Positions 1 to 49,455 of a DNA stretch of 49,455 bases are shown here, piece after piece. The notes beneath the pieces are model-generated. The model was given only the letters and a program-made list of their open reading frames with translations, did no database searches and was not told the origin of the DNA. The DNA lies in the IMG/VR virus record IMGVR_UViG_3300017722_002491, positions 1-49,455 of that record. One strand, given 5' to 3'. The translations under genes were made by a program, and so were the position numbers. The first letter of the stretch is position 1; the number at the start of each line of letters is the position of its first letter. Source of the DNA: a virus (taxonomy: Duplodnaviria; Caudoviricetes).

Positions 1-48
1 CCTTGTTGCCGACCTCGCTGCCGACCTTGTTGCCGACCACGCTGCCAA
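1..48. repeat. 12-bp tandem repeat, 4 copies, coding
   Basis: ccttgttgccga/cctcgctgccga/ccttgttgccga/ccacgctgccaa. Confidence 0.9.
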
Positions 49-489
49 CTCCGGTTCATCTCCGCTAATGGCGCGATTGAGTAGCTCAATAGTTTTGTCA
101 ATAGCCGTGATTGCCTGCGGATAGTCCTCACCATTGAACTGAGTTTTTTGACGCTTTAACCAAAAGACTTGAAACTGATCGAGTAGTATCATCTGCGTCT
201 GCTCGTCTATTCCTTCTGGCATTGCTGACAAGAATTGCTCCGGCCAATTCATCGCGTCGGCTGGTGCTAATGCTTCAAAGATATGGTCTTCAAGTCTGGC
301 CAATCCTTCGACCATGCCTAGCTCTATTGGGTATCTGGAGTGGTCGTAATTTTCTAGCGTGCAACCAACTGCACAGCCTTTTCCATTCTCCCATCCCGTT
401 TCCTGAATCAGCTCATCAGCTAGTCGATGCGCTTTTACTCTAGCAATATACTTGGATTTAATGGACGGGTCGTTGTGGTATGTTTTCAT
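1..489 (-). CDS. Phage protein with C-terminal (W/R)SA(A/T) tetrapeptide repeats, truncated by window edge
   Basis: Absent from ORF track (no stop in window). ATG at 489 reads MKTYHNDPSIKSKYIARVKAHRLADELIQETGWENGKGCAVGCTL...ELAAWSATRSAARSATR, open to base 1. Confidence 0.85.
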   Translation of the reverse strand, partial: MKTYHNDPSIKSKYIARVKAHRLADELIQETGWENGKGCAVGCTLENYDHSRYPIELGMVEGLARLEDHIFEALAPADAMNWPEQFLSAMPEGIDEQTQMILLDQFQVFWLKRQKTQFNGEDYPQAITAIDKTIELLNRAISGDEPELAAWSATRSAARSATR

Positions 490-497
490 TTTAGTGT

Positions 498-740
498 TCA
501 TAAGTTTTTGTCGAGTAGCGCGAGAATTGCGAACCAGTTTTCTTTGGTCTTGAAGTAAATTTCCATCGTCGTATCAACTAGGTAGATGTCTATGCCGAAT
601 AACAGAGTGTCGTCCTTGTAGGCGTAGTAGCCCTTAAAATCGATCTGGTTGAACGTGAACATTACGTAGCCGTCCACATAGACCTTAATGCGTCCGTTGT
701 AGATTTTGAAGTCGTAGGTGTGGTTGGTGTGGTCGGTCAT
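498..740 (-). CDS. Hypothetical protein (80 aa)
   Basis: ATG at 740 overlaps the upstream TGA (ATGA); MTDHTNHTYDFKIYNGRIKV... Confidence 0.75.
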   Translation of the reverse strand: MTDHTNHTYDFKIYNGRIKVYVDGYVMFTFNQIDFKGYYAYKDDTLLFGIDIYLVDTTMEIYFKTKENWFAILALLDKNL

Positions 741-1054
741 AGTTGAATCAGCACATTGCTTATTGTTGCGATAACGTGAGCCGGAACAATGACCCAAACG
801 GCCAAGGAAGCGATTAAGACAGAGCGCGTGCGGCGATACAGGAACCATGTGCCAATGATTGCCAGCGGCACGGTGACAAGGAACTCACGCGCTATCATGC
901 CGTTTAACAATCCGTAGCGTTGCTGGAAAACAAGCGCGATGTAGTTTGCCTCGGTGCATCCGGTGGAGATACCGCTCATGGTTGTCGCTATGTCGGCTAT
1001 TGCGCTGACTGCGAGAGCAATGGATGCGATGAAGATTGGATTCTTGAGCATCAT
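737..1054 (-). CDS. Small membrane protein, DUF5658-like
   Basis: Three hydrophobic segments and D-x-x-TT-x-x-G-x-x-x-G-x-x-EAN motif; start at 1054 preferred over 1153. Confidence 0.7.
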   Translation of the reverse strand: MMLKNPIFIASIALAVSAIADIATTMSGISTGCTEANYIALVFQQRYGLLNGMIAREFLVTVPLAIIGTWFLYRRTRSVLIASLAVWVIVPAHVIATISNVLIQL

Positions 1055-1059
1055 TGTCA

Positions 1060-1251
1060 CTACGGTTGTTGTGTTGTGGATTGAGCTTTCAATTTTGCCT
1101 CGCGCACCTGCAACCGCTGCGCCCGGCGACCCGCTTGCATCTTTGCGGCCCATTCAAGCCGTTGTTCCTTTGTCATACCTCGCCAACGGAGTTTCCCTCC
1201 ATCGGAGTAGCATTTTACTTTCCAAACGAGTTTGCAGCGAGGACATTTCAT
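1060..1251 (-). CDS. Small basic protein with N-terminal CxxC
   Basis: MKCPRCKLVWKVKC...GMTKEQRLEWAAKM; ATG lies just downstream of a predicted promoter. Confidence 0.65.
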   Translation of the reverse strand: MKCPRCKLVWKVKCYSDGGKLRWRGMTKEQRLEWAAKMQAGRRAQRLQVREAKLKAQSTTQQP

Positions 1252-1267
1252 AGATGTGTGGACGTAG

Positions 1268-1296
1268 GTAATATGATACTTTGCTAGTAAAGTCAA
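1268..1296 (-). promoter_or_regulatory. Sigma70-type promoter for leftward genes
   Basis: TTGACT-17 bp-TATTAC on minus strand. Confidence 0.6.
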
Positions 1297-1317
1297 GAAG
1301 ATTTATTGAAAAAAGAT

Positions 1318-1346
1318 TTGACGGATGGAATGGGCATGGCAATATC
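1318..1346 (+). promoter_or_regulatory. Sigma70-type promoter for the candidate ncRNA
   Basis: TTGACG (1318-1323) then TG-G-CAATAT extended -10; divergent from the 1296 promoter. Confidence 0.5.
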
Positions 1347-1351
1347 CGCTC

Positions 1352-1830
1352 AGTTCGCAGATCAAGAGCGATGCTAATCTCTTGGGAGTAATCCCGAAAC
1401 CGCGTTGTGCTTGATCCACAGCGCGGTTTTTCTTTGGCCTTATGTCTCGGCATACGCACAAAGAGCCAAGCGGCGACCTCGATAGATTGCACCAGCGTGA
1501 GGGGTGCATAAGCAAGAGCGGACAGCAACGATAGCCGCGCACAGGGGACGCACTCTAAAGGATGCGCGTGATAGCCTTGTGGTTGATAAATCGAGAAGGG
1601 TTCAATTCCTTTCATCTACCGTCATTCCTGCGCAAGCGGGAGAGTTCATGGACCAAGCCATTACCGGATGACCGAGTGGCGGGTGCTGACGAGTCTATGC
1701 GTCCTTCGGGACGGTGTTACGGAAACCTTAGCGGAATACCTCAGTCGGGCTGTTTCTTTCAACATTTCCAACTCATCTAGCAATAGGTGAGTTGTGCCCG
1801 TATTCCTATGCCGTGTTCCTCGACAGGCTA
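1352..1830 (+). ncRNA. Candidate large structured non-coding RNA
   Basis: No credible ORF. Hairpins with GUAA (1382-1397), GCAA (1626-1641, 1769-1794) and cUUCGg (1700-1713) loops, a tRNA-like T arm (1596-1612), long-range stem 1679-1686/1794-1801; G-U wobbles fit the + strand. Confidence 0.65.
1397..1435 (+). terminator. Terminator-like hairpin whose loop can pair with an upstream loop
   Basis: 13-bp stem AAACCGCGTTGTG/CACAGCGCGGTTT, loop CTTGATC, followed by TTCTTT. Confidence 0.6.
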
Positions 1831-1902
1831 TCCCCTTCTACACCGGATACACCTGCTGCCCTGCATCCCTATAACCCTGCTGCACTTTACCCCGATAAAA
1901 GG

Positions 1903-1932
1903 TATTGACGTAATCGTTAAACCCCGTAAAAG
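1903..1932 (+). promoter_or_regulatory. Putative promoter
   Basis: TATTGACG then TAAAAG at 16-bp spacing, upstream of ATG 1945. Confidence 0.45.
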
Positions 1933-1944
1933 GTTAATGCGTAT

Positions 1945-2103
1945 ATGGGATTACCGTTTGACATTTTGACCGGGGATTTGACTGATGAGCAGTTGAATGA
2001 ACTGGCTGACGAGCAGATTCGGCGTGAGCGCGAGGATCGGTTTCTTGCTGCATTGGAGCAGGAACGTGAACAGCGTAACGCTGAACCTGTTTTTTCGATT
2101 TAA
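1945..2103 (+). CDS. Small acidic helical protein (52 aa)
   Basis: Below ORF-track cutoff: MGLPFDILTGDLTDEQLNELADEQIRREREDRFLAALEQEREQRNAEPVFSI*; ends 5 bp before the next ATG. Confidence 0.6.
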   Translation: MGLPFDILTGDLTDEQLNELADEQIRREREDRFLAALEQEREQRNAEPVFSI

Positions 2104-2108
2104 AGGTT

Positions 2109-2987
2109 ATGCCGTCACTTGCTGAAACGCAGGCGAAGGACAGCATCGGGCTTCCCCGATTCGAGGAACAGCGATGCGGGGCGATGGTGAATCATGTAAG
2201 GGATAAACGGCTGCTGGAATCGGAGCCGCCTGATTGCACGGGATGCGGTATTGTGATAGCGGGTGGAGGGAAATATCTGTCATGGAGTTGGGTGTTATGC
2301 CGGAGGATACGGGAATTGGGGTGCGAGTTGCCGATACAGGTGTGGCACATAGGAGAGAAGGAGATGCCAGTATGGGCCGCAAAGAGTTTTGCAGAGATGG
2401 GGGTAGAAACGGTCAACGTATTCAACGTCCTAAAGAAGCATCCGGTTCGGCATATGAGCGGCTGGGTGTTGAAGAATTACGCTGTCACGCATAGCCCTTG
2501 GCGTCATGTTATGTTCATAGATGCCGATTGCTTTCCCGTGGTGAAGCCGGAAACGATATTCCAGTTGTGCAAGGGCAAGACGTTATTTTTCAATGATGTG
2601 AAGCCGTGTCATCCGAGTCGCTGGGGATACACCTATTGCGGGTTGCTGCCGGAGATCGAGTGGGAAACCGGGCAGTTCATAGTGGACAAGGTTGAGGGAT
2701 GGATGGGGTTGCGGTGGACGGGCTGGTTGAATGAACACGCCGACACATGGTTCAATATGCTGCACGGCGACAAGGGCACGTTTGAGCTAGGTTTTCGGAT
2801 GAGCGGGGTTCCGCTGCTGATGGGGGATGCGCCAAGATGGGGTGGATTCGGTATCGCGCATAGCTATAAAGGGGTTGCCTGTTTCGAGCATTGCATGGCA
2901 ACCAAGAGAAACGAGCATCCTATGTTCCCGTGGATGAAGAATCTGTTTAAGGAATGGGATGCGGTGAGTCTAGGGAAGCAGAAATAG
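2109..2987 (+). CDS. Glycosyltransferase, alpha-mannosyltransferase (GT71/MNN2)-like GT-A fold
   Basis: GIVIAGGGKY, LPIQVW, GWxLKxYA, FIDAD (DxD), ETGQFIVDK, HGDKGTF motifs. Confidence 0.8.
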   Translation: MPSLAETQAKDSIGLPRFEEQRCGAMVNHVRDKRLLESEPPDCTGCGIVIAGGGKYLSWSWVLCRRIRELGCELPIQVWHIGEKEMPVWAAKSFAEMGVETVNVFNVLKKHPVRHMSGWVLKNYAVTHSPWRHVMFIDADCFPVVKPETIFQLCKGKTLFFNDVKPCHPSRWGYTYCGLLPEIEWETGQFIVDKVEGWMGLRWTGWLNEHADTWFNMLHGDKGTFELGFRMSGVPLLMGDAPRWGGFGIAHSYKGVACFEHCMATKRNEHPMFPWMKNLFKEWDAVSLGKQK

Positions 2988-4862
2988 CTACCGCCCGCTA
3001 TACACGCTCCGCTGCTGCACCCCGTATTTCCCTGCTGGTTGTCCCTTCTTCAAATAGTCCTCCGGGTTGAACGGCTTTGCTTCCCGCTTCTGCTCATACC
3101 CTGCAAGCCCGTTACGCATTGCCAGATGGATCAGCAGACAAGCGGCATCAGCGTGATCCGGCGAACGACGAATCCGTTCCTTCATGTCCTTCTTCCGCTC
3201 AATCGTCATGCGCTTTTTCTCGTCTGTGCCCATTTTGCGGGCGCATAGTTGCTTGGTGGCGTTTGATTGACTATTCATCCCTCCAACCGCCCTATTCATC
3301 ACCGCAAGACGGGTAGTGCCCCATATCTGACACACCATGTTGGCGAACATCTCGCGAGCCTTGCGCTTCTCGCCAGGAATCACGATACGGTTTTCAGCGA
3401 TGCCGGAGAACGAGATCGCGTGAACGGTGAGGCTGTAAGACTGCTCACGGGCTTCGCGCTCAATGTGCTGCAAAAGGATACCGCCGTCGCCCGTAACGTC
3501 CAAAGCGAGTTCGTGGCAGCTTCGGCTACGGCATTGCTCGATTACCAGCTTGGCGATCTGCACTTCAAAGGCTTCTTTCGATTGCTTCGGGACAAGCGGC
3601 ATCGCGTCACGCTCAAGTGAGATCATGCGCTTGTAACGGGCATCAATGTCGTCCTCATGCCTGCCGGAACCCATTTTACCAAACTGGATGACAGAAGGAT
3701 CGCCCCCTGCGCGGAAGCCAAGGTCAAGTCCTGCAAGGGTGGACAGGTTGTTGTCCTGCCAGTTGATTTTCTGGAATGCACCGCAAGACTCCATGAGTTT
3801 TCCCGTGAGAACCTTGTCCGACACATCCACGGAAGGAGGGAAACCATAGAATTGCTTCCAATACATCGGCGCGTCCTCGCCTCCTGCATCCGATAGAATC
3901 TCTTTACGGAAGTTCTCGTTCATCAAGCGCGGGAACGGCATCTTACCTTCCTCCTTGAAGTTTGGAGACTTCGCGCCATTGAAGTAAAGGCATAGACCGG
4001 ATGAAGTGGGCCAGCTATCCATCGTATCCTTGTCCAGCGATTTCCAGCCATCGGGATACTTGTCACCAAAAGGGGCGGCATCAATATACATAGGGTCGCC
4101 TTCTTCTGGCGCATTGCCGAGTCCGATGAACTGCGAGAACGGGTTCGTGTTCAAGTTTACGCGAGCCGTCAATACGCCAACGTCCATAAACGGAAACTCG
4201 TCACAAATCCAAATGACATTCTCGTTTTTACGTCCAACGATGGATGCGACTACATTCTTGCCCTCCTGCCCCGGCTTGATGTTGATGCATTTGATAACGT
4301 CCCTGAAGTCGCGCTCCTTCACCCCGTCATCATCGCGCACTTCTTCATCCAGCGTAATCAGGTGGAGGGAATCAATACGCTTGCCGATTTTAAACTTGTC
4401 AGCTTTGTGCAAATCTTTCACCGCACCCCATGTTCTCGATTCGCCTGCTTCCGCTGATGTGGTGGACAGGAATACGGATGTGTTGAAAGGTCGCGCCTTC
4501 CAGATTGTGTAGGCGTAGGCTGCTGATGCTTGGGTTTTGCCAGATGAGCCACAACCCATGAGCAGCAAACGGCGGGAGAAGCAGAACCCTTTTGCCATGC
4601 GGAACAGCCAGTGATTGAGGATGCCGTCATTCTCAAACTGGATCGTCTCCGGCCATTGCTGCATCCAGCATAGGATCAGGAACTCGTATTTGAGCGGGTG
4701 TTTGTGCGGGAGTGCGCCGAATGTCGCCAGCAGGATTTCGTATTCCGTCGCATCCCGCCCCTCCTGCCGCCGAACATCCGGCGACAGGAGTTGCATTTGC
4801 TCATCGTAGAGCGATTCAGCGGCGGCAGAAGGTCGCCAGAGCTTTGTGATGCACGGTATCAA
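2988..4862 (-). CDS. terL: Terminase large subunit
   Basis: Walker A MGCGSSGKT, Walker B WICDE, GLGN coupling motif, RNaseH-like nuclease GLDLG...GD, DVTGDG, SPDHADA. Confidence 0.9.
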   Translation of the reverse strand: MIPCITKLWRPSAAAESLYDEQMQLLSPDVRRQEGRDATEYEILLATFGALPHKHPLKYEFLILCWMQQWPETIQFENDGILNHWLFRMAKGFCFSRRLLLMGCGSSGKTQASAAYAYTIWKARPFNTSVFLSTTSAEAGESRTWGAVKDLHKADKFKIGKRIDSLHLITLDEEVRDDDGVKERDFRDVIKCINIKPGQEGKNVVASIVGRKNENVIWICDEFPFMDVGVLTARVNLNTNPFSQFIGLGNAPEEGDPMYIDAAPFGDKYPDGWKSLDKDTMDSWPTSSGLCLYFNGAKSPNFKEEGKMPFPRLMNENFRKEILSDAGGEDAPMYWKQFYGFPPSVDVSDKVLTGKLMESCGAFQKINWQDNNLSTLAGLDLGFRAGGDPSVIQFGKMGSGRHEDDIDARYKRMISLERDAMPLVPKQSKEAFEVQIAKLVIEQCRSRSCHELALDVTGDGGILLQHIEREAREQSYSLTVHAISFSGIAENRIVIPGEKRKAREMFANMVCQIWGTTRLAVMNRAVGGMNSQSNATKQLCARKMGTDEKKRMTIERKKDMKERIRRSPDHADAACLLIHLAMRNGLAGYEQKREAKPFNPEDYLKKGQPAGKYGVQQRSVYSGR

Positions 4863-5707
4863 GAGAGTTTGGGATACTTGGCATCATATACCATGTGAAC
4901 GAGTTTGCGCAGGGATTTTCCATTGGGGTTGATGCCGATCTTGAACGCTTCGGCTGCAACACCGTCAAGCCCCATAGCCATGATCTGCTTGAACTCCGGC
5001 GTCATCTGCGGGGCAATGCCCTTTGGACGAACGCCGGGCGCAGGAAGCGTGGGATGAGTCGGTGGCGGGGTTGGTGCGGGAGTCGGGGCAGTTGGGGTGA
5101 TTGGTGCGGGCTGCGGGGCTGCTGCGGCTGGCGCGGGTGCAGGTGCGGTAAAGGATTCCTTTACAACTGGAACAGTGGTGGCGGCAACCTTGACCTGTTT
5201 CGTCTCCGGCAGCGAAGTCGGCCAAAGGATTGAGAAGGTTCCCGGCGTAAACGGGGCAAACCATGCGCCCTTCAGACTGTTTAAGAACTCAATCCAACTT
5301 TCGGGTTCGTAGTGGTCGCTATGCTGCGTCACCTTCATGTTCGCGGCTGGCGGATTCTTCACGAAGTCACCGAACACGCGCTGAAAAGCGGATTCCTGCT
5401 CGGCGGCAGTCATCTTCTTGTAAGCGTTCTTTACGGATTCCGCTTTGTCGAGGATAGCGGCATCCAGCTTGAGCTTGTATTGCCCGGCTCCGGCGAAGTC
5501 GAGACGACCAGCGCAGGCTGTCATCGCGTCGTTGATGTCGCGGATAGCTACGTCATGCTCCTTTGCGGCAGCAGCGGTATCTACGAGGACGGCAGGGCTG
5601 AACACCAGCCACACGCCTTCCGTGTTGAGTTTCTTGATTTCCCGTGATGCCGTGGCTAGTGCGGCGATGTCGGGTTGAGTTTGAACGAGTAGGATTATGT
5701 TTCGCAT
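4859..5707 (-). CDS. Hypothetical protein with Pro/Ala linker and small C-terminal helical domain
   Basis: 282-aa ORF whose stop overlaps the terL start; contains a UVR-like segment (MTACAGRLDFAGA). Confidence 0.8.
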   Translation of the reverse strand: MRNIILLVQTQPDIAALATASREIKKLNTEGVWLVFSPAVLVDTAAAAKEHDVAIRDINDAMTACAGRLDFAGAGQYKLKLDAAILDKAESVKNAYKKMTAAEQESAFQRVFGDFVKNPPAANMKVTQHSDHYEPESWIEFLNSLKGAWFAPFTPGTFSILWPTSLPETKQVKVAATTVPVVKESFTAPAPAPAAAAPQPAPITPTAPTPAPTPPPTHPTLPAPGVRPKGIAPQMTPEFKQIMAMGLDGVAAEAFKIGINPNGKSLRKLVHMVYDAKYPKLS

Positions 5708-5716
5708 AAGGCGGGA

Positions 5717-5781
5717 AAAGTGACAAAAAAGAATATTTAGTGCAATTTGTTATTGACGTTCATTGAGTAAAAGGGTAATCG
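5717..5781. promoter_or_regulatory. Divergent promoter pair (terminase operon / late operon)
   Basis: Minus: TTGCAC(5745-5740)-17-CACTTT with TG extension; plus: TTGACG(5753-5758)-17-TAATCG; both fire within ~10 nt of an ATG. Confidence 0.55.
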
Positions 5782-5788
5782 CGTAAAT

Positions 5789-6118
5789 ATGAACTTGTTC
5801 AAAAAGTTGTTTTCAACCGACATTCTCGACAAAATCCCAAATATCCTTAGCGACGATTCGGAGGGTAGAAGGGAACGAATGAGGGAGTTGCTTGAATTGC
5901 TGCCGATGCAATTATTGGTAAAAATCGAAACAATAGAAGATTGCGAAGGCGTTTTAATCGTAACATGGAAACATAGCTCCACGGAAAGTCAGCGTAAGTT
6001 GATAGAGATTATTTGGACTTACATTTTTGCACAAGGATTGGACTCAACAAGACATAACGGCAAGCCCCCGATGCGAGCCAGAACAGTAGCACAATCTTTT
6101 CTACGCGACTCACATTGA
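5789..6118 (+). CDS. Hypothetical protein
   Basis: 109-aa ORF, first gene of the + strand operon. Confidence 0.65.
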   Translation: MNLFKKLFSTDILDKIPNILSDDSEGRRERMRELLELLPMQLLVKIETIEDCEGVLIVTWKHSSTESQRKLIEIIWTYIFAQGLDSTRHNGKPPMRARTVAQSFLRDSH

Positions 6119-6348
6119 GCAAGCTACCCACATACGAAGAAAAGCCGATCCCGACAAGGGTACCGATTACCAGCTTCGGGGAGATCATTGATCCGCGCCT
6201 TGCGCTAACACAGTGTAAAAGTGGATTCTCGTTTGTAGTGGATACGCACAAGTTTCGGCAGCGGGTTATCGCGTATGCTCGCAGACTTGGAATTGAAGTG
6301 AAAACCGCAAAGAACGGCACAGGGAGATTCGACATCTGGCGTATATGA
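6115..6348 (+). CDS. Small basic putative nucleic-acid-binding protein
   Basis: SF...A-RRLG...KT....G-F-IWR pattern common in small phage proteins; 4-bp overlaps on both sides. Confidence 0.65.
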   Translation: MSKLPTYEEKPIPTRVPITSFGEIIDPRLALTQCKSGFSFVVDTHKFRQRVIAYARRLGIEVKTAKNGTGRFDIWRI

Positions 6349-7172
6349 AAACCACTTGGACGCATAACCACTACAACCTTGGCGACAATATGCTGTTCCT
6401 GCATCTGTTGCGCTCGATTGCGAAGTCGCATCCCGATCATTGGTTCATCCATTTCTGCAACGGGTGTCACTTGGAGCCGCTACGCGACATGGTGCTGGAT
6501 TTACCGAACGTAATGCTCGATTCATTCGATGCAAGGTCGCTATGGGACAACATCAAGGACGTTTCGATTGATACATGGAAGAACGCTGGCGCGGGTGAAG
6601 GGAAGCTGGGGTTTTGGGAAAGAAGCAAGTTCCGTTGGGACTTCTCCAATTTCTATCTTGAGCATTACGAATGGACGGCAAAACGGATGGGCTTCAAGTC
6701 GCCATTTGCGATCAAGGAACATTTGTTGTTCGATTATCCGGGGTTGGAGTCGCCAGCCACAAGGAATGCGTTTGACTTTCTCATCATCAACTCGGAGCCA
6801 TGCAGCGGGCAATTCGGCCCAATGAAGCAACACGGCAGCGGGTATCTCGATGAGCTGATTCTCGACTTGGCAACAAGGCATCGCGTGATTACCACGAACA
6901 AGGTCGGTAATCTGCCATGCACCCGCGCACCTTTTGTCGCTAATCTAAGCGTCACGGAAATCGGGCAAATGTCATCGCGCTGCCAGCATCACCTTATGGT
7001 TGCATCCGGCCCTATGTGGCCCACTATTAACACGCACAACAATCACAACAGAAGCGGCAGGATGCGAATTGCGCTTCTGGACAACGGGGAGCAACTAAAT
7101 CTGCCGGAAATCTATCAATGCGCGACAGTGGATGAAGCGCGACAACTCTTATGCAGGGAAGGACTGTTATGA
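6345..7172 (+). CDS. GT9 (heptosyltransferase)-like GT-B glycosyltransferase
   Basis: N-terminal NLGDNM motif and C-terminal MVASGPMW resembling GT9 DSGPMH. Confidence 0.6.
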   Translation: MKTTWTHNHYNLGDNMLFLHLLRSIAKSHPDHWFIHFCNGCHLEPLRDMVLDLPNVMLDSFDARSLWDNIKDVSIDTWKNAGAGEGKLGFWERSKFRWDFSNFYLEHYEWTAKRMGFKSPFAIKEHLLFDYPGLESPATRNAFDFLIINSEPCSGQFGPMKQHGSGYLDELILDLATRHRVITTNKVGNLPCTRAPFVANLSVTEIGQMSSRCQHHLMVASGPMWPTINTHNNHNRSGRMRIALLDNGEQLNLPEIYQCATVDEARQLLCREGLL

Positions 7173-7696
7173 ATTACAAGGAATCGCTCACAAATCAGAT
7201 AAACTCGTTCGCCCGCGATCCGCTTGCCCGCTTTGTCGGCTACGGGCTGCTCAACGGAAAGGGGGGTAACGGCACGATGAAGGAAATCCCGAATGATAGG
7301 ATATTTGAAACAACGGTAGCCGAAAACCTGATGATGGGCATGGCAATGGGACTCGCGTTAAAGGGGCTTCGGCCAATGGTGATACTTGAGCGATTCGATT
7401 TCATCGGCAACTGCTTTGATGCGCTGGTCAATCATATTGATAAAGCGGCAATCATCAGCCGTGGTCAATGGACTCCCGGCGTAATCGTTCGCGTGGTAGT
7501 CGGGAATAGCCGGAAGCCTCTGTTTACGGGAGCAACTCACACACAGGACTTCACGGCAGCGTTTCGCAAGATACTTCGGATGCCAGTGTATCGGGTTACA
7601 ACGCCCGACGAGGTTGCTGCGGGATACGAGGCGGCAATTGCAGATCAGAAGCAGAATCGCAGCACGATGATCGTAGAACTGAAAGACAACCTGTAA
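7169..7696 (+). CDS. TPP-dependent E1-beta/transketolase pyrimidine-binding domain (stand-alone)
   Basis: ETTVAENLMMGMAMGLALKGLRP, RFDF, GATHTQD motifs; ATGA overlap at 7169; no C-terminal domain. Confidence 0.9.
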   Translation: MNYKESLTNQINSFARDPLARFVGYGLLNGKGGNGTMKEIPNDRIFETTVAENLMMGMAMGLALKGLRPMVILERFDFIGNCFDALVNHIDKAAIISRGQWTPGVIVRVVVGNSRKPLFTGATHTQDFTAAFRKILRMPVYRVTTPDEVAAGYEAAIADQKQNRSTMIVELKDNL

Positions 7697-8130
7697 TGGC
7701 AAACTTTGACGCAAATAGGTTCGCAAGCAAAAAGGTCGAATGGCCTACACCTGATAGCGTATTTGAGCCGCTTAACCGCGAGTTCGGATTCACGATTGAT
7801 GTATGTGCTACTTTGGAAAATGCTCGTTGCTTGAACTACTTCACCGAGGAAATGGACGGATTAAAGCAGGAGTGGAGCGGGGTATGCTGGATGAATCCGC
7901 CATACGGACGAAAGATGCTCGATTGGCTACGAAGGGCAGCAAAGGAACGCGACAACGGGGTTACTACGGTTGCCCTGATTCCGGCCAGAACAAATACGGG
8001 GTGGTGGCATGACATCGTAATGCCCAACGGGGAAGTGCGATTCGTGCGTGGTCGCCCTAAGTTCGGTGGTGCAGATCACGGGCTTCCGCAACCGCTTGCT
8101 ATTGTCGTATTCAGAAAAACCAACCCATGA
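7696..8130 (+). CDS. dam: Phage DNA N6-adenine methyltransferase (Dam family)
   Basis: WxTP, DVCA, DGL, WMNPPYG, LIPARTNTGWW motifs. Confidence 0.9.
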   Translation: MANFDANRFASKKVEWPTPDSVFEPLNREFGFTIDVCATLENARCLNYFTEEMDGLKQEWSGVCWMNPPYGRKMLDWLRRAAKERDNGVTTVALIPARTNTGWWHDIVMPNGEVRFVRGRPKFGGADHGLPQPLAIVVFRKTNP

Positions 8131-9173
8131 GCCACAAAGCCGCAATCCTGACACAACTGAACTCGCCCTTAGAGATATGGGACATTGAACACGCATCAAC
8201 GTCATTCGGCAAAACCTGCGCCACTGGACAGGTGCGCGTGGAAATGCTGATGAGCGGCATCTGCGGCAGCCAGCTACAAGAGATTGCAGGCAACAAGGGC
8301 AACGCCGGATTCATCCCTCACTTGTTAGGGCATGAGGGATGCGGGATTGTCCGCGAAGTCGGGGCTGGTGTTAATGTTCAACTCATCGGCAAGAAAGTCG
8401 TCTGCCACTGGCGCAAAGGCGAAGGCAGCGATGCCTATCTGACCGCTCGCTACGAGACAGGCGGCGGCAGAACCCTTGGCGGTGGTCACGTAACCACGCT
8501 CTGCGAATCAGCCGTGGTCAGCCGCAACCGTGTTACCGTGGTTGACGACGATGTGCCTATGGAGCTTTGCGCGTTGCTCGGATGCGGACTCAGCACGGCA
8601 CTAGGAACCGTGGAGCAGGAAGCCAAGTTGAAGTTTGGCGAGAGCATCCTGATCATCGGGTGCGGGGGTGTGGGGATGAATCTCATCCAAGCCGCAAAGC
8701 TGTCATGCGCCTTCCCGATTGTTGCCTGTGACGTTAATTTGGATAAAAAGTCAGCGGCAATGTATAATCAAGCTACCCATTATATCAACATCAGTGAACC
8801 ATTTGAACATCCAGTGGAGAAGTATGACGTAATCGTGGATACAACAGGCAACATCCAAGCAATCGAGGACGGGATACAGCGGCTCGCCAGCGGCGGCAGG
8901 TTCATCATGGTCGGACAACCGAAGCCGGGACAATCCTATCGCGTGTTGTCTGCTCTCGATATGTTCTTTGGCGAGGGCAAGACGATTATTGCTACGCAGG
9001 GCGGCGGGTTTCGACCGCATCTCGACATCCCGCGCTACGTGAATCTCTGGCGTTCGGGGTTGCTGGATTTGACGGGAACAATTTCGCACAAGTTGCCGCT
9101 GGAACAGATTAACGATGGAATAGACCTAGTTCGCAACGGATTGGCTGGTCGAGTAATGATTTCTCTGAAATGA
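8127..9173 (+). CDS. Zn-dependent medium-chain alcohol dehydrogenase/reductase
   Basis: GICGSQ, LGHEGCG, LGCGLSTA, Rossmann GCGGVG; lacks the 4-Cys structural Zn loop. Confidence 0.92.
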   Translation: MSHKAAILTQLNSPLEIWDIEHASTSFGKTCATGQVRVEMLMSGICGSQLQEIAGNKGNAGFIPHLLGHEGCGIVREVGAGVNVQLIGKKVVCHWRKGEGSDAYLTARYETGGGRTLGGGHVTTLCESAVVSRNRVTVVDDDVPMELCALLGCGLSTALGTVEQEAKLKFGESILIIGCGGVGMNLIQAAKLSCAFPIVACDVNLDKKSAAMYNQATHYINISEPFEHPVEKYDVIVDTTGNIQAIEDGIQRLASGGRFIMVGQPKPGQSYRVLSALDMFFGEGKTIIATQGGGFRPHLDIPRYVNLWRSGLLDLTGTISHKLPLEQINDGIDLVRNGLAGRVMISLK

Positions 9174-9649
9174 AAACAATACCGCTCACACAGGGGAAAG
9201 TTGCAATTGTGGATGACGAGGATTACGAGATATTAAACCAGTTCAAGTGGTATGCGGAAAGGCAAGGAAAGACATTCTACGCAAACAGGAAAGCTCCGCT
9301 ATCACAATCAAGAATTACAACCGTGATGCGCAGGGAAATCAGGATGCACAGGGAAATAATAAATCCGCCCACTGGTTTTTTCTGCGATCACAAAAACGGG
9401 GATGGCTTAGACAATCGCCGCGCTAATTTGCGCATTGTCACCAATGGACAGAATCAGTTGAATAAAGGGAAATACAAATCAAACACAACTGGCGCAAAAG
9501 GCGTTTTCATGGATCACGGAAAATACAGAGCCGAAATCAGGAAGGACGGAAAAAGAAAGTATCTTGGTATGTTCAAAACAGTAGAAGAAGCATCAGCCGC
9601 ATACCAAAAAGCAGCTAAAGAACTATTTGGAGAATACGCAAGAGCATGA
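9170..9649 (+). CDS. HNH endonuclease with C-terminal AP2 domain
   Basis: IPLTQGKVAIVDDED, MHR, DHKNGDGLDNRRANLR, KGV...YRAEI...YLG.F...EEA..AY; AT-rich relative to neighbours. Confidence 0.92.
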   Translation: MKTIPLTQGKVAIVDDEDYEILNQFKWYAERQGKTFYANRKAPLSQSRITTVMRREIRMHREIINPPTGFFCDHKNGDGLDNRRANLRIVTNGQNQLNKGKYKSNTTGAKGVFMDHGKYRAEIRKDGKRKYLGMFKTVEEASAAYQKAAKELFGEYARA

Positions 9650-10278
9650 ACTTACACACGAAAGAAAGTCTGATCGCTTTTGAAAACCGAATCAAGGGCT
9701 TATGGGAAGAAGGGGAACTGCCTTCCCTCCTGCACTTGTGCGGAGGTAACGAGGATGAACTGATCGAGATTTTCAAGCGCATCAATCACAACGATTGGGT
9801 ATTCACCAGCCACCGCGCACATTACCACTGTCTCCTAAAGGGGATGAGCGAGAAGCAGCTTGAGCAGGAGATACGCGAGGATCGTTCCATGTTCGTGTTC
9901 AGCAAAGAACTGAAAATCTATCAGTCGGCAATCCTTGGCGGCACTTGCGGCATTGCGGCTGGCGTTGCTGCCGGAATCAAGCGGGCAGGCGGGAATGAAC
10001 GGGTGTGGTGTTTCCTCGGTGACGGGGCATACGAGAACGGGCATCTGTTTGAGGCCGCGCTATACGTCACAGGCCATGAATTGCCATGCACCTTCATCAT
10101 CGAGAACAACAACAGACAGGTGGATACCAGCATTAAGGACAGGCGCGGGGATAACTCGCTTGCCTTCTCCATGAACGCGCCATGTGTCGAGGAATACTAC
10201 TACGATCCAACGTATCCCCATGCGGGTAGCGGTTGTAAATCCATCATCACTTTTAATCGAACCACGCCGCTACAATGA
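9646..10278 (+). CDS. TPP-dependent E1-alpha-like subunit (short)
   Basis: HLCGGNE, SHRAHYH, TPP motif GDG-x(~26)-ENN. Confidence 0.9.
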   Translation: MNLHTKESLIAFENRIKGLWEEGELPSLLHLCGGNEDELIEIFKRINHNDWVFTSHRAHYHCLLKGMSEKQLEQEIREDRSMFVFSKELKIYQSAILGGTCGIAAGVAAGIKRAGGNERVWCFLGDGAYENGHLFEAALYVTGHELPCTFIIENNNRQVDTSIKDRRGDNSLAFSMNAPCVEEYYYDPTYPHAGSGCKSIITFNRTTPLQ

Positions 10279-11174
10279 AAACGCTCATCGGGATAGTCTC
10301 ATACGGCAACCTGCCATTCCTGCAACTTGCTGTGCGCGGCATCAAGGAAACACTGACAAAGGATGCTGATATTTTGGTGGTAATAGCAAAGCCAGATGAT
10401 CATGCGATGGAGGAATGGCTGTCAGCCGGATTTATCAACTACATCCGAAACACCGAGAACATCGGGTTTGCCGGAAGCATCAACGACATTTTTGAGTATG
10501 CTTATTTCGCCAACCAATACGACAACGTGATCATCATGGGGAATGACGTTATTCCTTATCCCGGCGCACTAGATGCCATGATCAACTGCGCAGAAACAAC
10601 CGATTGGGAATGGATATGCGCCTCACAGTTTGACTCAAAATCCCTTGTAGCCCGCTACCCCGAATCCGCGCAATACTTCAAGGGCAACACGCTAGAGTTC
10701 ACAGACTTTGACGCAAGACCGTGGGAACTGCACAAGGAAATCCATGCACCGAACATTGAGCCGGATTCGCTGAAAGACGTTCGCAATCTCGCGCTGTTTA
10801 AGCGAAGCGTATTCGATAAGACGGGATACGCCGATGTGAACTTCTGGCCGAACGCATATTTTGAGGATAACGATGCCGCGAGACGTGCGAACCTATGCGG
10901 GGTGAAGGCGTGCGGACTCAGCGAGGCAGCATACTTTCATTTTTGGAGCCGCACCATCCATCAGGGCGAGAATCGGCAGCACTCCAGATATTTTGAGCGC
11001 AACCTTGCTCACTACATCCACAAATGGGGCGGGGCGGTTGGCGGTGAAAGCTATTCACAGCTTTATGACGGCAGGGGTTTTCGGTTGTCACCCGATATCT
11101 TTCTCGCGCCTGACATGAGGATCGCATCACGGGAGCAGGAGCAAGCGATTATTCAGTATTGGTCAACGCTATGA
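10275..11174 (+). CDS. GT2-family glycosyltransferase
   Basis: IGIVSY, ENIGFAGSIN, MGNDV, FDKTGYAD..F..AYFEDND, FHFWSRT. Confidence 0.88.
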   Translation: MKTLIGIVSYGNLPFLQLAVRGIKETLTKDADILVVIAKPDDHAMEEWLSAGFINYIRNTENIGFAGSINDIFEYAYFANQYDNVIIMGNDVIPYPGALDAMINCAETTDWEWICASQFDSKSLVARYPESAQYFKGNTLEFTDFDARPWELHKEIHAPNIEPDSLKDVRNLALFKRSVFDKTGYADVNFWPNAYFEDNDAARRANLCGVKACGLSEAAYFHFWSRTIHQGENRQHSRYFERNLAHYIHKWGGAVGGESYSQLYDGRGFRLSPDIFLAPDMRIASREQEQAIIQYWSTL

Positions 11175-11797
11175 TCCCGAAAATCATACATCAAATCTGG
11201 ATTGGGAATAAAGTGATTCCAGACAGGGAGTTCACTTGGGTTGCTCAAATGAACGAGATGAACAGGTCGTCTTGGATTCATAGATACCACGGCAACGAAC
11301 TACTGGAACGCTACGGGCAAGACCCCTTCATCAAATACATGGTCGCTAAAAAAGAGCGCATAGCCTTCATCACGGATCGCCTGCGCGTGCTGCTGCTTCA
11401 AGAGGAAGGCGGCATCTACGTGGATGTGGACAGCCAGCCGATACGCCTTTTTGATTCGATTGACGTATGGAATCGGTATGACTTCGTAGCTGGGTTGCGC
11501 TCGCCATTCCGCAAAGACGTAGCACTTCATCGCGCCGTCCCGATTGTGGACAACACCCTCATGGCATCCGTTCCAAACGGCAGGATGATAGGGATTATTG
11601 CCGCTCTGTGGACTCCTGCGCAAATCACTTCTGCCAACCACGCGATTAACGGTCATAGGACAGGGCTTGCAATTATCGAGAACTGCGATTACACGACTTG
11701 TTTGCTTAACCATCGTTACATATATTGCGAGCAAAAATATCCCGAAACACTGATATTACACGACACGCACAACCTTGGAACATGGGCAAAAAACTGA
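11171..11797 (+). CDS. GT32 (OCH1-like) DxD glycosyltransferase
   Basis: MIPKIIHQIWIG, DRLRVLLL...GGIYVDVD; ATGA overlap at 11171. Confidence 0.9.
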   Translation: MIPKIIHQIWIGNKVIPDREFTWVAQMNEMNRSSWIHRYHGNELLERYGQDPFIKYMVAKKERIAFITDRLRVLLLQEEGGIYVDVDSQPIRLFDSIDVWNRYDFVAGLRSPFRKDVALHRAVPIVDNTLMASVPNGRMIGIIAALWTPAQITSANHAINGHRTGLAIIENCDYTTCLLNHRYIYCEQKYPETLILHDTHNLGTWAKN

Positions 11798-11798
11798 T

Positions 11799-12083
11799 AT
11801 GCCACGCATCAAAAACAGATCAATGGTTCCGTCAATCCCGATTATATGGAGGGACGGAAAACACCTTGTAGAATGGCGCACCGTGCATGAGACGTTCAAT
11901 CAGTGGGTCGGCAAAGTGAACTCCTATTGCGCGGCAAACGGAATCACCGCGCCGACAGAGGATCAGCTAGACGAACTAGCCTGCACGCAATTTCCGCATC
12001 ACATATGCACCGGATACAGGAATTACCATGCTCCAGTAATGCACCGGAGCGGCGGTTGCTCAAGTTGCGGAGGAAAGCGATGA
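11799..12083 (+). CDS. Small Cys-containing protein ending in GGCSSCGG
   Basis: 94 aa, 5 Cys including a C-terminal CxxC. Confidence 0.7.
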   Translation: MPRIKNRSMVPSIPIIWRDGKHLVEWRTVHETFNQWVGKVNSYCAANGITAPTEDQLDELACTQFPHHICTGYRNYHAPVMHRSGGCSSCGGKR

Positions 12084-12367
12084 TCGAGTTCCTTCTACGC
12101 ATCGTTATCGGGTGTCTTGTTATTACGGGCGCATGGGCGGCGTGTGGCAAGGACATGATTCTTGAGCCGATTGCCGATGCGTTAGAAGTGATTCTGCCGA
12201 AGTGGTTCTGCAAGCCCCTGTTCCTCTGTCCTGCTTGTATGTCGAGCGTGTGGGGCACGACTGTCTATTTTTACACGGGAGGAAATGGTTATCATTACCC
12301 TCTCTACCTTTTCGCGCTTTGTGGCGCAATGCACCTGATCTCAATCCGCCTGCTCTCCAATGACTGA
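12080..12367 (+). CDS. Membrane protein with CxxC (DUF1360-like)
   Basis: Hydrophobic helices; KPLFLCPACMSSVWG motif; stop overlaps portal start. Confidence 0.7.
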   Translation: MIEFLLRIVIGCLVITGAWAACGKDMILEPIADALEVILPKWFCKPLFLCPACMSSVWGTTVYFYTGGNGYHYPLYLFALCGAMHLISIRLLSND

Positions 12368-14873
12368 CAATAATTCACCCGCTGACACAACGCCACTCAG
12401 CGTTCAAACCGTTGATTCAAAAGGCAAAGCACCCAAGCGCAGGGTAGCGACTACTACCGCTGCATGGTCGGCATACGTTGAGGCGCGTAACGCCAACATG
12501 AAGCGGGATCAGCGGTTTGCGGACATTGCAGGCATCTATGCAGGGTTTCCGCCAACGCCGCCAGCGACACAAGAAGCAAATGGGCAGGCGGATATGCCCA
12601 ACATCAACACGAAGCAGTTTCAAGCTAAGGTGGACACCTACCGCTCAACGTGGATGGCTATGTCGGCACAGGGCGACGGCTATGCCGAAGTCATGGCAGA
12701 ACATGACGACTCAATGGAAGCTGAACGTCGCGGCAAGGTTGTTACGGAAGAAATGAACTCGGCTATCCGGCGATGGGACAACCCTGATTTTGAGCAGGGC
12801 AATCAGTATATCCTAGAGTCAGCAGCACGGGATACGCAGATGGGGCTATTTGGTATTGGCATCGCGTTCTTCCCTGATTCCATAGATTTCCGGTTCAAAG
12901 TGATTCCGACGCGCAGAGTGCTATTACCAGAGGGAACGCGCCTCTCAATGGACAACTGTTCGGCAATGTGGATCGAGGATCAGATTTCAGTGACAGACCT
13001 TTACGGCAGATGCGGGATGGCGGGATGGAATGAAAAATCAATCCTTCGTAATCTTTATGAACACGTAGAGCTAACGTCGCAAACCAGCCAGCGCAGGTTC
13101 ACGTATAGCGAATGGGTCAATCAGATTCGCAACAATGACGCATGGCTTCTAAGCGAGTTCCTTCCGATTCGGTTGATTCATATGTTCACCAAGGAGTTCG
13201 ACGGGAGCATAACGCAAGTCACATTTACTGACCTATTCGGCACGGGACGCGCCGACGAGACAACAAAGGACGAGGATGCCAATTCGTTCATCTACGAAAG
13301 AACTAAAATAGCGAAACGCTGGCAGCAGATTATCGTTCCGTTTGCGGACAATGCAGGGCCGGAGAACGATTGGCACGGGGTAAAGGGATTTGGCGATCTC
13401 ATTTTTGACGGATGCCACTTGAACAACCTGATGTTCAACAGAGCGGCAACGGGAGCCGTGCTGACGAATATGCTGATGTTTAAGGGAATGTCAGAGTCAG
13501 ATACGCAAAAGCTGGATCAAATCACCCTATCGAACCTTGGCATTATGGCTCCGGGGCTAGAGATGGAGCAGCAACGGTTTCAAGCGGACATTCAAGGTGC
13601 GCTGTCTATTGTGGGAACGGGCAGTCAGTTAATATCGGAAAACACTCGCATCAGCCCGCAGAACGACAAGACGACAACAGGGGAGCAACCAACGGCAACA
13701 CAGGTAACAGCAGATAGGGCAGACAGGGCGCAGTTTTCCACGTTGCAGATTATGGTGTATCGGTCAGTCGGACTCGATGTGCTTTTCAGCGAGATGTATC
13801 GCAGGTTGGCGCAACCAGCGAGCAAGTATCCCGAATCATGGGGCGGCGGCGAAGTCGCAAAACGGTTCCGCGACAGGTGCAAGAAGCGCGGCATTCCAGA
13901 GGGAGAGTTGATGGATGTGAAGTGCGTTCGCGCTAACCGCAACATTGGCAGCGGAGATTTGTCGCTTGATTTGATGAAGGGCAAGGAACTCATGGGCGTA
14001 GCAACTCCAGGCAGGGGGCAGTTGAACGCAAGGAAGGAAATCGTGGCTGCACTCAAGGGAGTGGAAATGGTATCGGCATTCGTGGAGGAAGAAGAGCCGC
14101 AGCCCGGACAGGATGCAGTTCAGATTGATAACGAGAACAACCTGATTCATCTCGGTCAGGTTCCGATTGCCTACGGATTCCAAGATCAGGAGCGTCACGT
14201 ATCAAAGCACATGGAATTGCTGTCACAAGCATCACAGGTAGTTCCGCAAATCATGGAGCAAGGTGTCAATCCGCAGAACCTAGAAGGCGCGAAAAAGCTG
14301 AACATACTCATGGACGCAGGAGTGCAGCACGTAGGCCAGCACGTTCAACTTATGGCTTCAATTCCACGCGCAGGTAATCAGCCCGCGCTTTACGAGCAGA
14401 TGGTTGCCGCAATTACTAAGCAGTTGAACAACCTGCAACAGTTAAGCACATCGCTGGCGGAAGATATTCAGAAAGCAGACGTTCAGCAGCAACCGCAGGC
14501 ATCGCCGGAAATGATGAAAGCGCAGCAGGATATGCAGATTAAGCAAGCGCAAGCTCAACAGGAGATGGCACTCAAGGATCAGGCTCACAAAGCCAAGCTC
14601 GGCAATCTCGCTGTGACGACACAAGCGCGGACTCAAATGAAGTTGTCGGATCATCAGATGACGCAGGCGCAAAAGGATGAGCAGAAACGGCAGGATTTGC
14701 TTCACCAACAGGCGCAGGGAGCGCAAGACTTGACTCTTGGAGCGGCAAAGGCGCAGCAGGATATTTTGGTAAAACAAAAGTCTGATGAGATGAAACTTAC
14801 GGCAGAAGCTATTTCGACACGGCAGGACATCGCCAGAAAAGAAGCAATGAGCAAGCCAAAGAAAACCAAATAA
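12360..14873 (+). CDS. Portal protein (P22-like, long Q-rich C-terminal barrel)
   Basis: 837 aa, first large head gene; G-x-G motif after the wing helices, TATQV, Q/A/K-rich helical tail. Confidence 0.8.
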   Translation: MTDNNSPADTTPLSVQTVDSKGKAPKRRVATTTAAWSAYVEARNANMKRDQRFADIAGIYAGFPPTPPATQEANGQADMPNINTKQFQAKVDTYRSTWMAMSAQGDGYAEVMAEHDDSMEAERRGKVVTEEMNSAIRRWDNPDFEQGNQYILESAARDTQMGLFGIGIAFFPDSIDFRFKVIPTRRVLLPEGTRLSMDNCSAMWIEDQISVTDLYGRCGMAGWNEKSILRNLYEHVELTSQTSQRRFTYSEWVNQIRNNDAWLLSEFLPIRLIHMFTKEFDGSITQVTFTDLFGTGRADETTKDEDANSFIYERTKIAKRWQQIIVPFADNAGPENDWHGVKGFGDLIFDGCHLNNLMFNRAATGAVLTNMLMFKGMSESDTQKLDQITLSNLGIMAPGLEMEQQRFQADIQGALSIVGTGSQLISENTRISPQNDKTTTGEQPTATQVTADRADRAQFSTLQIMVYRSVGLDVLFSEMYRRLAQPASKYPESWGGGEVAKRFRDRCKKRGIPEGELMDVKCVRANRNIGSGDLSLDLMKGKELMGVATPGRGQLNARKEIVAALKGVEMVSAFVEEEEPQPGQDAVQIDNENNLIHLGQVPIAYGFQDQERHVSKHMELLSQASQVVPQIMEQGVNPQNLEGAKKLNILMDAGVQHVGQHVQLMASIPRAGNQPALYEQMVAAITKQLNNLQQLSTSLAEDIQKADVQQQPQASPEMMKAQQDMQIKQAQAQQEMALKDQAHKAKLGNLAVTTQARTQMKLSDHQMTQAQKDEQKRQDLLHQQAQGAQDLTLGAAKAQQDILVKQKSDEMKLTAEAISTRQDIARKEAMSKPKKTK

Positions 14874-15287
14874 ATGCTACAAGAAATTGCAGTTCAACTA
14901 AGATTCCTCCAACTTTTTACGCACAACGCGCACAACCTAATCTCAGGAGTCACGTTCCTTGCGGATCACAAGTTTTTTGGAAAACTGTATCCTATTTACG
15001 AAGCTGCTTACGATAAAATCGTAGAACGAGCTATCGGAACAGATAAGGAAATTGATCTATCAACCGTAGCCATGAATGCAGCAGAAATGGTTGAGAAGAT
15101 GGAAGAAGATAATACTTCCGAAGATTGGTTCTACGCAATTCTCGCAGGCGAACAAGGGCTGTGCGGCATGGTTGAGAAATGCTTCAAAGAATCGAAGAAA
15201 TACAGTCAAGGAACCTTGAACCTTCTAGCTCAGGTTTGCGACGACTCCGAAGCACGCCAATACAAAATGCAACAACGCCTAAAATGA
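14874..15287 (+). CDS. Dps/ferritin-like four-helix protein
   Basis: H-x-x-H-x-x-x-x-G-x-x-F-x-x-x-H-x-x-F-x-x-LY-x6-D-x-x-x-ER Dps-like signature. Confidence 0.8.
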   Translation: MLQEIAVQLRFLQLFTHNAHNLISGVTFLADHKFFGKLYPIYEAAYDKIVERAIGTDKEIDLSTVAMNAAEMVEKMEEDNTSEDWFYAILAGEQGLCGMVEKCFKESKKYSQGTLNLLAQVCDDSEARQYKMQQRLK

Positions 15288-15565
15288 CAAAAAAGGAACT
15301 CCACTCTCACATTGGGCCGCAGGTTGCGGTAATGATTTCCGACACCACGTTCGCACATCTGCTTGAGTGCGCCCGTGAAGAAATGACAAACGTAGGCGCA
15401 ATCACGGATGCCACAAGCATCATAAGAAACGAAGGATATATGCGTGGATGGATTGGCTGCATCGCCTTTCTTAAAAACATCGGGAAACTTAAAGTTGAAG
15501 AAGCCCCAAAACCACAAGTGCAGCTTTATTCCGATCCAATTTCAGACAACAGACCTAAACTTTAA
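15284..15565 (+). CDS. Small head-module protein
   Basis: 93 aa between portal and scaffold; EGY-x-x-GW helix typical of genes at this position. Confidence 0.7.
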   Translation: MTKKELHSHIGPQVAVMISDTTFAHLLECAREEMTNVGAITDATSIIRNEGYMRGWIGCIAFLKNIGKLKVEEAPKPQVQLYSDPISDNRPKL

Positions 15566-15568
15566 TCT

Positions 15569-16696
15569 ATGGAAACTACAACCGAAAAACCAGCAACAGA
15601 AACCACACCGGTAATCCCCGCTGCGCCGCCAGCAGAGGAAAATAAAGGCCCACTTACGCCCGAACAAGTGGATGCCGTAGTTGGCAATTTGCTCAAACCG
15701 AAGGTCACAAACCTGCCGGAAATCCAGAAGCAAAAACCGAAACAGGAAAAAGCCAAGGAGCCGGAAGCTAAGATTGAGAATGATGCCGACAAAAACTTTG
15801 CCGCACTTCGCAAGAAAGCAGAAGAAGCGGAGAAGCGTGCAACTGAACGCGAAGCAGAATTGACGAAGGTGCGCGAGGAATACGACACCTTCAAAAAAAA
15901 TCCTGTTCCGAAGGAATACGAGGAAAAGCTGACAGCATCGGAAAAGCGTGCGCAGGAGTTGCAAACAAATCTACGCATCGCTGACCTTGCCCGCGATCCA
16001 GAGTTTCAAGGCAAATACAACAAGCCCATTGAGGCATCCGTGCGCGTGATGAGTAATCTTTTTGTAGAAGCCGGGGCTGATGCCGCAGAGATTAAAACTG
16101 CAATCGCCACATGGAACGAAGAACAGTTTTCGGATTGGGCGGATATGCTACCTGCATCTAAGCGTCTCCGATTTAATGCTGCATACCAAAAAGCAATCGA
16201 ACTTGATATGCAGCGGAATCAGGAGTTGGCGGATTCCGAAACCACTTGGATCAATCTCCAAAAGCAGCGGCAAACGGATGCAGAAAATAATCAGAAGCAG
16301 TATCTTGCATCGCTCAAGTCTGAACGCAATTCCGTGTTTGCCGAAATTGAAGCAACACACAAAGAGCTTTTAGCCGACCCTGACATCCGTAGGCAAACGG
16401 AGGAAATGCTGGATCGCGCTATTGGCGCAGACGGCAAAGGACTATCAACCCGCGATATGCTTTCCAGCCTCGCGCATACGCACACTCTGGCACATTACTT
16501 CAAACGTGTAGAAGGAGAACGCGCAAAACTTGCAGAGGAAAATACAGCACTCAAAGCAAAGTTGGAGGAACGTGATTCTTTCATCAAAGGCGTCAATGGT
16601 AGCATCCCCGTCCCAAGCGGCTCTACACCTTCGCACAGCGCGGCTGATTTAGATTCGATTGTCGGGAAACTTCTGCGCCCGACTGTTAGGGCATAG
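15569..16696 (+). CDS. Capsid scaffolding protein
   Basis: Acidic Pro-rich N-terminus, NFAALR coiled coils, directly upstream of the capsid gene, no Cys. Confidence 0.75.
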   Translation: METTTEKPATETTPVIPAAPPAEENKGPLTPEQVDAVVGNLLKPKVTNLPEIQKQKPKQEKAKEPEAKIENDADKNFAALRKKAEEAEKRATEREAELTKVREEYDTFKKNPVPKEYEEKLTASEKRAQELQTNLRIADLARDPEFQGKYNKPIEASVRVMSNLFVEAGADAAEIKTAIATWNEEQFSDWADMLPASKRLRFNAAYQKAIELDMQRNQELADSETTWINLQKQRQTDAENNQKQYLASLKSERNSVFAEIEATHKELLADPDIRRQTEEMLDRAIGADGKGLSTRDMLSSLAHTHTLAHYFKRVEGERAKLAEENTALKAKLEERDSFIKGVNGSIPVPSGSTPSHSAADLDSIVGKLLRPTVRA

Positions 16697-16716
16697 AAAT
16701 AATCAGCAAAAATAAA

Positions 16717-16750
16717 TATTGACGGTCTGCTGATATTCTGCTTTTACAGA
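16717..16750 (+). promoter_or_regulatory. Putative capsid promoter inside an imperfect inverted repeat
   Basis: TATTGACG flanked by ATCAGCA (16702-16708) and TGCTGAT (16728-16734). Confidence 0.5.
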
Positions 16751-16751
16751 A

Positions 16752-16884
16752 ACCAGCGTAGCCTTTTCTTCACACCGAAGGGCGAGCTAATTGAGTTTCT
16801 GATTCAGCCGTTATGAACATCATGGTAGTCCGGCAACTACCTCGGAAATGAGATTGGAAGGGGCGGCCCGCAACCGTCGCTGGT
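16752..16884 (+). ncRNA. Candidate structured 5' leader of the capsid gene
   Basis: Closing stem ACCAGCG/CGCTGGT enclosing several hairpins, e.g. GGTAGT-CCGGCA-ACTACC. Confidence 0.5.
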
Positions 16885-16917
16885 GAAAAACTCAACTCAC
16901 TTAACCAACTCATTTAT

Positions 16918-18351
16918 ATGTCAGAATCCGTCATTGGCTCCATCGGCTGTTCAGCCGACATCAGTAATCACTTCTCGCTTGCGCAGCATTATCTCGATCC
17001 TATCTTCAAACGTCTTAACGGACGTAATGGCGTGTGGGATGGGATGATTCCTGACGGCGGGCGTTTTCCCGTTGGATCGGGTTTCTCATCCCGTGTCACT
17101 ACACTCGCTCAACAGCGTCTCGGCTATGAGGACTTGAACCTCTGGCAAGACATGGTGGGCTTGCAATCCGATTGCGCCGTTACCTGCGACCCTCCTAACA
17201 AGGTGGTTGATCCCGGCAACGCGAATCATCAATGGTATCGTCTGATGAACATCTCCTACAATACGACTCCGTATTGCTTGGAATCCATGTTTGCAGCATC
17301 GCTTTCGCTCGATCAGCAGATTGAGCAAATCTATAAAGACCTCATGTATATCCGCTCGGATGTCATGGATGAGTTCTACCGCAACAATCAGGTTGGACTT
17401 TCCGCCTTCCGTTGGATGGGCTACGACCCTGCCAGCACTCAGGCTGGTTCTCCTGCCTTGCTTAATGATCAATGGCGTTTTGCCACGGATGCAAACGGCA
17501 TGGTGAACACGAAATACATCATCCTTGATTCGACGGTGAACCCAAACAGCATTGCGCTGCTCTCGACTGATATTCTAAATCGCGTTCGCAACTACGGCAT
17601 CCCGATGGGAACTTTCAATCCAGAAGGCGAAATCAAGCTCCTTACCGATTACGAAACATTCAGCGCATTGCCGTTGTATGACACCAATCGCCGCGAGGAC
17701 AATCGCTTCCGTCAGCCTGTTTCACTCAATCCCGAATACGTCGCAACCACGCATTACGCTGGTTACGCGCTCAAGAATGACTACTTCGCGCTGCGCTACA
17801 ACTGGACACTCACTGACCCCCTCTATCCAGCGGGCGTTCTCAAGCGCGTGTATCAGTGGAGCAACCGCGCAATCAGCGAAGGCTGCTTCTCGCAAACCAA
17901 TCAGGAATACATTGATGCAGATTTCAGCCTGCACATTCCTTGGAGCGACATGGATTCAGTCTTTGAAACCCAGAATGGCGAGCAACCGCTTTCCGCTGGT
18001 TCTGGCGCAAACTTCGCCGCTACTGCCTCTCCTTGGGATGGCACATGGCGTTGGATTAACGAAGTGAACGAAGTCACCCCATGCAACCAAGACCGCAACA
18101 AGGGTTACTGGCGCATGGTGTTGAAGAAAGCTGCAAAGCCCCTGATGTTTGGTCAGCGTGGTCATGTGGTTCTCTCACGCCGCTTCCCGCTTCGTGGTGT
18201 CACCCGCGCTTGTGCAACGCTGCAAGTCAGCGTCACTGGTTCGGTGGATTGCACAAACAACTGTCCCGCACAGGACTTCTACCCACCAGCCCTTGTTACA
18301 CGCTACACCTGTGGCGGCTGGAACAGCGGTGGTTCCTGCGCATCGGCCTAA
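16918..18351 (+). CDS. Major capsid protein (Cys-rich)
   Basis: 477 aa after the scaffold, codon usage suggesting high expression, own promoter/leader and downstream hairpin; 11 Cys. Confidence 0.75.
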   Translation: MSESVIGSIGCSADISNHFSLAQHYLDPIFKRLNGRNGVWDGMIPDGGRFPVGSGFSSRVTTLAQQRLGYEDLNLWQDMVGLQSDCAVTCDPPNKVVDPGNANHQWYRLMNISYNTTPYCLESMFAASLSLDQQIEQIYKDLMYIRSDVMDEFYRNNQVGLSAFRWMGYDPASTQAGSPALLNDQWRFATDANGMVNTKYIILDSTVNPNSIALLSTDILNRVRNYGIPMGTFNPEGEIKLLTDYETFSALPLYDTNRREDNRFRQPVSLNPEYVATTHYAGYALKNDYFALRYNWTLTDPLYPAGVLKRVYQWSNRAISEGCFSQTNQEYIDADFSLHIPWSDMDSVFETQNGEQPLSAGSGANFAATASPWDGTWRWINEVNEVTPCNQDRNKGYWRMVLKKAAKPLMFGQRGHVVLSRRFPLRGVTRACATLQVSVTGSVDCTNNCPAQDFYPPALVTRYTCGGWNSGGSCASA

Positions 18352-18366
18352 CTGTAATTGTCCAAA

Positions 18367-18394
18367 CCCCTCTGCCGTCATAGCGGCAGAGGGG
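18367..18394 (+). terminator. Perfect 11-bp hairpin after the capsid gene
   Basis: CCCCTCTGCCG-TCATAG-CGGCAGAGGGG; no U tract. Confidence 0.5.
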
Positions 18395-18417
18395 GATGGG
18401 CCAACTCTAAAACTTAT

Positions 18418-18756
18418 ATGGCACTACCTACCTGCAATCCTTGGACAAGCAATACGGTGCGCGACAGTCAGCAAGTCGCCGCCTGCAAAGAAAAGAGCGC
18501 ACGCGCTGGCGGACAGGAACTTCAAGATGTCACGTTCCTGCTTGTGGTTCTTGATTCCCTTCAACGCCTTGCAGTCAAGGGCGCAACCGGGTTCCAGAAT
18601 CTATCGGGATACAACCAATGCGACGGCGAGGCTAACGCCCACAACGCATACGTTCAACTCAACGAACTAAGCCCACCGATACAGGCAAACTCCGCAGAAT
18701 TGAAACAGTTGATTCTGTGGCAGCTTGCCAATCCGATGTGCTCACTAGGAGCATAA
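18418..18756 (+). CDS. Putative virion protein (Cys-containing)
   Basis: MALPTCNPW..., 112 aa, follows the capsid gene. Confidence 0.7.
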   Translation: MALPTCNPWTSNTVRDSQQVAACKEKSARAGGQELQDVTFLLVVLDSLQRLAVKGATGFQNLSGYNQCDGEANAHNAYVQLNELSPPIQANSAELKQLILWQLANPMCSLGA

Positions 18757-18757
18757 C

Positions 18758-19108
18758 ATGGCCGCACTAACTACTTGCGATTGCGTTAAGACGCAGACAC
18801 CGAATGAGGTTCAGCAGAGCATTTATTGTGCGCTGCTTGCGCTGATAACGGCATCTGGCGGCGACACGACAACCGACGAATACACTTCCGCTCCTGCTCT
18901 CGTAGCTTCCAGCGGATCAATTCCAGCCGGGGTTCTCGGTTGGAGTATTACCGCTATCTCCGGCACCGTCACGGTCAACGGGACAGCCCTTGCCGTAGGT
19001 AATTCCGTCAACGGCGGTGGATATGGCGGGCGCACCCTTAAAACAGCAATCGCTTACACTGTTGCCGCTGCATCCAGCGCACTTGTAACCTACGACACAC
19101 CAAGCTAA
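18758..19108 (+). CDS. Putative capsid decoration protein
   Basis: CDC N-terminus, Ser/Thr/Gly-rich beta-type C-terminus. Confidence 0.65.
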   Translation: MAALTTCDCVKTQTPNEVQQSIYCALLALITASGGDTTTDEYTSAPALVASSGSIPAGVLGWSITAISGTVTVNGTALAVGNSVNGGGYGGRTLKTAIAYTVAAASSALVTYDTPS

Positions 19109-19638
19109 TGTCCGCTGGAACTAATCGCAGTATCCCGACTCCCGTAAGTGTCCCGAACGGGGGCACGGGATTAGCGGCTGGCACAAGCGGGGGTATCCCT
19201 GCTTTCACAGCAACGGGCACCATCGCCTCATCGGGCTTGCTCGCAGCGAACGCGCTTATGATCGGCGGCGGTGCTGGCGTTGTGCCTTCTACTACGACCA
19301 CGGGCGCGGGCGTGCTTACTGCACTTGGCATCGCCCCAAACGCATCGGGCGGGTTTTCTACGCTTCGCAAGTTCAGCGGCAGCGCATCGCTCACTAGCTT
19401 CACAGCATTCGGTGGCAGTGAAACCTCTATTGCAATTACGGTCACAGGCGCGGTTGCCGGAGACATTGCTGTTGTAAATTTCCCATTTTCTGTTAATGGC
19501 ATCCCCACCCTTGGGCCTGTCGAGGTCACTGCTGATACCGTCACTGCTTACATTTATTCGGGGCCGGACTTGGATGGTTTCTATGCGGACTCAACTTGGG
19601 CGAGCGGAAAAACCATCACCGCACAAATTACAAAATGA
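19108..19638 (+). CDS. Putative head/tail fibre protein
   Basis: V-x-NGGTG repeat motif, Gly/Ala/Thr-rich, TVTGA-x-x-GD domain. Confidence 0.7.
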   Translation: MSAGTNRSIPTPVSVPNGGTGLAAGTSGGIPAFTATGTIASSGLLAANALMIGGGAGVVPSTTTTGAGVLTALGIAPNASGGFSTLRKFSGSASLTSFTAFGGSETSIAITVTGAVAGDIAVVNFPFSVNGIPTLGPVEVTADTVTAYIYSGPDLDGFYADSTWASGKTITAQITK

Positions 19639-19907
19639 GAACCCACGAACAATCACTTGCCTACAATGCGGAACTCAAAACGCGTAAGGCTGCTATGGCC
19701 GGACTGGAAACCATCTTCGTGGATGAGTTTTCAACCGTCCCCGGCGGTCTTATGGCACCGCTTTTCGCTGGCCTTGTCGAACTTATCAAGCGCGGGATGT
19801 TTGATCGTGCAAAAGTGCTTGTGAATAGCGTCACGACGCCACCTCCCGGCATCACGGAAGCTCGGATGAACACCGTAAAGGATCAAATCCTCTCACTGTT
19901 CTCATGA
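19635..19907 (+). CDS. Hypothetical protein (possible fibre chaperone)
   Basis: 90 aa, ATGA overlaps on both sides. Confidence 0.65.
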   Translation: MRTHEQSLAYNAELKTRKAAMAGLETIFVDEFSTVPGGLMAPLFAGLVELIKRGMFDRAKVLVNSVTTPPPGITEARMNTVKDQILSLFS

Positions 19908-20134
19908 CACTTGAAAATGCTTTGCTCATAGCCGTAAGTTCCGTGACTGGCGCTTTGTGCTTTTTGGCGAAAATCCTTTGGCATCGCAGCGAGCAATGCG
20001 AGTCTGACCGGAAAGAGCTACGAAGCGCAATCGAATCTGTGCGGACGCAAGCTGGTGAAAATCACGGGATGCTAATGGCTTACAGGATGTGTCCCGGCAA
20101 GCCCTGCCCTTTTAAAGAATCCATAAATTTATGA
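19904..20134 (+). CDS. Holin-like protein (one TM helix plus coiled coil)
   Basis: N-terminal TM helix, short coiled coil, C-terminal CPGKPCP; upstream of the endolysin. Confidence 0.55.
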   Translation: MTLENALLIAVSSVTGALCFLAKILWHRSEQCESDRKELRSAIESVRTQAGENHGMLMAYRMCPGKPCPFKESINL

Positions 20135-20316
20135 ACAAAATAAAGTTCATCTCACTCGTCCTTGCGTTTGCCGCAATCCCGCTTTCCGTGGATGCTACCA
20201 TTATTAAACTTCCAATCATCCCTGCGTCCGTATCTATGTATTGGCCGCTAATTATTGCAGTTGCTTCCGCCCTTCACAAGTGGGCATCAACAATACAGGA
20301 AAAACCAAAACCATGA
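20131..20316 (+). CDS. Two-TM holin-like protein
   Basis: 61 aa, two hydrophobic segments, basic C-terminus. Confidence 0.55.
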   Translation: MNKIKFISLVLAFAAIPLSVDATIIKLPIIPASVSMYWPLIIAVASALHKWASTIQEKPKP

Positions 20317-20516
20317 GGCCGAAGTATTTTGCTTCATTTATCCTGCTCGCGCTTTTTGCCGTTCTAGCCACGCTCTACCTTACGGGCTGCTCCGCTATCC
20401 CCTATCGCGTATCGTTCCGCTACGGGGGTGCTGGTGCGTCGTATGACGGCAAGCGGGTGCTGCTCGACGTAGATGGAAATGAAATTAGAAAATCATTAAA
20501 AGGATATGCCAAGTGA
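20313..20516 (+). CDS. Small lipoprotein (spanin-like)
   Basis: Signal peptide with lipobox LTG-C, within the lysis cassette. Confidence 0.65.
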   Translation: MRPKYFASFILLALFAVLATLYLTGCSAIPYRVSFRYGGAGASYDGKRVLLDVDGNEIRKSLKGYAK

Positions 20517-21030
20517 TGAAATACGTTTGGCGATTCTTACGCCAGAACAAGCACGGGATGCTCTGGCTAGGATAGCCGAAAAGGAAATCGGTGTGCGCGA
20601 GATTGGCGGAAACAATCGCGGGCCAAGGGTGCGCGAGTATCAGTTGGCGACTTGGACTGAGCCTGGAGTTTGGCCTTGGTGTGCTGCGTTCATCTGCTGG
20701 ATTATCCGTGAGTGGCTAACGTCGCCAAGCGTTAAGGAGATTGCGCAATTCCACCGCCCGAAAACCACGGGTGCGTTTGACTTTATTCGTTGGGCTAAGG
20801 ACGCAAAATTGCAAGTAATGGGCGAGAATAATCCGTGCAGGCGTGGAGACATTGTGGTTTTCGATTTCTCGCATATTGGGCTTGTGACAGCAGACAGCGA
20901 GCGCGGAGAAATTGAAAGCGTAGATGGAAATACAAACGGCAAGGGCGAACGCGACAGTGAATCTGGCGATGGTGTTTGGAGGAAGTATCGTCCGCGATCC
21001 GATGCCAAGGCTTTTATCCGTCTCGTATAA
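20506..21030 (+). CDS. Endolysin, CHAP-family amidase/peptidase
   Basis: E-x-GVRE..N.GP.V..Y, PWCAAF, GDIVVF..SHIGLV, DGNT. Confidence 0.85.
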   Translation: MPSDEIRLAILTPEQARDALARIAEKEIGVREIGGNNRGPRVREYQLATWTEPGVWPWCAAFICWIIREWLTSPSVKEIAQFHRPKTTGAFDFIRWAKDAKLQVMGENNPCRRGDIVVFDFSHIGLVTADSERGEIESVDGNTNGKGERDSESGDGVWRKYRPRSDAKAFIRLV

Positions 21031-21090
21031 ACCTTATGTCCATTGATATTCCGTGATTGCTTTATTCTGAAAACCAATTAAAACACGCTT

Positions 21091-22149
21091 ATGTCCTGTA
21101 ATTCATGCGGTTCTTCTCAACCTTGCGGGTGCAACTACATCGTAGAGCTACCGGACAACCCCGTAGTCGCCTACACCTGCGCAAACATCAACCTGACAGG
21201 CATCGGCGTTTATGATTCGCAGAACGGCAACGAGTTCGACTTTCGCGGAATTACCAGCGGCAACAACTCCTTGATCGTCACCTTGGATGCGGGCAACAAC
21301 TCAATCCTGCTCACGTTCAACATTCAGCAGATTATTGACGACCTTCCTGATGCCACGACAACACAGCGCGGAGTGCTTGAAACAGCAACGGATGCAGAGG
21401 CAATCGGCAAAGCTCTTAACAACAAGATTCTTACGCCAAGCAATCTTGCCGCAATCGGTGCGACAACTACCTTTTCTGGACTAATAGAGATTGCCACAAA
21501 TGCAGAGGCATTAACGGGAGCATCAACAAGCCTAGCAATTACTCCTGCGAATCTGGCTTACGTCAATGCAACGCAACTGGCAACAGTGGTGTTTGCTGAT
21601 GCGGTAGCGCGTGGAGCAGCGGTTCCGGCGTTTAAGGGGCAGTTCGGGTATCAGTCTGACACGACTCAAGCGTATGCAGCTTATGGCACAGCGGCAGGTG
21701 AATGGAAATTAGTCATTACTCAGGGAGCGACAAATCCCGGAGCATTTACGCTTGATGGAAATGGCAATAATTTACAACTATACTCCGAAGCTGGAATTAC
21801 GCTTGGGAATGGAGCCGATACAAGCTATCTAAATGTTTCGGCTCTTTCGGGTGTTATTTTTAACGGAAATACACTTCTAGACATTTCCCAAGACACTCAA
21901 CTTAGGATTGAGGGTGCGCCTATTCCAGCGAATTGCGTATTGATCACAAGCGGGGCTGGCGAGTATCTTGCGGCTTCGCTCATCAATACCTTCGTTAGTT
22001 CCGCCAACACGCAAACGGGCTACACGACATTCGGCACTCCTGCAACCCTGCGAACCTGCGACACCGCAACCGTCACGTTGCAACAGCTTGCGCAGATTGT
22101 CGGCACAATCGTTGAAGATATTAAAGCGGTCAAACTTCTAGCCACGTAA
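21091..22149 (+). CDS. Tail fibre protein
   Basis: ATTT-x-x-G-x-x-E-x-AT-x-AE repeats, N-terminal Cys cluster MSCNSCGSSQPCGC, C-terminal trimeric helix. Confidence 0.75.
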   Translation: MSCNSCGSSQPCGCNYIVELPDNPVVAYTCANINLTGIGVYDSQNGNEFDFRGITSGNNSLIVTLDAGNNSILLTFNIQQIIDDLPDATTTQRGVLETATDAEAIGKALNNKILTPSNLAAIGATTTFSGLIEIATNAEALTGASTSLAITPANLAYVNATQLATVVFADAVARGAAVPAFKGQFGYQSDTTQAYAAYGTAAGEWKLVITQGATNPGAFTLDGNGNNLQLYSEAGITLGNGADTSYLNVSALSGVIFNGNTLLDISQDTQLRIEGAPIPANCVLITSGAGEYLAASLINTFVSSANTQTGYTTFGTPATLRTCDTATVTLQQLAQIVGTIVEDIKAVKLLAT

Positions 22150-22152
22150 CCT

Positions 22153-23205
22153 ATGTCCTGCTCCTGCTCTAACTCTCCTTGCTCCTGCTCACCCTGTCAG
22201 CCCGCCAACACGGTATATCAGGGCACTTGCACCGATCCCGGTTCCGCTACAACCCTGCGTCACGTTCTCGGACTCGACAGCAGCTTTTGTCAACGTAGAC
22301 TACTTCCCGGAGACGGCGGTTATCTCGTAGCTCGCGCCACGGGCAGCGGCGGGTGGCTGATTGATTTCACCACGGAGCCAGTGATTCCGCTTTCCAACAT
22401 TACAGCCGTCCAGAGTCAGACTTTCGGGCAGTTCATTGTGCAGGGCAGCGACGACATCATGCGGACGTTGACGGGGCCAGCGGTTGCAAATCTTTACCCG
22501 CGCACCAATGCGGCGGGGCAGATTACGTTTGAAACGCTTCCTACTGCTACGGTTCCCGATCCGCTGGTAGTGAATGACCTTACGGTTGTCACGAATGCGC
22601 AGATTGCGGACTTACAGATTACAGGGACAGCAACGGCAACGGGGCTTGCCACTGGAACGCTAACAAACGTGCTTGGGCTGAATACCTCCAACGAGATCAT
22701 CAAAGGCACGATTGCAGATACAGGAAGCCAATGCGCGGCATTCTTTGAAAACACGGTTTCCCCTAACCCGCAAAACAGTTATCCAAACGCTAATTCATCT
22801 CCCGGCAATCCTCTTGTAATTGGAAATATTCTATTCGACTCCACATGGCCGAATGGGGTTCCCGGCGCAGGTGGACTTTTTGCTGTATTAGACCAATATA
22901 CTCTATCTTGCGTAACTCCCGGAACCTATGTGGTGGATTTCTTTGGAATGACGAGGGAAAATACGAATCAGGGTGGAAGCGGAAGTCAGGCGATCTCATT
23001 AAAGGTTAATGGCATCATTGTGAATAGCGGCAATAGTAATAACTGGTTAAATCAGAACAATCAGGAGAATCTAGCGCATCTCGCGGGTCAAGATATGCGA
23101 AGATACATCCAAGGGCAAACCATACAGCTTGTTCTTGGTTCTGGCGCAACGGCAAATACAAAATGCTATGAAGTTCGCTGCAATGTAACCCGCCTCGGAG
23201 CGTGA
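22153..23205 (+). CDS. Tail fibre/spike protein with C1q/BclA-like C-terminal domain
   Basis: N-terminal MSCSCSNSPCSCSPC, Thr-rich stalk, PGTY-V-F...VNG jelly-roll pattern. Confidence 0.65.
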   Translation: MSCSCSNSPCSCSPCQPANTVYQGTCTDPGSATTLRHVLGLDSSFCQRRLLPGDGGYLVARATGSGGWLIDFTTEPVIPLSNITAVQSQTFGQFIVQGSDDIMRTLTGPAVANLYPRTNAAGQITFETLPTATVPDPLVVNDLTVVTNAQIADLQITGTATATGLATGTLTNVLGLNTSNEIIKGTIADTGSQCAAFFENTVSPNPQNSYPNANSSPGNPLVIGNILFDSTWPNGVPGAGGLFAVLDQYTLSCVTPGTYVVDFFGMTRENTNQGGSGSQAISLKVNGIIVNSGNSNNWLNQNNQENLAHLAGQDMRRYIQGQTIQLVLGSGATANTKCYEVRCNVTRLGA

Positions 23206-23209
23206 ACCG

Positions 23210-25618
23210 ATGCCCGCAACATACCATTATGACGGGCATCAGCAGCTAAAGGGAGTATTCGGCGGATCGCCGGACTCGGTTCCCGCCAACTACGCGCATC
23301 AAGCCGTCAATCGCTTCTTCCGCGAGGACTACAACCGCGCCCGTCCGTCCATCCAAAACATTGAGCTAGAGTTTGAGAACGACGATGAGCGGGTTTGGTT
23401 TCAAGGCGCGAATGGGCAGGGCGCAACATTCTACAACGGTTATCCGTCTTACCTGACAAGCAAGTTGATTGCGAGTGTTGGCGGCAGGATTTACACGGTG
23501 GAAGTGAATGGCAGAAAGGGCGTCGTAACCAAGCTGTATGACGGCAACTCGCGCCAGTTCATGCACACATGGTTCGCGCAGGGGTTTCAATGGCTTGTCA
23601 TTCAAGACGGCATCCATACTCCCTTGTTTTGGGATGGTGTGAATCCTCCGCGCAGATCAGATTTGGCAAAAAACGAGATGCCAATTGGCAGCGTCATGGC
23701 TTTTATCCACGGCAGGTTTGTGGTTGCCAGTTCAGACGGCAAGAACAGCATCTACGTTGGCGATATTGCATACGGAGCAACTCTTACCCGTCCCGACGAC
23801 ATTCTCAGCTTCACCGAGCAAACGTATTGGGCGGAAGGCGGCAGCTTCGGCACTCCTGTTTTTGTAGGCGACATCATGGGGATATACCCGATGCCGTTCC
23901 TTGATACAGGGACAGGGCAGAATGAATTGGTTATCGGTTGCACCAACGGATTTACGTCACTCGATTTATCGCAACCACGGGATCAATGGATCAATACTTC
24001 TGTTCAACGTGTTGCGCTTATCGGCTCCGGCCTTGTCTCGTCTCATGGCTTTGCAGGATTGAACGGGGATATGTTCTACCGCTCGCAGGCTGGCATTGCG
24101 AGCTATCGCAATTCGCGTATCGAGTATTCGCAACGATGGAATCAGACGCCCGTTTCTCGTGAAGTGAATTATTGGCTCAAGCCGGATCGGAAAGATTATT
24201 TAGAGTTTGCGCCGATGGTGAGTTGGCAGAACATGGTGCTGTGCGGAACGTCGCCGCTAATTGCTTCACCCAACAACCCTGCATTCGGGAAGCACCGATA
24301 CTGTCGCGGCATGGTAGTGTTTGATGCTGATGCAATGTCCACGGCTGGACGAGACGGTTCTCCCGTGTGGCATGGGATGTGGAGCGGGGTAAGACCTTGG
24401 GCGTTTTCGCAAGGCTACATCGGCAACGCCAATCGCTGTTTCGCGTTTTCATATGACAGAGACGGCAAGAATCGCCTTTACGAGTTCACGCTTGCTGATG
24501 GAGATGATTTCTTTGAAGGGCAACCGAAGAAGATTGAAGGCAATTACACAACTTCCATATTTGGGAATGTTGAAGGAGTCACCAACGCATTTGCGCCAAA
24601 GATTATCAACGGTGGCGTGATTGAGATGTCTGCCATTCGCAATGCGTCAAACTTTACCGTAGAATATCGCCCTGATGGTTCGCCATGTTGGGTTTTTGTG
24701 GATCAGGGAAGTCCGGGATGCGATTGCCCGACAAGAGAAACCTGCGAGGAAAATCCAGAACGTCCGATGACGGCTGCACCGCAATGGGCGCGGAAGTATC
24801 TGCAACAGGTTCCTTCCAACAAATGTGTGCCGGGATCAATCCAACCAGCAAACAACTTTCATCATTGTCAGGTGAAAGTGAACGCAATCGGCAGCTTTAC
24901 AGTGGATCGAATGAACATCCGTTTTGAGATTCGTCCTGATGGACAGATTGCGGAGTGCATGGGCAACAACTGCGCCCCGATTGACTGCTGCCCGAACATC
25001 AACGATTACTCTTACTCGATTGCTCCTATTGGCGTGAACAACGAGATACCGTATCCGCCAGAAGAACCACCTGCCGGAAAGGTTCTCATCGGCACGGATG
25101 CAAACGGCAACCCTATTTACGGATGGATTGCCACTAGGACGGCGCGTATCTGTTGCAATAATTTTCCCTCAATATGTTCAATTTCGGATGGTCAAGCAAC
25201 ATCAGCAATCAGTCAAATAGATGCAATCAACAAAGCGCAAGCAGCAGCGCAACAAAGCGCAGCCGCAGGGTTGCAATGCCCGCAATGCGACACCGCAGTA
25301 TTGTCCGACGCCTACGTTGTCTCAGGTGATGTTGTGGATTACAGCGGGTTCTTTGTGGCTGGCGAATATCTAGCATACGCGCTGCAACCGATACGCCTAA
25401 TTAACGTGCTGACCGATGCGGTGATTGTCTCTGGTAACGTGGACATTACAGGGACACTGGTTATCACGCAGGAGCCTATTTATCCCGATGGAACCTATGA
25501 TACGGCAACCAACATTTACACGGATGCAGGGGTTGGTAGCGCGAGAATACAACTGCAAATTGGTTGTAGTATTTTCAATACAACTACATGGCCGGAAACC
25601 TTTCCATACGGAAGCTAG
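23210..25618 (+). CDS. Tail nozzle/stabilization protein (P22 gp10 / T7 gp12-like)
   Basis: 802 aa, beta-propeller-like repeats (AFIHGRFVV, GDMFYRS..GI.S), about 20 Cys. Confidence 0.7.
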   Translation: MPATYHYDGHQQLKGVFGGSPDSVPANYAHQAVNRFFREDYNRARPSIQNIELEFENDDERVWFQGANGQGATFYNGYPSYLTSKLIASVGGRIYTVEVNGRKGVVTKLYDGNSRQFMHTWFAQGFQWLVIQDGIHTPLFWDGVNPPRRSDLAKNEMPIGSVMAFIHGRFVVASSDGKNSIYVGDIAYGATLTRPDDILSFTEQTYWAEGGSFGTPVFVGDIMGIYPMPFLDTGTGQNELVIGCTNGFTSLDLSQPRDQWINTSVQRVALIGSGLVSSHGFAGLNGDMFYRSQAGIASYRNSRIEYSQRWNQTPVSREVNYWLKPDRKDYLEFAPMVSWQNMVLCGTSPLIASPNNPAFGKHRYCRGMVVFDADAMSTAGRDGSPVWHGMWSGVRPWAFSQGYIGNANRCFAFSYDRDGKNRLYEFTLADGDDFFEGQPKKIEGNYTTSIFGNVEGVTNAFAPKIINGGVIEMSAIRNASNFTVEYRPDGSPCWVFVDQGSPGCDCPTRETCEENPERPMTAAPQWARKYLQQVPSNKCVPGSIQPANNFHHCQVKVNAIGSFTVDRMNIRFEIRPDGQIAECMGNNCAPIDCCPNINDYSYSIAPIGVNNEIPYPPEEPPAGKVLIGTDANGNPIYGWIATRTARICCNNFPSICSISDGQATSAISQIDAINKAQAAAQQSAAAGLQCPQCDTAVLSDAYVVSGDVVDYSGFFVAGEYLAYALQPIRLINVLTDAVIVSGNVDITGTLVITQEPIYPDGTYDTATNIYTDAGVGSARIQLQIGCSIFNTTTWPETFPYGS

Positions 25619-25650
25619 ACATTTATTAAAAATCAACGTATAAGAAATAT

Positions 25651-26139
25651 ATGGCAACAAACACTCAGATCGTCGCTTCTCTAGGATGGACAGATGCGCC
25701 CCCTGACCTTGCTTGTATCCCCGGCGACTTGAATCAACTCGGAAGGGTGATGGCGCAATTCTTTAACGTCAATTCCGTCACTAGCGAACTCGACACAGGT
25801 TCGCAAAACAATACCGCAGACCAAGCACTTACAGTAGCCAATATTGCGCTCTCAACCGCCGTTTCGGTTGAAAATTCGTTACCCGACACACGAAGCAGCG
25901 GGGCTACCCCGATTGCCATTCAACCAGGGGATTCCATTTTTACAATCCCACTGTCGCCCCCAATGCCGGATACGAAATACATTGTTCTGGGGTGCTACTA
26001 CGCGCCCGATACTCCGATTGGCACATATTACAACTGGCACGTTATTACAGGGACGCAACAAGTTGGTTCATGCACGCTACGTTTTGACAACACCCCCGCA
26101 AACACAAGTTTCGCATACATCGTCCGCTCTCTTACGTGA
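25651..26139 (+). CDS. Putative virion protein
   Basis: Short helix plus beta domain (P-M-PDT-x-Y-x-V), in the tail module. Confidence 0.65.
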   Translation: MATNTQIVASLGWTDAPPDLACIPGDLNQLGRVMAQFFNVNSVTSELDTGSQNNTADQALTVANIALSTAVSVENSLPDTRSSGATPIAIQPGDSIFTIPLSPPMPDTKYIVLGCYYAPDTPIGTYYNWHVITGTQQVGSCTLRFDNTPANTSFAYIVRSLT

Positions 26140-27107
26140 AAACTCAACGCACCATAGTCCGTGACATCATAGAGGACATCGCGCCAATGGTGCTCGACAG
26201 CGGCGTATGCCCGACGACACCAGAGGGGATTGAGGTCGTTCTATCGTTTCTGAACAAAGCCTGCTTTGAACTGCATACGCGCATAGATTCAGAGGGAACA
26301 CTTTTCGAGTGGTATGTTCCAGTGGATAGCGGTTGCTTTTCGCTGCCGCAGGATTGCCGTGAAGCCCGTCAAATCGGCATCAACGGATTGCCATTGCGCC
26401 AGCGCAGCGAGTTCTTCATCGGCAAGGTTGCGACTGGCGGCAGCTACGGCGGGTGCGCCCCATACGAGTGCCGCGATCTCGGAGACTTCTACATCCCGAA
26501 ATATCTACCCAAGACACAGGGCATCAGGATTGCGCTGGTAGCGACGGAAGATGCTGATGCAGGGAAGGAAGTTATAATTGAAATCACGAACGAACACGGG
26601 GTTCCTGTGCGGCAGACGTTGACGTTGCTCAAGGATGCGCTGCCCGTGGTGATGGATTCCGTTGCATTCGACGTAACCTTTTTCAAGAAGCCAAAAACTA
26701 CTGGATCGGTTTTGCTTCAACTGCACTACGACAACGGGCAACGGTTCAACTTCTGTTCGTATCTACCGGACACAGAGGAAGGGTTATTCCGCAGAAAGCA
26801 GCTTCCGCAAATGTGGTGGGGCTGCAACCTTGTTCGCATCCTCGGCAAAACAAGATTCGTGAAAATTGATTCCGTGGATCAGATTCTTCCGTTCAATCAT
26901 CCAGTGGCAATCGGGTGGGCGTGTTCAGCGATTGCGGCATGGCGCAGGCGGGACGACGAGACGAACATAAAGCACATGAACCTTGCGCTGGAATCTTTAA
27001 AATCGCAGATGCGGGATGCCGACAGCGCAAGCAACGAAAAGCAGGTCAAGGTTCGCAGTAACTTCAACAACCCGTCTCTGGCCGGAAATTACAAACGCTG
27101 GTCATGA
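26136..27107 (+). CDS. Head-tail adaptor / tail tubular protein A-like
   Basis: N-terminal helices (LNKA...L), central beta insert, C-terminal helical hairpin; position in tail module. Confidence 0.6.
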   Translation: MKTQRTIVRDIIEDIAPMVLDSGVCPTTPEGIEVVLSFLNKACFELHTRIDSEGTLFEWYVPVDSGCFSLPQDCREARQIGINGLPLRQRSEFFIGKVATGGSYGGCAPYECRDLGDFYIPKYLPKTQGIRIALVATEDADAGKEVIIEITNEHGVPVRQTLTLLKDALPVVMDSVAFDVTFFKKPKTTGSVLLQLHYDNGQRFNFCSYLPDTEEGLFRRKQLPQMWWGCNLVRILGKTRFVKIDSVDQILPFNHPVAIGWACSAIAAWRRRDDETNIKHMNLALESLKSQMRDADSASNEKQVKVRSNFNNPSLAGNYKRWS

Positions 27108-27637
27108 AAAAGCCTTTCATCATTCTAGCCATGCCTCGCTCGATGACAGCGTGGACTTCCTGTTTCCTGACAATCGGCAACGTGTTTTGTCAGCATGAGA
27201 TTCTTCGCAAGGACAGGCGCACGGATATTGCGGTTCAATCTATTCTCGGTCAGCCCTACAAGTATAGCGGGGCAGCGTGTCCAGGGTCGCTGATGGTGTG
27301 GCAGGAGTTGGTTCATCGGATGCCCAATGCCAATTACATCTACATTCGCCGCTCTCCGGCACAGTCATTAAAGTCGTTGGCAAAGGTTGCGGGAGTTCCA
27401 GTGGAGATGATGGAGGAAGGATATGAAGGGCTGAATCAGAAGGCGCGGGAGTTTATGCAATTCGTGGAGCCAAAGGTCATAGACTTCGCAGAACTCGCTA
27501 CGATGAAGGGGATGCGGAAGTTGTGGAATTGGGTCTGCCCCGAAGAACATTTGCCGGATCAACATTTAGTCAAGATGCACTCGCTGCATATCGAACAACG
27601 AAAGGAAATCATTCATGCACAAGTATTGGGAAAATAA
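27104..27637 (+). CDS. Sulfotransferase-like P-loop protein
   Basis: FIILAMPRSMTAW (PRSGT-like 5'-PSB loop), CQHE, YIRRSP...LKSL (3'-PB-like). Confidence 0.65.
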   Translation: MKKPFIILAMPRSMTAWTSCFLTIGNVFCQHEILRKDRRTDIAVQSILGQPYKYSGAACPGSLMVWQELVHRMPNANYIYIRRSPAQSLKSLAKVAGVPVEMMEEGYEGLNQKAREFMQFVEPKVIDFAELATMKGMRKLWNWVCPEEHLPDQHLVKMHSLHIEQRKEIIHAQVLGK

Positions 27638-28166
27638 CAAATCACTCACTGAACCCGAAATGCGCCTGCTCGGTGCGCTTTATCATGCTCACGCGCAATG
27701 CGTGTTTCGTGAAAACTGCTCCACGATGGCACTTCAACAGGCGGCTTTTGGTAGTCGTGATGTGGTCAATAGCTACATCGCTGCACTCGCAACGCTTGGC
27801 GAGGTTCACGGGCCGATTGTTGAGGCTTACAAGGTCTTGACGGGTGAGCGAACCAACGGCGACAGGGTTGCAGGTTTTGGAAACAGCTTCATCAAGGGTG
27901 AGCCAGATGCCGCATTTGCCAAGGTGCATGAATTGCTGAAAGAGCAAGCACCGCATCTCGTTGATCGGATTGAAAAGATTCAAGAGAACTTACTGCTTTC
28001 GGGGAAGAACCTGTTCCCGAATCCAGCGTGTTACACAGCGGCGGTTGCTCTTTCACTTGGGATGCCCGCAATCGTCGCTCCTTCTTTATTCGTGCAAGCG
28101 CGTATCGAGCCTTGGTCGGTTCTCTTTTATCAAGTCGTAAAACCAGACGTGAAGGAGGAAACGTAA
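27615..28166 (+). CDS. Truncated, divergent citrate-synthase-fold protein
   Basis: NCST, AALATLGEVHG, VAGFGN, FPNPA, LFVQARIEPW in citrate-synthase motif order. Confidence 0.75.
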   Translation: MHKYWENNKSLTEPEMRLLGALYHAHAQCVFRENCSTMALQQAAFGSRDVVNSYIAALATLGEVHGPIVEAYKVLTGERTNGDRVAGFGNSFIKGEPDAAFAKVHELLKEQAPHLVDRIEKIQENLLLSGKNLFPNPACYTAAVALSLGMPAIVAPSLFVQARIEPWSVLFYQVVKPDVKEET

Positions 28167-28167
28167 T

Positions 28168-29040
28168 ATGGGCGCAATTATTGCCGGGGCCGTTATCGCA
28201 GCAGGAGGCGCAGCCTATGCCGCTAACGAATCATCTAAAGCATCCAAAGAAGCGCAATCGGGCATGGCGGCACTCGCTAAAAAAGGCCAGCTAGACGATC
28301 CCGAATTAGCGGATTGGCAAAACGCCGGAAAGTTTGCTACGCAATCCAATTTGCAGAATTGGGGAAGAACCAAGCAGCTCGCCAGTGGCGTCAATGCGTT
28401 CCAACAGAATCAAGCGTTGAGGGGATACGAGAAGTTCCAGCCTTACTTTCGGCAAAATCAAGAACTCGTCGGGCGCAACGCTGCATCGTTTGCTCGCGGT
28501 GAACTGCCAAGCGATGTAGTCGGCAGCATTGGCAGGGCAGCAGCACAGCGCGGCATCCAAGGCGGATTCGGCATGAGCCAAGGCGCAGGTGGCGGCGGCA
28601 CGGCATTGGGTTCATTGAATCTGCGCAACCTTGGACTTTCATCGCTCGACCTGAGCAAATGGGGAACGCAATTCGCTCAATCTGCAAATCAAGCAGGGGC
28701 AGCAATGATGCCGGGACTCTTTGATCCAAGCAGCCAGTTCCTTAATCCTGCTCTAGCAATGAACGGGATGCAGTTCAACGCGAACGCAATCAATCAGACG
28801 AATCAACTGAATGCGGGGTATGAGAACGCAATGGGCATGGGCATGATTGCCAACCAGCAACAATCGGCATTGCAACAGGGTCAGATGGTGCAAGGCGCAA
28901 GCAATACCGTTGCGGGCATGATGGGGCAGTATGCACAGATGCAGCAGGCGCAAAAGATGCAGGACAATTACAACAATCGGTATTCCAGTCCTGATTTAAG
29001 ACAATACGACATAAATACTAGGGAACAGATAACCTCATAA
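28168..29040 (+). CDS. DNA ejection/pilot protein
   Basis: Gly/Ala hydrophobic N-terminus, Q/N/G/A-rich, no Cys; typical first ejection gene. Confidence 0.7.
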   Translation: MGAIIAGAVIAAGGAAYAANESSKASKEAQSGMAALAKKGQLDDPELADWQNAGKFATQSNLQNWGRTKQLASGVNAFQQNQALRGYEKFQPYFRQNQELVGRNAASFARGELPSDVVGSIGRAAAQRGIQGGFGMSQGAGGGGTALGSLNLRNLGLSSLDLSKWGTQFAQSANQAGAAMMPGLFDPSSQFLNPALAMNGMQFNANAINQTNQLNAGYENAMGMGMIANQQQSALQQGQMVQGASNTVAGMMGQYAQMQQAQKMQDNYNNRYSSPDLRQYDINTREQITS

Positions 29041-29041
29041 T

Positions 29042-30481
29042 ATGCCACTAGGAATATCAGAAGGAAACCCGATGGCGATTGCCGCGATGGGCGAACGCTA
29101 CGGGGATCGTCTTGTCAGCCAACTTGCACAGGCTGGCGGCATGATCGAGAACGGACTGAAACAGGTGACAACTATGAAGGAGTTACAGAGTCTCGGTCAG
29201 AACCTTTCGCAGATTTCACCGGAGTCACCCGATTACCAGCAGCAGTTGATGCAGTTGGGTGCAGCGCATCCGTTCGCCATGCAAGACCCGCGAGGTCAGG
29301 CTTTAGTCAGCATGGGCAACCAGCAACATTTACAGTGGCAGCATCAACAGTATGCGATGCAGGCGGCAGATCGTGCGGACGAAAGGGCTACGCGACATGA
29401 CGATATGGCGTATCGCAGGGCTGTGGCGGTTGCGGGGATGAAAGGTAAGCAGGATGCTGTTAGGGTTCCGTTTAACACGGGAGAAGGTCAATTCAACGAG
29501 TTTTCGGCTATGCCGCAAGCTGGATTTTCCGGTAGCGCAGCTATAAACAATACTACGGGTCAACCGGGTGTCGTGCTAGATGCAAAGTTAGGAGATGCCA
29601 TTCCCGAAAAAGAAGAACCGGGATACGAAGCACCGCCGCCGCCAGCGAACTTTTCCGGTAGCGCAGCGGCTTCTAATTCATCAGACACATCGCCCGATTT
29701 ACGAACATTACACAATAATAACAGGAGTATAGCGGCTCAGGCTTTTCGGGATAAGGAAGGAAATGTTGACCCGAAGATGCTAGCGCAAATAGAAGCGACG
29801 GCGCTATCTCTGACAAATGGGCAATTATCAAGAATTGCAAAGACCGCAACTGGTTCTGGATTTGGCTATAAGTCGAGAGACGAAGCAATTTCTGATTTCG
29901 GCGGGAAGCCCATTGGTAAAGGGTTATACGAAACCGACGATGGAACCGTGCTTACTGTGACTCAATCAGCAAGCGGCAAGTGGCATTGGAAAACACCTCC
30001 AGCAGATCATTCAGCATTGCCGGAGTTCGATAAAAACGGGAACGCTAGACTCGGAAACACAATCTTACAAAAAGGCAATGATGGAACAATCCGAAAGGTC
30101 GGAACCATCCCTCAATCAAAACCTATGGCAGAAGGAACGTTGAGTGAGCTACAACAATCTTCACTCAGGTCAGCCGTATCATCTAGGGATAAATCCGAAG
30201 CCGCATACTCAAACTTCAAGGGCGAGTATGATGCTGCAATTGCAAGGGAAGATAAAGACAAGGACGTAGCGGCTGCACTAGCGAAGATGAATAATGCCAA
30301 TGATGCTTATAGGTCGGCATCGGCCAAGCATGATGCGTTGGTGAAATCATTCAATTCGTCATCGTCCTCAAGCGCACCAAAAAAGTTAACTTCCGAAGTG
30401 AAGGATCGACTTTTAAAGTCGGCAAATGGGGATATAAAGAAAGCCGCAGAAATGGCTAGAAAACAAGGCTACATCCCATAG
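29042..30481 (+). CDS. Internal virion/ejection protein
   Basis: 479 aa, Q-rich helices, A...A...GY C-terminal motif, no Cys. Confidence 0.65.
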   Translation: MPLGISEGNPMAIAAMGERYGDRLVSQLAQAGGMIENGLKQVTTMKELQSLGQNLSQISPESPDYQQQLMQLGAAHPFAMQDPRGQALVSMGNQQHLQWQHQQYAMQAADRADERATRHDDMAYRRAVAVAGMKGKQDAVRVPFNTGEGQFNEFSAMPQAGFSGSAAINNTTGQPGVVLDAKLGDAIPEKEEPGYEAPPPPANFSGSAAASNSSDTSPDLRTLHNNNRSIAAQAFRDKEGNVDPKMLAQIEATALSLTNGQLSRIAKTATGSGFGYKSRDEAISDFGGKPIGKGLYETDDGTVLTVTQSASGKWHWKTPPADHSALPEFDKNGNARLGNTILQKGNDGTIRKVGTIPQSKPMAEGTLSELQQSSLRSAVSSRDKSEAAYSNFKGEYDAAIAREDKDKDVAAALAKMNNANDAYRSASAKHDALVKSFNSSSSSSAPKKLTSEVKDRLLKSANGDIKKAAEMARKQGYIP

Positions 30482-30490
30482 CATACCTAA

Positions 30491-33400
30491 ATGGGATCGC
30501 AAATCACTGAACTTCCGCCTATCGAAGATTACGAAAAGGCGTTTTCCGATAATTCAGAATCCGTTGATTTACCTCCATTAGAGGACTACGAGAAGGCGTT
30601 CTCGGATACATCTTCCGCGCCAAAGGCCGAACCGAAGGATGAAACTATTCTCTCCGGCTCACTCAGCGGAAGCACCCCGATACCAGCGGAACCGAAGCCC
30701 GATCCAATGGCTGATACATCGGCTGGCGATTACGCGCAGTCGTTGAGCGATTCATTAAAGCAGCCAGCGAACATGGCGGATACGGCGATGCAGGGATACG
30801 AGGATGCCCCTGCATACAACATGAGCGGAATAGGGATGCCTGCCAGATTCGTGCCACAAGGTAGCGTTCTTAGAAATGACAAGATGCGCCAAGCCGCGCT
30901 TCTCGATGTTAAGAAAGCGCGGGAATCACTTTATCTTCGTATGCAAGAGATTGGCGTTGCGGACTACCCCGCTCCGGCTGGCGAGGAATTGGATCGGCGC
31001 ATCACACAGCAAGACAAGTCAGGGGGCGACATTTTCAAAAACGCGCAGGAGCAAGCATCCATTAAGCGCGGGCTGGATAGTAACTATGAGTTGAAGTATG
31101 GATTGCAGCCAAGGGACTTAGCGGCAGAGGCGATTGCCGATGAGAAGGAGTTGGCGGCAGCACGGCTTCAACAGTCAGATAATGTTTCCGCAATAAAGGA
31201 CAACGAAAGCGAGATATACGCGATTGAGCAGCAGTTGAAAGAGCCGGGAATATCCGATGACTTGAAGAAGTCACTTAATCTCAAGCGCGGTGCGCTGGTC
31301 GCTGCTGATGCGCAGAAAACACGGAATCTGGAATCACTTTACAAGAGTCAGGAAGAACAAGTCCCCGGAAGCGCGGAATGGATGAGCAAGCAGCGCGAGA
31401 TTGATGTGGAGCATGAGAAGCTAGGCGCGAACTCTGCGTTGTCGGGTGTGCTTTCATTCACTTCATCCCTCAACAAGCAGATTCTCGGCATCTACGATGT
31501 CGCTTCAAAAGCACTTGGTCACGATGTAAGCCAAGACAACCTGCATGAGTGGATGCTTGGTCAAGCCATGATGCAGGGAACGTATGCCAATGTTAATCCT
31601 ACTGCGCTTGCTGACTTCGCAAGGGGCGTTGGTGGCGCGTCTGCGCTGATTATTGGCCCTAGTAAGCTGGGTAAGATTGCCAGCATTACTCAGATGAGCG
31701 TTCGCGCTATGGCTGAAAGCTACAAGACTGCCAAGATGCAAGGTGCATCCGAAAACGAGGCAGCGGCAATCGGCGGACATACTGCACTCGACTTGGCTGC
31801 GTTCATGGTTGGAGGAAAAGCCCTTGGTGGGCTGATGTCAAAATGGATTGCTCCAATGGCGAATCCGGTTGCGCGTGGAGCGGGGTCGCTTGCAACACAG
31901 ATGGCGGCGAACAGCGCAATGAGCGCAAGCCTGCGTGCCGTTAATGGGGGTGAATGGATGCCGACAGCGGGAGAGTTCGGGGCAGACCTTGCGTTTGCGG
32001 GGCATCACGCCGTTGCCGACTACTCAAACAGCGTCAAGTTCGTTCAGCAGAAAAAGCAGATGACGACAACCCGCGATGCGATGTTTCTGAGCGGGCTGGA
32101 TAAAGTGAATGTGAATGGGGAATCCGTTCATCTTGCGACTTATTCGGACATCGTGAAAGAGGGGAAGCGCAGGTTCGATGAACTGAATCAGAAGGACAAG
32201 CTCACTCCCGCAGAGGAAGCAGAGAAGAAACGGCTGGCGTTTATCGCGTCTGATCAGTTTGAGAGAAAGCATATCGAAGATGTTGCCCGTGCTGCCGGAA
32301 TTATGCCTGTCGAGGAAACAACTGCCAAAGAGTTTTCTGCCGACATGGAGAAACACAAGGCGTTGCTGCGCGACAAGGTTCTCGGCCCTGTTATCACCAA
32401 CGAGAAGGGGGAGCAGGTTCGTGATAAGGATCGGGCAGATGCCACGGACAAGGAGAGGCGGGCGTATGAGCTATTGAACGATCCCAACACAACGCTTGCA
32501 GAAAAAGCTGCTGCATTTGGGCAGAAACTCACAGACCACGATTACGGCGCAGAGACGGAGACTGCGCCTGAGAGTCAGGCAGGGATGAAGCAGGAGCCGA
32601 TTGATATAAACATCGAGCCGGGGCGGAGGTATAGCAATTACGGAGACATTAACCTTGAGCCTATTGATGGAACGAACAAGCCAGCCGCCGCTGCCGCTCC
32701 CCCTGCGCCAGCCGCACCAACAGCAGAACCAACCGCGCCCACATCGCCACTCCATGAAGCAGGAGCAAGCCAAAGACTCTCGGCAATCGAAGTAACGACA
32801 AAAACCGTAACTGCAACAGGTAGTAGCGGTGGCTCCACGACATTCGCAACCGAGGCGGAAGCAGCGCAACACATAGCCCAACAACGCGCCAAAAATCCAA
32901 ATATAGTCATCACCGTTAAAGGGATGGATCAGGTTGGGTTAAACAAAGCAGAGGTAGCAAAAGCGGTAGAACGACTAAACACTCAACCCGCACCCGCAAA
33001 ACCTTCATCCGTGGGTCAGCCTGTTCCCGCTACCGCGCAGCCTTACAGCAAAGAGGCGTTGCAGAAAACGCTCAACCTGACAGCAGAGAAAGCCGAATCT
33101 TTGCATATCATAGTGCAGGCTATGGGGCTGGATGAGTCGAGGCTTACATTCGATTCCACTAGAAGCGGGGTAATGCTTTATCAAAAAGGTGGAGACAACA
33201 AAATTGATGCTCAGATTTATTTTGAAAACGGGAAAGCAGTCATTGAGGGATTCAAAAGTTCTAATGTATCAAGCGGGGCGCATGAGATTTTTCACGCAGC
33301 TAGGAGGCAGCTTTTCGACAGAAACATACCAGCAGAAAACCGCGAGGGAATCACGGATGAAGATGTAGCCATAGCCGAGAAATGGGCTGGTGTTAAAGAC

Positions 33401-36400
33401 GGAAAATGGAGCGTAGCAGCCGAGGAAAAGTTTGCCCGTGGAGGCGAAAGATACCTTGCAACAGGAGAAGCCCCATCCCCGGAACTTGCGGCGGTGTTTG
33501 GGAAGTTCAAGAACTGGCTGTTGAAGATTTACAAGGGTATCTCCGGCAGCGCGATTGACATCAAAATCTCGCCTGAGATGAAGAAGGTGTTCGATAGATT
33601 GCTCACCCGCTCAGAGCGACTAAAGGGCGAAGGAGAGAAGCCAGCACCCGTTGAGTCGAAAAAGCCAGCACCCGAAAAATCCGACATCTCAGAGCATCAA
33701 CGGGAAATCGAGACAGCGATGAAGCCGGATCATCTGGCTATCCTTAAATCCGCCAACGAGAAGCTGGCGCGTGGGGAGCCATTGACGGAAATCGAGCAGG
33801 GGATGAGGGATTCCGTGGAGCGGCAGTTGCTCGATAAAGGGGATGTGCTTAGGCAGGAGTCGCCACTTACGCCAGAGGAAAAGGCCAAGAGGGATGAAAA
33901 TGATGCCGCCTACGCGAAAGCGGCGGAAGCTGGCGACACGGAGACGGCGCAACGCATGGTGGATGAGGCGGCGAATAATGAAGGTCTAAAAATCTTGTTT
34001 CATAAAACCGAAGGAAAGTTTGATGAGTTTGATCCGTCAATAGGGGAGGGCGGGACGCACCTAGCAACAACAGAGAGGCAACTTGATAATTTACGTGGAA
34101 ACAAAGGAAAAACAATGCGACTTGCTGTTCGCATAGATAATCCAATCCGTATAAATGACGGGAATTACAACAGCCTTCGCTCCCTATGGATTCAAGCCGT
34201 AGATGCGGGTAAGCTGAAAGCCGGAAATTACATTGGTAGCCAACAAGACATTCTACAAAGACTTCGCACAGAAATGCGAAAAAAAGGTTATGATGGATTT
34301 GTCTATGAGAACATCCACGAAGGTCACGGAGACTCGTATATCTCTCTTGAGCCATCGCGGATAAAATCTGCCGAGACTATTGTTGAAAAGAACGGTAAAG
34401 TGATTCCGCTATCTGAGCGGTTCAATCAGGAATCCACAAATATACTGCGTCAAGAATCGCCACTTACGCCAGCCGAGCTGCGGGCGCAGCAGGAAAGCGA
34501 CTCAAGCGGATTAAACGCCGAAATTGTGGACAGCATGAAGAAGGACGTTGTTAAGGCGCAGGCGGAAAAGGGCGGCGACATAAAGACATCCAGAGATAAG
34601 TGGGTTCTGAGTGAGTTGAAGAAAAAGAAGGGGATGTCGGATGCTGAATACAGCGATTACAAGGACAAGCTGAACGCTGCTTACGATGCCGAGGTATCGG
34701 CGCAGGAACTCCCATCAATTCCTAAGTCTGAATCTATCAAAGGGCAGCGCGACAACATTCGCGGTTATGTAGCCATTCGACTGCGAAACTTTGAAGCCGA
34801 CAACGCTGATTTGATTGAGAAATCTCCCGATGCGGCTAAGGCCGAATGGAAGAAATTGATCATGCGCGAGATCAATGAATCCGGTGCAGCGAAGAAACTT
34901 ACTTCCGGTCAAATAGAACACGCTGCAAACGAGGCTTGGAATCTAGGCAGGGACACAAAGGGGAAGCGCAGGGCTTCATCTGATGATGCTTTTCCGACAG
35001 AGGGAACAATCTCAGAAGCCATACAGAGCATGGGCGGCATTAGCTCCAAAGACAAAGCTCCGGCGGGAATTGCGGCGGCTCATCTTTCCAAGCTATACGG
35101 CGGCGAGGGGGCTGATTCTGCTGATTTAGTAGCATCGGCATTGAAAGACCGACTACCAAAGGGTTCGCTCGGAACTGCCGAGGAATTATGGGATGCGATT
35201 AAACGCGAAAGCGATTCGCATTTAAGGATGAAGGCGCAGGCATCACAGGCGAAAGCCGAATATGATACTGCCGTTAAGTTTAGAAAGTTTGTGCGAGAAA
35301 ATGCGATTCAAGATATTCCCGGTCTGATACCAGCCCGCATATCAACCGACATGATCGGCGCAAAGGTTGTCGTGGACGGTGAGCCGATGGAAGTTACGGT
35401 TAATGCTAATGGCGATTTCGTCCTCAAAAGCGGAAAAGATTTTGACGGGCAGGGCAAGTTCGGGACGCAGCGCGTAGAGGAAGGCGAATACGTCTATATT
35501 GAAAGGGTTCTCTCCATGCCCGGAGAGGGCGACGGCAGGGCTACCAGCGCAACCAATAATGCCGTGATGAAAGCACTAGCGGCTATTGGTGCGCCGGACG
35601 TTGAGCTTGGGCCGAAGGTTAGCGATGCAGAAATTTGGAGTCGAGCGAAAGCGGAACTCGCCTTGAACCCAAGGGCTGCCGATGAGCTTGTTACGCGGAT
35701 CAATAGTCCGAAAGAACCCGGTTCTCTCGTTCTATCTACCCATCAACAGGCGTTGCTTCTCTACAAGCACATTCAACTACAAGTTGAGATAGAGCCTGTT
35801 AATGCCGAATGGGTGGAGGCTATGTCTGTGAAAGAGGGAACTCCGCTTACCGCTGCAATGCGTGAAAGGAATGAGATATTGAGCGGAAAGCGAGAGGACT
35901 TGCAGCGCAGATTGTTTGAGTTTGCCAAGGCCAATGCCGCCATTGGTAGCGAAGCGGGAAGGGCTTTACGCTTCCGTCGCGTGATGGCTGATTACAGTTT
36001 CAGTTCTTCCTCTGTGCAGGCGCAGATGATGGAGAATCTTGGTCGCCCGCTTACAGAGGACGAGATCAAGGACTCAATCCGGCTGACGGGACAACTTGAC
36101 GGGCTGAACCGGCAGTTGGAGGAACATCGTGGTCAGATAGTCGAGAGGCTGGTTGATGCTGGCGCAAGGGATGCGTTCGACATGATGAAAACCGAGATGA
36201 CGTTGGGCGGGGCATTGGGCAGCATTTTCAAGAGCGGCAACAAGAAGGCGTTGTCGGGGATTTTTAGCGCAATGAGAAATGAGGCGCAGGCGACTTTCAG
36301 AGAGTGGTCGGCAGCGAGCAAGAAAAGGTTCAACGAAATAGACTCGCTCGCTGTTGAACTTGATCTGGAAGCAATGCCGTCAAACAAGCTGCAACAGGCG

Positions 36401-39400
36401 GAAACCGCTTGGCAACGTCTCGCAAGGCTTGAGGCAACAGATGCGGCAGTTGCGATAGCTTCCGGTGCTTCAAAGGAAATCTGGAAACAGGCGATGATCA
36501 AGAGTCACCCTGATGTGTATGGCAGGTTCTCAGCGAAAGAAGCCAATGAGCGGCTGGATCAGGCGTGGAGCGATGGGCCAGCTGCGCTTGCGGAGAAAAT
36601 CGCAGAGAACACAAAGGCCAAGAACAAAAAGAAAACGGTATCTGATGCAGAGATTGAGAACGGCAAGAAGCAAATCGAGAAAACCCTTGTCCGTAAATCC
36701 AAGACAGCCGAGCAGCTTGCAGAGGAAGCCCCGAAGAAGCGCGAAGCAGTCCTCGCTGGTGTTGAGGCCGCGAAAGCAGAAGGCGGCGAACTTGGCGATC
36801 TCAAGAAAGCTGTCCGCAAGATTGCTGAAACATTCATCGAGGAAGGAGAGCGCGATTATGACACTTTGATCCGCAGAACCACGCAGGAGATTCAGAAGTA
36901 TTTCCCCGAAGCGGTGGATCACGACATCAAGCGGCTGTTCTCCAACTACGGGGATTACAAGGCAGCAACCACGGACGAGATCAAGGTGACGAAGGCGCAC
37001 ATGAAGCAGCAGGCGTTGGTGGAGTCTCAGCTTTACGACATTCTGCAAAAGGGCAGGCTTCCATCCCGCACGGGTAAGGCGCGTGTGCTTTCGCCGGATG
37101 TGGTTCGGCAGGCTGTAATCAGAAGGCGCGAAGAAATGCGCAGATTGAATCTGACCGCAGATGATCCAGCGCAGCAGATGAAGGACTCGCTGGATGTCCG
37201 CAAGACCTACTATCGCAACAGGATTCTCGACTTGGCGCAGGAAATCAAAACCAAGCAGAAGATTATCGAGCAGAAAACACCAGCCCGCACCGACCCAGAG
37301 CTTGAGAAGATGAAATCGGACTACGCACAACTGAAAGCGGAGCGCGACTTGATATTCAAGGAAGGGCTGACGGATGAGCAGCGGCTTGCGCGTGCTATGC
37401 GGGTTGCTGAACGTGAGTGGCTGAACTCCCGTCAGAAGCTCTCAGATGCCCGCCAGCAAATCTTTCCGCCGAAACAGGAGAAAGCCCCGTTGCCGTATAA
37501 CGAGAACCTAGAAAAGCTGAAAGCGGAGACGGAAGCCTATCGGGATGAATACAGGGCATTGCGCGATCTTGATCCAACCATTCGCAGGGAGAAAGCGTGG
37601 AAGGCGAATCTGTCCATGATTGAGCGGCTGCAAAAGACCATCGCGGATTACAGGACAGGAACGGAGCCGCCTAAAGCCGAGAAGGAGAAGCTGACAGACC
37701 CGGAACTCAAGCAGCAGCGGAAGCAGATTGAACAACTCAGGGCTGATCTTGAAGATTTGAAAGCCCCGATGAAGGAGTTGGAGCGTGCAAAGCAGGTCCA
37801 GGATGACATAGACGCGCTGACCGACAAGATTGATACGGGCAACATCTCGATGAAGAAGCGTCCATCGCGCAGGGAATCGGCTGAAATCGAGGAACTGAAA
37901 CGTCAGCGCACCGGATTGCAGAATGAACTGAATCAGATGCGCAGGGATAAGAAGGGCAGGAGCGAAGCTGAATACATCAAGTCGCTCGACAACCGGATTG
38001 CAGAGGTTCTGCGTAAGCTGGCCGACAACGACATTCTCAAGAAAACAAAGACCAAGTTTGACAGCGAAGAAGTAAAGCAGCGCGAGGAAATCTTGAAGGA
38101 GTTGAACAATGAGTTGCAGACGCTCAGGGATGGGCCAAAAGCACCTTTGGAGGAACTTGCGCTCAAGCGTCGTAAGGCGCAGTTGAGCCGCAACCTTGCT
38201 GAACTGGAACGGCGCATAGCCGAGGGCGACATTGATCCGAAACCACGGAAAGAACCTACCCCGCTGGATAAGGAAGGGGAGGAAATGCAGAAGAAGATTG
38301 AAGTGTTACGGCATCAGATTGTCGTGATGCTTGAGGCAAAGCGGATTGAGGGTCAGACATGGCTGGGTCGCAACGTGGATAAGTTTGTTGCGTATGCGCG
38401 GTGGGCAAAGATTACAGGAATTGCGGTGCTTGGAAAATTGTCAGGGGCGGCGGCAGCGCGGCTTTTCCTGACGAACCCCACAGAGATTGCGGCAGGCAAG
38501 CTATTGGAGGCTTCGCCGTTCATTGGCGCAGGGATGAAGCGGTTGCAGATGCTATCGCAGCGGGGGCGGGATGTGATGAGCTTCACGGAGTATCTGAGGA
38601 ACTTCAAGAAGCTGTGGGCGACTACAAAATCCGAGATCGGCAATGTCGTGAAATACGGAAAAACAAGTCAGGAAATGGCGTATGGAAAGCGGGTATATCC
38701 GCCTCTGCTGCCGAAGTGGATGGAGTATGTGGCCGCGCTTCACCCGCTCTTGAAGCTGCCCGTTTTTATGAACGAGTTCAACCGCAGCTTTGATTCCCGG
38801 ATGAAGGATGCGCGGTTGCGCGGCGAGGACGTTACCAACGACAACGTGATAGACCGGATCAAGAATGAGGCGACGATTGACGGGCTTCGCTCAAAGTTCC
38901 AAAACGATAATTTCCTGACCAAGCGATTCGCCATGATGTCGGCTCGGAGAGACACCAAGGGCAAGTCGAATATCCATGCCGTAGGTGATGCAGCTATTCC
39001 AAGGCTGATGAACTTCCTGTTTCCGGTTGTCAGTGTGCCGACCAACTATTTCCTTGAAGCACTAACATGGGGGCCATTAGGACTTGCCAGCGGACTTACG
39101 AGAACGGCTGGACGCCCCGGATGGGAGGCATTAAAAGGCGTATTTAAGAAAGGCGGAAACGCGAAGGAGGCTTGGAACGAAGGATGGGAGCGCGTGTGGG
39201 CTGAAATGACACCGGAGAACGCAGACTCGATTCATCGGCATCTTGTGCGCGGATCAATCGGAAGTGCGCTATTCCTTTTGGGGCTTGCCGCGAAGGATTA
39301 TATCGGCGGATTTTGGACTCGGAAAAAGAAGGACGAGGATGAAGTCGAATACGGCGACATTAGGATTTTCGGGATCAACTTTAGCCATACTTTTCTGCAT

Positions 39401-39796
39401 TGGCCGATGGTGGAAGCATTGAATCTTGGTGCATCAACCGCTCATATGTATGAGGACAACAACAGCGAAAGTCGGGCTGTTGCTGCCATTCAATCTTTTT
39501 TCAATTCACAAGGGTTGGAATTATTCAACAATCCGTATTCACAAGGCATAAAGCGGATTTCAATGATGATGGAAAATCCGGTAGTTGGTAGCGGCGATCT
39601 TTTGTTCAAAGGCAACATCCCGCAGTTCATTCGTGAGATTGCGAAGGGAACCAGCAAGATGCGCGATTTGTCGGAGAAGAAGAAGCTGGATTCCGCCTTC
39701 GATCACTTCAAAGATTCGTTCCCGTGGTTCCGCGATGAATATCTTGATGATGCGGGTGAGAAGAAGCCGCCAAAGCCAAAGAATTATTTTAAATAG
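30491..39796 (+). CDS. Giant polyvalent internal virion protein with zincin-like and ADP-ribosyltransferase-like domains
   Basis: 3101 aa; HEIFH...EEKFA zincin (33281-33440); FHKT..F..FD...GYDG...IKSA ART-PolyVal-like domain (~33990-34430); helical repeats; no Cys. Confidence 0.8.
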   Translation: MGSQITELPPIEDYEKAFSDNSESVDLPPLEDYEKAFSDTSSAPKAEPKDETILSGSLSGSTPIPAEPKPDPMADTSAGDYAQSLSDSLKQPANMADTAMQGYEDAPAYNMSGIGMPARFVPQGSVLRNDKMRQAALLDVKKARESLYLRMQEIGVADYPAPAGEELDRRITQQDKSGGDIFKNAQEQASIKRGLDSNYELKYGLQPRDLAAEAIADEKELAAARLQQSDNVSAIKDNESEIYAIEQQLKEPGISDDLKKSLNLKRGALVAADAQKTRNLESLYKSQEEQVPGSAEWMSKQREIDVEHEKLGANSALSGVLSFTSSLNKQILGIYDVASKALGHDVSQDNLHEWMLGQAMMQGTYANVNPTALADFARGVGGASALIIGPSKLGKIASITQMSVRAMAESYKTAKMQGASENEAAAIGGHTALDLAAFMVGGKALGGLMSKWIAPMANPVARGAGSLATQMAANSAMSASLRAVNGGEWMPTAGEFGADLAFAGHHAVADYSNSVKFVQQKKQMTTTRDAMFLSGLDKVNVNGESVHLATYSDIVKEGKRRFDELNQKDKLTPAEEAEKKRLAFIASDQFERKHIEDVARAAGIMPVEETTAKEFSADMEKHKALLRDKVLGPVITNEKGEQVRDKDRADATDKERRAYELLNDPNTTLAEKAAAFGQKLTDHDYGAETETAPESQAGMKQEPIDINIEPGRRYSNYGDINLEPIDGTNKPAAAAAPPAPAAPTAEPTAPTSPLHEAGASQRLSAIEVTTKTVTATGSSGGSTTFATEAEAAQHIAQQRAKNPNIVITVKGMDQVGLNKAEVAKAVERLNTQPAPAKPSSVGQPVPATAQPYSKEALQKTLNLTAEKAESLHIIVQAMGLDESRLTFDSTRSGVMLYQKGGDNKIDAQIYFENGKAVIEGFKSSNVSSGAHEIFHAARRQLFDRNIPAENREGITDEDVAIAEKWAGVKDGKWSVAAEEKFARGGERYLATGEAPSPELAAVFGKFKNWLLKIYKGISGSAIDIKISPEMKKVFDRLLTRSERLKGEGEKPAPVESKKPAPEKSDISEHQREIETAMKPDHLAILKSANEKLARGEPLTEIEQGMRDSVERQLLDKGDVLRQESPLTPEEKAKRDENDAAYAKAAEAGDTETAQRMVDEAANNEGLKILFHKTEGKFDEFDPSIGEGGTHLATTERQLDNLRGNKGKTMRLAVRIDNPIRINDGNYNSLRSLWIQAVDAGKLKAGNYIGSQQDILQRLRTEMRKKGYDGFVYENIHEGHGDSYISLEPSRIKSAETIVEKNGKVIPLSERFNQESTNILRQESPLTPAELRAQQESDSSGLNAEIVDSMKKDVVKAQAEKGGDIKTSRDKWVLSELKKKKGMSDAEYSDYKDKLNAAYDAEVSAQELPSIPKSESIKGQRDNIRGYVAIRLRNFEADNADLIEKSPDAAKAEWKKLIMREINESGAAKKLTSGQIEHAANEAWNLGRDTKGKRRASSDDAFPTEGTISEAIQSMGGISSKDKAPAGIAAAHLSKLYGGEGADSADLVASALKDRLPKGSLGTAEELWDAIKRESDSHLRMKAQASQAKAEYDTAVKFRKFVRENAIQDIPGLIPARISTDMIGAKVVVDGEPMEVTVNANGDFVLKSGKDFDGQGKFGTQRVEEGEYVYIERVLSMPGEGDGRATSATNNAVMKALAAIGAPDVELGPKVSDAEIWSRAKAELALNPRAADELVTRINSPKEPGSLVLSTHQQALLLYKHIQLQVEIEPVNAEWVEAMSVKEGTPLTAAMRERNEILSGKREDLQRRLFEFAKANAAIGSEAGRALRFRRVMADYSFSSSSVQAQMMENLGRPLTEDEIKDSIRLTGQLDGLNRQLEEHRGQIVERLVDAGARDAFDMMKTEMTLGGALGSIFKSGNKKALSGIFSAMRNEAQATFREWSAASKKRFNEIDSLAVELDLEAMPSNKLQQAETAWQRLARLEATDAAVAIASGASKEIWKQAMIKSHPDVYGRFSAKEANERLDQAWSDGPAALAEKIAENTKAKNKKKTVSDAEIENGKKQIEKTLVRKSKTAEQLAEEAPKKREAVLAGVEAAKAEGGELGDLKKAVRKIAETFIEEGERDYDTLIRRTTQEIQKYFPEAVDHDIKRLFSNYGDYKAATTDEIKVTKAHMKQQALVESQLYDILQKGRLPSRTGKARVLSPDVVRQAVIRRREEMRRLNLTADDPAQQMKDSLDVRKTYYRNRILDLAQEIKTKQKIIEQKTPARTDPELEKMKSDYAQLKAERDLIFKEGLTDEQRLARAMRVAEREWLNSRQKLSDARQQIFPPKQEKAPLPYNENLEKLKAETEAYRDEYRALRDLDPTIRREKAWKANLSMIERLQKTIADYRTGTEPPKAEKEKLTDPELKQQRKQIEQLRADLEDLKAPMKELERAKQVQDDIDALTDKIDTGNISMKKRPSRRESAEIEELKRQRTGLQNELNQMRRDKKGRSEAEYIKSLDNRIAEVLRKLADNDILKKTKTKFDSEEVKQREEILKELNNELQTLRDGPKAPLEELALKRRKAQLSRNLAELERRIAEGDIDPKPRKEPTPLDKEGEEMQKKIEVLRHQIVVMLEAKRIEGQTWLGRNVDKFVAYARWAKITGIAVLGKLSGAAAARLFLTNPTEIAAGKLLEASPFIGAGMKRLQMLSQRGRDVMSFTEYLRNFKKLWATTKSEIGNVVKYGKTSQEMAYGKRVYPPLLPKWMEYVAALHPLLKLPVFMNEFNRSFDSRMKDARLRGEDVTNDNVIDRIKNEATIDGLRSKFQNDNFLTKRFAMMSARRDTKGKSNIHAVGDAAIPRLMNFLFPVVSVPTNYFLEALTWGPLGLASGLTRTAGRPGWEALKGVFKKGGNAKEAWNEGWERVWAEMTPENADSIHRHLVRGSIGSALFLLGLAAKDYIGGFWTRKKKDEDEVEYGDIRIFGINFSHTFLHWPMVEALNLGASTAHMYEDNNSESRAVAAIQSFFNSQGLELFNNPYSQGIKRISMMMENPVVGSGDLLFKGNIPQFIREIAKGTSKMRDLSEKKKLDSAFDHFKDSFPWFRDEYLDDAGEKKPPKPKNYFK

Positions 39797-39851
39797 CAGG
39801 CTGAAATATCAACGCGCCTTAGTAATATACTTTAGTTTTTTTGCATTTTTC

Positions 39852-39884
39852 TATTGACGATATTTCCCGTCTATGGTTTAAGTT
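39852..39884 (+). promoter_or_regulatory. Putative promoter of the replication module
   Basis: TATTGACG after a T-rich tract, TGG-TTTAAG -10 region, ATG at 39894. Confidence 0.55.
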
Positions 39885-39893
39885 CTCCCCGCA

Positions 39894-40040
39894 ATGAAAC
39901 AACCCAAATCGAAACCCAAATCGGGCAAGACCATAAACATTGATGAGAATCTTCATCAGCGTATCCGAATAGCTGCCGCCCGGATGGGCGTTAAGCTAAA
40001 GGACTTCGTGGAGCTTGCTCTTAAAGCACTACTCAAATGA
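39894..40040 (+). CDS. Ribbon-helix-helix (Arc/CopG-like) regulator, 48 aa
   Basis: Below ORF cutoff: MKQPKSKPKSGKTINIDENLHQRIRIAAARMGVKLKDFVELALKALLK*; ATGA overlap with next gene. Confidence 0.8.
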   Translation: MKQPKSKPKSGKTINIDENLHQRIRIAAARMGVKLKDFVELALKALLK

Positions 40041-40318
40041 CTATTAACATCCAAACACTTGCCGCTACACCGCGCATGAATCTCGTCGTCACGAAGGCGG
40101 CGAAATATCTGCAAGAAACCAAGGAACCGTTTGAGGACGTAATCAACCACGTTATCAAGATGCTGCTCATCGAGGGCGGCAAACTTGAAGTCGAGAACAA
40201 CGGACTCAAGTCGCAAGTTGAGGCATTTAAATCCATCCTGCAATCGCTAGAGGATGGCGAGATGCTTCATTCCGACGACCCTGTTCCAGATATGCCATTC
40301 AACCCAAGTAGAAACTAA
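40037..40318 (+). CDS. Hypothetical protein
   Basis: 93 aa with a short coiled coil; translationally coupled. Confidence 0.65.
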   Translation: MTINIQTLAATPRMNLVVTKAAKYLQETKEPFEDVINHVIKMLLIEGGKLEVENNGLKSQVEAFKSILQSLEDGEMLHSDDPVPDMPFNPSRN

Positions 40319-40344
40319 CCAACAACAACCAAAACACAACAACC

Positions 40345-40929
40345 ATGAGTAACATTGTATTACGTAACGTCCGTCTATCGTTCCCGCATCTGTGGGAAGC
40401 CAAAGCTGCGCAAGGTGGCGGCACACCCAAGTTCAGCGCATCCTTGCTGCTGGACAAAGCAACCAACGCCAAGGACATTGCCGCAATCCGCGCTGCAATG
40501 ACCGAAGTGGGCAAAGCCAAATGGCCCGCTGGCATCCCGAAAGGCTGCATTCCATGCCTCAAGGAGGGCAACACGAAAGACTATGACGGCTACGACGAAT
40601 CCAATATGTTCGTCTCCGCTTCATCCGATAAACGCCCTATTATCGTGGACACCGATCCTACGGTTGCGCTGGTCGAAGCTGACGGAAAGCCCTATGCGGG
40701 CTGCATCGTCAACGCCTGTATTCGGCTATGGGCACAAGATAATCAGTTTGGCAAAAGGATAAATGCCCAACTTACGCACATCCAGTTTGTCGAGGATGGA
40801 GAGGCATTTGGGGATGCGCCCTTAAATGCGGTGGATGTGTTCGGCGCGGTAGCAGGAAAACCCTCTGCCAAGTCTGCCACTAAACCCGAAGCAACAGAAG
40901 CCGTTGCCGACGACGACATTTCTTGGTAG
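40345..40929 (+). CDS. ssb: Single-stranded DNA-binding protein (DUF2815 / T7 gp2.5-like)
   Basis: NVRLSFPHLW, KFSASLL, YAGC.VN, NQFGKRINAQL..IQFV.DGEAFG, acidic tail ending in an aromatic residue (DDDISW). Confidence 0.88.
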   Translation: MSNIVLRNVRLSFPHLWEAKAAQGGGTPKFSASLLLDKATNAKDIAAIRAAMTEVGKAKWPAGIPKGCIPCLKEGNTKDYDGYDESNMFVSASSDKRPIIVDTDPTVALVEADGKPYAGCIVNACIRLWAQDNQFGKRINAQLTHIQFVEDGEAFGDAPLNAVDVFGAVAGKPSAKSATKPEATEAVADDDISW

Positions 40930-41027
40930 AACTTTAGCGGGGTTGTTCCCGCTGAACGGATAAACGCAATTCGTGTGTTCATAACAGCGTGACAGGCCGG
41001 AGAGACGGCCACTTACTTTTACATACT

Positions 41028-41822
41028 ATGCACATCACTAACGGAATCCATAAAGGTCTAGCAGACCCAACCTACCGCGCAATCGAAGGACTATCGCAAT
41101 CCGCGATGAAGTCTCTCATGCGCTCGCCGGGACACTTCAAACATCAGCAGGAGAACCCGCGCACCGGAACTCCCGCTATGATTATGGGACGTTTGTTCCA
41201 TCATCTCGCTTTAACCCCTGACGTTGCCCCGTGGTGGGCTATCAAGCCTGACGGCATGAGCTTCGCCACAAAGGAGGGTAAGGCATGGCGGGCAGAGCAG
41301 ACAGGGGAAATCGTGAGTCAGGATCAATGGGAACAGAGCAAAGGCATGGCTATGTCCGTGCGCCAGCATCCCGCTCTACCAACATACGAAGCAACCGAAG
41401 TCTCCGTGTTCGGGGAGATGGACGGGGTGAAGGTCAAGGCACGGCTGGATGCGCTGGCTGGTGACATATGGGATTTGAAGTCCACCGATGACGCGAGGCC
41501 GGAAGGATTCGGCAAAAGCATATTCACATACGGCTACTACATCCAAGCCGCTTTCTACTTAGACTTGTATAACGAGTTTGCAACGAAAAAGGCTGAATCG
41601 TTCTACTTTGTAGCCGTGGAGAGCGAACCTCCGCACGGTTGCCGAATCTACCGTCTATCCGATGCTGCCGTGGAGCAGGGGCGCAACGAATACCGTCGCC
41701 TGTTGCAGGTGTTCAAGTTCTGCGCCTCGCATAATAGCTGGCCTATCTATGCCGACGAAGTATCTGAAATCGGGTTGCCGGGGTGGGCTGTAAAGAATCT
41801 CGACATCAATCCATTCGCATGA
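41028..41822 (+). CDS. PD-(D/E)XK exonuclease, RecE/ExoVIII-like (DUF3799)
   Basis: LSQS, G..FH, E-x-S, KARLD, DLKST, YYIQAAFY motifs. Confidence 0.88.
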   Translation: MHITNGIHKGLADPTYRAIEGLSQSAMKSLMRSPGHFKHQQENPRTGTPAMIMGRLFHHLALTPDVAPWWAIKPDGMSFATKEGKAWRAEQTGEIVSQDQWEQSKGMAMSVRQHPALPTYEATEVSVFGEMDGVKVKARLDALAGDIWDLKSTDDARPEGFGKSIFTYGYYIQAAFYLDLYNEFATKKAESFYFVAVESEPPHGCRIYRLSDAAVEQGRNEYRRLLQVFKFCASHNSWPIYADEVSEIGLPGWAVKNLDINPFA

Positions 41823-41965
41823 ACAACCCTGACACCGATTGCCGCAAATGCAGTGCGCCCATGAACCTTGTCGCCACATCCAATTTCACGATTACAGGGT
41901 ATCTCTGTGAAAAGTGCGATCACTGGAACAACCTGACGCGCAGGAAGCCGAGGAAACAAAAATGA
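41819..41965 (+). CDS. Small zinc-ribbon protein
   Basis: CRKC...CEKC, 48 aa, ATGA overlap. Confidence 0.65.
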   Translation: MNNPDTDCRKCSAPMNLVATSNFTITGYLCEKCDHWNNLTRRKPRKQK

Positions 41966-42189
41966 CTGCTACACACCTAGACGGACTCGACAAGTGCGAC
42001 CTGCACAAGCGCACTCCATACGGCATCACAAATGTCCGCATGACGCAATTCAGTATTGCCCGCCACTACGGGGTAGTCACGTTCAACGGTGACACGTTCA
42101 TCTACTTCCCCGACACGGATGAGCTTGTCCGGGATGATGTTCTCAAGTGGAAGAAGAAATCACAGCAGAAGCCGAGGAAGCAGAAATAA
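41962..42189 (+). CDS. Hypothetical protein
   Basis: 75 aa, TQFSIARHYG...G..F.Y....DELVRDDV; coupled start. Confidence 0.7.
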   Translation: MTATHLDGLDKCDLHKRTPYGITNVRMTQFSIARHYGVVTFNGDTFIYFPDTDELVRDDVLKWKKKSQQKPRKQK

Positions 42190-42230
42190 ATGCAATCGCA
42201 ACTGTCTATCCCTGATTCAGTTAAAAACAA

Positions 42231-42284
42231 TGTTCAACTTTGTTCAACAATCCACTTGAACTCACGACAAATCTCACATACAAG
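42231..42284 (+). promoter_or_regulatory. Initiator-gene promoter overlapped by iteron copies
   Basis: TGTTCAA at 42231 and 42241; TTGAAC(42256)-17-TACAAG(42279), 7 nt before ATG 42292. Confidence 0.55.
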
Positions 42285-42291
42285 ACGCTCT

Positions 42292-43149
42292 ATGTTCGCC
42301 AAAGTTTTCTCTCAAATCTTCGATTCCTCCATAGCTGAAAGCCATACAGTCAGGCATATCTTTATGGACTTGCTGGTTCTGGCCGATGCAACGGGAGTAG
42401 TGGATATGACGATGCACGCTATATCCAGACGCATCAATGTTCCGCTGGAAGATGTTCGTGCGGCAATCGAGAAGCTGGCAAGCCCTGATCCGCTGTCGCG
42501 CTCGGAGCGAGAAGAAGGGCGCAGGATTGTCTTGATTGACTCACATCGGGATTGGGGCTGGCAGATTGTGAACTACGAGCATTACCGCAAAACACAGGAC
42601 GAAGATGCTCGCCGCTCTTATTTCCGAGATTACCGCAAGGCTGAAAGAGACAAGAAGCGTGCAACCCTGTTCAATGATGTTCAAGTCGGTTCAACCGTGT
42701 TCAATAAAGTCACACAGGAAGAAGGAGATGTAGAGGTAGAGGAAGAAGAACAAGAAAAGAAGAAGTCGGCTACGCCTCCTGCAACTCGCAAGCCCGCTAT
42801 GCTTCTTGATGCAGATTGGATTACTGGACTGCAACGGATGGATGCTTATCGCGGCATCAACATTCCCGCTGAACTGCAAAAGGCTCAAGTTTGGTGTGAA
42901 GCGAAGCGTCGTAAATGCTCCCGTCCTTTCTTTGTGAATTGGATCAATCGTGCGTGCGCGGATCGCGCAGTTGTCGCGTCTCCTGCTATCAAGCCTCAGA
43001 AATCCCGTGGTCAATGTATCGGTGAAGCGGGACAACGCTATGCCCTGTTGGAGAATTACAACGATTGGCCGAAACGCGCTGACGGCAGCAACCAGACACC
43101 CGATGAAGTTGGGGATGCCGATTGGAAGAAACAACTACCTGCGCTATGA
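42292..43149 (+). CDS. Replication initiator protein (lambda O-like organisation)
   Basis: N-terminal wHTH-type MFAKVFSQIFDSSI...W.IVNY.HYR, low-complexity linker, C-terminal F..NW..RA domain; upstream of DnaB. Confidence 0.75.
   Translation: MFAKVFSQIFDSSIAESHTVRHIFMDLLVLADATGVVDMTMHAISRRINVPLEDVRAAIEKLASPDPLSRSEREEGRRIVLIDSHRDWGWQIVNYEHYRKTQDEDARRSYFRDYRKAERDKKRATLFNDVQVGSTVFNKVTQEEGDVEVEEEEQEKKKSATPPATRKPAMLLDADWITGLQRMDAYRGINIPAELQKAQVWCEAKRRKCSRPFFVNWINRACADRAVVASPAIKPQKSRGQCIGEAGQRYALLENYNDWPKRADGSNQTPDEVGDADWKKQLPAL
42668..42704 (+). repeat. Iteron-like array, putative replication origin
   Basis: (T/G)GTTCAA x4 at an exact 10-bp period (42668, 42678, 42688, 42698), followed by a purine-rich tract. 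Confidence 0.7.
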
Positions 43150-43481
43150 ACGCTCAACCCGAACTCGACTTTTCCGGCCCCGCGCTGCGCGATGCAGCGG
43201 CAAGAAGGACAGACCCAACAACATCGCATGAAGCTGCTGCTTCGATAGAGGGAACTGAGGCAACGCGCTTGCAGGGTATCGTGCTTGATGCGCTGAAACA
43301 CAACCCTATGGGGCTTACGAATCATGGGCTAGTGCGTGTCACTGGCTTGGCTTGGAACACCGTGTCCCCTCGCATCCGACCCTTGGTGCGAAAGGGTCTT
43401 GTATGCGACACCGGAAGGCGTGAGCGCGAAGCCGCTGGACGCAGATGTATCGTTTGGGCGTTAACCGAAGGAGAGCTATGA
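43146..43481 (+). CDS. Winged-helix DNA-binding protein
   Basis: ARRTDPTTSHEAA N-terminus, GLT..L......TVSPR...L..KGLV.DTG.R wHTH. Confidence 0.75.
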   Translation: MNAQPELDFSGPALRDAAARRTDPTTSHEAAASIEGTEATRLQGIVLDALKHNPMGLTNHGLVRVTGLAWNTVSPRIRPLVRKGLVCDTGRREREAAGRRCIVWALTEGEL

Positions 43482-44779
43482 GCGAACAGACCTACCTACC
43501 CGACATCCACCGGATGCTCCCTCAATCCGAAGAAGCCGAAAAAGGGGTGCTGTCGTGCTTTGTTCTTAGCCCAAACGAGGTAGGGGCTATTTGCTCCAAG
43601 ATGGGCATTGACGCGAAGCACTTCCTGATTCCCGCTCACTCCCTGTTGTTTCGAGCGGCAACCGCGCTATGGAAAGCAGGGAAACCCCTAGACTTCATCA
43701 CCTTGACGCAGTTCCTACGGGACAAGGGCAAGCTGGATCAAGTGGGTGGGGCTGCTGCCGTTTCTTCCCTGTTCACGTTTCTGCCGACAGCGGCTAACGC
43801 TGAATACTATCTCGGACTTCTCACAGAAAAGGCGATTGCTCGCGCTTTGATTCACATCGGGACAAAGTATGCGTCCAAAGCCTATGACGAGCAGGGCGGG
43901 GTTAATGCGCTCGCGGCTGAACTGCACCGTGAAGTCTGTGAACTGCTAGGGCAGGGGCGGATCAAGGATCAGCCTATCAAGGAAGTGCTGAAAGAAATCC
44001 TGCAAGAGATAGCCAGTGGTAAGGAGGATGAAAGCAATCTGCCGACCTACATCCCGGCACTCGATTCCAACCTAAAGCTCTATCGCTCTGACTTTGTAGC
44101 TATCAAGGGCGGCACGGGTAGCGGTAAATCCTCTCTCGGTTCACAGATTATCGTGGAGACGGCTATCAGGGGTAGCAACAACCTGTTCTTTCCCCTGGAA
44201 ATGTCAGCGAAGCAATGCCTTAAAAGGGCTATCGCGGGCATCTCCGGTCACAATATGGAGGCTGCACGGTTCCAGATGAAGGTTGCTCTCAGAACGGGCG
44301 ATATGTCAGGCACGCAGGAGATGCAGAGGGATGTAGCCAATGCCGTGCAGCAGCTTGTATCGAGCAACCTACGGATGCCGAAGTCGTGCAGGACGCTCAA
44401 CTCGATTATCGGGGAGTGCCGTAGCGCGAATGCGGAGAAGCAGCTTGATTATGTCCTCATAGACTACATCCAGTTGCTACATATCGAGGGCACATTCGGG
44501 ACTCGCCAACTGTCCATCGGTCACGCGACTCAGACATTGAAGCGGCTGGCTGACGAACTCAAGTGCATCATCATCACCCCGTCACAGGTGAACAAGGATG
44601 GGGTATCGCGGGAAGCAGCGGACATCGAGAACGACGCTAACTCTGTAATCGCCATTGACTACAACAAGGAGGACGGGGAGCGCAAGGTGCGCGTGGAGAA
44701 GCAGCGCGAGGGTGCATCGGGTATCGAGATACCGCTGGAATGGAATGGGCCTTTAACCAAGTTTGAACCTATAAAATAA
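43478..44779 (+). CDS. dnaB: Replicative DNA helicase, DnaB family
   Basis: PQSEEAEKGVL N-domain, Walker A GGTGSGKS, LEMS, IDYIQLL, SQVN, IENDAN, KQREG. Confidence 0.92.
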   Translation: MSEQTYLPDIHRMLPQSEEAEKGVLSCFVLSPNEVGAICSKMGIDAKHFLIPAHSLLFRAATALWKAGKPLDFITLTQFLRDKGKLDQVGGAAAVSSLFTFLPTAANAEYYLGLLTEKAIARALIHIGTKYASKAYDEQGGVNALAAELHREVCELLGQGRIKDQPIKEVLKEILQEIASGKEDESNLPTYIPALDSNLKLYRSDFVAIKGGTGSGKSSLGSQIIVETAIRGSNNLFFPLEMSAKQCLKRAIAGISGHNMEAARFQMKVALRTGDMSGTQEMQRDVANAVQQLVSSNLRMPKSCRTLNSIIGECRSANAEKQLDYVLIDYIQLLHIEGTFGTRQLSIGHATQTLKRLADELKCIIITPSQVNKDGVSREAADIENDANSVIAIDYNKEDGERKVRVEKQREGASGIEIPLEWNGPLTKFEPIK

Positions 44780-45063
44780 TGAAAACATACATCATAGATT
44801 GGGGTGCTGGATGCACCGCAGGCGGAAGATACGCGCTGATACAGGCTAAATCACTAGATCATGCAATAGTGGATGCAGATCAAGTTGGTTGGCCGTTCAC
44901 GATTGCGGAACTCAAGATTCCAGTGGACGAAGGAATCCGATACATGGAAATAGATAAACCGAAAAAGCACTATCAGGGCGCGAAACTTTCGGACATCAAA
45001 ATGCAGAAAGCCGATTCTTGGATTAAAGATAAACCCGCGCATTATGGACAGGGAAACAATTAA
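44779..45063 (+). CDS. Hypothetical protein
   Basis: 94 aa, TAATG coupling to dnaB. Confidence 0.6.
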   Translation: MKTYIIDWGAGCTAGGRYALIQAKSLDHAIVDADQVGWPFTIAELKIPVDEGIRYMEIDKPKKHYQGAKLSDIKMQKADSWIKDKPAHYGQGNN

Positions 45064-45421
45064 ACGCCTATTCCCGAATGCCTCTGCATCCCTGATACAA
45101 GCCAACCTACAAGACTATGGACAAGCTCACGTTGAAAATCCCCGGACGACTCCCGTTGTGGAATCAAATACTTGCGATGCACCACTGGAAACGAAAGAAG
45201 TTCAAGGACGCGCAGATGGACGATTTCTTGTCCGCGTTATCAGTTGCCGCAAGCGACTTGCAGATGAGGACGGGCTGTGCGAAAAATATGTTTTGGATTG
45301 CTGCCGATACGCTGGCCTCATTCCAGACGACGCGCCGGGCATCTGCAAAGTCGAAACGAGCCAAAGGAAAACCGCGAAAGGCGAAGCGGAGCATACGATC
45401 ATCGAAATAACACGACCATGA
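45044..45421 (+). CDS. RusA-like Holliday junction resolvase (catalytic C-terminal part)
   Basis: R-x-R-x-x-D-x-D...K...D...AG-x-I-x-DD acidic motifs. Confidence 0.6.
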   Translation: MDRETIKRLFPNASASLIQANLQDYGQAHVENPRTTPVVESNTCDAPLETKEVQGRADGRFLVRVISCRKRLADEDGLCEKYVLDCCRYAGLIPDDAPGICKVETSQRKTAKGEAEHTIIEITRP

Positions 45422-45648
45422 GCAACAACGAACTATTCACCCTACCCCCGTCACAACCGTCACCCCTGCAATCCGCTCGCCGCGCATTGGCTGATGCTGA
45501 ACGGGATTACAAGGCTGCGCTGGAACGCTGTAACGGGGATGACGCTGAACTCACATCACACGAACGCGCTGTAAATCGCTACACGGAACTCGTTAAAGCC
45601 GAAGAACTTAAAGAACTTAATAACCGCGCTGTGCATACTCGCCTTTGA
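45418..45648 (+). CDS. Hypothetical helical protein
   Basis: MSNNELFTLP..., 76 aa, ATGA overlap. Confidence 0.6.
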   Translation: MSNNELFTLPPSQPSPLQSARRALADAERDYKAALERCNGDDAELTSHERAVNRYTELVKAEELKELNNRAVHTRL

Positions 45649-45774
45649 TATGTCTCTCAATAGGCATCTGTGTCCCTGTGAAAAGAGTCCGCAGATGAAT
45701 AATGGTGGTAAAGTTAGTATCAAGGAAGATACGGTGATTGCCGTTTCTTGCGCGGTTATTATTCCCTTCAACCG

Positions 45775-46062
45775 ATGGAACAGGATTTCGTAGCAATCTT
45801 CAAAGCCTCAAAGCCTAAGCTGTCCGACTTCCTGATCCGCCATGACGTATGCACCTACTACTCGAAAAACTGGACAATCGGCAACCCGTGGATCGCGTGG
45901 TTCAATCACCCCGCATCCGATCCAGAGCATCGGACTTTCGTGCAGCTTGTGGAGCGGTATAGCATGGAAGCGTGCTCCCGGCGCAACCTGTGCGCCACTG
46001 GACGGGATAGGGAGGATGCGTGTCGGAATCTAGCCAAGCTGAACAACCTGACGTTCCCGTAA
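45775..46062 (+). CDS. Hypothetical protein
   Basis: 95 aa ending in G-x-x-REDAC-x-NLA motif. Confidence 0.6.
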   Translation: MEQDFVAIFKASKPKLSDFLIRHDVCTYYSKNWTIGNPWIAWFNHPASDPEHRTFVQLVERYSMEACSRRNLCATGRDREDACRNLAKLNNLTFP

Positions 46063-46283
46063 TACGGATATACGGTCACGGGTTGTTCTTCGTCCACTCG
46101 ACTAATAGCGGGAAGGATTATCTCGTTGATCTGTCTGATCCAGAGTGGCCGGACGGTCAATGCGATTGCGCTTTCTTCCGATATAAGCTGTATCCCTTGA
46201 TCGTGCGAGGACTGCCCCCGGCGAACAGGGCTTGCAAGCACATCGAAGCTGTGATTGAATCGGGTCTATGGAACAACAAGTAA
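46020..46283 (+). CDS. SWIM zinc-finger protein
   Basis: Y-x-VD...CDC-x-x-F...CKHI; start uncertain. Confidence 0.7.
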   Translation: MSESSQAEQPDVPVIRIYGHGLFFVHSTNSGKDYLVDLSDPEWPDGQCDCAFFRYKLYPLIVRGLPPANRACKHIEAVIESGLWNNK

Positions 46284-46786
46284 CTTCTGTCCCCGAAAAA
46301 AACGAATATTCGTTAGAGCAGAAGGACGCTATCAAGATACTTGTGATCGAAATTGGCGTTGCGCAAACGTCCCGGCGGTTGAATATCCCCGTCTCAACCG
46401 TGCAATCGTGGGTGGATCGTTATGGCTGGCTCAAGAACATCCCTAAGCACCTGCTGCCGACTCGCCGGAGGAACAAGATGCCGATGAAGCCAAGTGATGC
46501 GCTGGTGCAGGAGTTCAAGGAACTGGATGGAGATTCTAGGATTAACCTAGCCCGTGGGCTGAATAAGGGCGCAAAGGCAATCGGCAAGATGAACGGGCAT
46601 GAGGTTATTGATCGGGCGACTGAGGTTAAATCCGTGGTGCAGAGCATCGCCCTTACCCATGCTTGGGATTCCACTCGTCCCGTCAACAAGGTGAGCCTGT
46701 CCATCACGGGCAACGGCAAGGCAATCGAGGGTGCGATAGATGCGGAGTGGTCTGAGATAGGGGATACGAATCTGTTGGAGGATTAG
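46268..46786 (+). CDS. HTH protein, candidate terminase small subunit
   Basis: YS-x-E-x-K...SRRLNIPVSTVQSW..RYGW HTH, helical middle, beta tail and IDAEW end. Confidence 0.5.
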   Translation: MEQQVTSVPEKNEYSLEQKDAIKILVIEIGVAQTSRRLNIPVSTVQSWVDRYGWLKNIPKHLLPTRRRNKMPMKPSDALVQEFKELDGDSRINLARGLNKGAKAIGKMNGHEVIDRATEVKSVVQSIALTHAWDSTRPVNKVSLSITGNGKAIEGAIDAEWSEIGDTNLLED

Positions 46787-46830
46787 CGTTCAAAGTTACA
46801 GCGCGGGAAGCAGGAACTTAGTCACAACGC

Positions 46831-46868
46831 AAAACCGCCGCACCTTTTAACTGCAAAAGATGCGGCGG
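46831..46868 (-). terminator. Intrinsic terminator of the minus-strand early block
   Basis: 14-bp stem (CCGCCGCA/TGCGGCGG core; one pair is G-U only on the minus strand) followed by UUUU on minus. Confidence 0.7.
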
Positions 46869-46894
46869 CAAAAAACAAACTTCGGGTGTGTTGA

Positions 46895-47038
46895 TTACTT
46901 CTTCATGGCTTTCCTCCTTTCGGGCTTTTTAGTCGGGTTACGTGCTTCCGTCAATCGGGCTTTCTCGATTGCCTTCTCGCGCAGTATGGCGGCAGCGCGT
47001 GCGCGGTTGTTGGTTAGGATGAAATGGAGCAGGTTCAT
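46895..47038 (-). CDS. Small basic protein (47 aa)
   Basis: MNLLHFILTNNRARAAAILREKAIEKARLTEARNPTKKPERRKAMKK*. Confidence 0.5.
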   Translation of the reverse strand: MNLLHFILTNNRARAAAILREKAIEKARLTEARNPTKKPERRKAMKK

Positions 47039-47489
47039 CGTTTGTAGTAGTTGGCGATTTCAAAGTTCAGCCCTTCCAGATTGTCCTTGGTGAAATTGTC
47101 CATCAGGAACGCGACGGCATCGGATGAGCGGGCAAAGCGTAGCCGCGCAAAAGCTCCTTCTGGCCCCACGTTTTCGCTGATACACATCTCCACACATTGC
47201 ACGGGTTCGCCGTCAATAGGGAGCGGAGAGACAAGCGCATCAAGGTCAACGGGGCATCCGGCACAACCTCGTAGTCACCCCATCCCCACGCGCCTTTGCC
47301 AGTGGTTTCTAAGTCTTGCAGGAATAGGGCGGCAGAGGATAACATCCGAGGATAGTCCACGGGGTTGATTGCATAGCTGCCAAGCGGGGTTGATTGCAGG
47401 TCTGCGAGTGCATCGCGCAGGGTTGCGCCCTTGCCGATGATGGTCTTGTTGGTGTCGCCGTGGCGAACGGTGAAGCGTATGGATTTCAT
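47035..47489 (-). CDS. Hypothetical protein with apparent -1 frameshift near 47251-47254
   Basis: Frame from 47489 is protein-like to YEVVPDAP; the -1 frame continues VDLDALVSPLPIDGEPVQ...EIANYYKR* with an ATGA overlap at 47035-47038. Confidence 0.5.
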
Positions 47490-47492
47490 AGA

Positions 47493-47774
47493 TTAAAAGG
47501 TGATTTCATTGTCGTTGTTGTCCCAAGCGCGTCCATTGTAGGAGATGCGGGCGATTTGGGTTTTCTTGCTGCCGCTGACTTGATAGACTTTGCCGCCCGT
47601 CCAGTTGCCGCCGCCGAGTCCATTGCTTTCAAGGTATTCACGGCATACGCTGGATGCTTCTTCGATGGATTTGACATCCACCAGCTTGCGCTTGGGGCTA
47701 TCGGTGGGTTCGATCCAATAGCCTCCGCAGATGTCGGGGTTCTTGGCGTGACTGAGTGCTACTTGTAGTTTCAT
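47493..47774 (-). CDS. Phage early protein (GLGGGNW...ARISYNGR-x-W motif)
   Basis: 93 aa, with a motif I recognise as recurrent in phage/plasmid early proteins. Confidence 0.75.
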   Translation of the reverse strand: MKLQVALSHAKNPDICGGYWIEPTDSPKRKLVDVKSIEEASSVCREYLESNGLGGGNWTGGKVYQVSGSKKTQIARISYNGRAWDNNDNEITF

Positions 47775-47794
47775 AGGTATTTTTAGTTGCTGGT

Positions 47795-47890
47795 TTATTT
47801 GATGAACTCGCGCAGGATGCCGGAGATGTGCCATTTAACTTTGCCGTTTCGGAGCATTGCGCGAAGGTGGAGAAGGATGCGGGTGATCAT
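47795..47890 (-). CDS. Cationic amphipathic peptide (31 aa)
   Basis: MITRILLHLRAMLRNGKVKWHISGILREFIK*; ATGA overlap with upstream stop. Confidence 0.45.
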   Translation of the reverse strand: MITRILLHLRAMLRNGKVKWHISGILREFIK

Positions 47891-48273
47891 TGGATGAGTT
47901 GGAGTTGAGCGGGATCGGTGTCCTCGATGAGCATCGTGATGCTGAACGGCTCGCCCCGATCCACGGATTTAGCGAGACTTGCGATTTTCTTCCTGTCTGC
48001 CCCGTATTCAACGAGACGGTCAGTGACTTGATCCAGAGTATCCCCAGAGCAGCGTATAAAGGCGGCGTGCGGGGCTTTTTCTAGGATTTGCCACCCGATA
48101 CCCTCAACGCTGCCTCCTGAGGGCCTAGAGACGGTTCCGGCGTTGTCGGGTTGCAGGGCTTTGAGGGCTTCCGCGCAATCCCAAGGTGTCGGGAAGCTCA
48201 GAACGATGTCGGCGCAGTAGTCGCCCCAAAAATGGTGAGCGAGTTGGCCGGATGCGGTGATTTGCTTTTTCAT
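47887..48273 (-). CDS. Hypothetical early protein
   Basis: 128 aa from ATG 48273. Confidence 0.7.
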   Translation of the reverse strand: MKKQITASGQLAHHFWGDYCADIVLSFPTPWDCAEALKALQPDNAGTVSRPSGGSVEGIGWQILEKAPHAAFIRCSGDTLDQVTDRLVEYGADRKKIASLAKSVDRGEPFSITMLIEDTDPAQLQLIQ

Positions 48274-48281
48274 GGTCGTGA

Positions 48282-49022
48282 TTAGAGGTTTGATTTGAGT
48301 GCGGCGGCGATGAGTTTCGCCTGTTCGGGCGTTGCGCTGTTGATTGCAAAAGAGACGGAGCCGCCAAAGTTTGCCGTCCATGATGCATTTTTGAAGTAGC
48401 CGGATGTTTCGGGCTTCTTGGTGTGGTAGTTCTCGCCAAGCGGCTTACCAAAGCACTTAGCGACGGCTTGCGCGGACTTCGCTTGTGCATCATCGGCAGC
48501 ATCGAGTTGCGCGATCTTGGTGATTGCCGCCTCTTGCGCGATTTCTGAATCAGGGAGCAATCGGGATGTGATAGCCTTGGCGATTTTTGCTGGTGGAGTT
48601 GTGTCGGCAACCGTGATCGAAGGTGCTGCCAGCTTGGTATTGCCTACCCAGAGATCGAGATAGCTGCCTTTGTGCCGTGGGCGTGAATGACTGATCTGGA
48701 TGCGCCCTTTCTTGTTCCAGCCGCCGCCGCCGATGAACAGCGCGAGTCCGTCCTTGCGGGTCAAAAGCCAGTTGCAATCTGCATACTCATCAGATTGCGG
48801 GGTTGCCTTCCAATCTGCGCCAAGTGCGGCAGCAACCGCTGCATAGCAGTCGGCTTTCGGGTATTCCAAGGTTTCGGTGCGGAGATAGTCGAAGTCTGCG
48901 CCGTCATTGCCGAAACGCTTCTGCGCGAGTTCGGGGGTTTTGCCGTAGGCGCAGAACTCTGATGCCATTTGGTCAGTTGGTTGCTTGTGCTTGAATATGT
49001 GTTTTAGGATTACGGGTTTCAT
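48282..49022 (-). CDS. Hypothetical early protein
   Basis: 246 aa, first gene of the block, A/C-rich leader. Confidence 0.8.
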   Translation of the reverse strand: MKPVILKHIFKHKQPTDQMASEFCAYGKTPELAQKRFGNDGADFDYLRTETLEYPKADCYAAVAAALGADWKATPQSDEYADCNWLLTRKDGLALFIGGGGWNKKGRIQISHSRPRHKGSYLDLWVGNTKLAAPSITVADTTPPAKIAKAITSRLLPDSEIAQEAAITKIAQLDAADDAQAKSAQAVAKCFGKPLGENYHTKKPETSGYFKNASWTANFGGSVSFAINSATPEQAKLIAAALKSNL

Positions 49023-49067
49023 GGATTTGGTTTGTTTTTCTGTTCGGGTGATTCCGTTCAGTGGGAT

Positions 49068-49100
49068 GGAGAAAACAGCATCCTGCCGTTGGAGTCAATA
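49068..49100 (-). promoter_or_regulatory. Putative early promoter
   Basis: TATTGACT (49100-49093) with an A-rich upstream tract; weak -10. Confidence 0.45.
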
Positions 49101-49124
49101 ACTATTTTACATTTTTACACGATA

Positions 49125-49274
49125 GCTTCAAGTTACAGGGTAATCCCGGCTTCAACCGTCAGGACGATACGGGTGATCAACGGCAAGCTGCGCAGGGTGG
49201 GCGTTTCGCTTCAAGTTACAGCGCAGTCGGGATAGGTAGGATCAGGGATGGTCAGCGCACCAGCGGCAAGCTGC
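49125..49274. repeat. Degenerate 83-bp tandem duplication
   Basis: GCTTCAAGTTACAG at 49125 and 49208; CGGCAAGCTGC at 49181 and 49264 (both offsets 83 bp). Confidence 0.75.
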
Positions 49275-49349
49275 ACAGCGACGGGGATGCCAGGTTCAGA
49301 TGTATTGATTATCGGGTGCATTGATAAAAGCGGCGTCGGGTGCTGGGTC

Positions 49350-49455
49350 TGCTGGAGGTGCTGGAGGTGCTGGAGGTGCTGGAGGTGCTGGAGGTGCTGG
49401 AGGTGCTGGAGGTGCTGGAGGTGCTGGAGGTGCTGGAGGTGCTGGAGGTGCTGGA
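49350..49455. repeat. Perfect 9-bp tandem repeat (TGCTGGAGG), ~11.8 copies, running off the window
   Basis: Directly visible; reads (PAP)n on the minus strand. Confidence 0.97.

Follow-up and report, generated by a model that had tools for sequence, protein, structure and literature searches.

Genomic setting of the non-coding region

The stretch of DNA that we analyzed (hereafter, the window) is the full 49,455 bases of a virus contig that was detected in freshwater runs. The 50 window proteins that we scanned include DnaB, an Enc34-type ssDNA-binding protein, an exonuclease, an endolysin and tail-fibre-like proteins, with no integrase or repressor family among them. We read the minus-strand ORF at 2988-4862 as the large terminase on the basis of its motifs and of weak atlas leads (Terminase_6N, 16% of one cluster); searches of Pfam, PHROGs and PDB with this ORF gave no match. 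DnaB is less than 30% identical to its counterparts in cultured phages and adjoins a replisome-organiser-like gene (42190-43149; a lead only). The host search gave a single genome match for the terminase, on a 3.3-kb contig, and no host was found. The record begins and ends in short tandem repeats (12-nt units at 1-55, 9-nt units at 49396-49455), which points to assembly breaks in repeats and does not show circularity. Elsewhere, a cluster at 6345-11797 encodes transketolase/dehydrogenase-E1 halves, a Zn-dehydrogenase, a Dam methylase and several glycosyltransferases, and is likely a sugar-modification pathway for DNA or virion. ORFs resembling the citrate-synthase C-terminus (27615-28166, E 9e-9) and Dps/ferritin (14874-15287) lie among structural genes, and a 3101-aa ORF (30491-39796) has no Pfam or PHROG match.

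The region of interest sits where small leftward genes diverge from a rightward unit. It is a ~490-nt non-coding stretch, described here on the plus strand, which we divide into module 1 (1352-1435) and module 2, a multi-hairpin body (1436-1838). As a sequence-only reading of this DNA had proposed, the gap is poor in ORFs, with 5-8 stops in each of the six frames across the RNA. C-rich CCTGC repeats lie directly 3' of the RNA (1847-1894), with more copies in the related locus L035. A second promoter-like site (1905-1933, plus strand) falls in the conserved right flank of the site that the RNA occupies (the slot) and forms the RNA boundary, outside the RNA itself; it would serve the downstream genes, a 52-aa ORF (1945-2103, plus strand) and a glycosyltransferase (2109-2987, plus strand; Pfam PF11051).

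Ahead of module 1 lies a likely sigma-70-type promoter (1318-1345, plus strand), with a -35 hexamer TTGACG (1318-1323) and an extended -10 element TG-n-CAATAT (1337-1345), from which the transcript would start at A1352. The TTGACG motif had been named earlier as the promoter of the RNA; it is present and conserved in relatives, but a consensus promoter scan did not call it, and our assignment rests on conservation because the site is kept in all slot relatives. Two more distant loci, L012 and L153, have other hexamers at similar spacing before the same AG[AU]UCGC start, and seven alleles begin with this word 26-31 nt past a TTG hexamer (L009, with the same module as L004, is among the first eight alleles extracted). 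In the promoter scan, neither a site within the body nor a convergent promoter turned up, and when 10 whole viral records were searched for the promoter pattern, the matched words revealed no new RNA on inspection.

Two other sequence features touch this promoter. A 15-nt inverted repeat (87%) links its spacer (1321-1335) to the start of a 37-codon leftward ORF (1148-1162) and is a possible operator pair. The word CCCGCC has copies between the -35 and -10 elements of the RNA promoter in L012, L153 and L197. Across the whole L197 locus it is found 23 times against 6.0 expected (0 of 200 shuffles), 19 times on one strand, and CCCGCC-rich stretches also occur in L012 (19600-20750) and L153 (350-1200); an operator, a Chi-like sequence and a replication signal are candidates for its identity.

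Structure and strand bias of the region

All of the hairpins that had been named earlier, together with both enclosing stems, were recovered at their positions. The 12 helices that we checked (seven from the earlier reading and five added) contain 73 Watson-Crick pairs, 12 G-U pairs, no A-C pairs and no other mismatches, a tally that is circular because the helices were chosen as paired on the plus strand. An unbiased count over inverted repeats bears out the earlier claim that the wobbles reflect plus-strand selection at the RNA level: the ratio of G-U to A-C was 11:5 in the window RNA and 49:22 when pooled over six partly related alleles, compared with 3.6:3.7 per tile elsewhere in the genome. 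The region holds 13 hairpins against a tile mean of 5.7, and at least 13 were counted in 3 of 96 tiles.

Folding energies point the same way. The plus strand of the whole region folded better than shuffled sequence by a modest amount (z -2.38; 3 of 100 shuffles as good) and the minus strand did not (z -0.59; 28 of 100). The signal is located in 1352-1436 (z -3.93) and 1712-1838 (z -2.63); folding of 1570-1650 (z -0.89) and 1650-1720 (z -0.52) is unremarkable.

Palindromes of a DNA-level element, such as a replication origin or packaging signal, could resemble such hairpins. The related locus L199 has, at the RNA-equivalent site (2200-2800, minus strand), a stretch that by eye looks origin-like, with direct repeats and an AT palindrome, and the C-rich repeats after the RNA would also suit a DNA signal. 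Since G-U pairs are tolerated on the plus strand only and the replisome-organiser-like gene lies elsewhere, beside DnaB, we consider a DNA-level element very unlikely.

Two modules exchanged separately between phages

A search with the terminase recovered 19 loci, 4 of which span the slot and are the same phage; six non-identical slot-spanning relatives have 96-97% terminase identity. In five of these six, the match to the window ends at 1359 and resumes at 1827 (1896 in L009), with no blastn match to 1360-1826, and the sixth, L007, keeps the body at 99% identity behind another first module. Promoter scans of viral and metagenome contigs gave 10 and 7 loci and added L035, L036 and L038. In L012 (78% terminase identity), a tRNA-Met occupies the slot and the RNA lies 8.6 kb away, divergent from an XRE-HTH operon. 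L197 was reached through an HTH protein, and L153 through a motif common to the window and L012. L153 carries a full-length homolog at another site in another phage, aligned over nt 1-487 (nhmmer E 1.8e-17) with compensatory changes.

The bodies fall into four types: A (window, L007), B (L012, L153), C (L004, L035, L197) and D (L009, L036). First modules do not track these types. The first module of L036 is found ahead of type D in L036 itself and ahead of type B in L012, and a window-like first module precedes type A in the window and type B in L153. The two modules are swapped separately among near-identical phages, with promoter and flanks kept. The earlier reading had treated the region as a single ~480-nt RNA; what we find instead is a terminator-containing 5' switch and a body that reassort separately between phages. 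Colinear words suggest that types C and D share ancestry with types A and B. A covariance model built on the type-C core found types A and B at the right place and strand with weak scores (E 0.17-1.7) and missed type D; the bodies are thus not established as a single family.

Independent homologs are few. No meaningful blastn match was found among INPHARED phages and PLSDB plasmids, and of the 88, 7 and 44 loci returned by GTDB pattern scans, none was homologous by nhmmer, blastn or inspection; a recurring Acidobacteria match was set aside, since it resembles a coding sequence on the opposite strand and matches no Rfam model. Viral pattern scans returned 11 loci (5 known, 6 chance), 6 loci (all known), 10 loci (one new homolog, L153) and 28 loci (6 known, 22 chance). 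One RNA run (X24) contained a small share of the words, and its assembled contigs cover coding genes too, so the contigs cannot show expression.

Other elements occupy or border the slot in relatives. A tRNA gene is at the slot site in 3 of 13 related loci scanned (tRNA-Met in L011 and L012, tRNA-Pro in L015). In L199, a tRNA match that passes gathering (4571-4671, plus strand) has an unusually long central portion. Two HNH endonuclease genes flank the type-C body of L197 (1109-1651 and 1998-2783, minus strand), the second beginning on the final base of the conserved 3' motif; a search for homologs of the HNH protein gave five proteins, without context.

Compensatory change and organization of the body

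Pairs were predicted from one member alone and then scored in seven pairwise tests (two sequences each, without phylogenetic correction). On the plus strand, 18 pairs were changed on both sides, 22 on one side and 19 were broken, against 45.6 expected to break. The minus strand gave 17 double and 3 single changes with 31 broken pairs against 32.4 expected. The strongest single test compared L004 with L197 (5 double changes; 9 broken, 19.6 expected), and three of the seven had too few changes to be informative. These alignments indicate that the helices covary on the plus strand only and that the body is selected as RNA. The compensatory changes agree with the earlier proposal of a large structured RNA; the hairpins are real, the region is under RNA-level selection on the plus strand, and it comprises two modules rather than one.

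The body opens with a hairpin (1431-1474) that takes up the end of the module 1 U tract and is followed by a GCG word, an arrangement conserved with L153. On read-through, the 5' end, once freed, is predicted to base-pair with this GCG word; in 5 of 6 alleles, all but the window, nt 1-8 find their best partner just after the first body hairpin. The variable middle (1475-1700) holds a T-arm-like hairpin (1596-1612) and a GCAA hairpin (1626-1641), and its GCGCAAGC hairpin recurs in body types B and C. It lies outside the covariation test because its sole copy, in L007, is 99% identical. The conserved 3' part (1711-1838) aligns with L153 and contains ACGGAAACC (1719-1727), CGGGCU (1746-1751), a long hairpin (1769-1794) and an end motif (1824-1838). 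Compared with L153, seven of its pairs changed on both sides, four on one side and four were broken against 8.9 expected, with all seven double changes falling within one loosely aligned hairpin.

The T-arm-like hairpin had been taken for a tRNA-type T arm. It occurs in the body type of the window alone and is absent from types B and C. The surrounding region (1579-1619) combines a T-loop hairpin with an acceptor-like stem pairing at 6 of 7 positions and no CCA (mascRNA model E 5.8). We rejected a tRNA-like element, given the missing CCA end, the lack of conservation of the T arm in homologs and a negative ARAGORN result.

No conserved reading frame was found in the body, and a 72-aa plus-strand ORF (1562-1780) is broken by a TAG in L007, in keeping with the earlier reading of the region as non-coding. 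The window, L004, L012 and L153 have no ORF coupled to the body. A ~100-codon ORF follows the type-D body in L009 and L036 and runs to the downstream promoter-like site. The structure could instead be a by-product of an unrecognised minus-strand protein gene: in L012 and L153 one minus-strand frame is fully open across the RNA, with an ATGA overlap with the preceding gene. This open frame in type B, however, has a pN/pS of 1.14 (7 synonymous, 24 non-synonymous changes) against 0.21, 0.34 and 0.50 in three neighbouring genes, and the type-B RNA region differs at 31 of ~400 sites where three neighbouring genes differ at 19-33%. There was no significant Pfam match, and the stops in every frame already largely refute such a gene for the window. 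We regard it as extremely improbable.

A predicted terminator/antiterminator switch in module 1

Module 1 contains a feature that the sequence-only reading had missed, an intrinsic terminator (1398-1435) positioned 50-85 nt into the proposed RNA. Its stem (1398-1409/1417-1428) closes a loop, CUUGAUC (1410-1416), which opens with a YUNR word, ahead of a U tract (1427-1435), and a terminator scan marks 1404-1427 plus the T run. In the minimum free energy (MFE) fold of 1352-1436, a 5' hairpin, P1 (1355-1371; UCGC/GCGA), displays the leader loop GAUCAAG (1360-1366). Between the two lies a spacer hairpin with a GNRA loop, P2 (1382-1397). The antiterminator strand (1360-1374) is predicted to pair with 1402-1416, the 5' arm and loop of the terminator. 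Compared with L153, P1, whose stem is weak, is invariant at 4 of 4 pairs. P2 has three double changes, two single changes and no broken pair, with its loop changed from GUAA to GGAA, and the terminator has two double changes, three single changes and none broken. Over the whole of module 1, 55 of 55 cells are paired in this comparison, with five double changes (22 of 500 shuffles were as high, and slid controls were 32-46% paired).

The leader is complementary to the terminator loop and arm, and this complementarity survives five changes of the pairing sequence. The leader and loop read GAUCAAG/CUUGAUC in the window, GGUCAAG/CUUGACC in L153, GUCGAG/CUCGAC in L007, GAAUCAG/CUGAUUC in L004 and L035, and AUGUCGAG/CUCGACAU in L036 and L012. 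Pairing is kept in 7 of 8 alleles with five different sequences, not more, since L035 and L012 repeat those of L004 and L036; the five make three cross-pairing groups. The complementarity spans 11-17 pairs and extends beyond the loop into one arm of the terminator, and therefore the two folds are mutually exclusive. Shuffled leaders reached the cognate duplex in 61 (window), 43, 4, 0, 0, 0 and 0 of 2000 cases in seven alleles. In L197, a type-C body lies behind a 5' module without this pairing (1310 of 2000 shuffles), with the +1 position chosen by eye.

In 7 of 8 alleles, the two folds lie within about 1-6 kcal/mol of each other. Mutually exclusive helices of similar energy, both conserved, are thus found in those seven, as in an attenuator, and the terminator covaries; as the leader-loop pairing is kept across them, we read module 1 as a predicted terminator/antiterminator switch. 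In the window, the antiterminator fold has -28.7 kcal/mol against -31.5 with the terminator forced, and becomes the MFE while the 3' arm of the terminator is held unpaired. Across alleles, with the 3' arm still in the polymerase, 4 of 6 intermediates have the leader-terminator helix as their MFE fold. With the U tract held unpaired, the predicted probability of the terminator was 1.0 in the window and L153, 0.65 in L007, 0.0 in L004, 0.16 in L036 and 0.21 in L012; with the leader blocked, it was 1.0 in all six. In the window and L153, equilibrium wholly favours the terminator, and read-through there would therefore rest on kinetics.

This dominance of the terminator fold in the window and L153 also suits an account with no switch, in which module 1 is a constitutively terminated ~85-nt RNA with a fixed kissing contact between leader and terminator loop, inside a single molecule or from copy to copy, and the body is separate, reached by leakage or from its own start. 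Separate reassortment of the modules and the L197 body without a window-type first module would fit this as well, and GOLLD, ROOL and OLE assemblies are held together by kissing loops (PMC12286853). Several features argue for the switch instead: complementarity of 11-17 pairs that reaches into the terminator arm past the loop, overlap of the first body hairpin with the U tract, the preferred partner of nt 1-8 just past that hairpin in 5 of 6 alleles, and the absence of any promoter site inside the body in the promoter scan. We consider the account without a switch possible but doubtful.

All five terminator loops carry a YUNR word, a motif that may, as a U-turn, provide the scaffold on which loops first make contact (PMC7430163). 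When the short RNA was cofolded with the leader, the cognate pair was preferred in 4 of 6 rows, the window and L153 not among them, and the terminator arm and loop were engaged only in L004; action in trans is not supported by this modelling, which cannot represent kissing loops. The loop sequence has no standout second target elsewhere in the genome. A model of module 1 gave no match in five whole records, including that of L005, a weak null because the model also misses the L005 allele among the known loci.

Comparison with known RNAs

None of the 4227 Rfam models scanned (MISL was not confirmed among these) matched the window at gathering. At E<=10, matches for 1150-2050 and 1430-1845 were at chance level (best ncS01, E 0.58), and scans of the alleles at E cut-offs of 5 and 2 gave nothing above chance. 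A sar match in the alleles (E 0.017) was rejected as the terminator hairpin read on the other strand. ARAGORN found no tmRNA or tRNA in the window, and no Rfam or ARAGORN match to tmRNA, RNase P, group I or II introns or self-cleaving ribozymes was above threshold; the one tmRNA match, in L033, fell below threshold (12.9 bits against 47, E 0.074) and covers the T-arm-like part. The MISL motif, which the earlier reading had named as an RNA of Verrucomicrobiota, is a large RNA of many hairpins, and the likeness is limited to that general idea; the link drew no support, with no Rfam match and no description of MISL found in the searches made, the motif being mentioned 0 times in the main text of PMC5737381.

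The closest comparison is with GOLLD (which we take to be RF02032) and ROOL, and our best reading is an attenuator-gated large phage ncRNA that is like them in kind but not a member. It shares with them a large size, many hairpins, lack of ORFs and presence in a phage. GOLLD and ROOL often lie near tRNA genes; here some relatives keep a tRNA gene at the slot (the 3 of 13 loci above), and the window itself has none. The body has a conserved 3' part and a variable region, as does GOLLD, with its conserved 3' and variable 5' regions (PMC12286853). Kissing loops and A-minor contacts join GOLLD and ROOL into multimers made of RNA only. Unlike these RNAs, it is ~490 nt, compared with 659 for a ROOL example and often >800 for GOLLD, and carries a predicted 5' internal terminator/antiterminator. 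GOLLD and ROOL models are absent from the E<=10 matches of the window regions and from the allele matches.

A ribozyme or mobile-element RNA (intron-like or a nuclease guide) spread by HNH endonucleases would account for the L197 body lying between two HNH genes, as homing would explain sharp module swaps. A few words by eye resemble what we presume to be group I and RNase P elements. The RNA interrupts no gene, however, an HNH gene is adjacent in 1 of 8 alleles, and group I, group II, RNase P and self-cleaving ribozyme models gave no match (E cut-offs of 10 for the window, 5 and 2 for the alleles), which makes this identity quite unlikely. By-eye likenesses to hammerhead, group I (permuted or not), RNase P, T-box and c-di-GMP-I had rested on short consensus words and were dropped.

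The switch as predicted resembles Salmonella Gifsy-1 IsrK, P4 seqA/CI and P1/P7 c4 in that one promoter would give a short terminated and a read-through RNA with two alternative folds; sequence-specific self recognition is plausible. If the locus belonged to such systems of RNA immunity or attenuation of protein genes, the body would be a long leader and the output a downstream protein. Cassette exchange is typical of immunity regions, and some bodies are followed by an ORF (an HNH ORF right at the body end in L197; ORFs in L009 and L036). The short terminated form of IsrK acts in trans on the read-through form (PMC4825925), and c4 underlies P1/P7 heteroimmunity (PMC12197685). Those RNAs, however, control translation of orf45-anrP, or of ant and replication genes, whereas most alleles here lack a coupled ORF; the hallmark of c4, CI and IsrK is a coupled icd/kil/ant or orf45-anrP ORF with a second target at its ribosome-binding site, and the window, L004, L012 and L153 have no coupled ORF. 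The leader here pairs with the terminator loop within the first 85-110 nt, with no sequence or model match to these RNAs (no c4 or IsrK-type Rfam match), and there is no standout second loop target in the genome. The window's next genes have their own promoter-like site, and the 50 proteins scanned include no integrase or repressor family. RNA-based immunity or attenuation with a downstream protein as its output is thus unlikely.

In the attenuators of plasmids pT181 and pIP501, an antisense RNA from the opposite strand drives attenuation and controls a Rep protein. They share with module 1 a terminator/antiterminator leader with a YUNR loop; they differ in that we found no convergent promoter and that the output here would be RNA. 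A pIP501 U-turn loop is named in a title in the reference list of PMC7430163. We found no earlier description of a switch-plus-body architecture in the literature searched, which included bioRxiv 10.64898/2026.10.21.760802 and outside which most subscription papers lie. Five contig ids are absent from six supplementary files of PMC10690425 (files 1, 2 and 4 lay outside this comparison). Parts of this RNA may already be present, as unnamed candidates, in such large RNA catalogues.

Discussion

The locus is a real, uncatalogued phage RNA unit: a likely attenuator ahead of a large structured RNA, both exchanged as cassettes. With moderate confidence, we propose that it is a two-module plus-strand unit in which transcription starts at 1352, passes an 85-nt terminator/antiterminator switch and, on read-through, continues to ~1838 as a large folded RNA. 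The promoter would start the transcript at 1352. The terminator fold of the first 85 nt would then yield a short RNA, and the antiterminator fold would let polymerase run on to ~1838. If the terminator loop is captured by the leader on emerging from the polymerase, transcription would pass the terminator by default or partially, and masking of the leader loop by any agent would force termination. The masking agent that we favour, purely as a hypothesis, is accumulated short RNA, which would act by way of the U-turn in its terminator loop. Alternatives are a protein, a pause or simply fixed leakage. Under the trigger that we favour, the long RNA could be made briefly at an early stage and then end its own synthesis, and a resident phage whose pairing sequence belongs to the same group could likewise silence it, a proposal that we hold tentatively and doubt more than we credit.

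Because a coupled ORF is missing from four alleles, the long RNA likely functions in folded form, perhaps as a decoy or scaffold (compare GOLLD and ROOL), rather than as an mRNA leader. The position of the L197 body between two HNH genes may explain how cassettes move. A further step is speculative and in our judgment doubtful: a novel kind of all-RNA control circuit in which a short RNA reads a swappable nascent loop and silences a large RNA of catalytic or scaffold type, providing protein-free timing and self/non-self recognition.

GOLLD and ROOL have no known function, and this RNA brings a built-in handle in its predicted switch and natural variants. Several natural bodies occur in near-identical phage backgrounds, and their comparison can show which parts carry function; short templates suffice for in-tube tests of termination, trigger and specificity. 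Natural terminator switches keyed by short loop sequences are also possible RNA regulatory parts. A large RNA that is regulated by an attenuator and kept in several versions per population likely brings a gain in conflict with hosts or other phages and, if the full proposal is true, these phages would carry an all-RNA circuit whose switch and payload are traded between them as separate cassettes.
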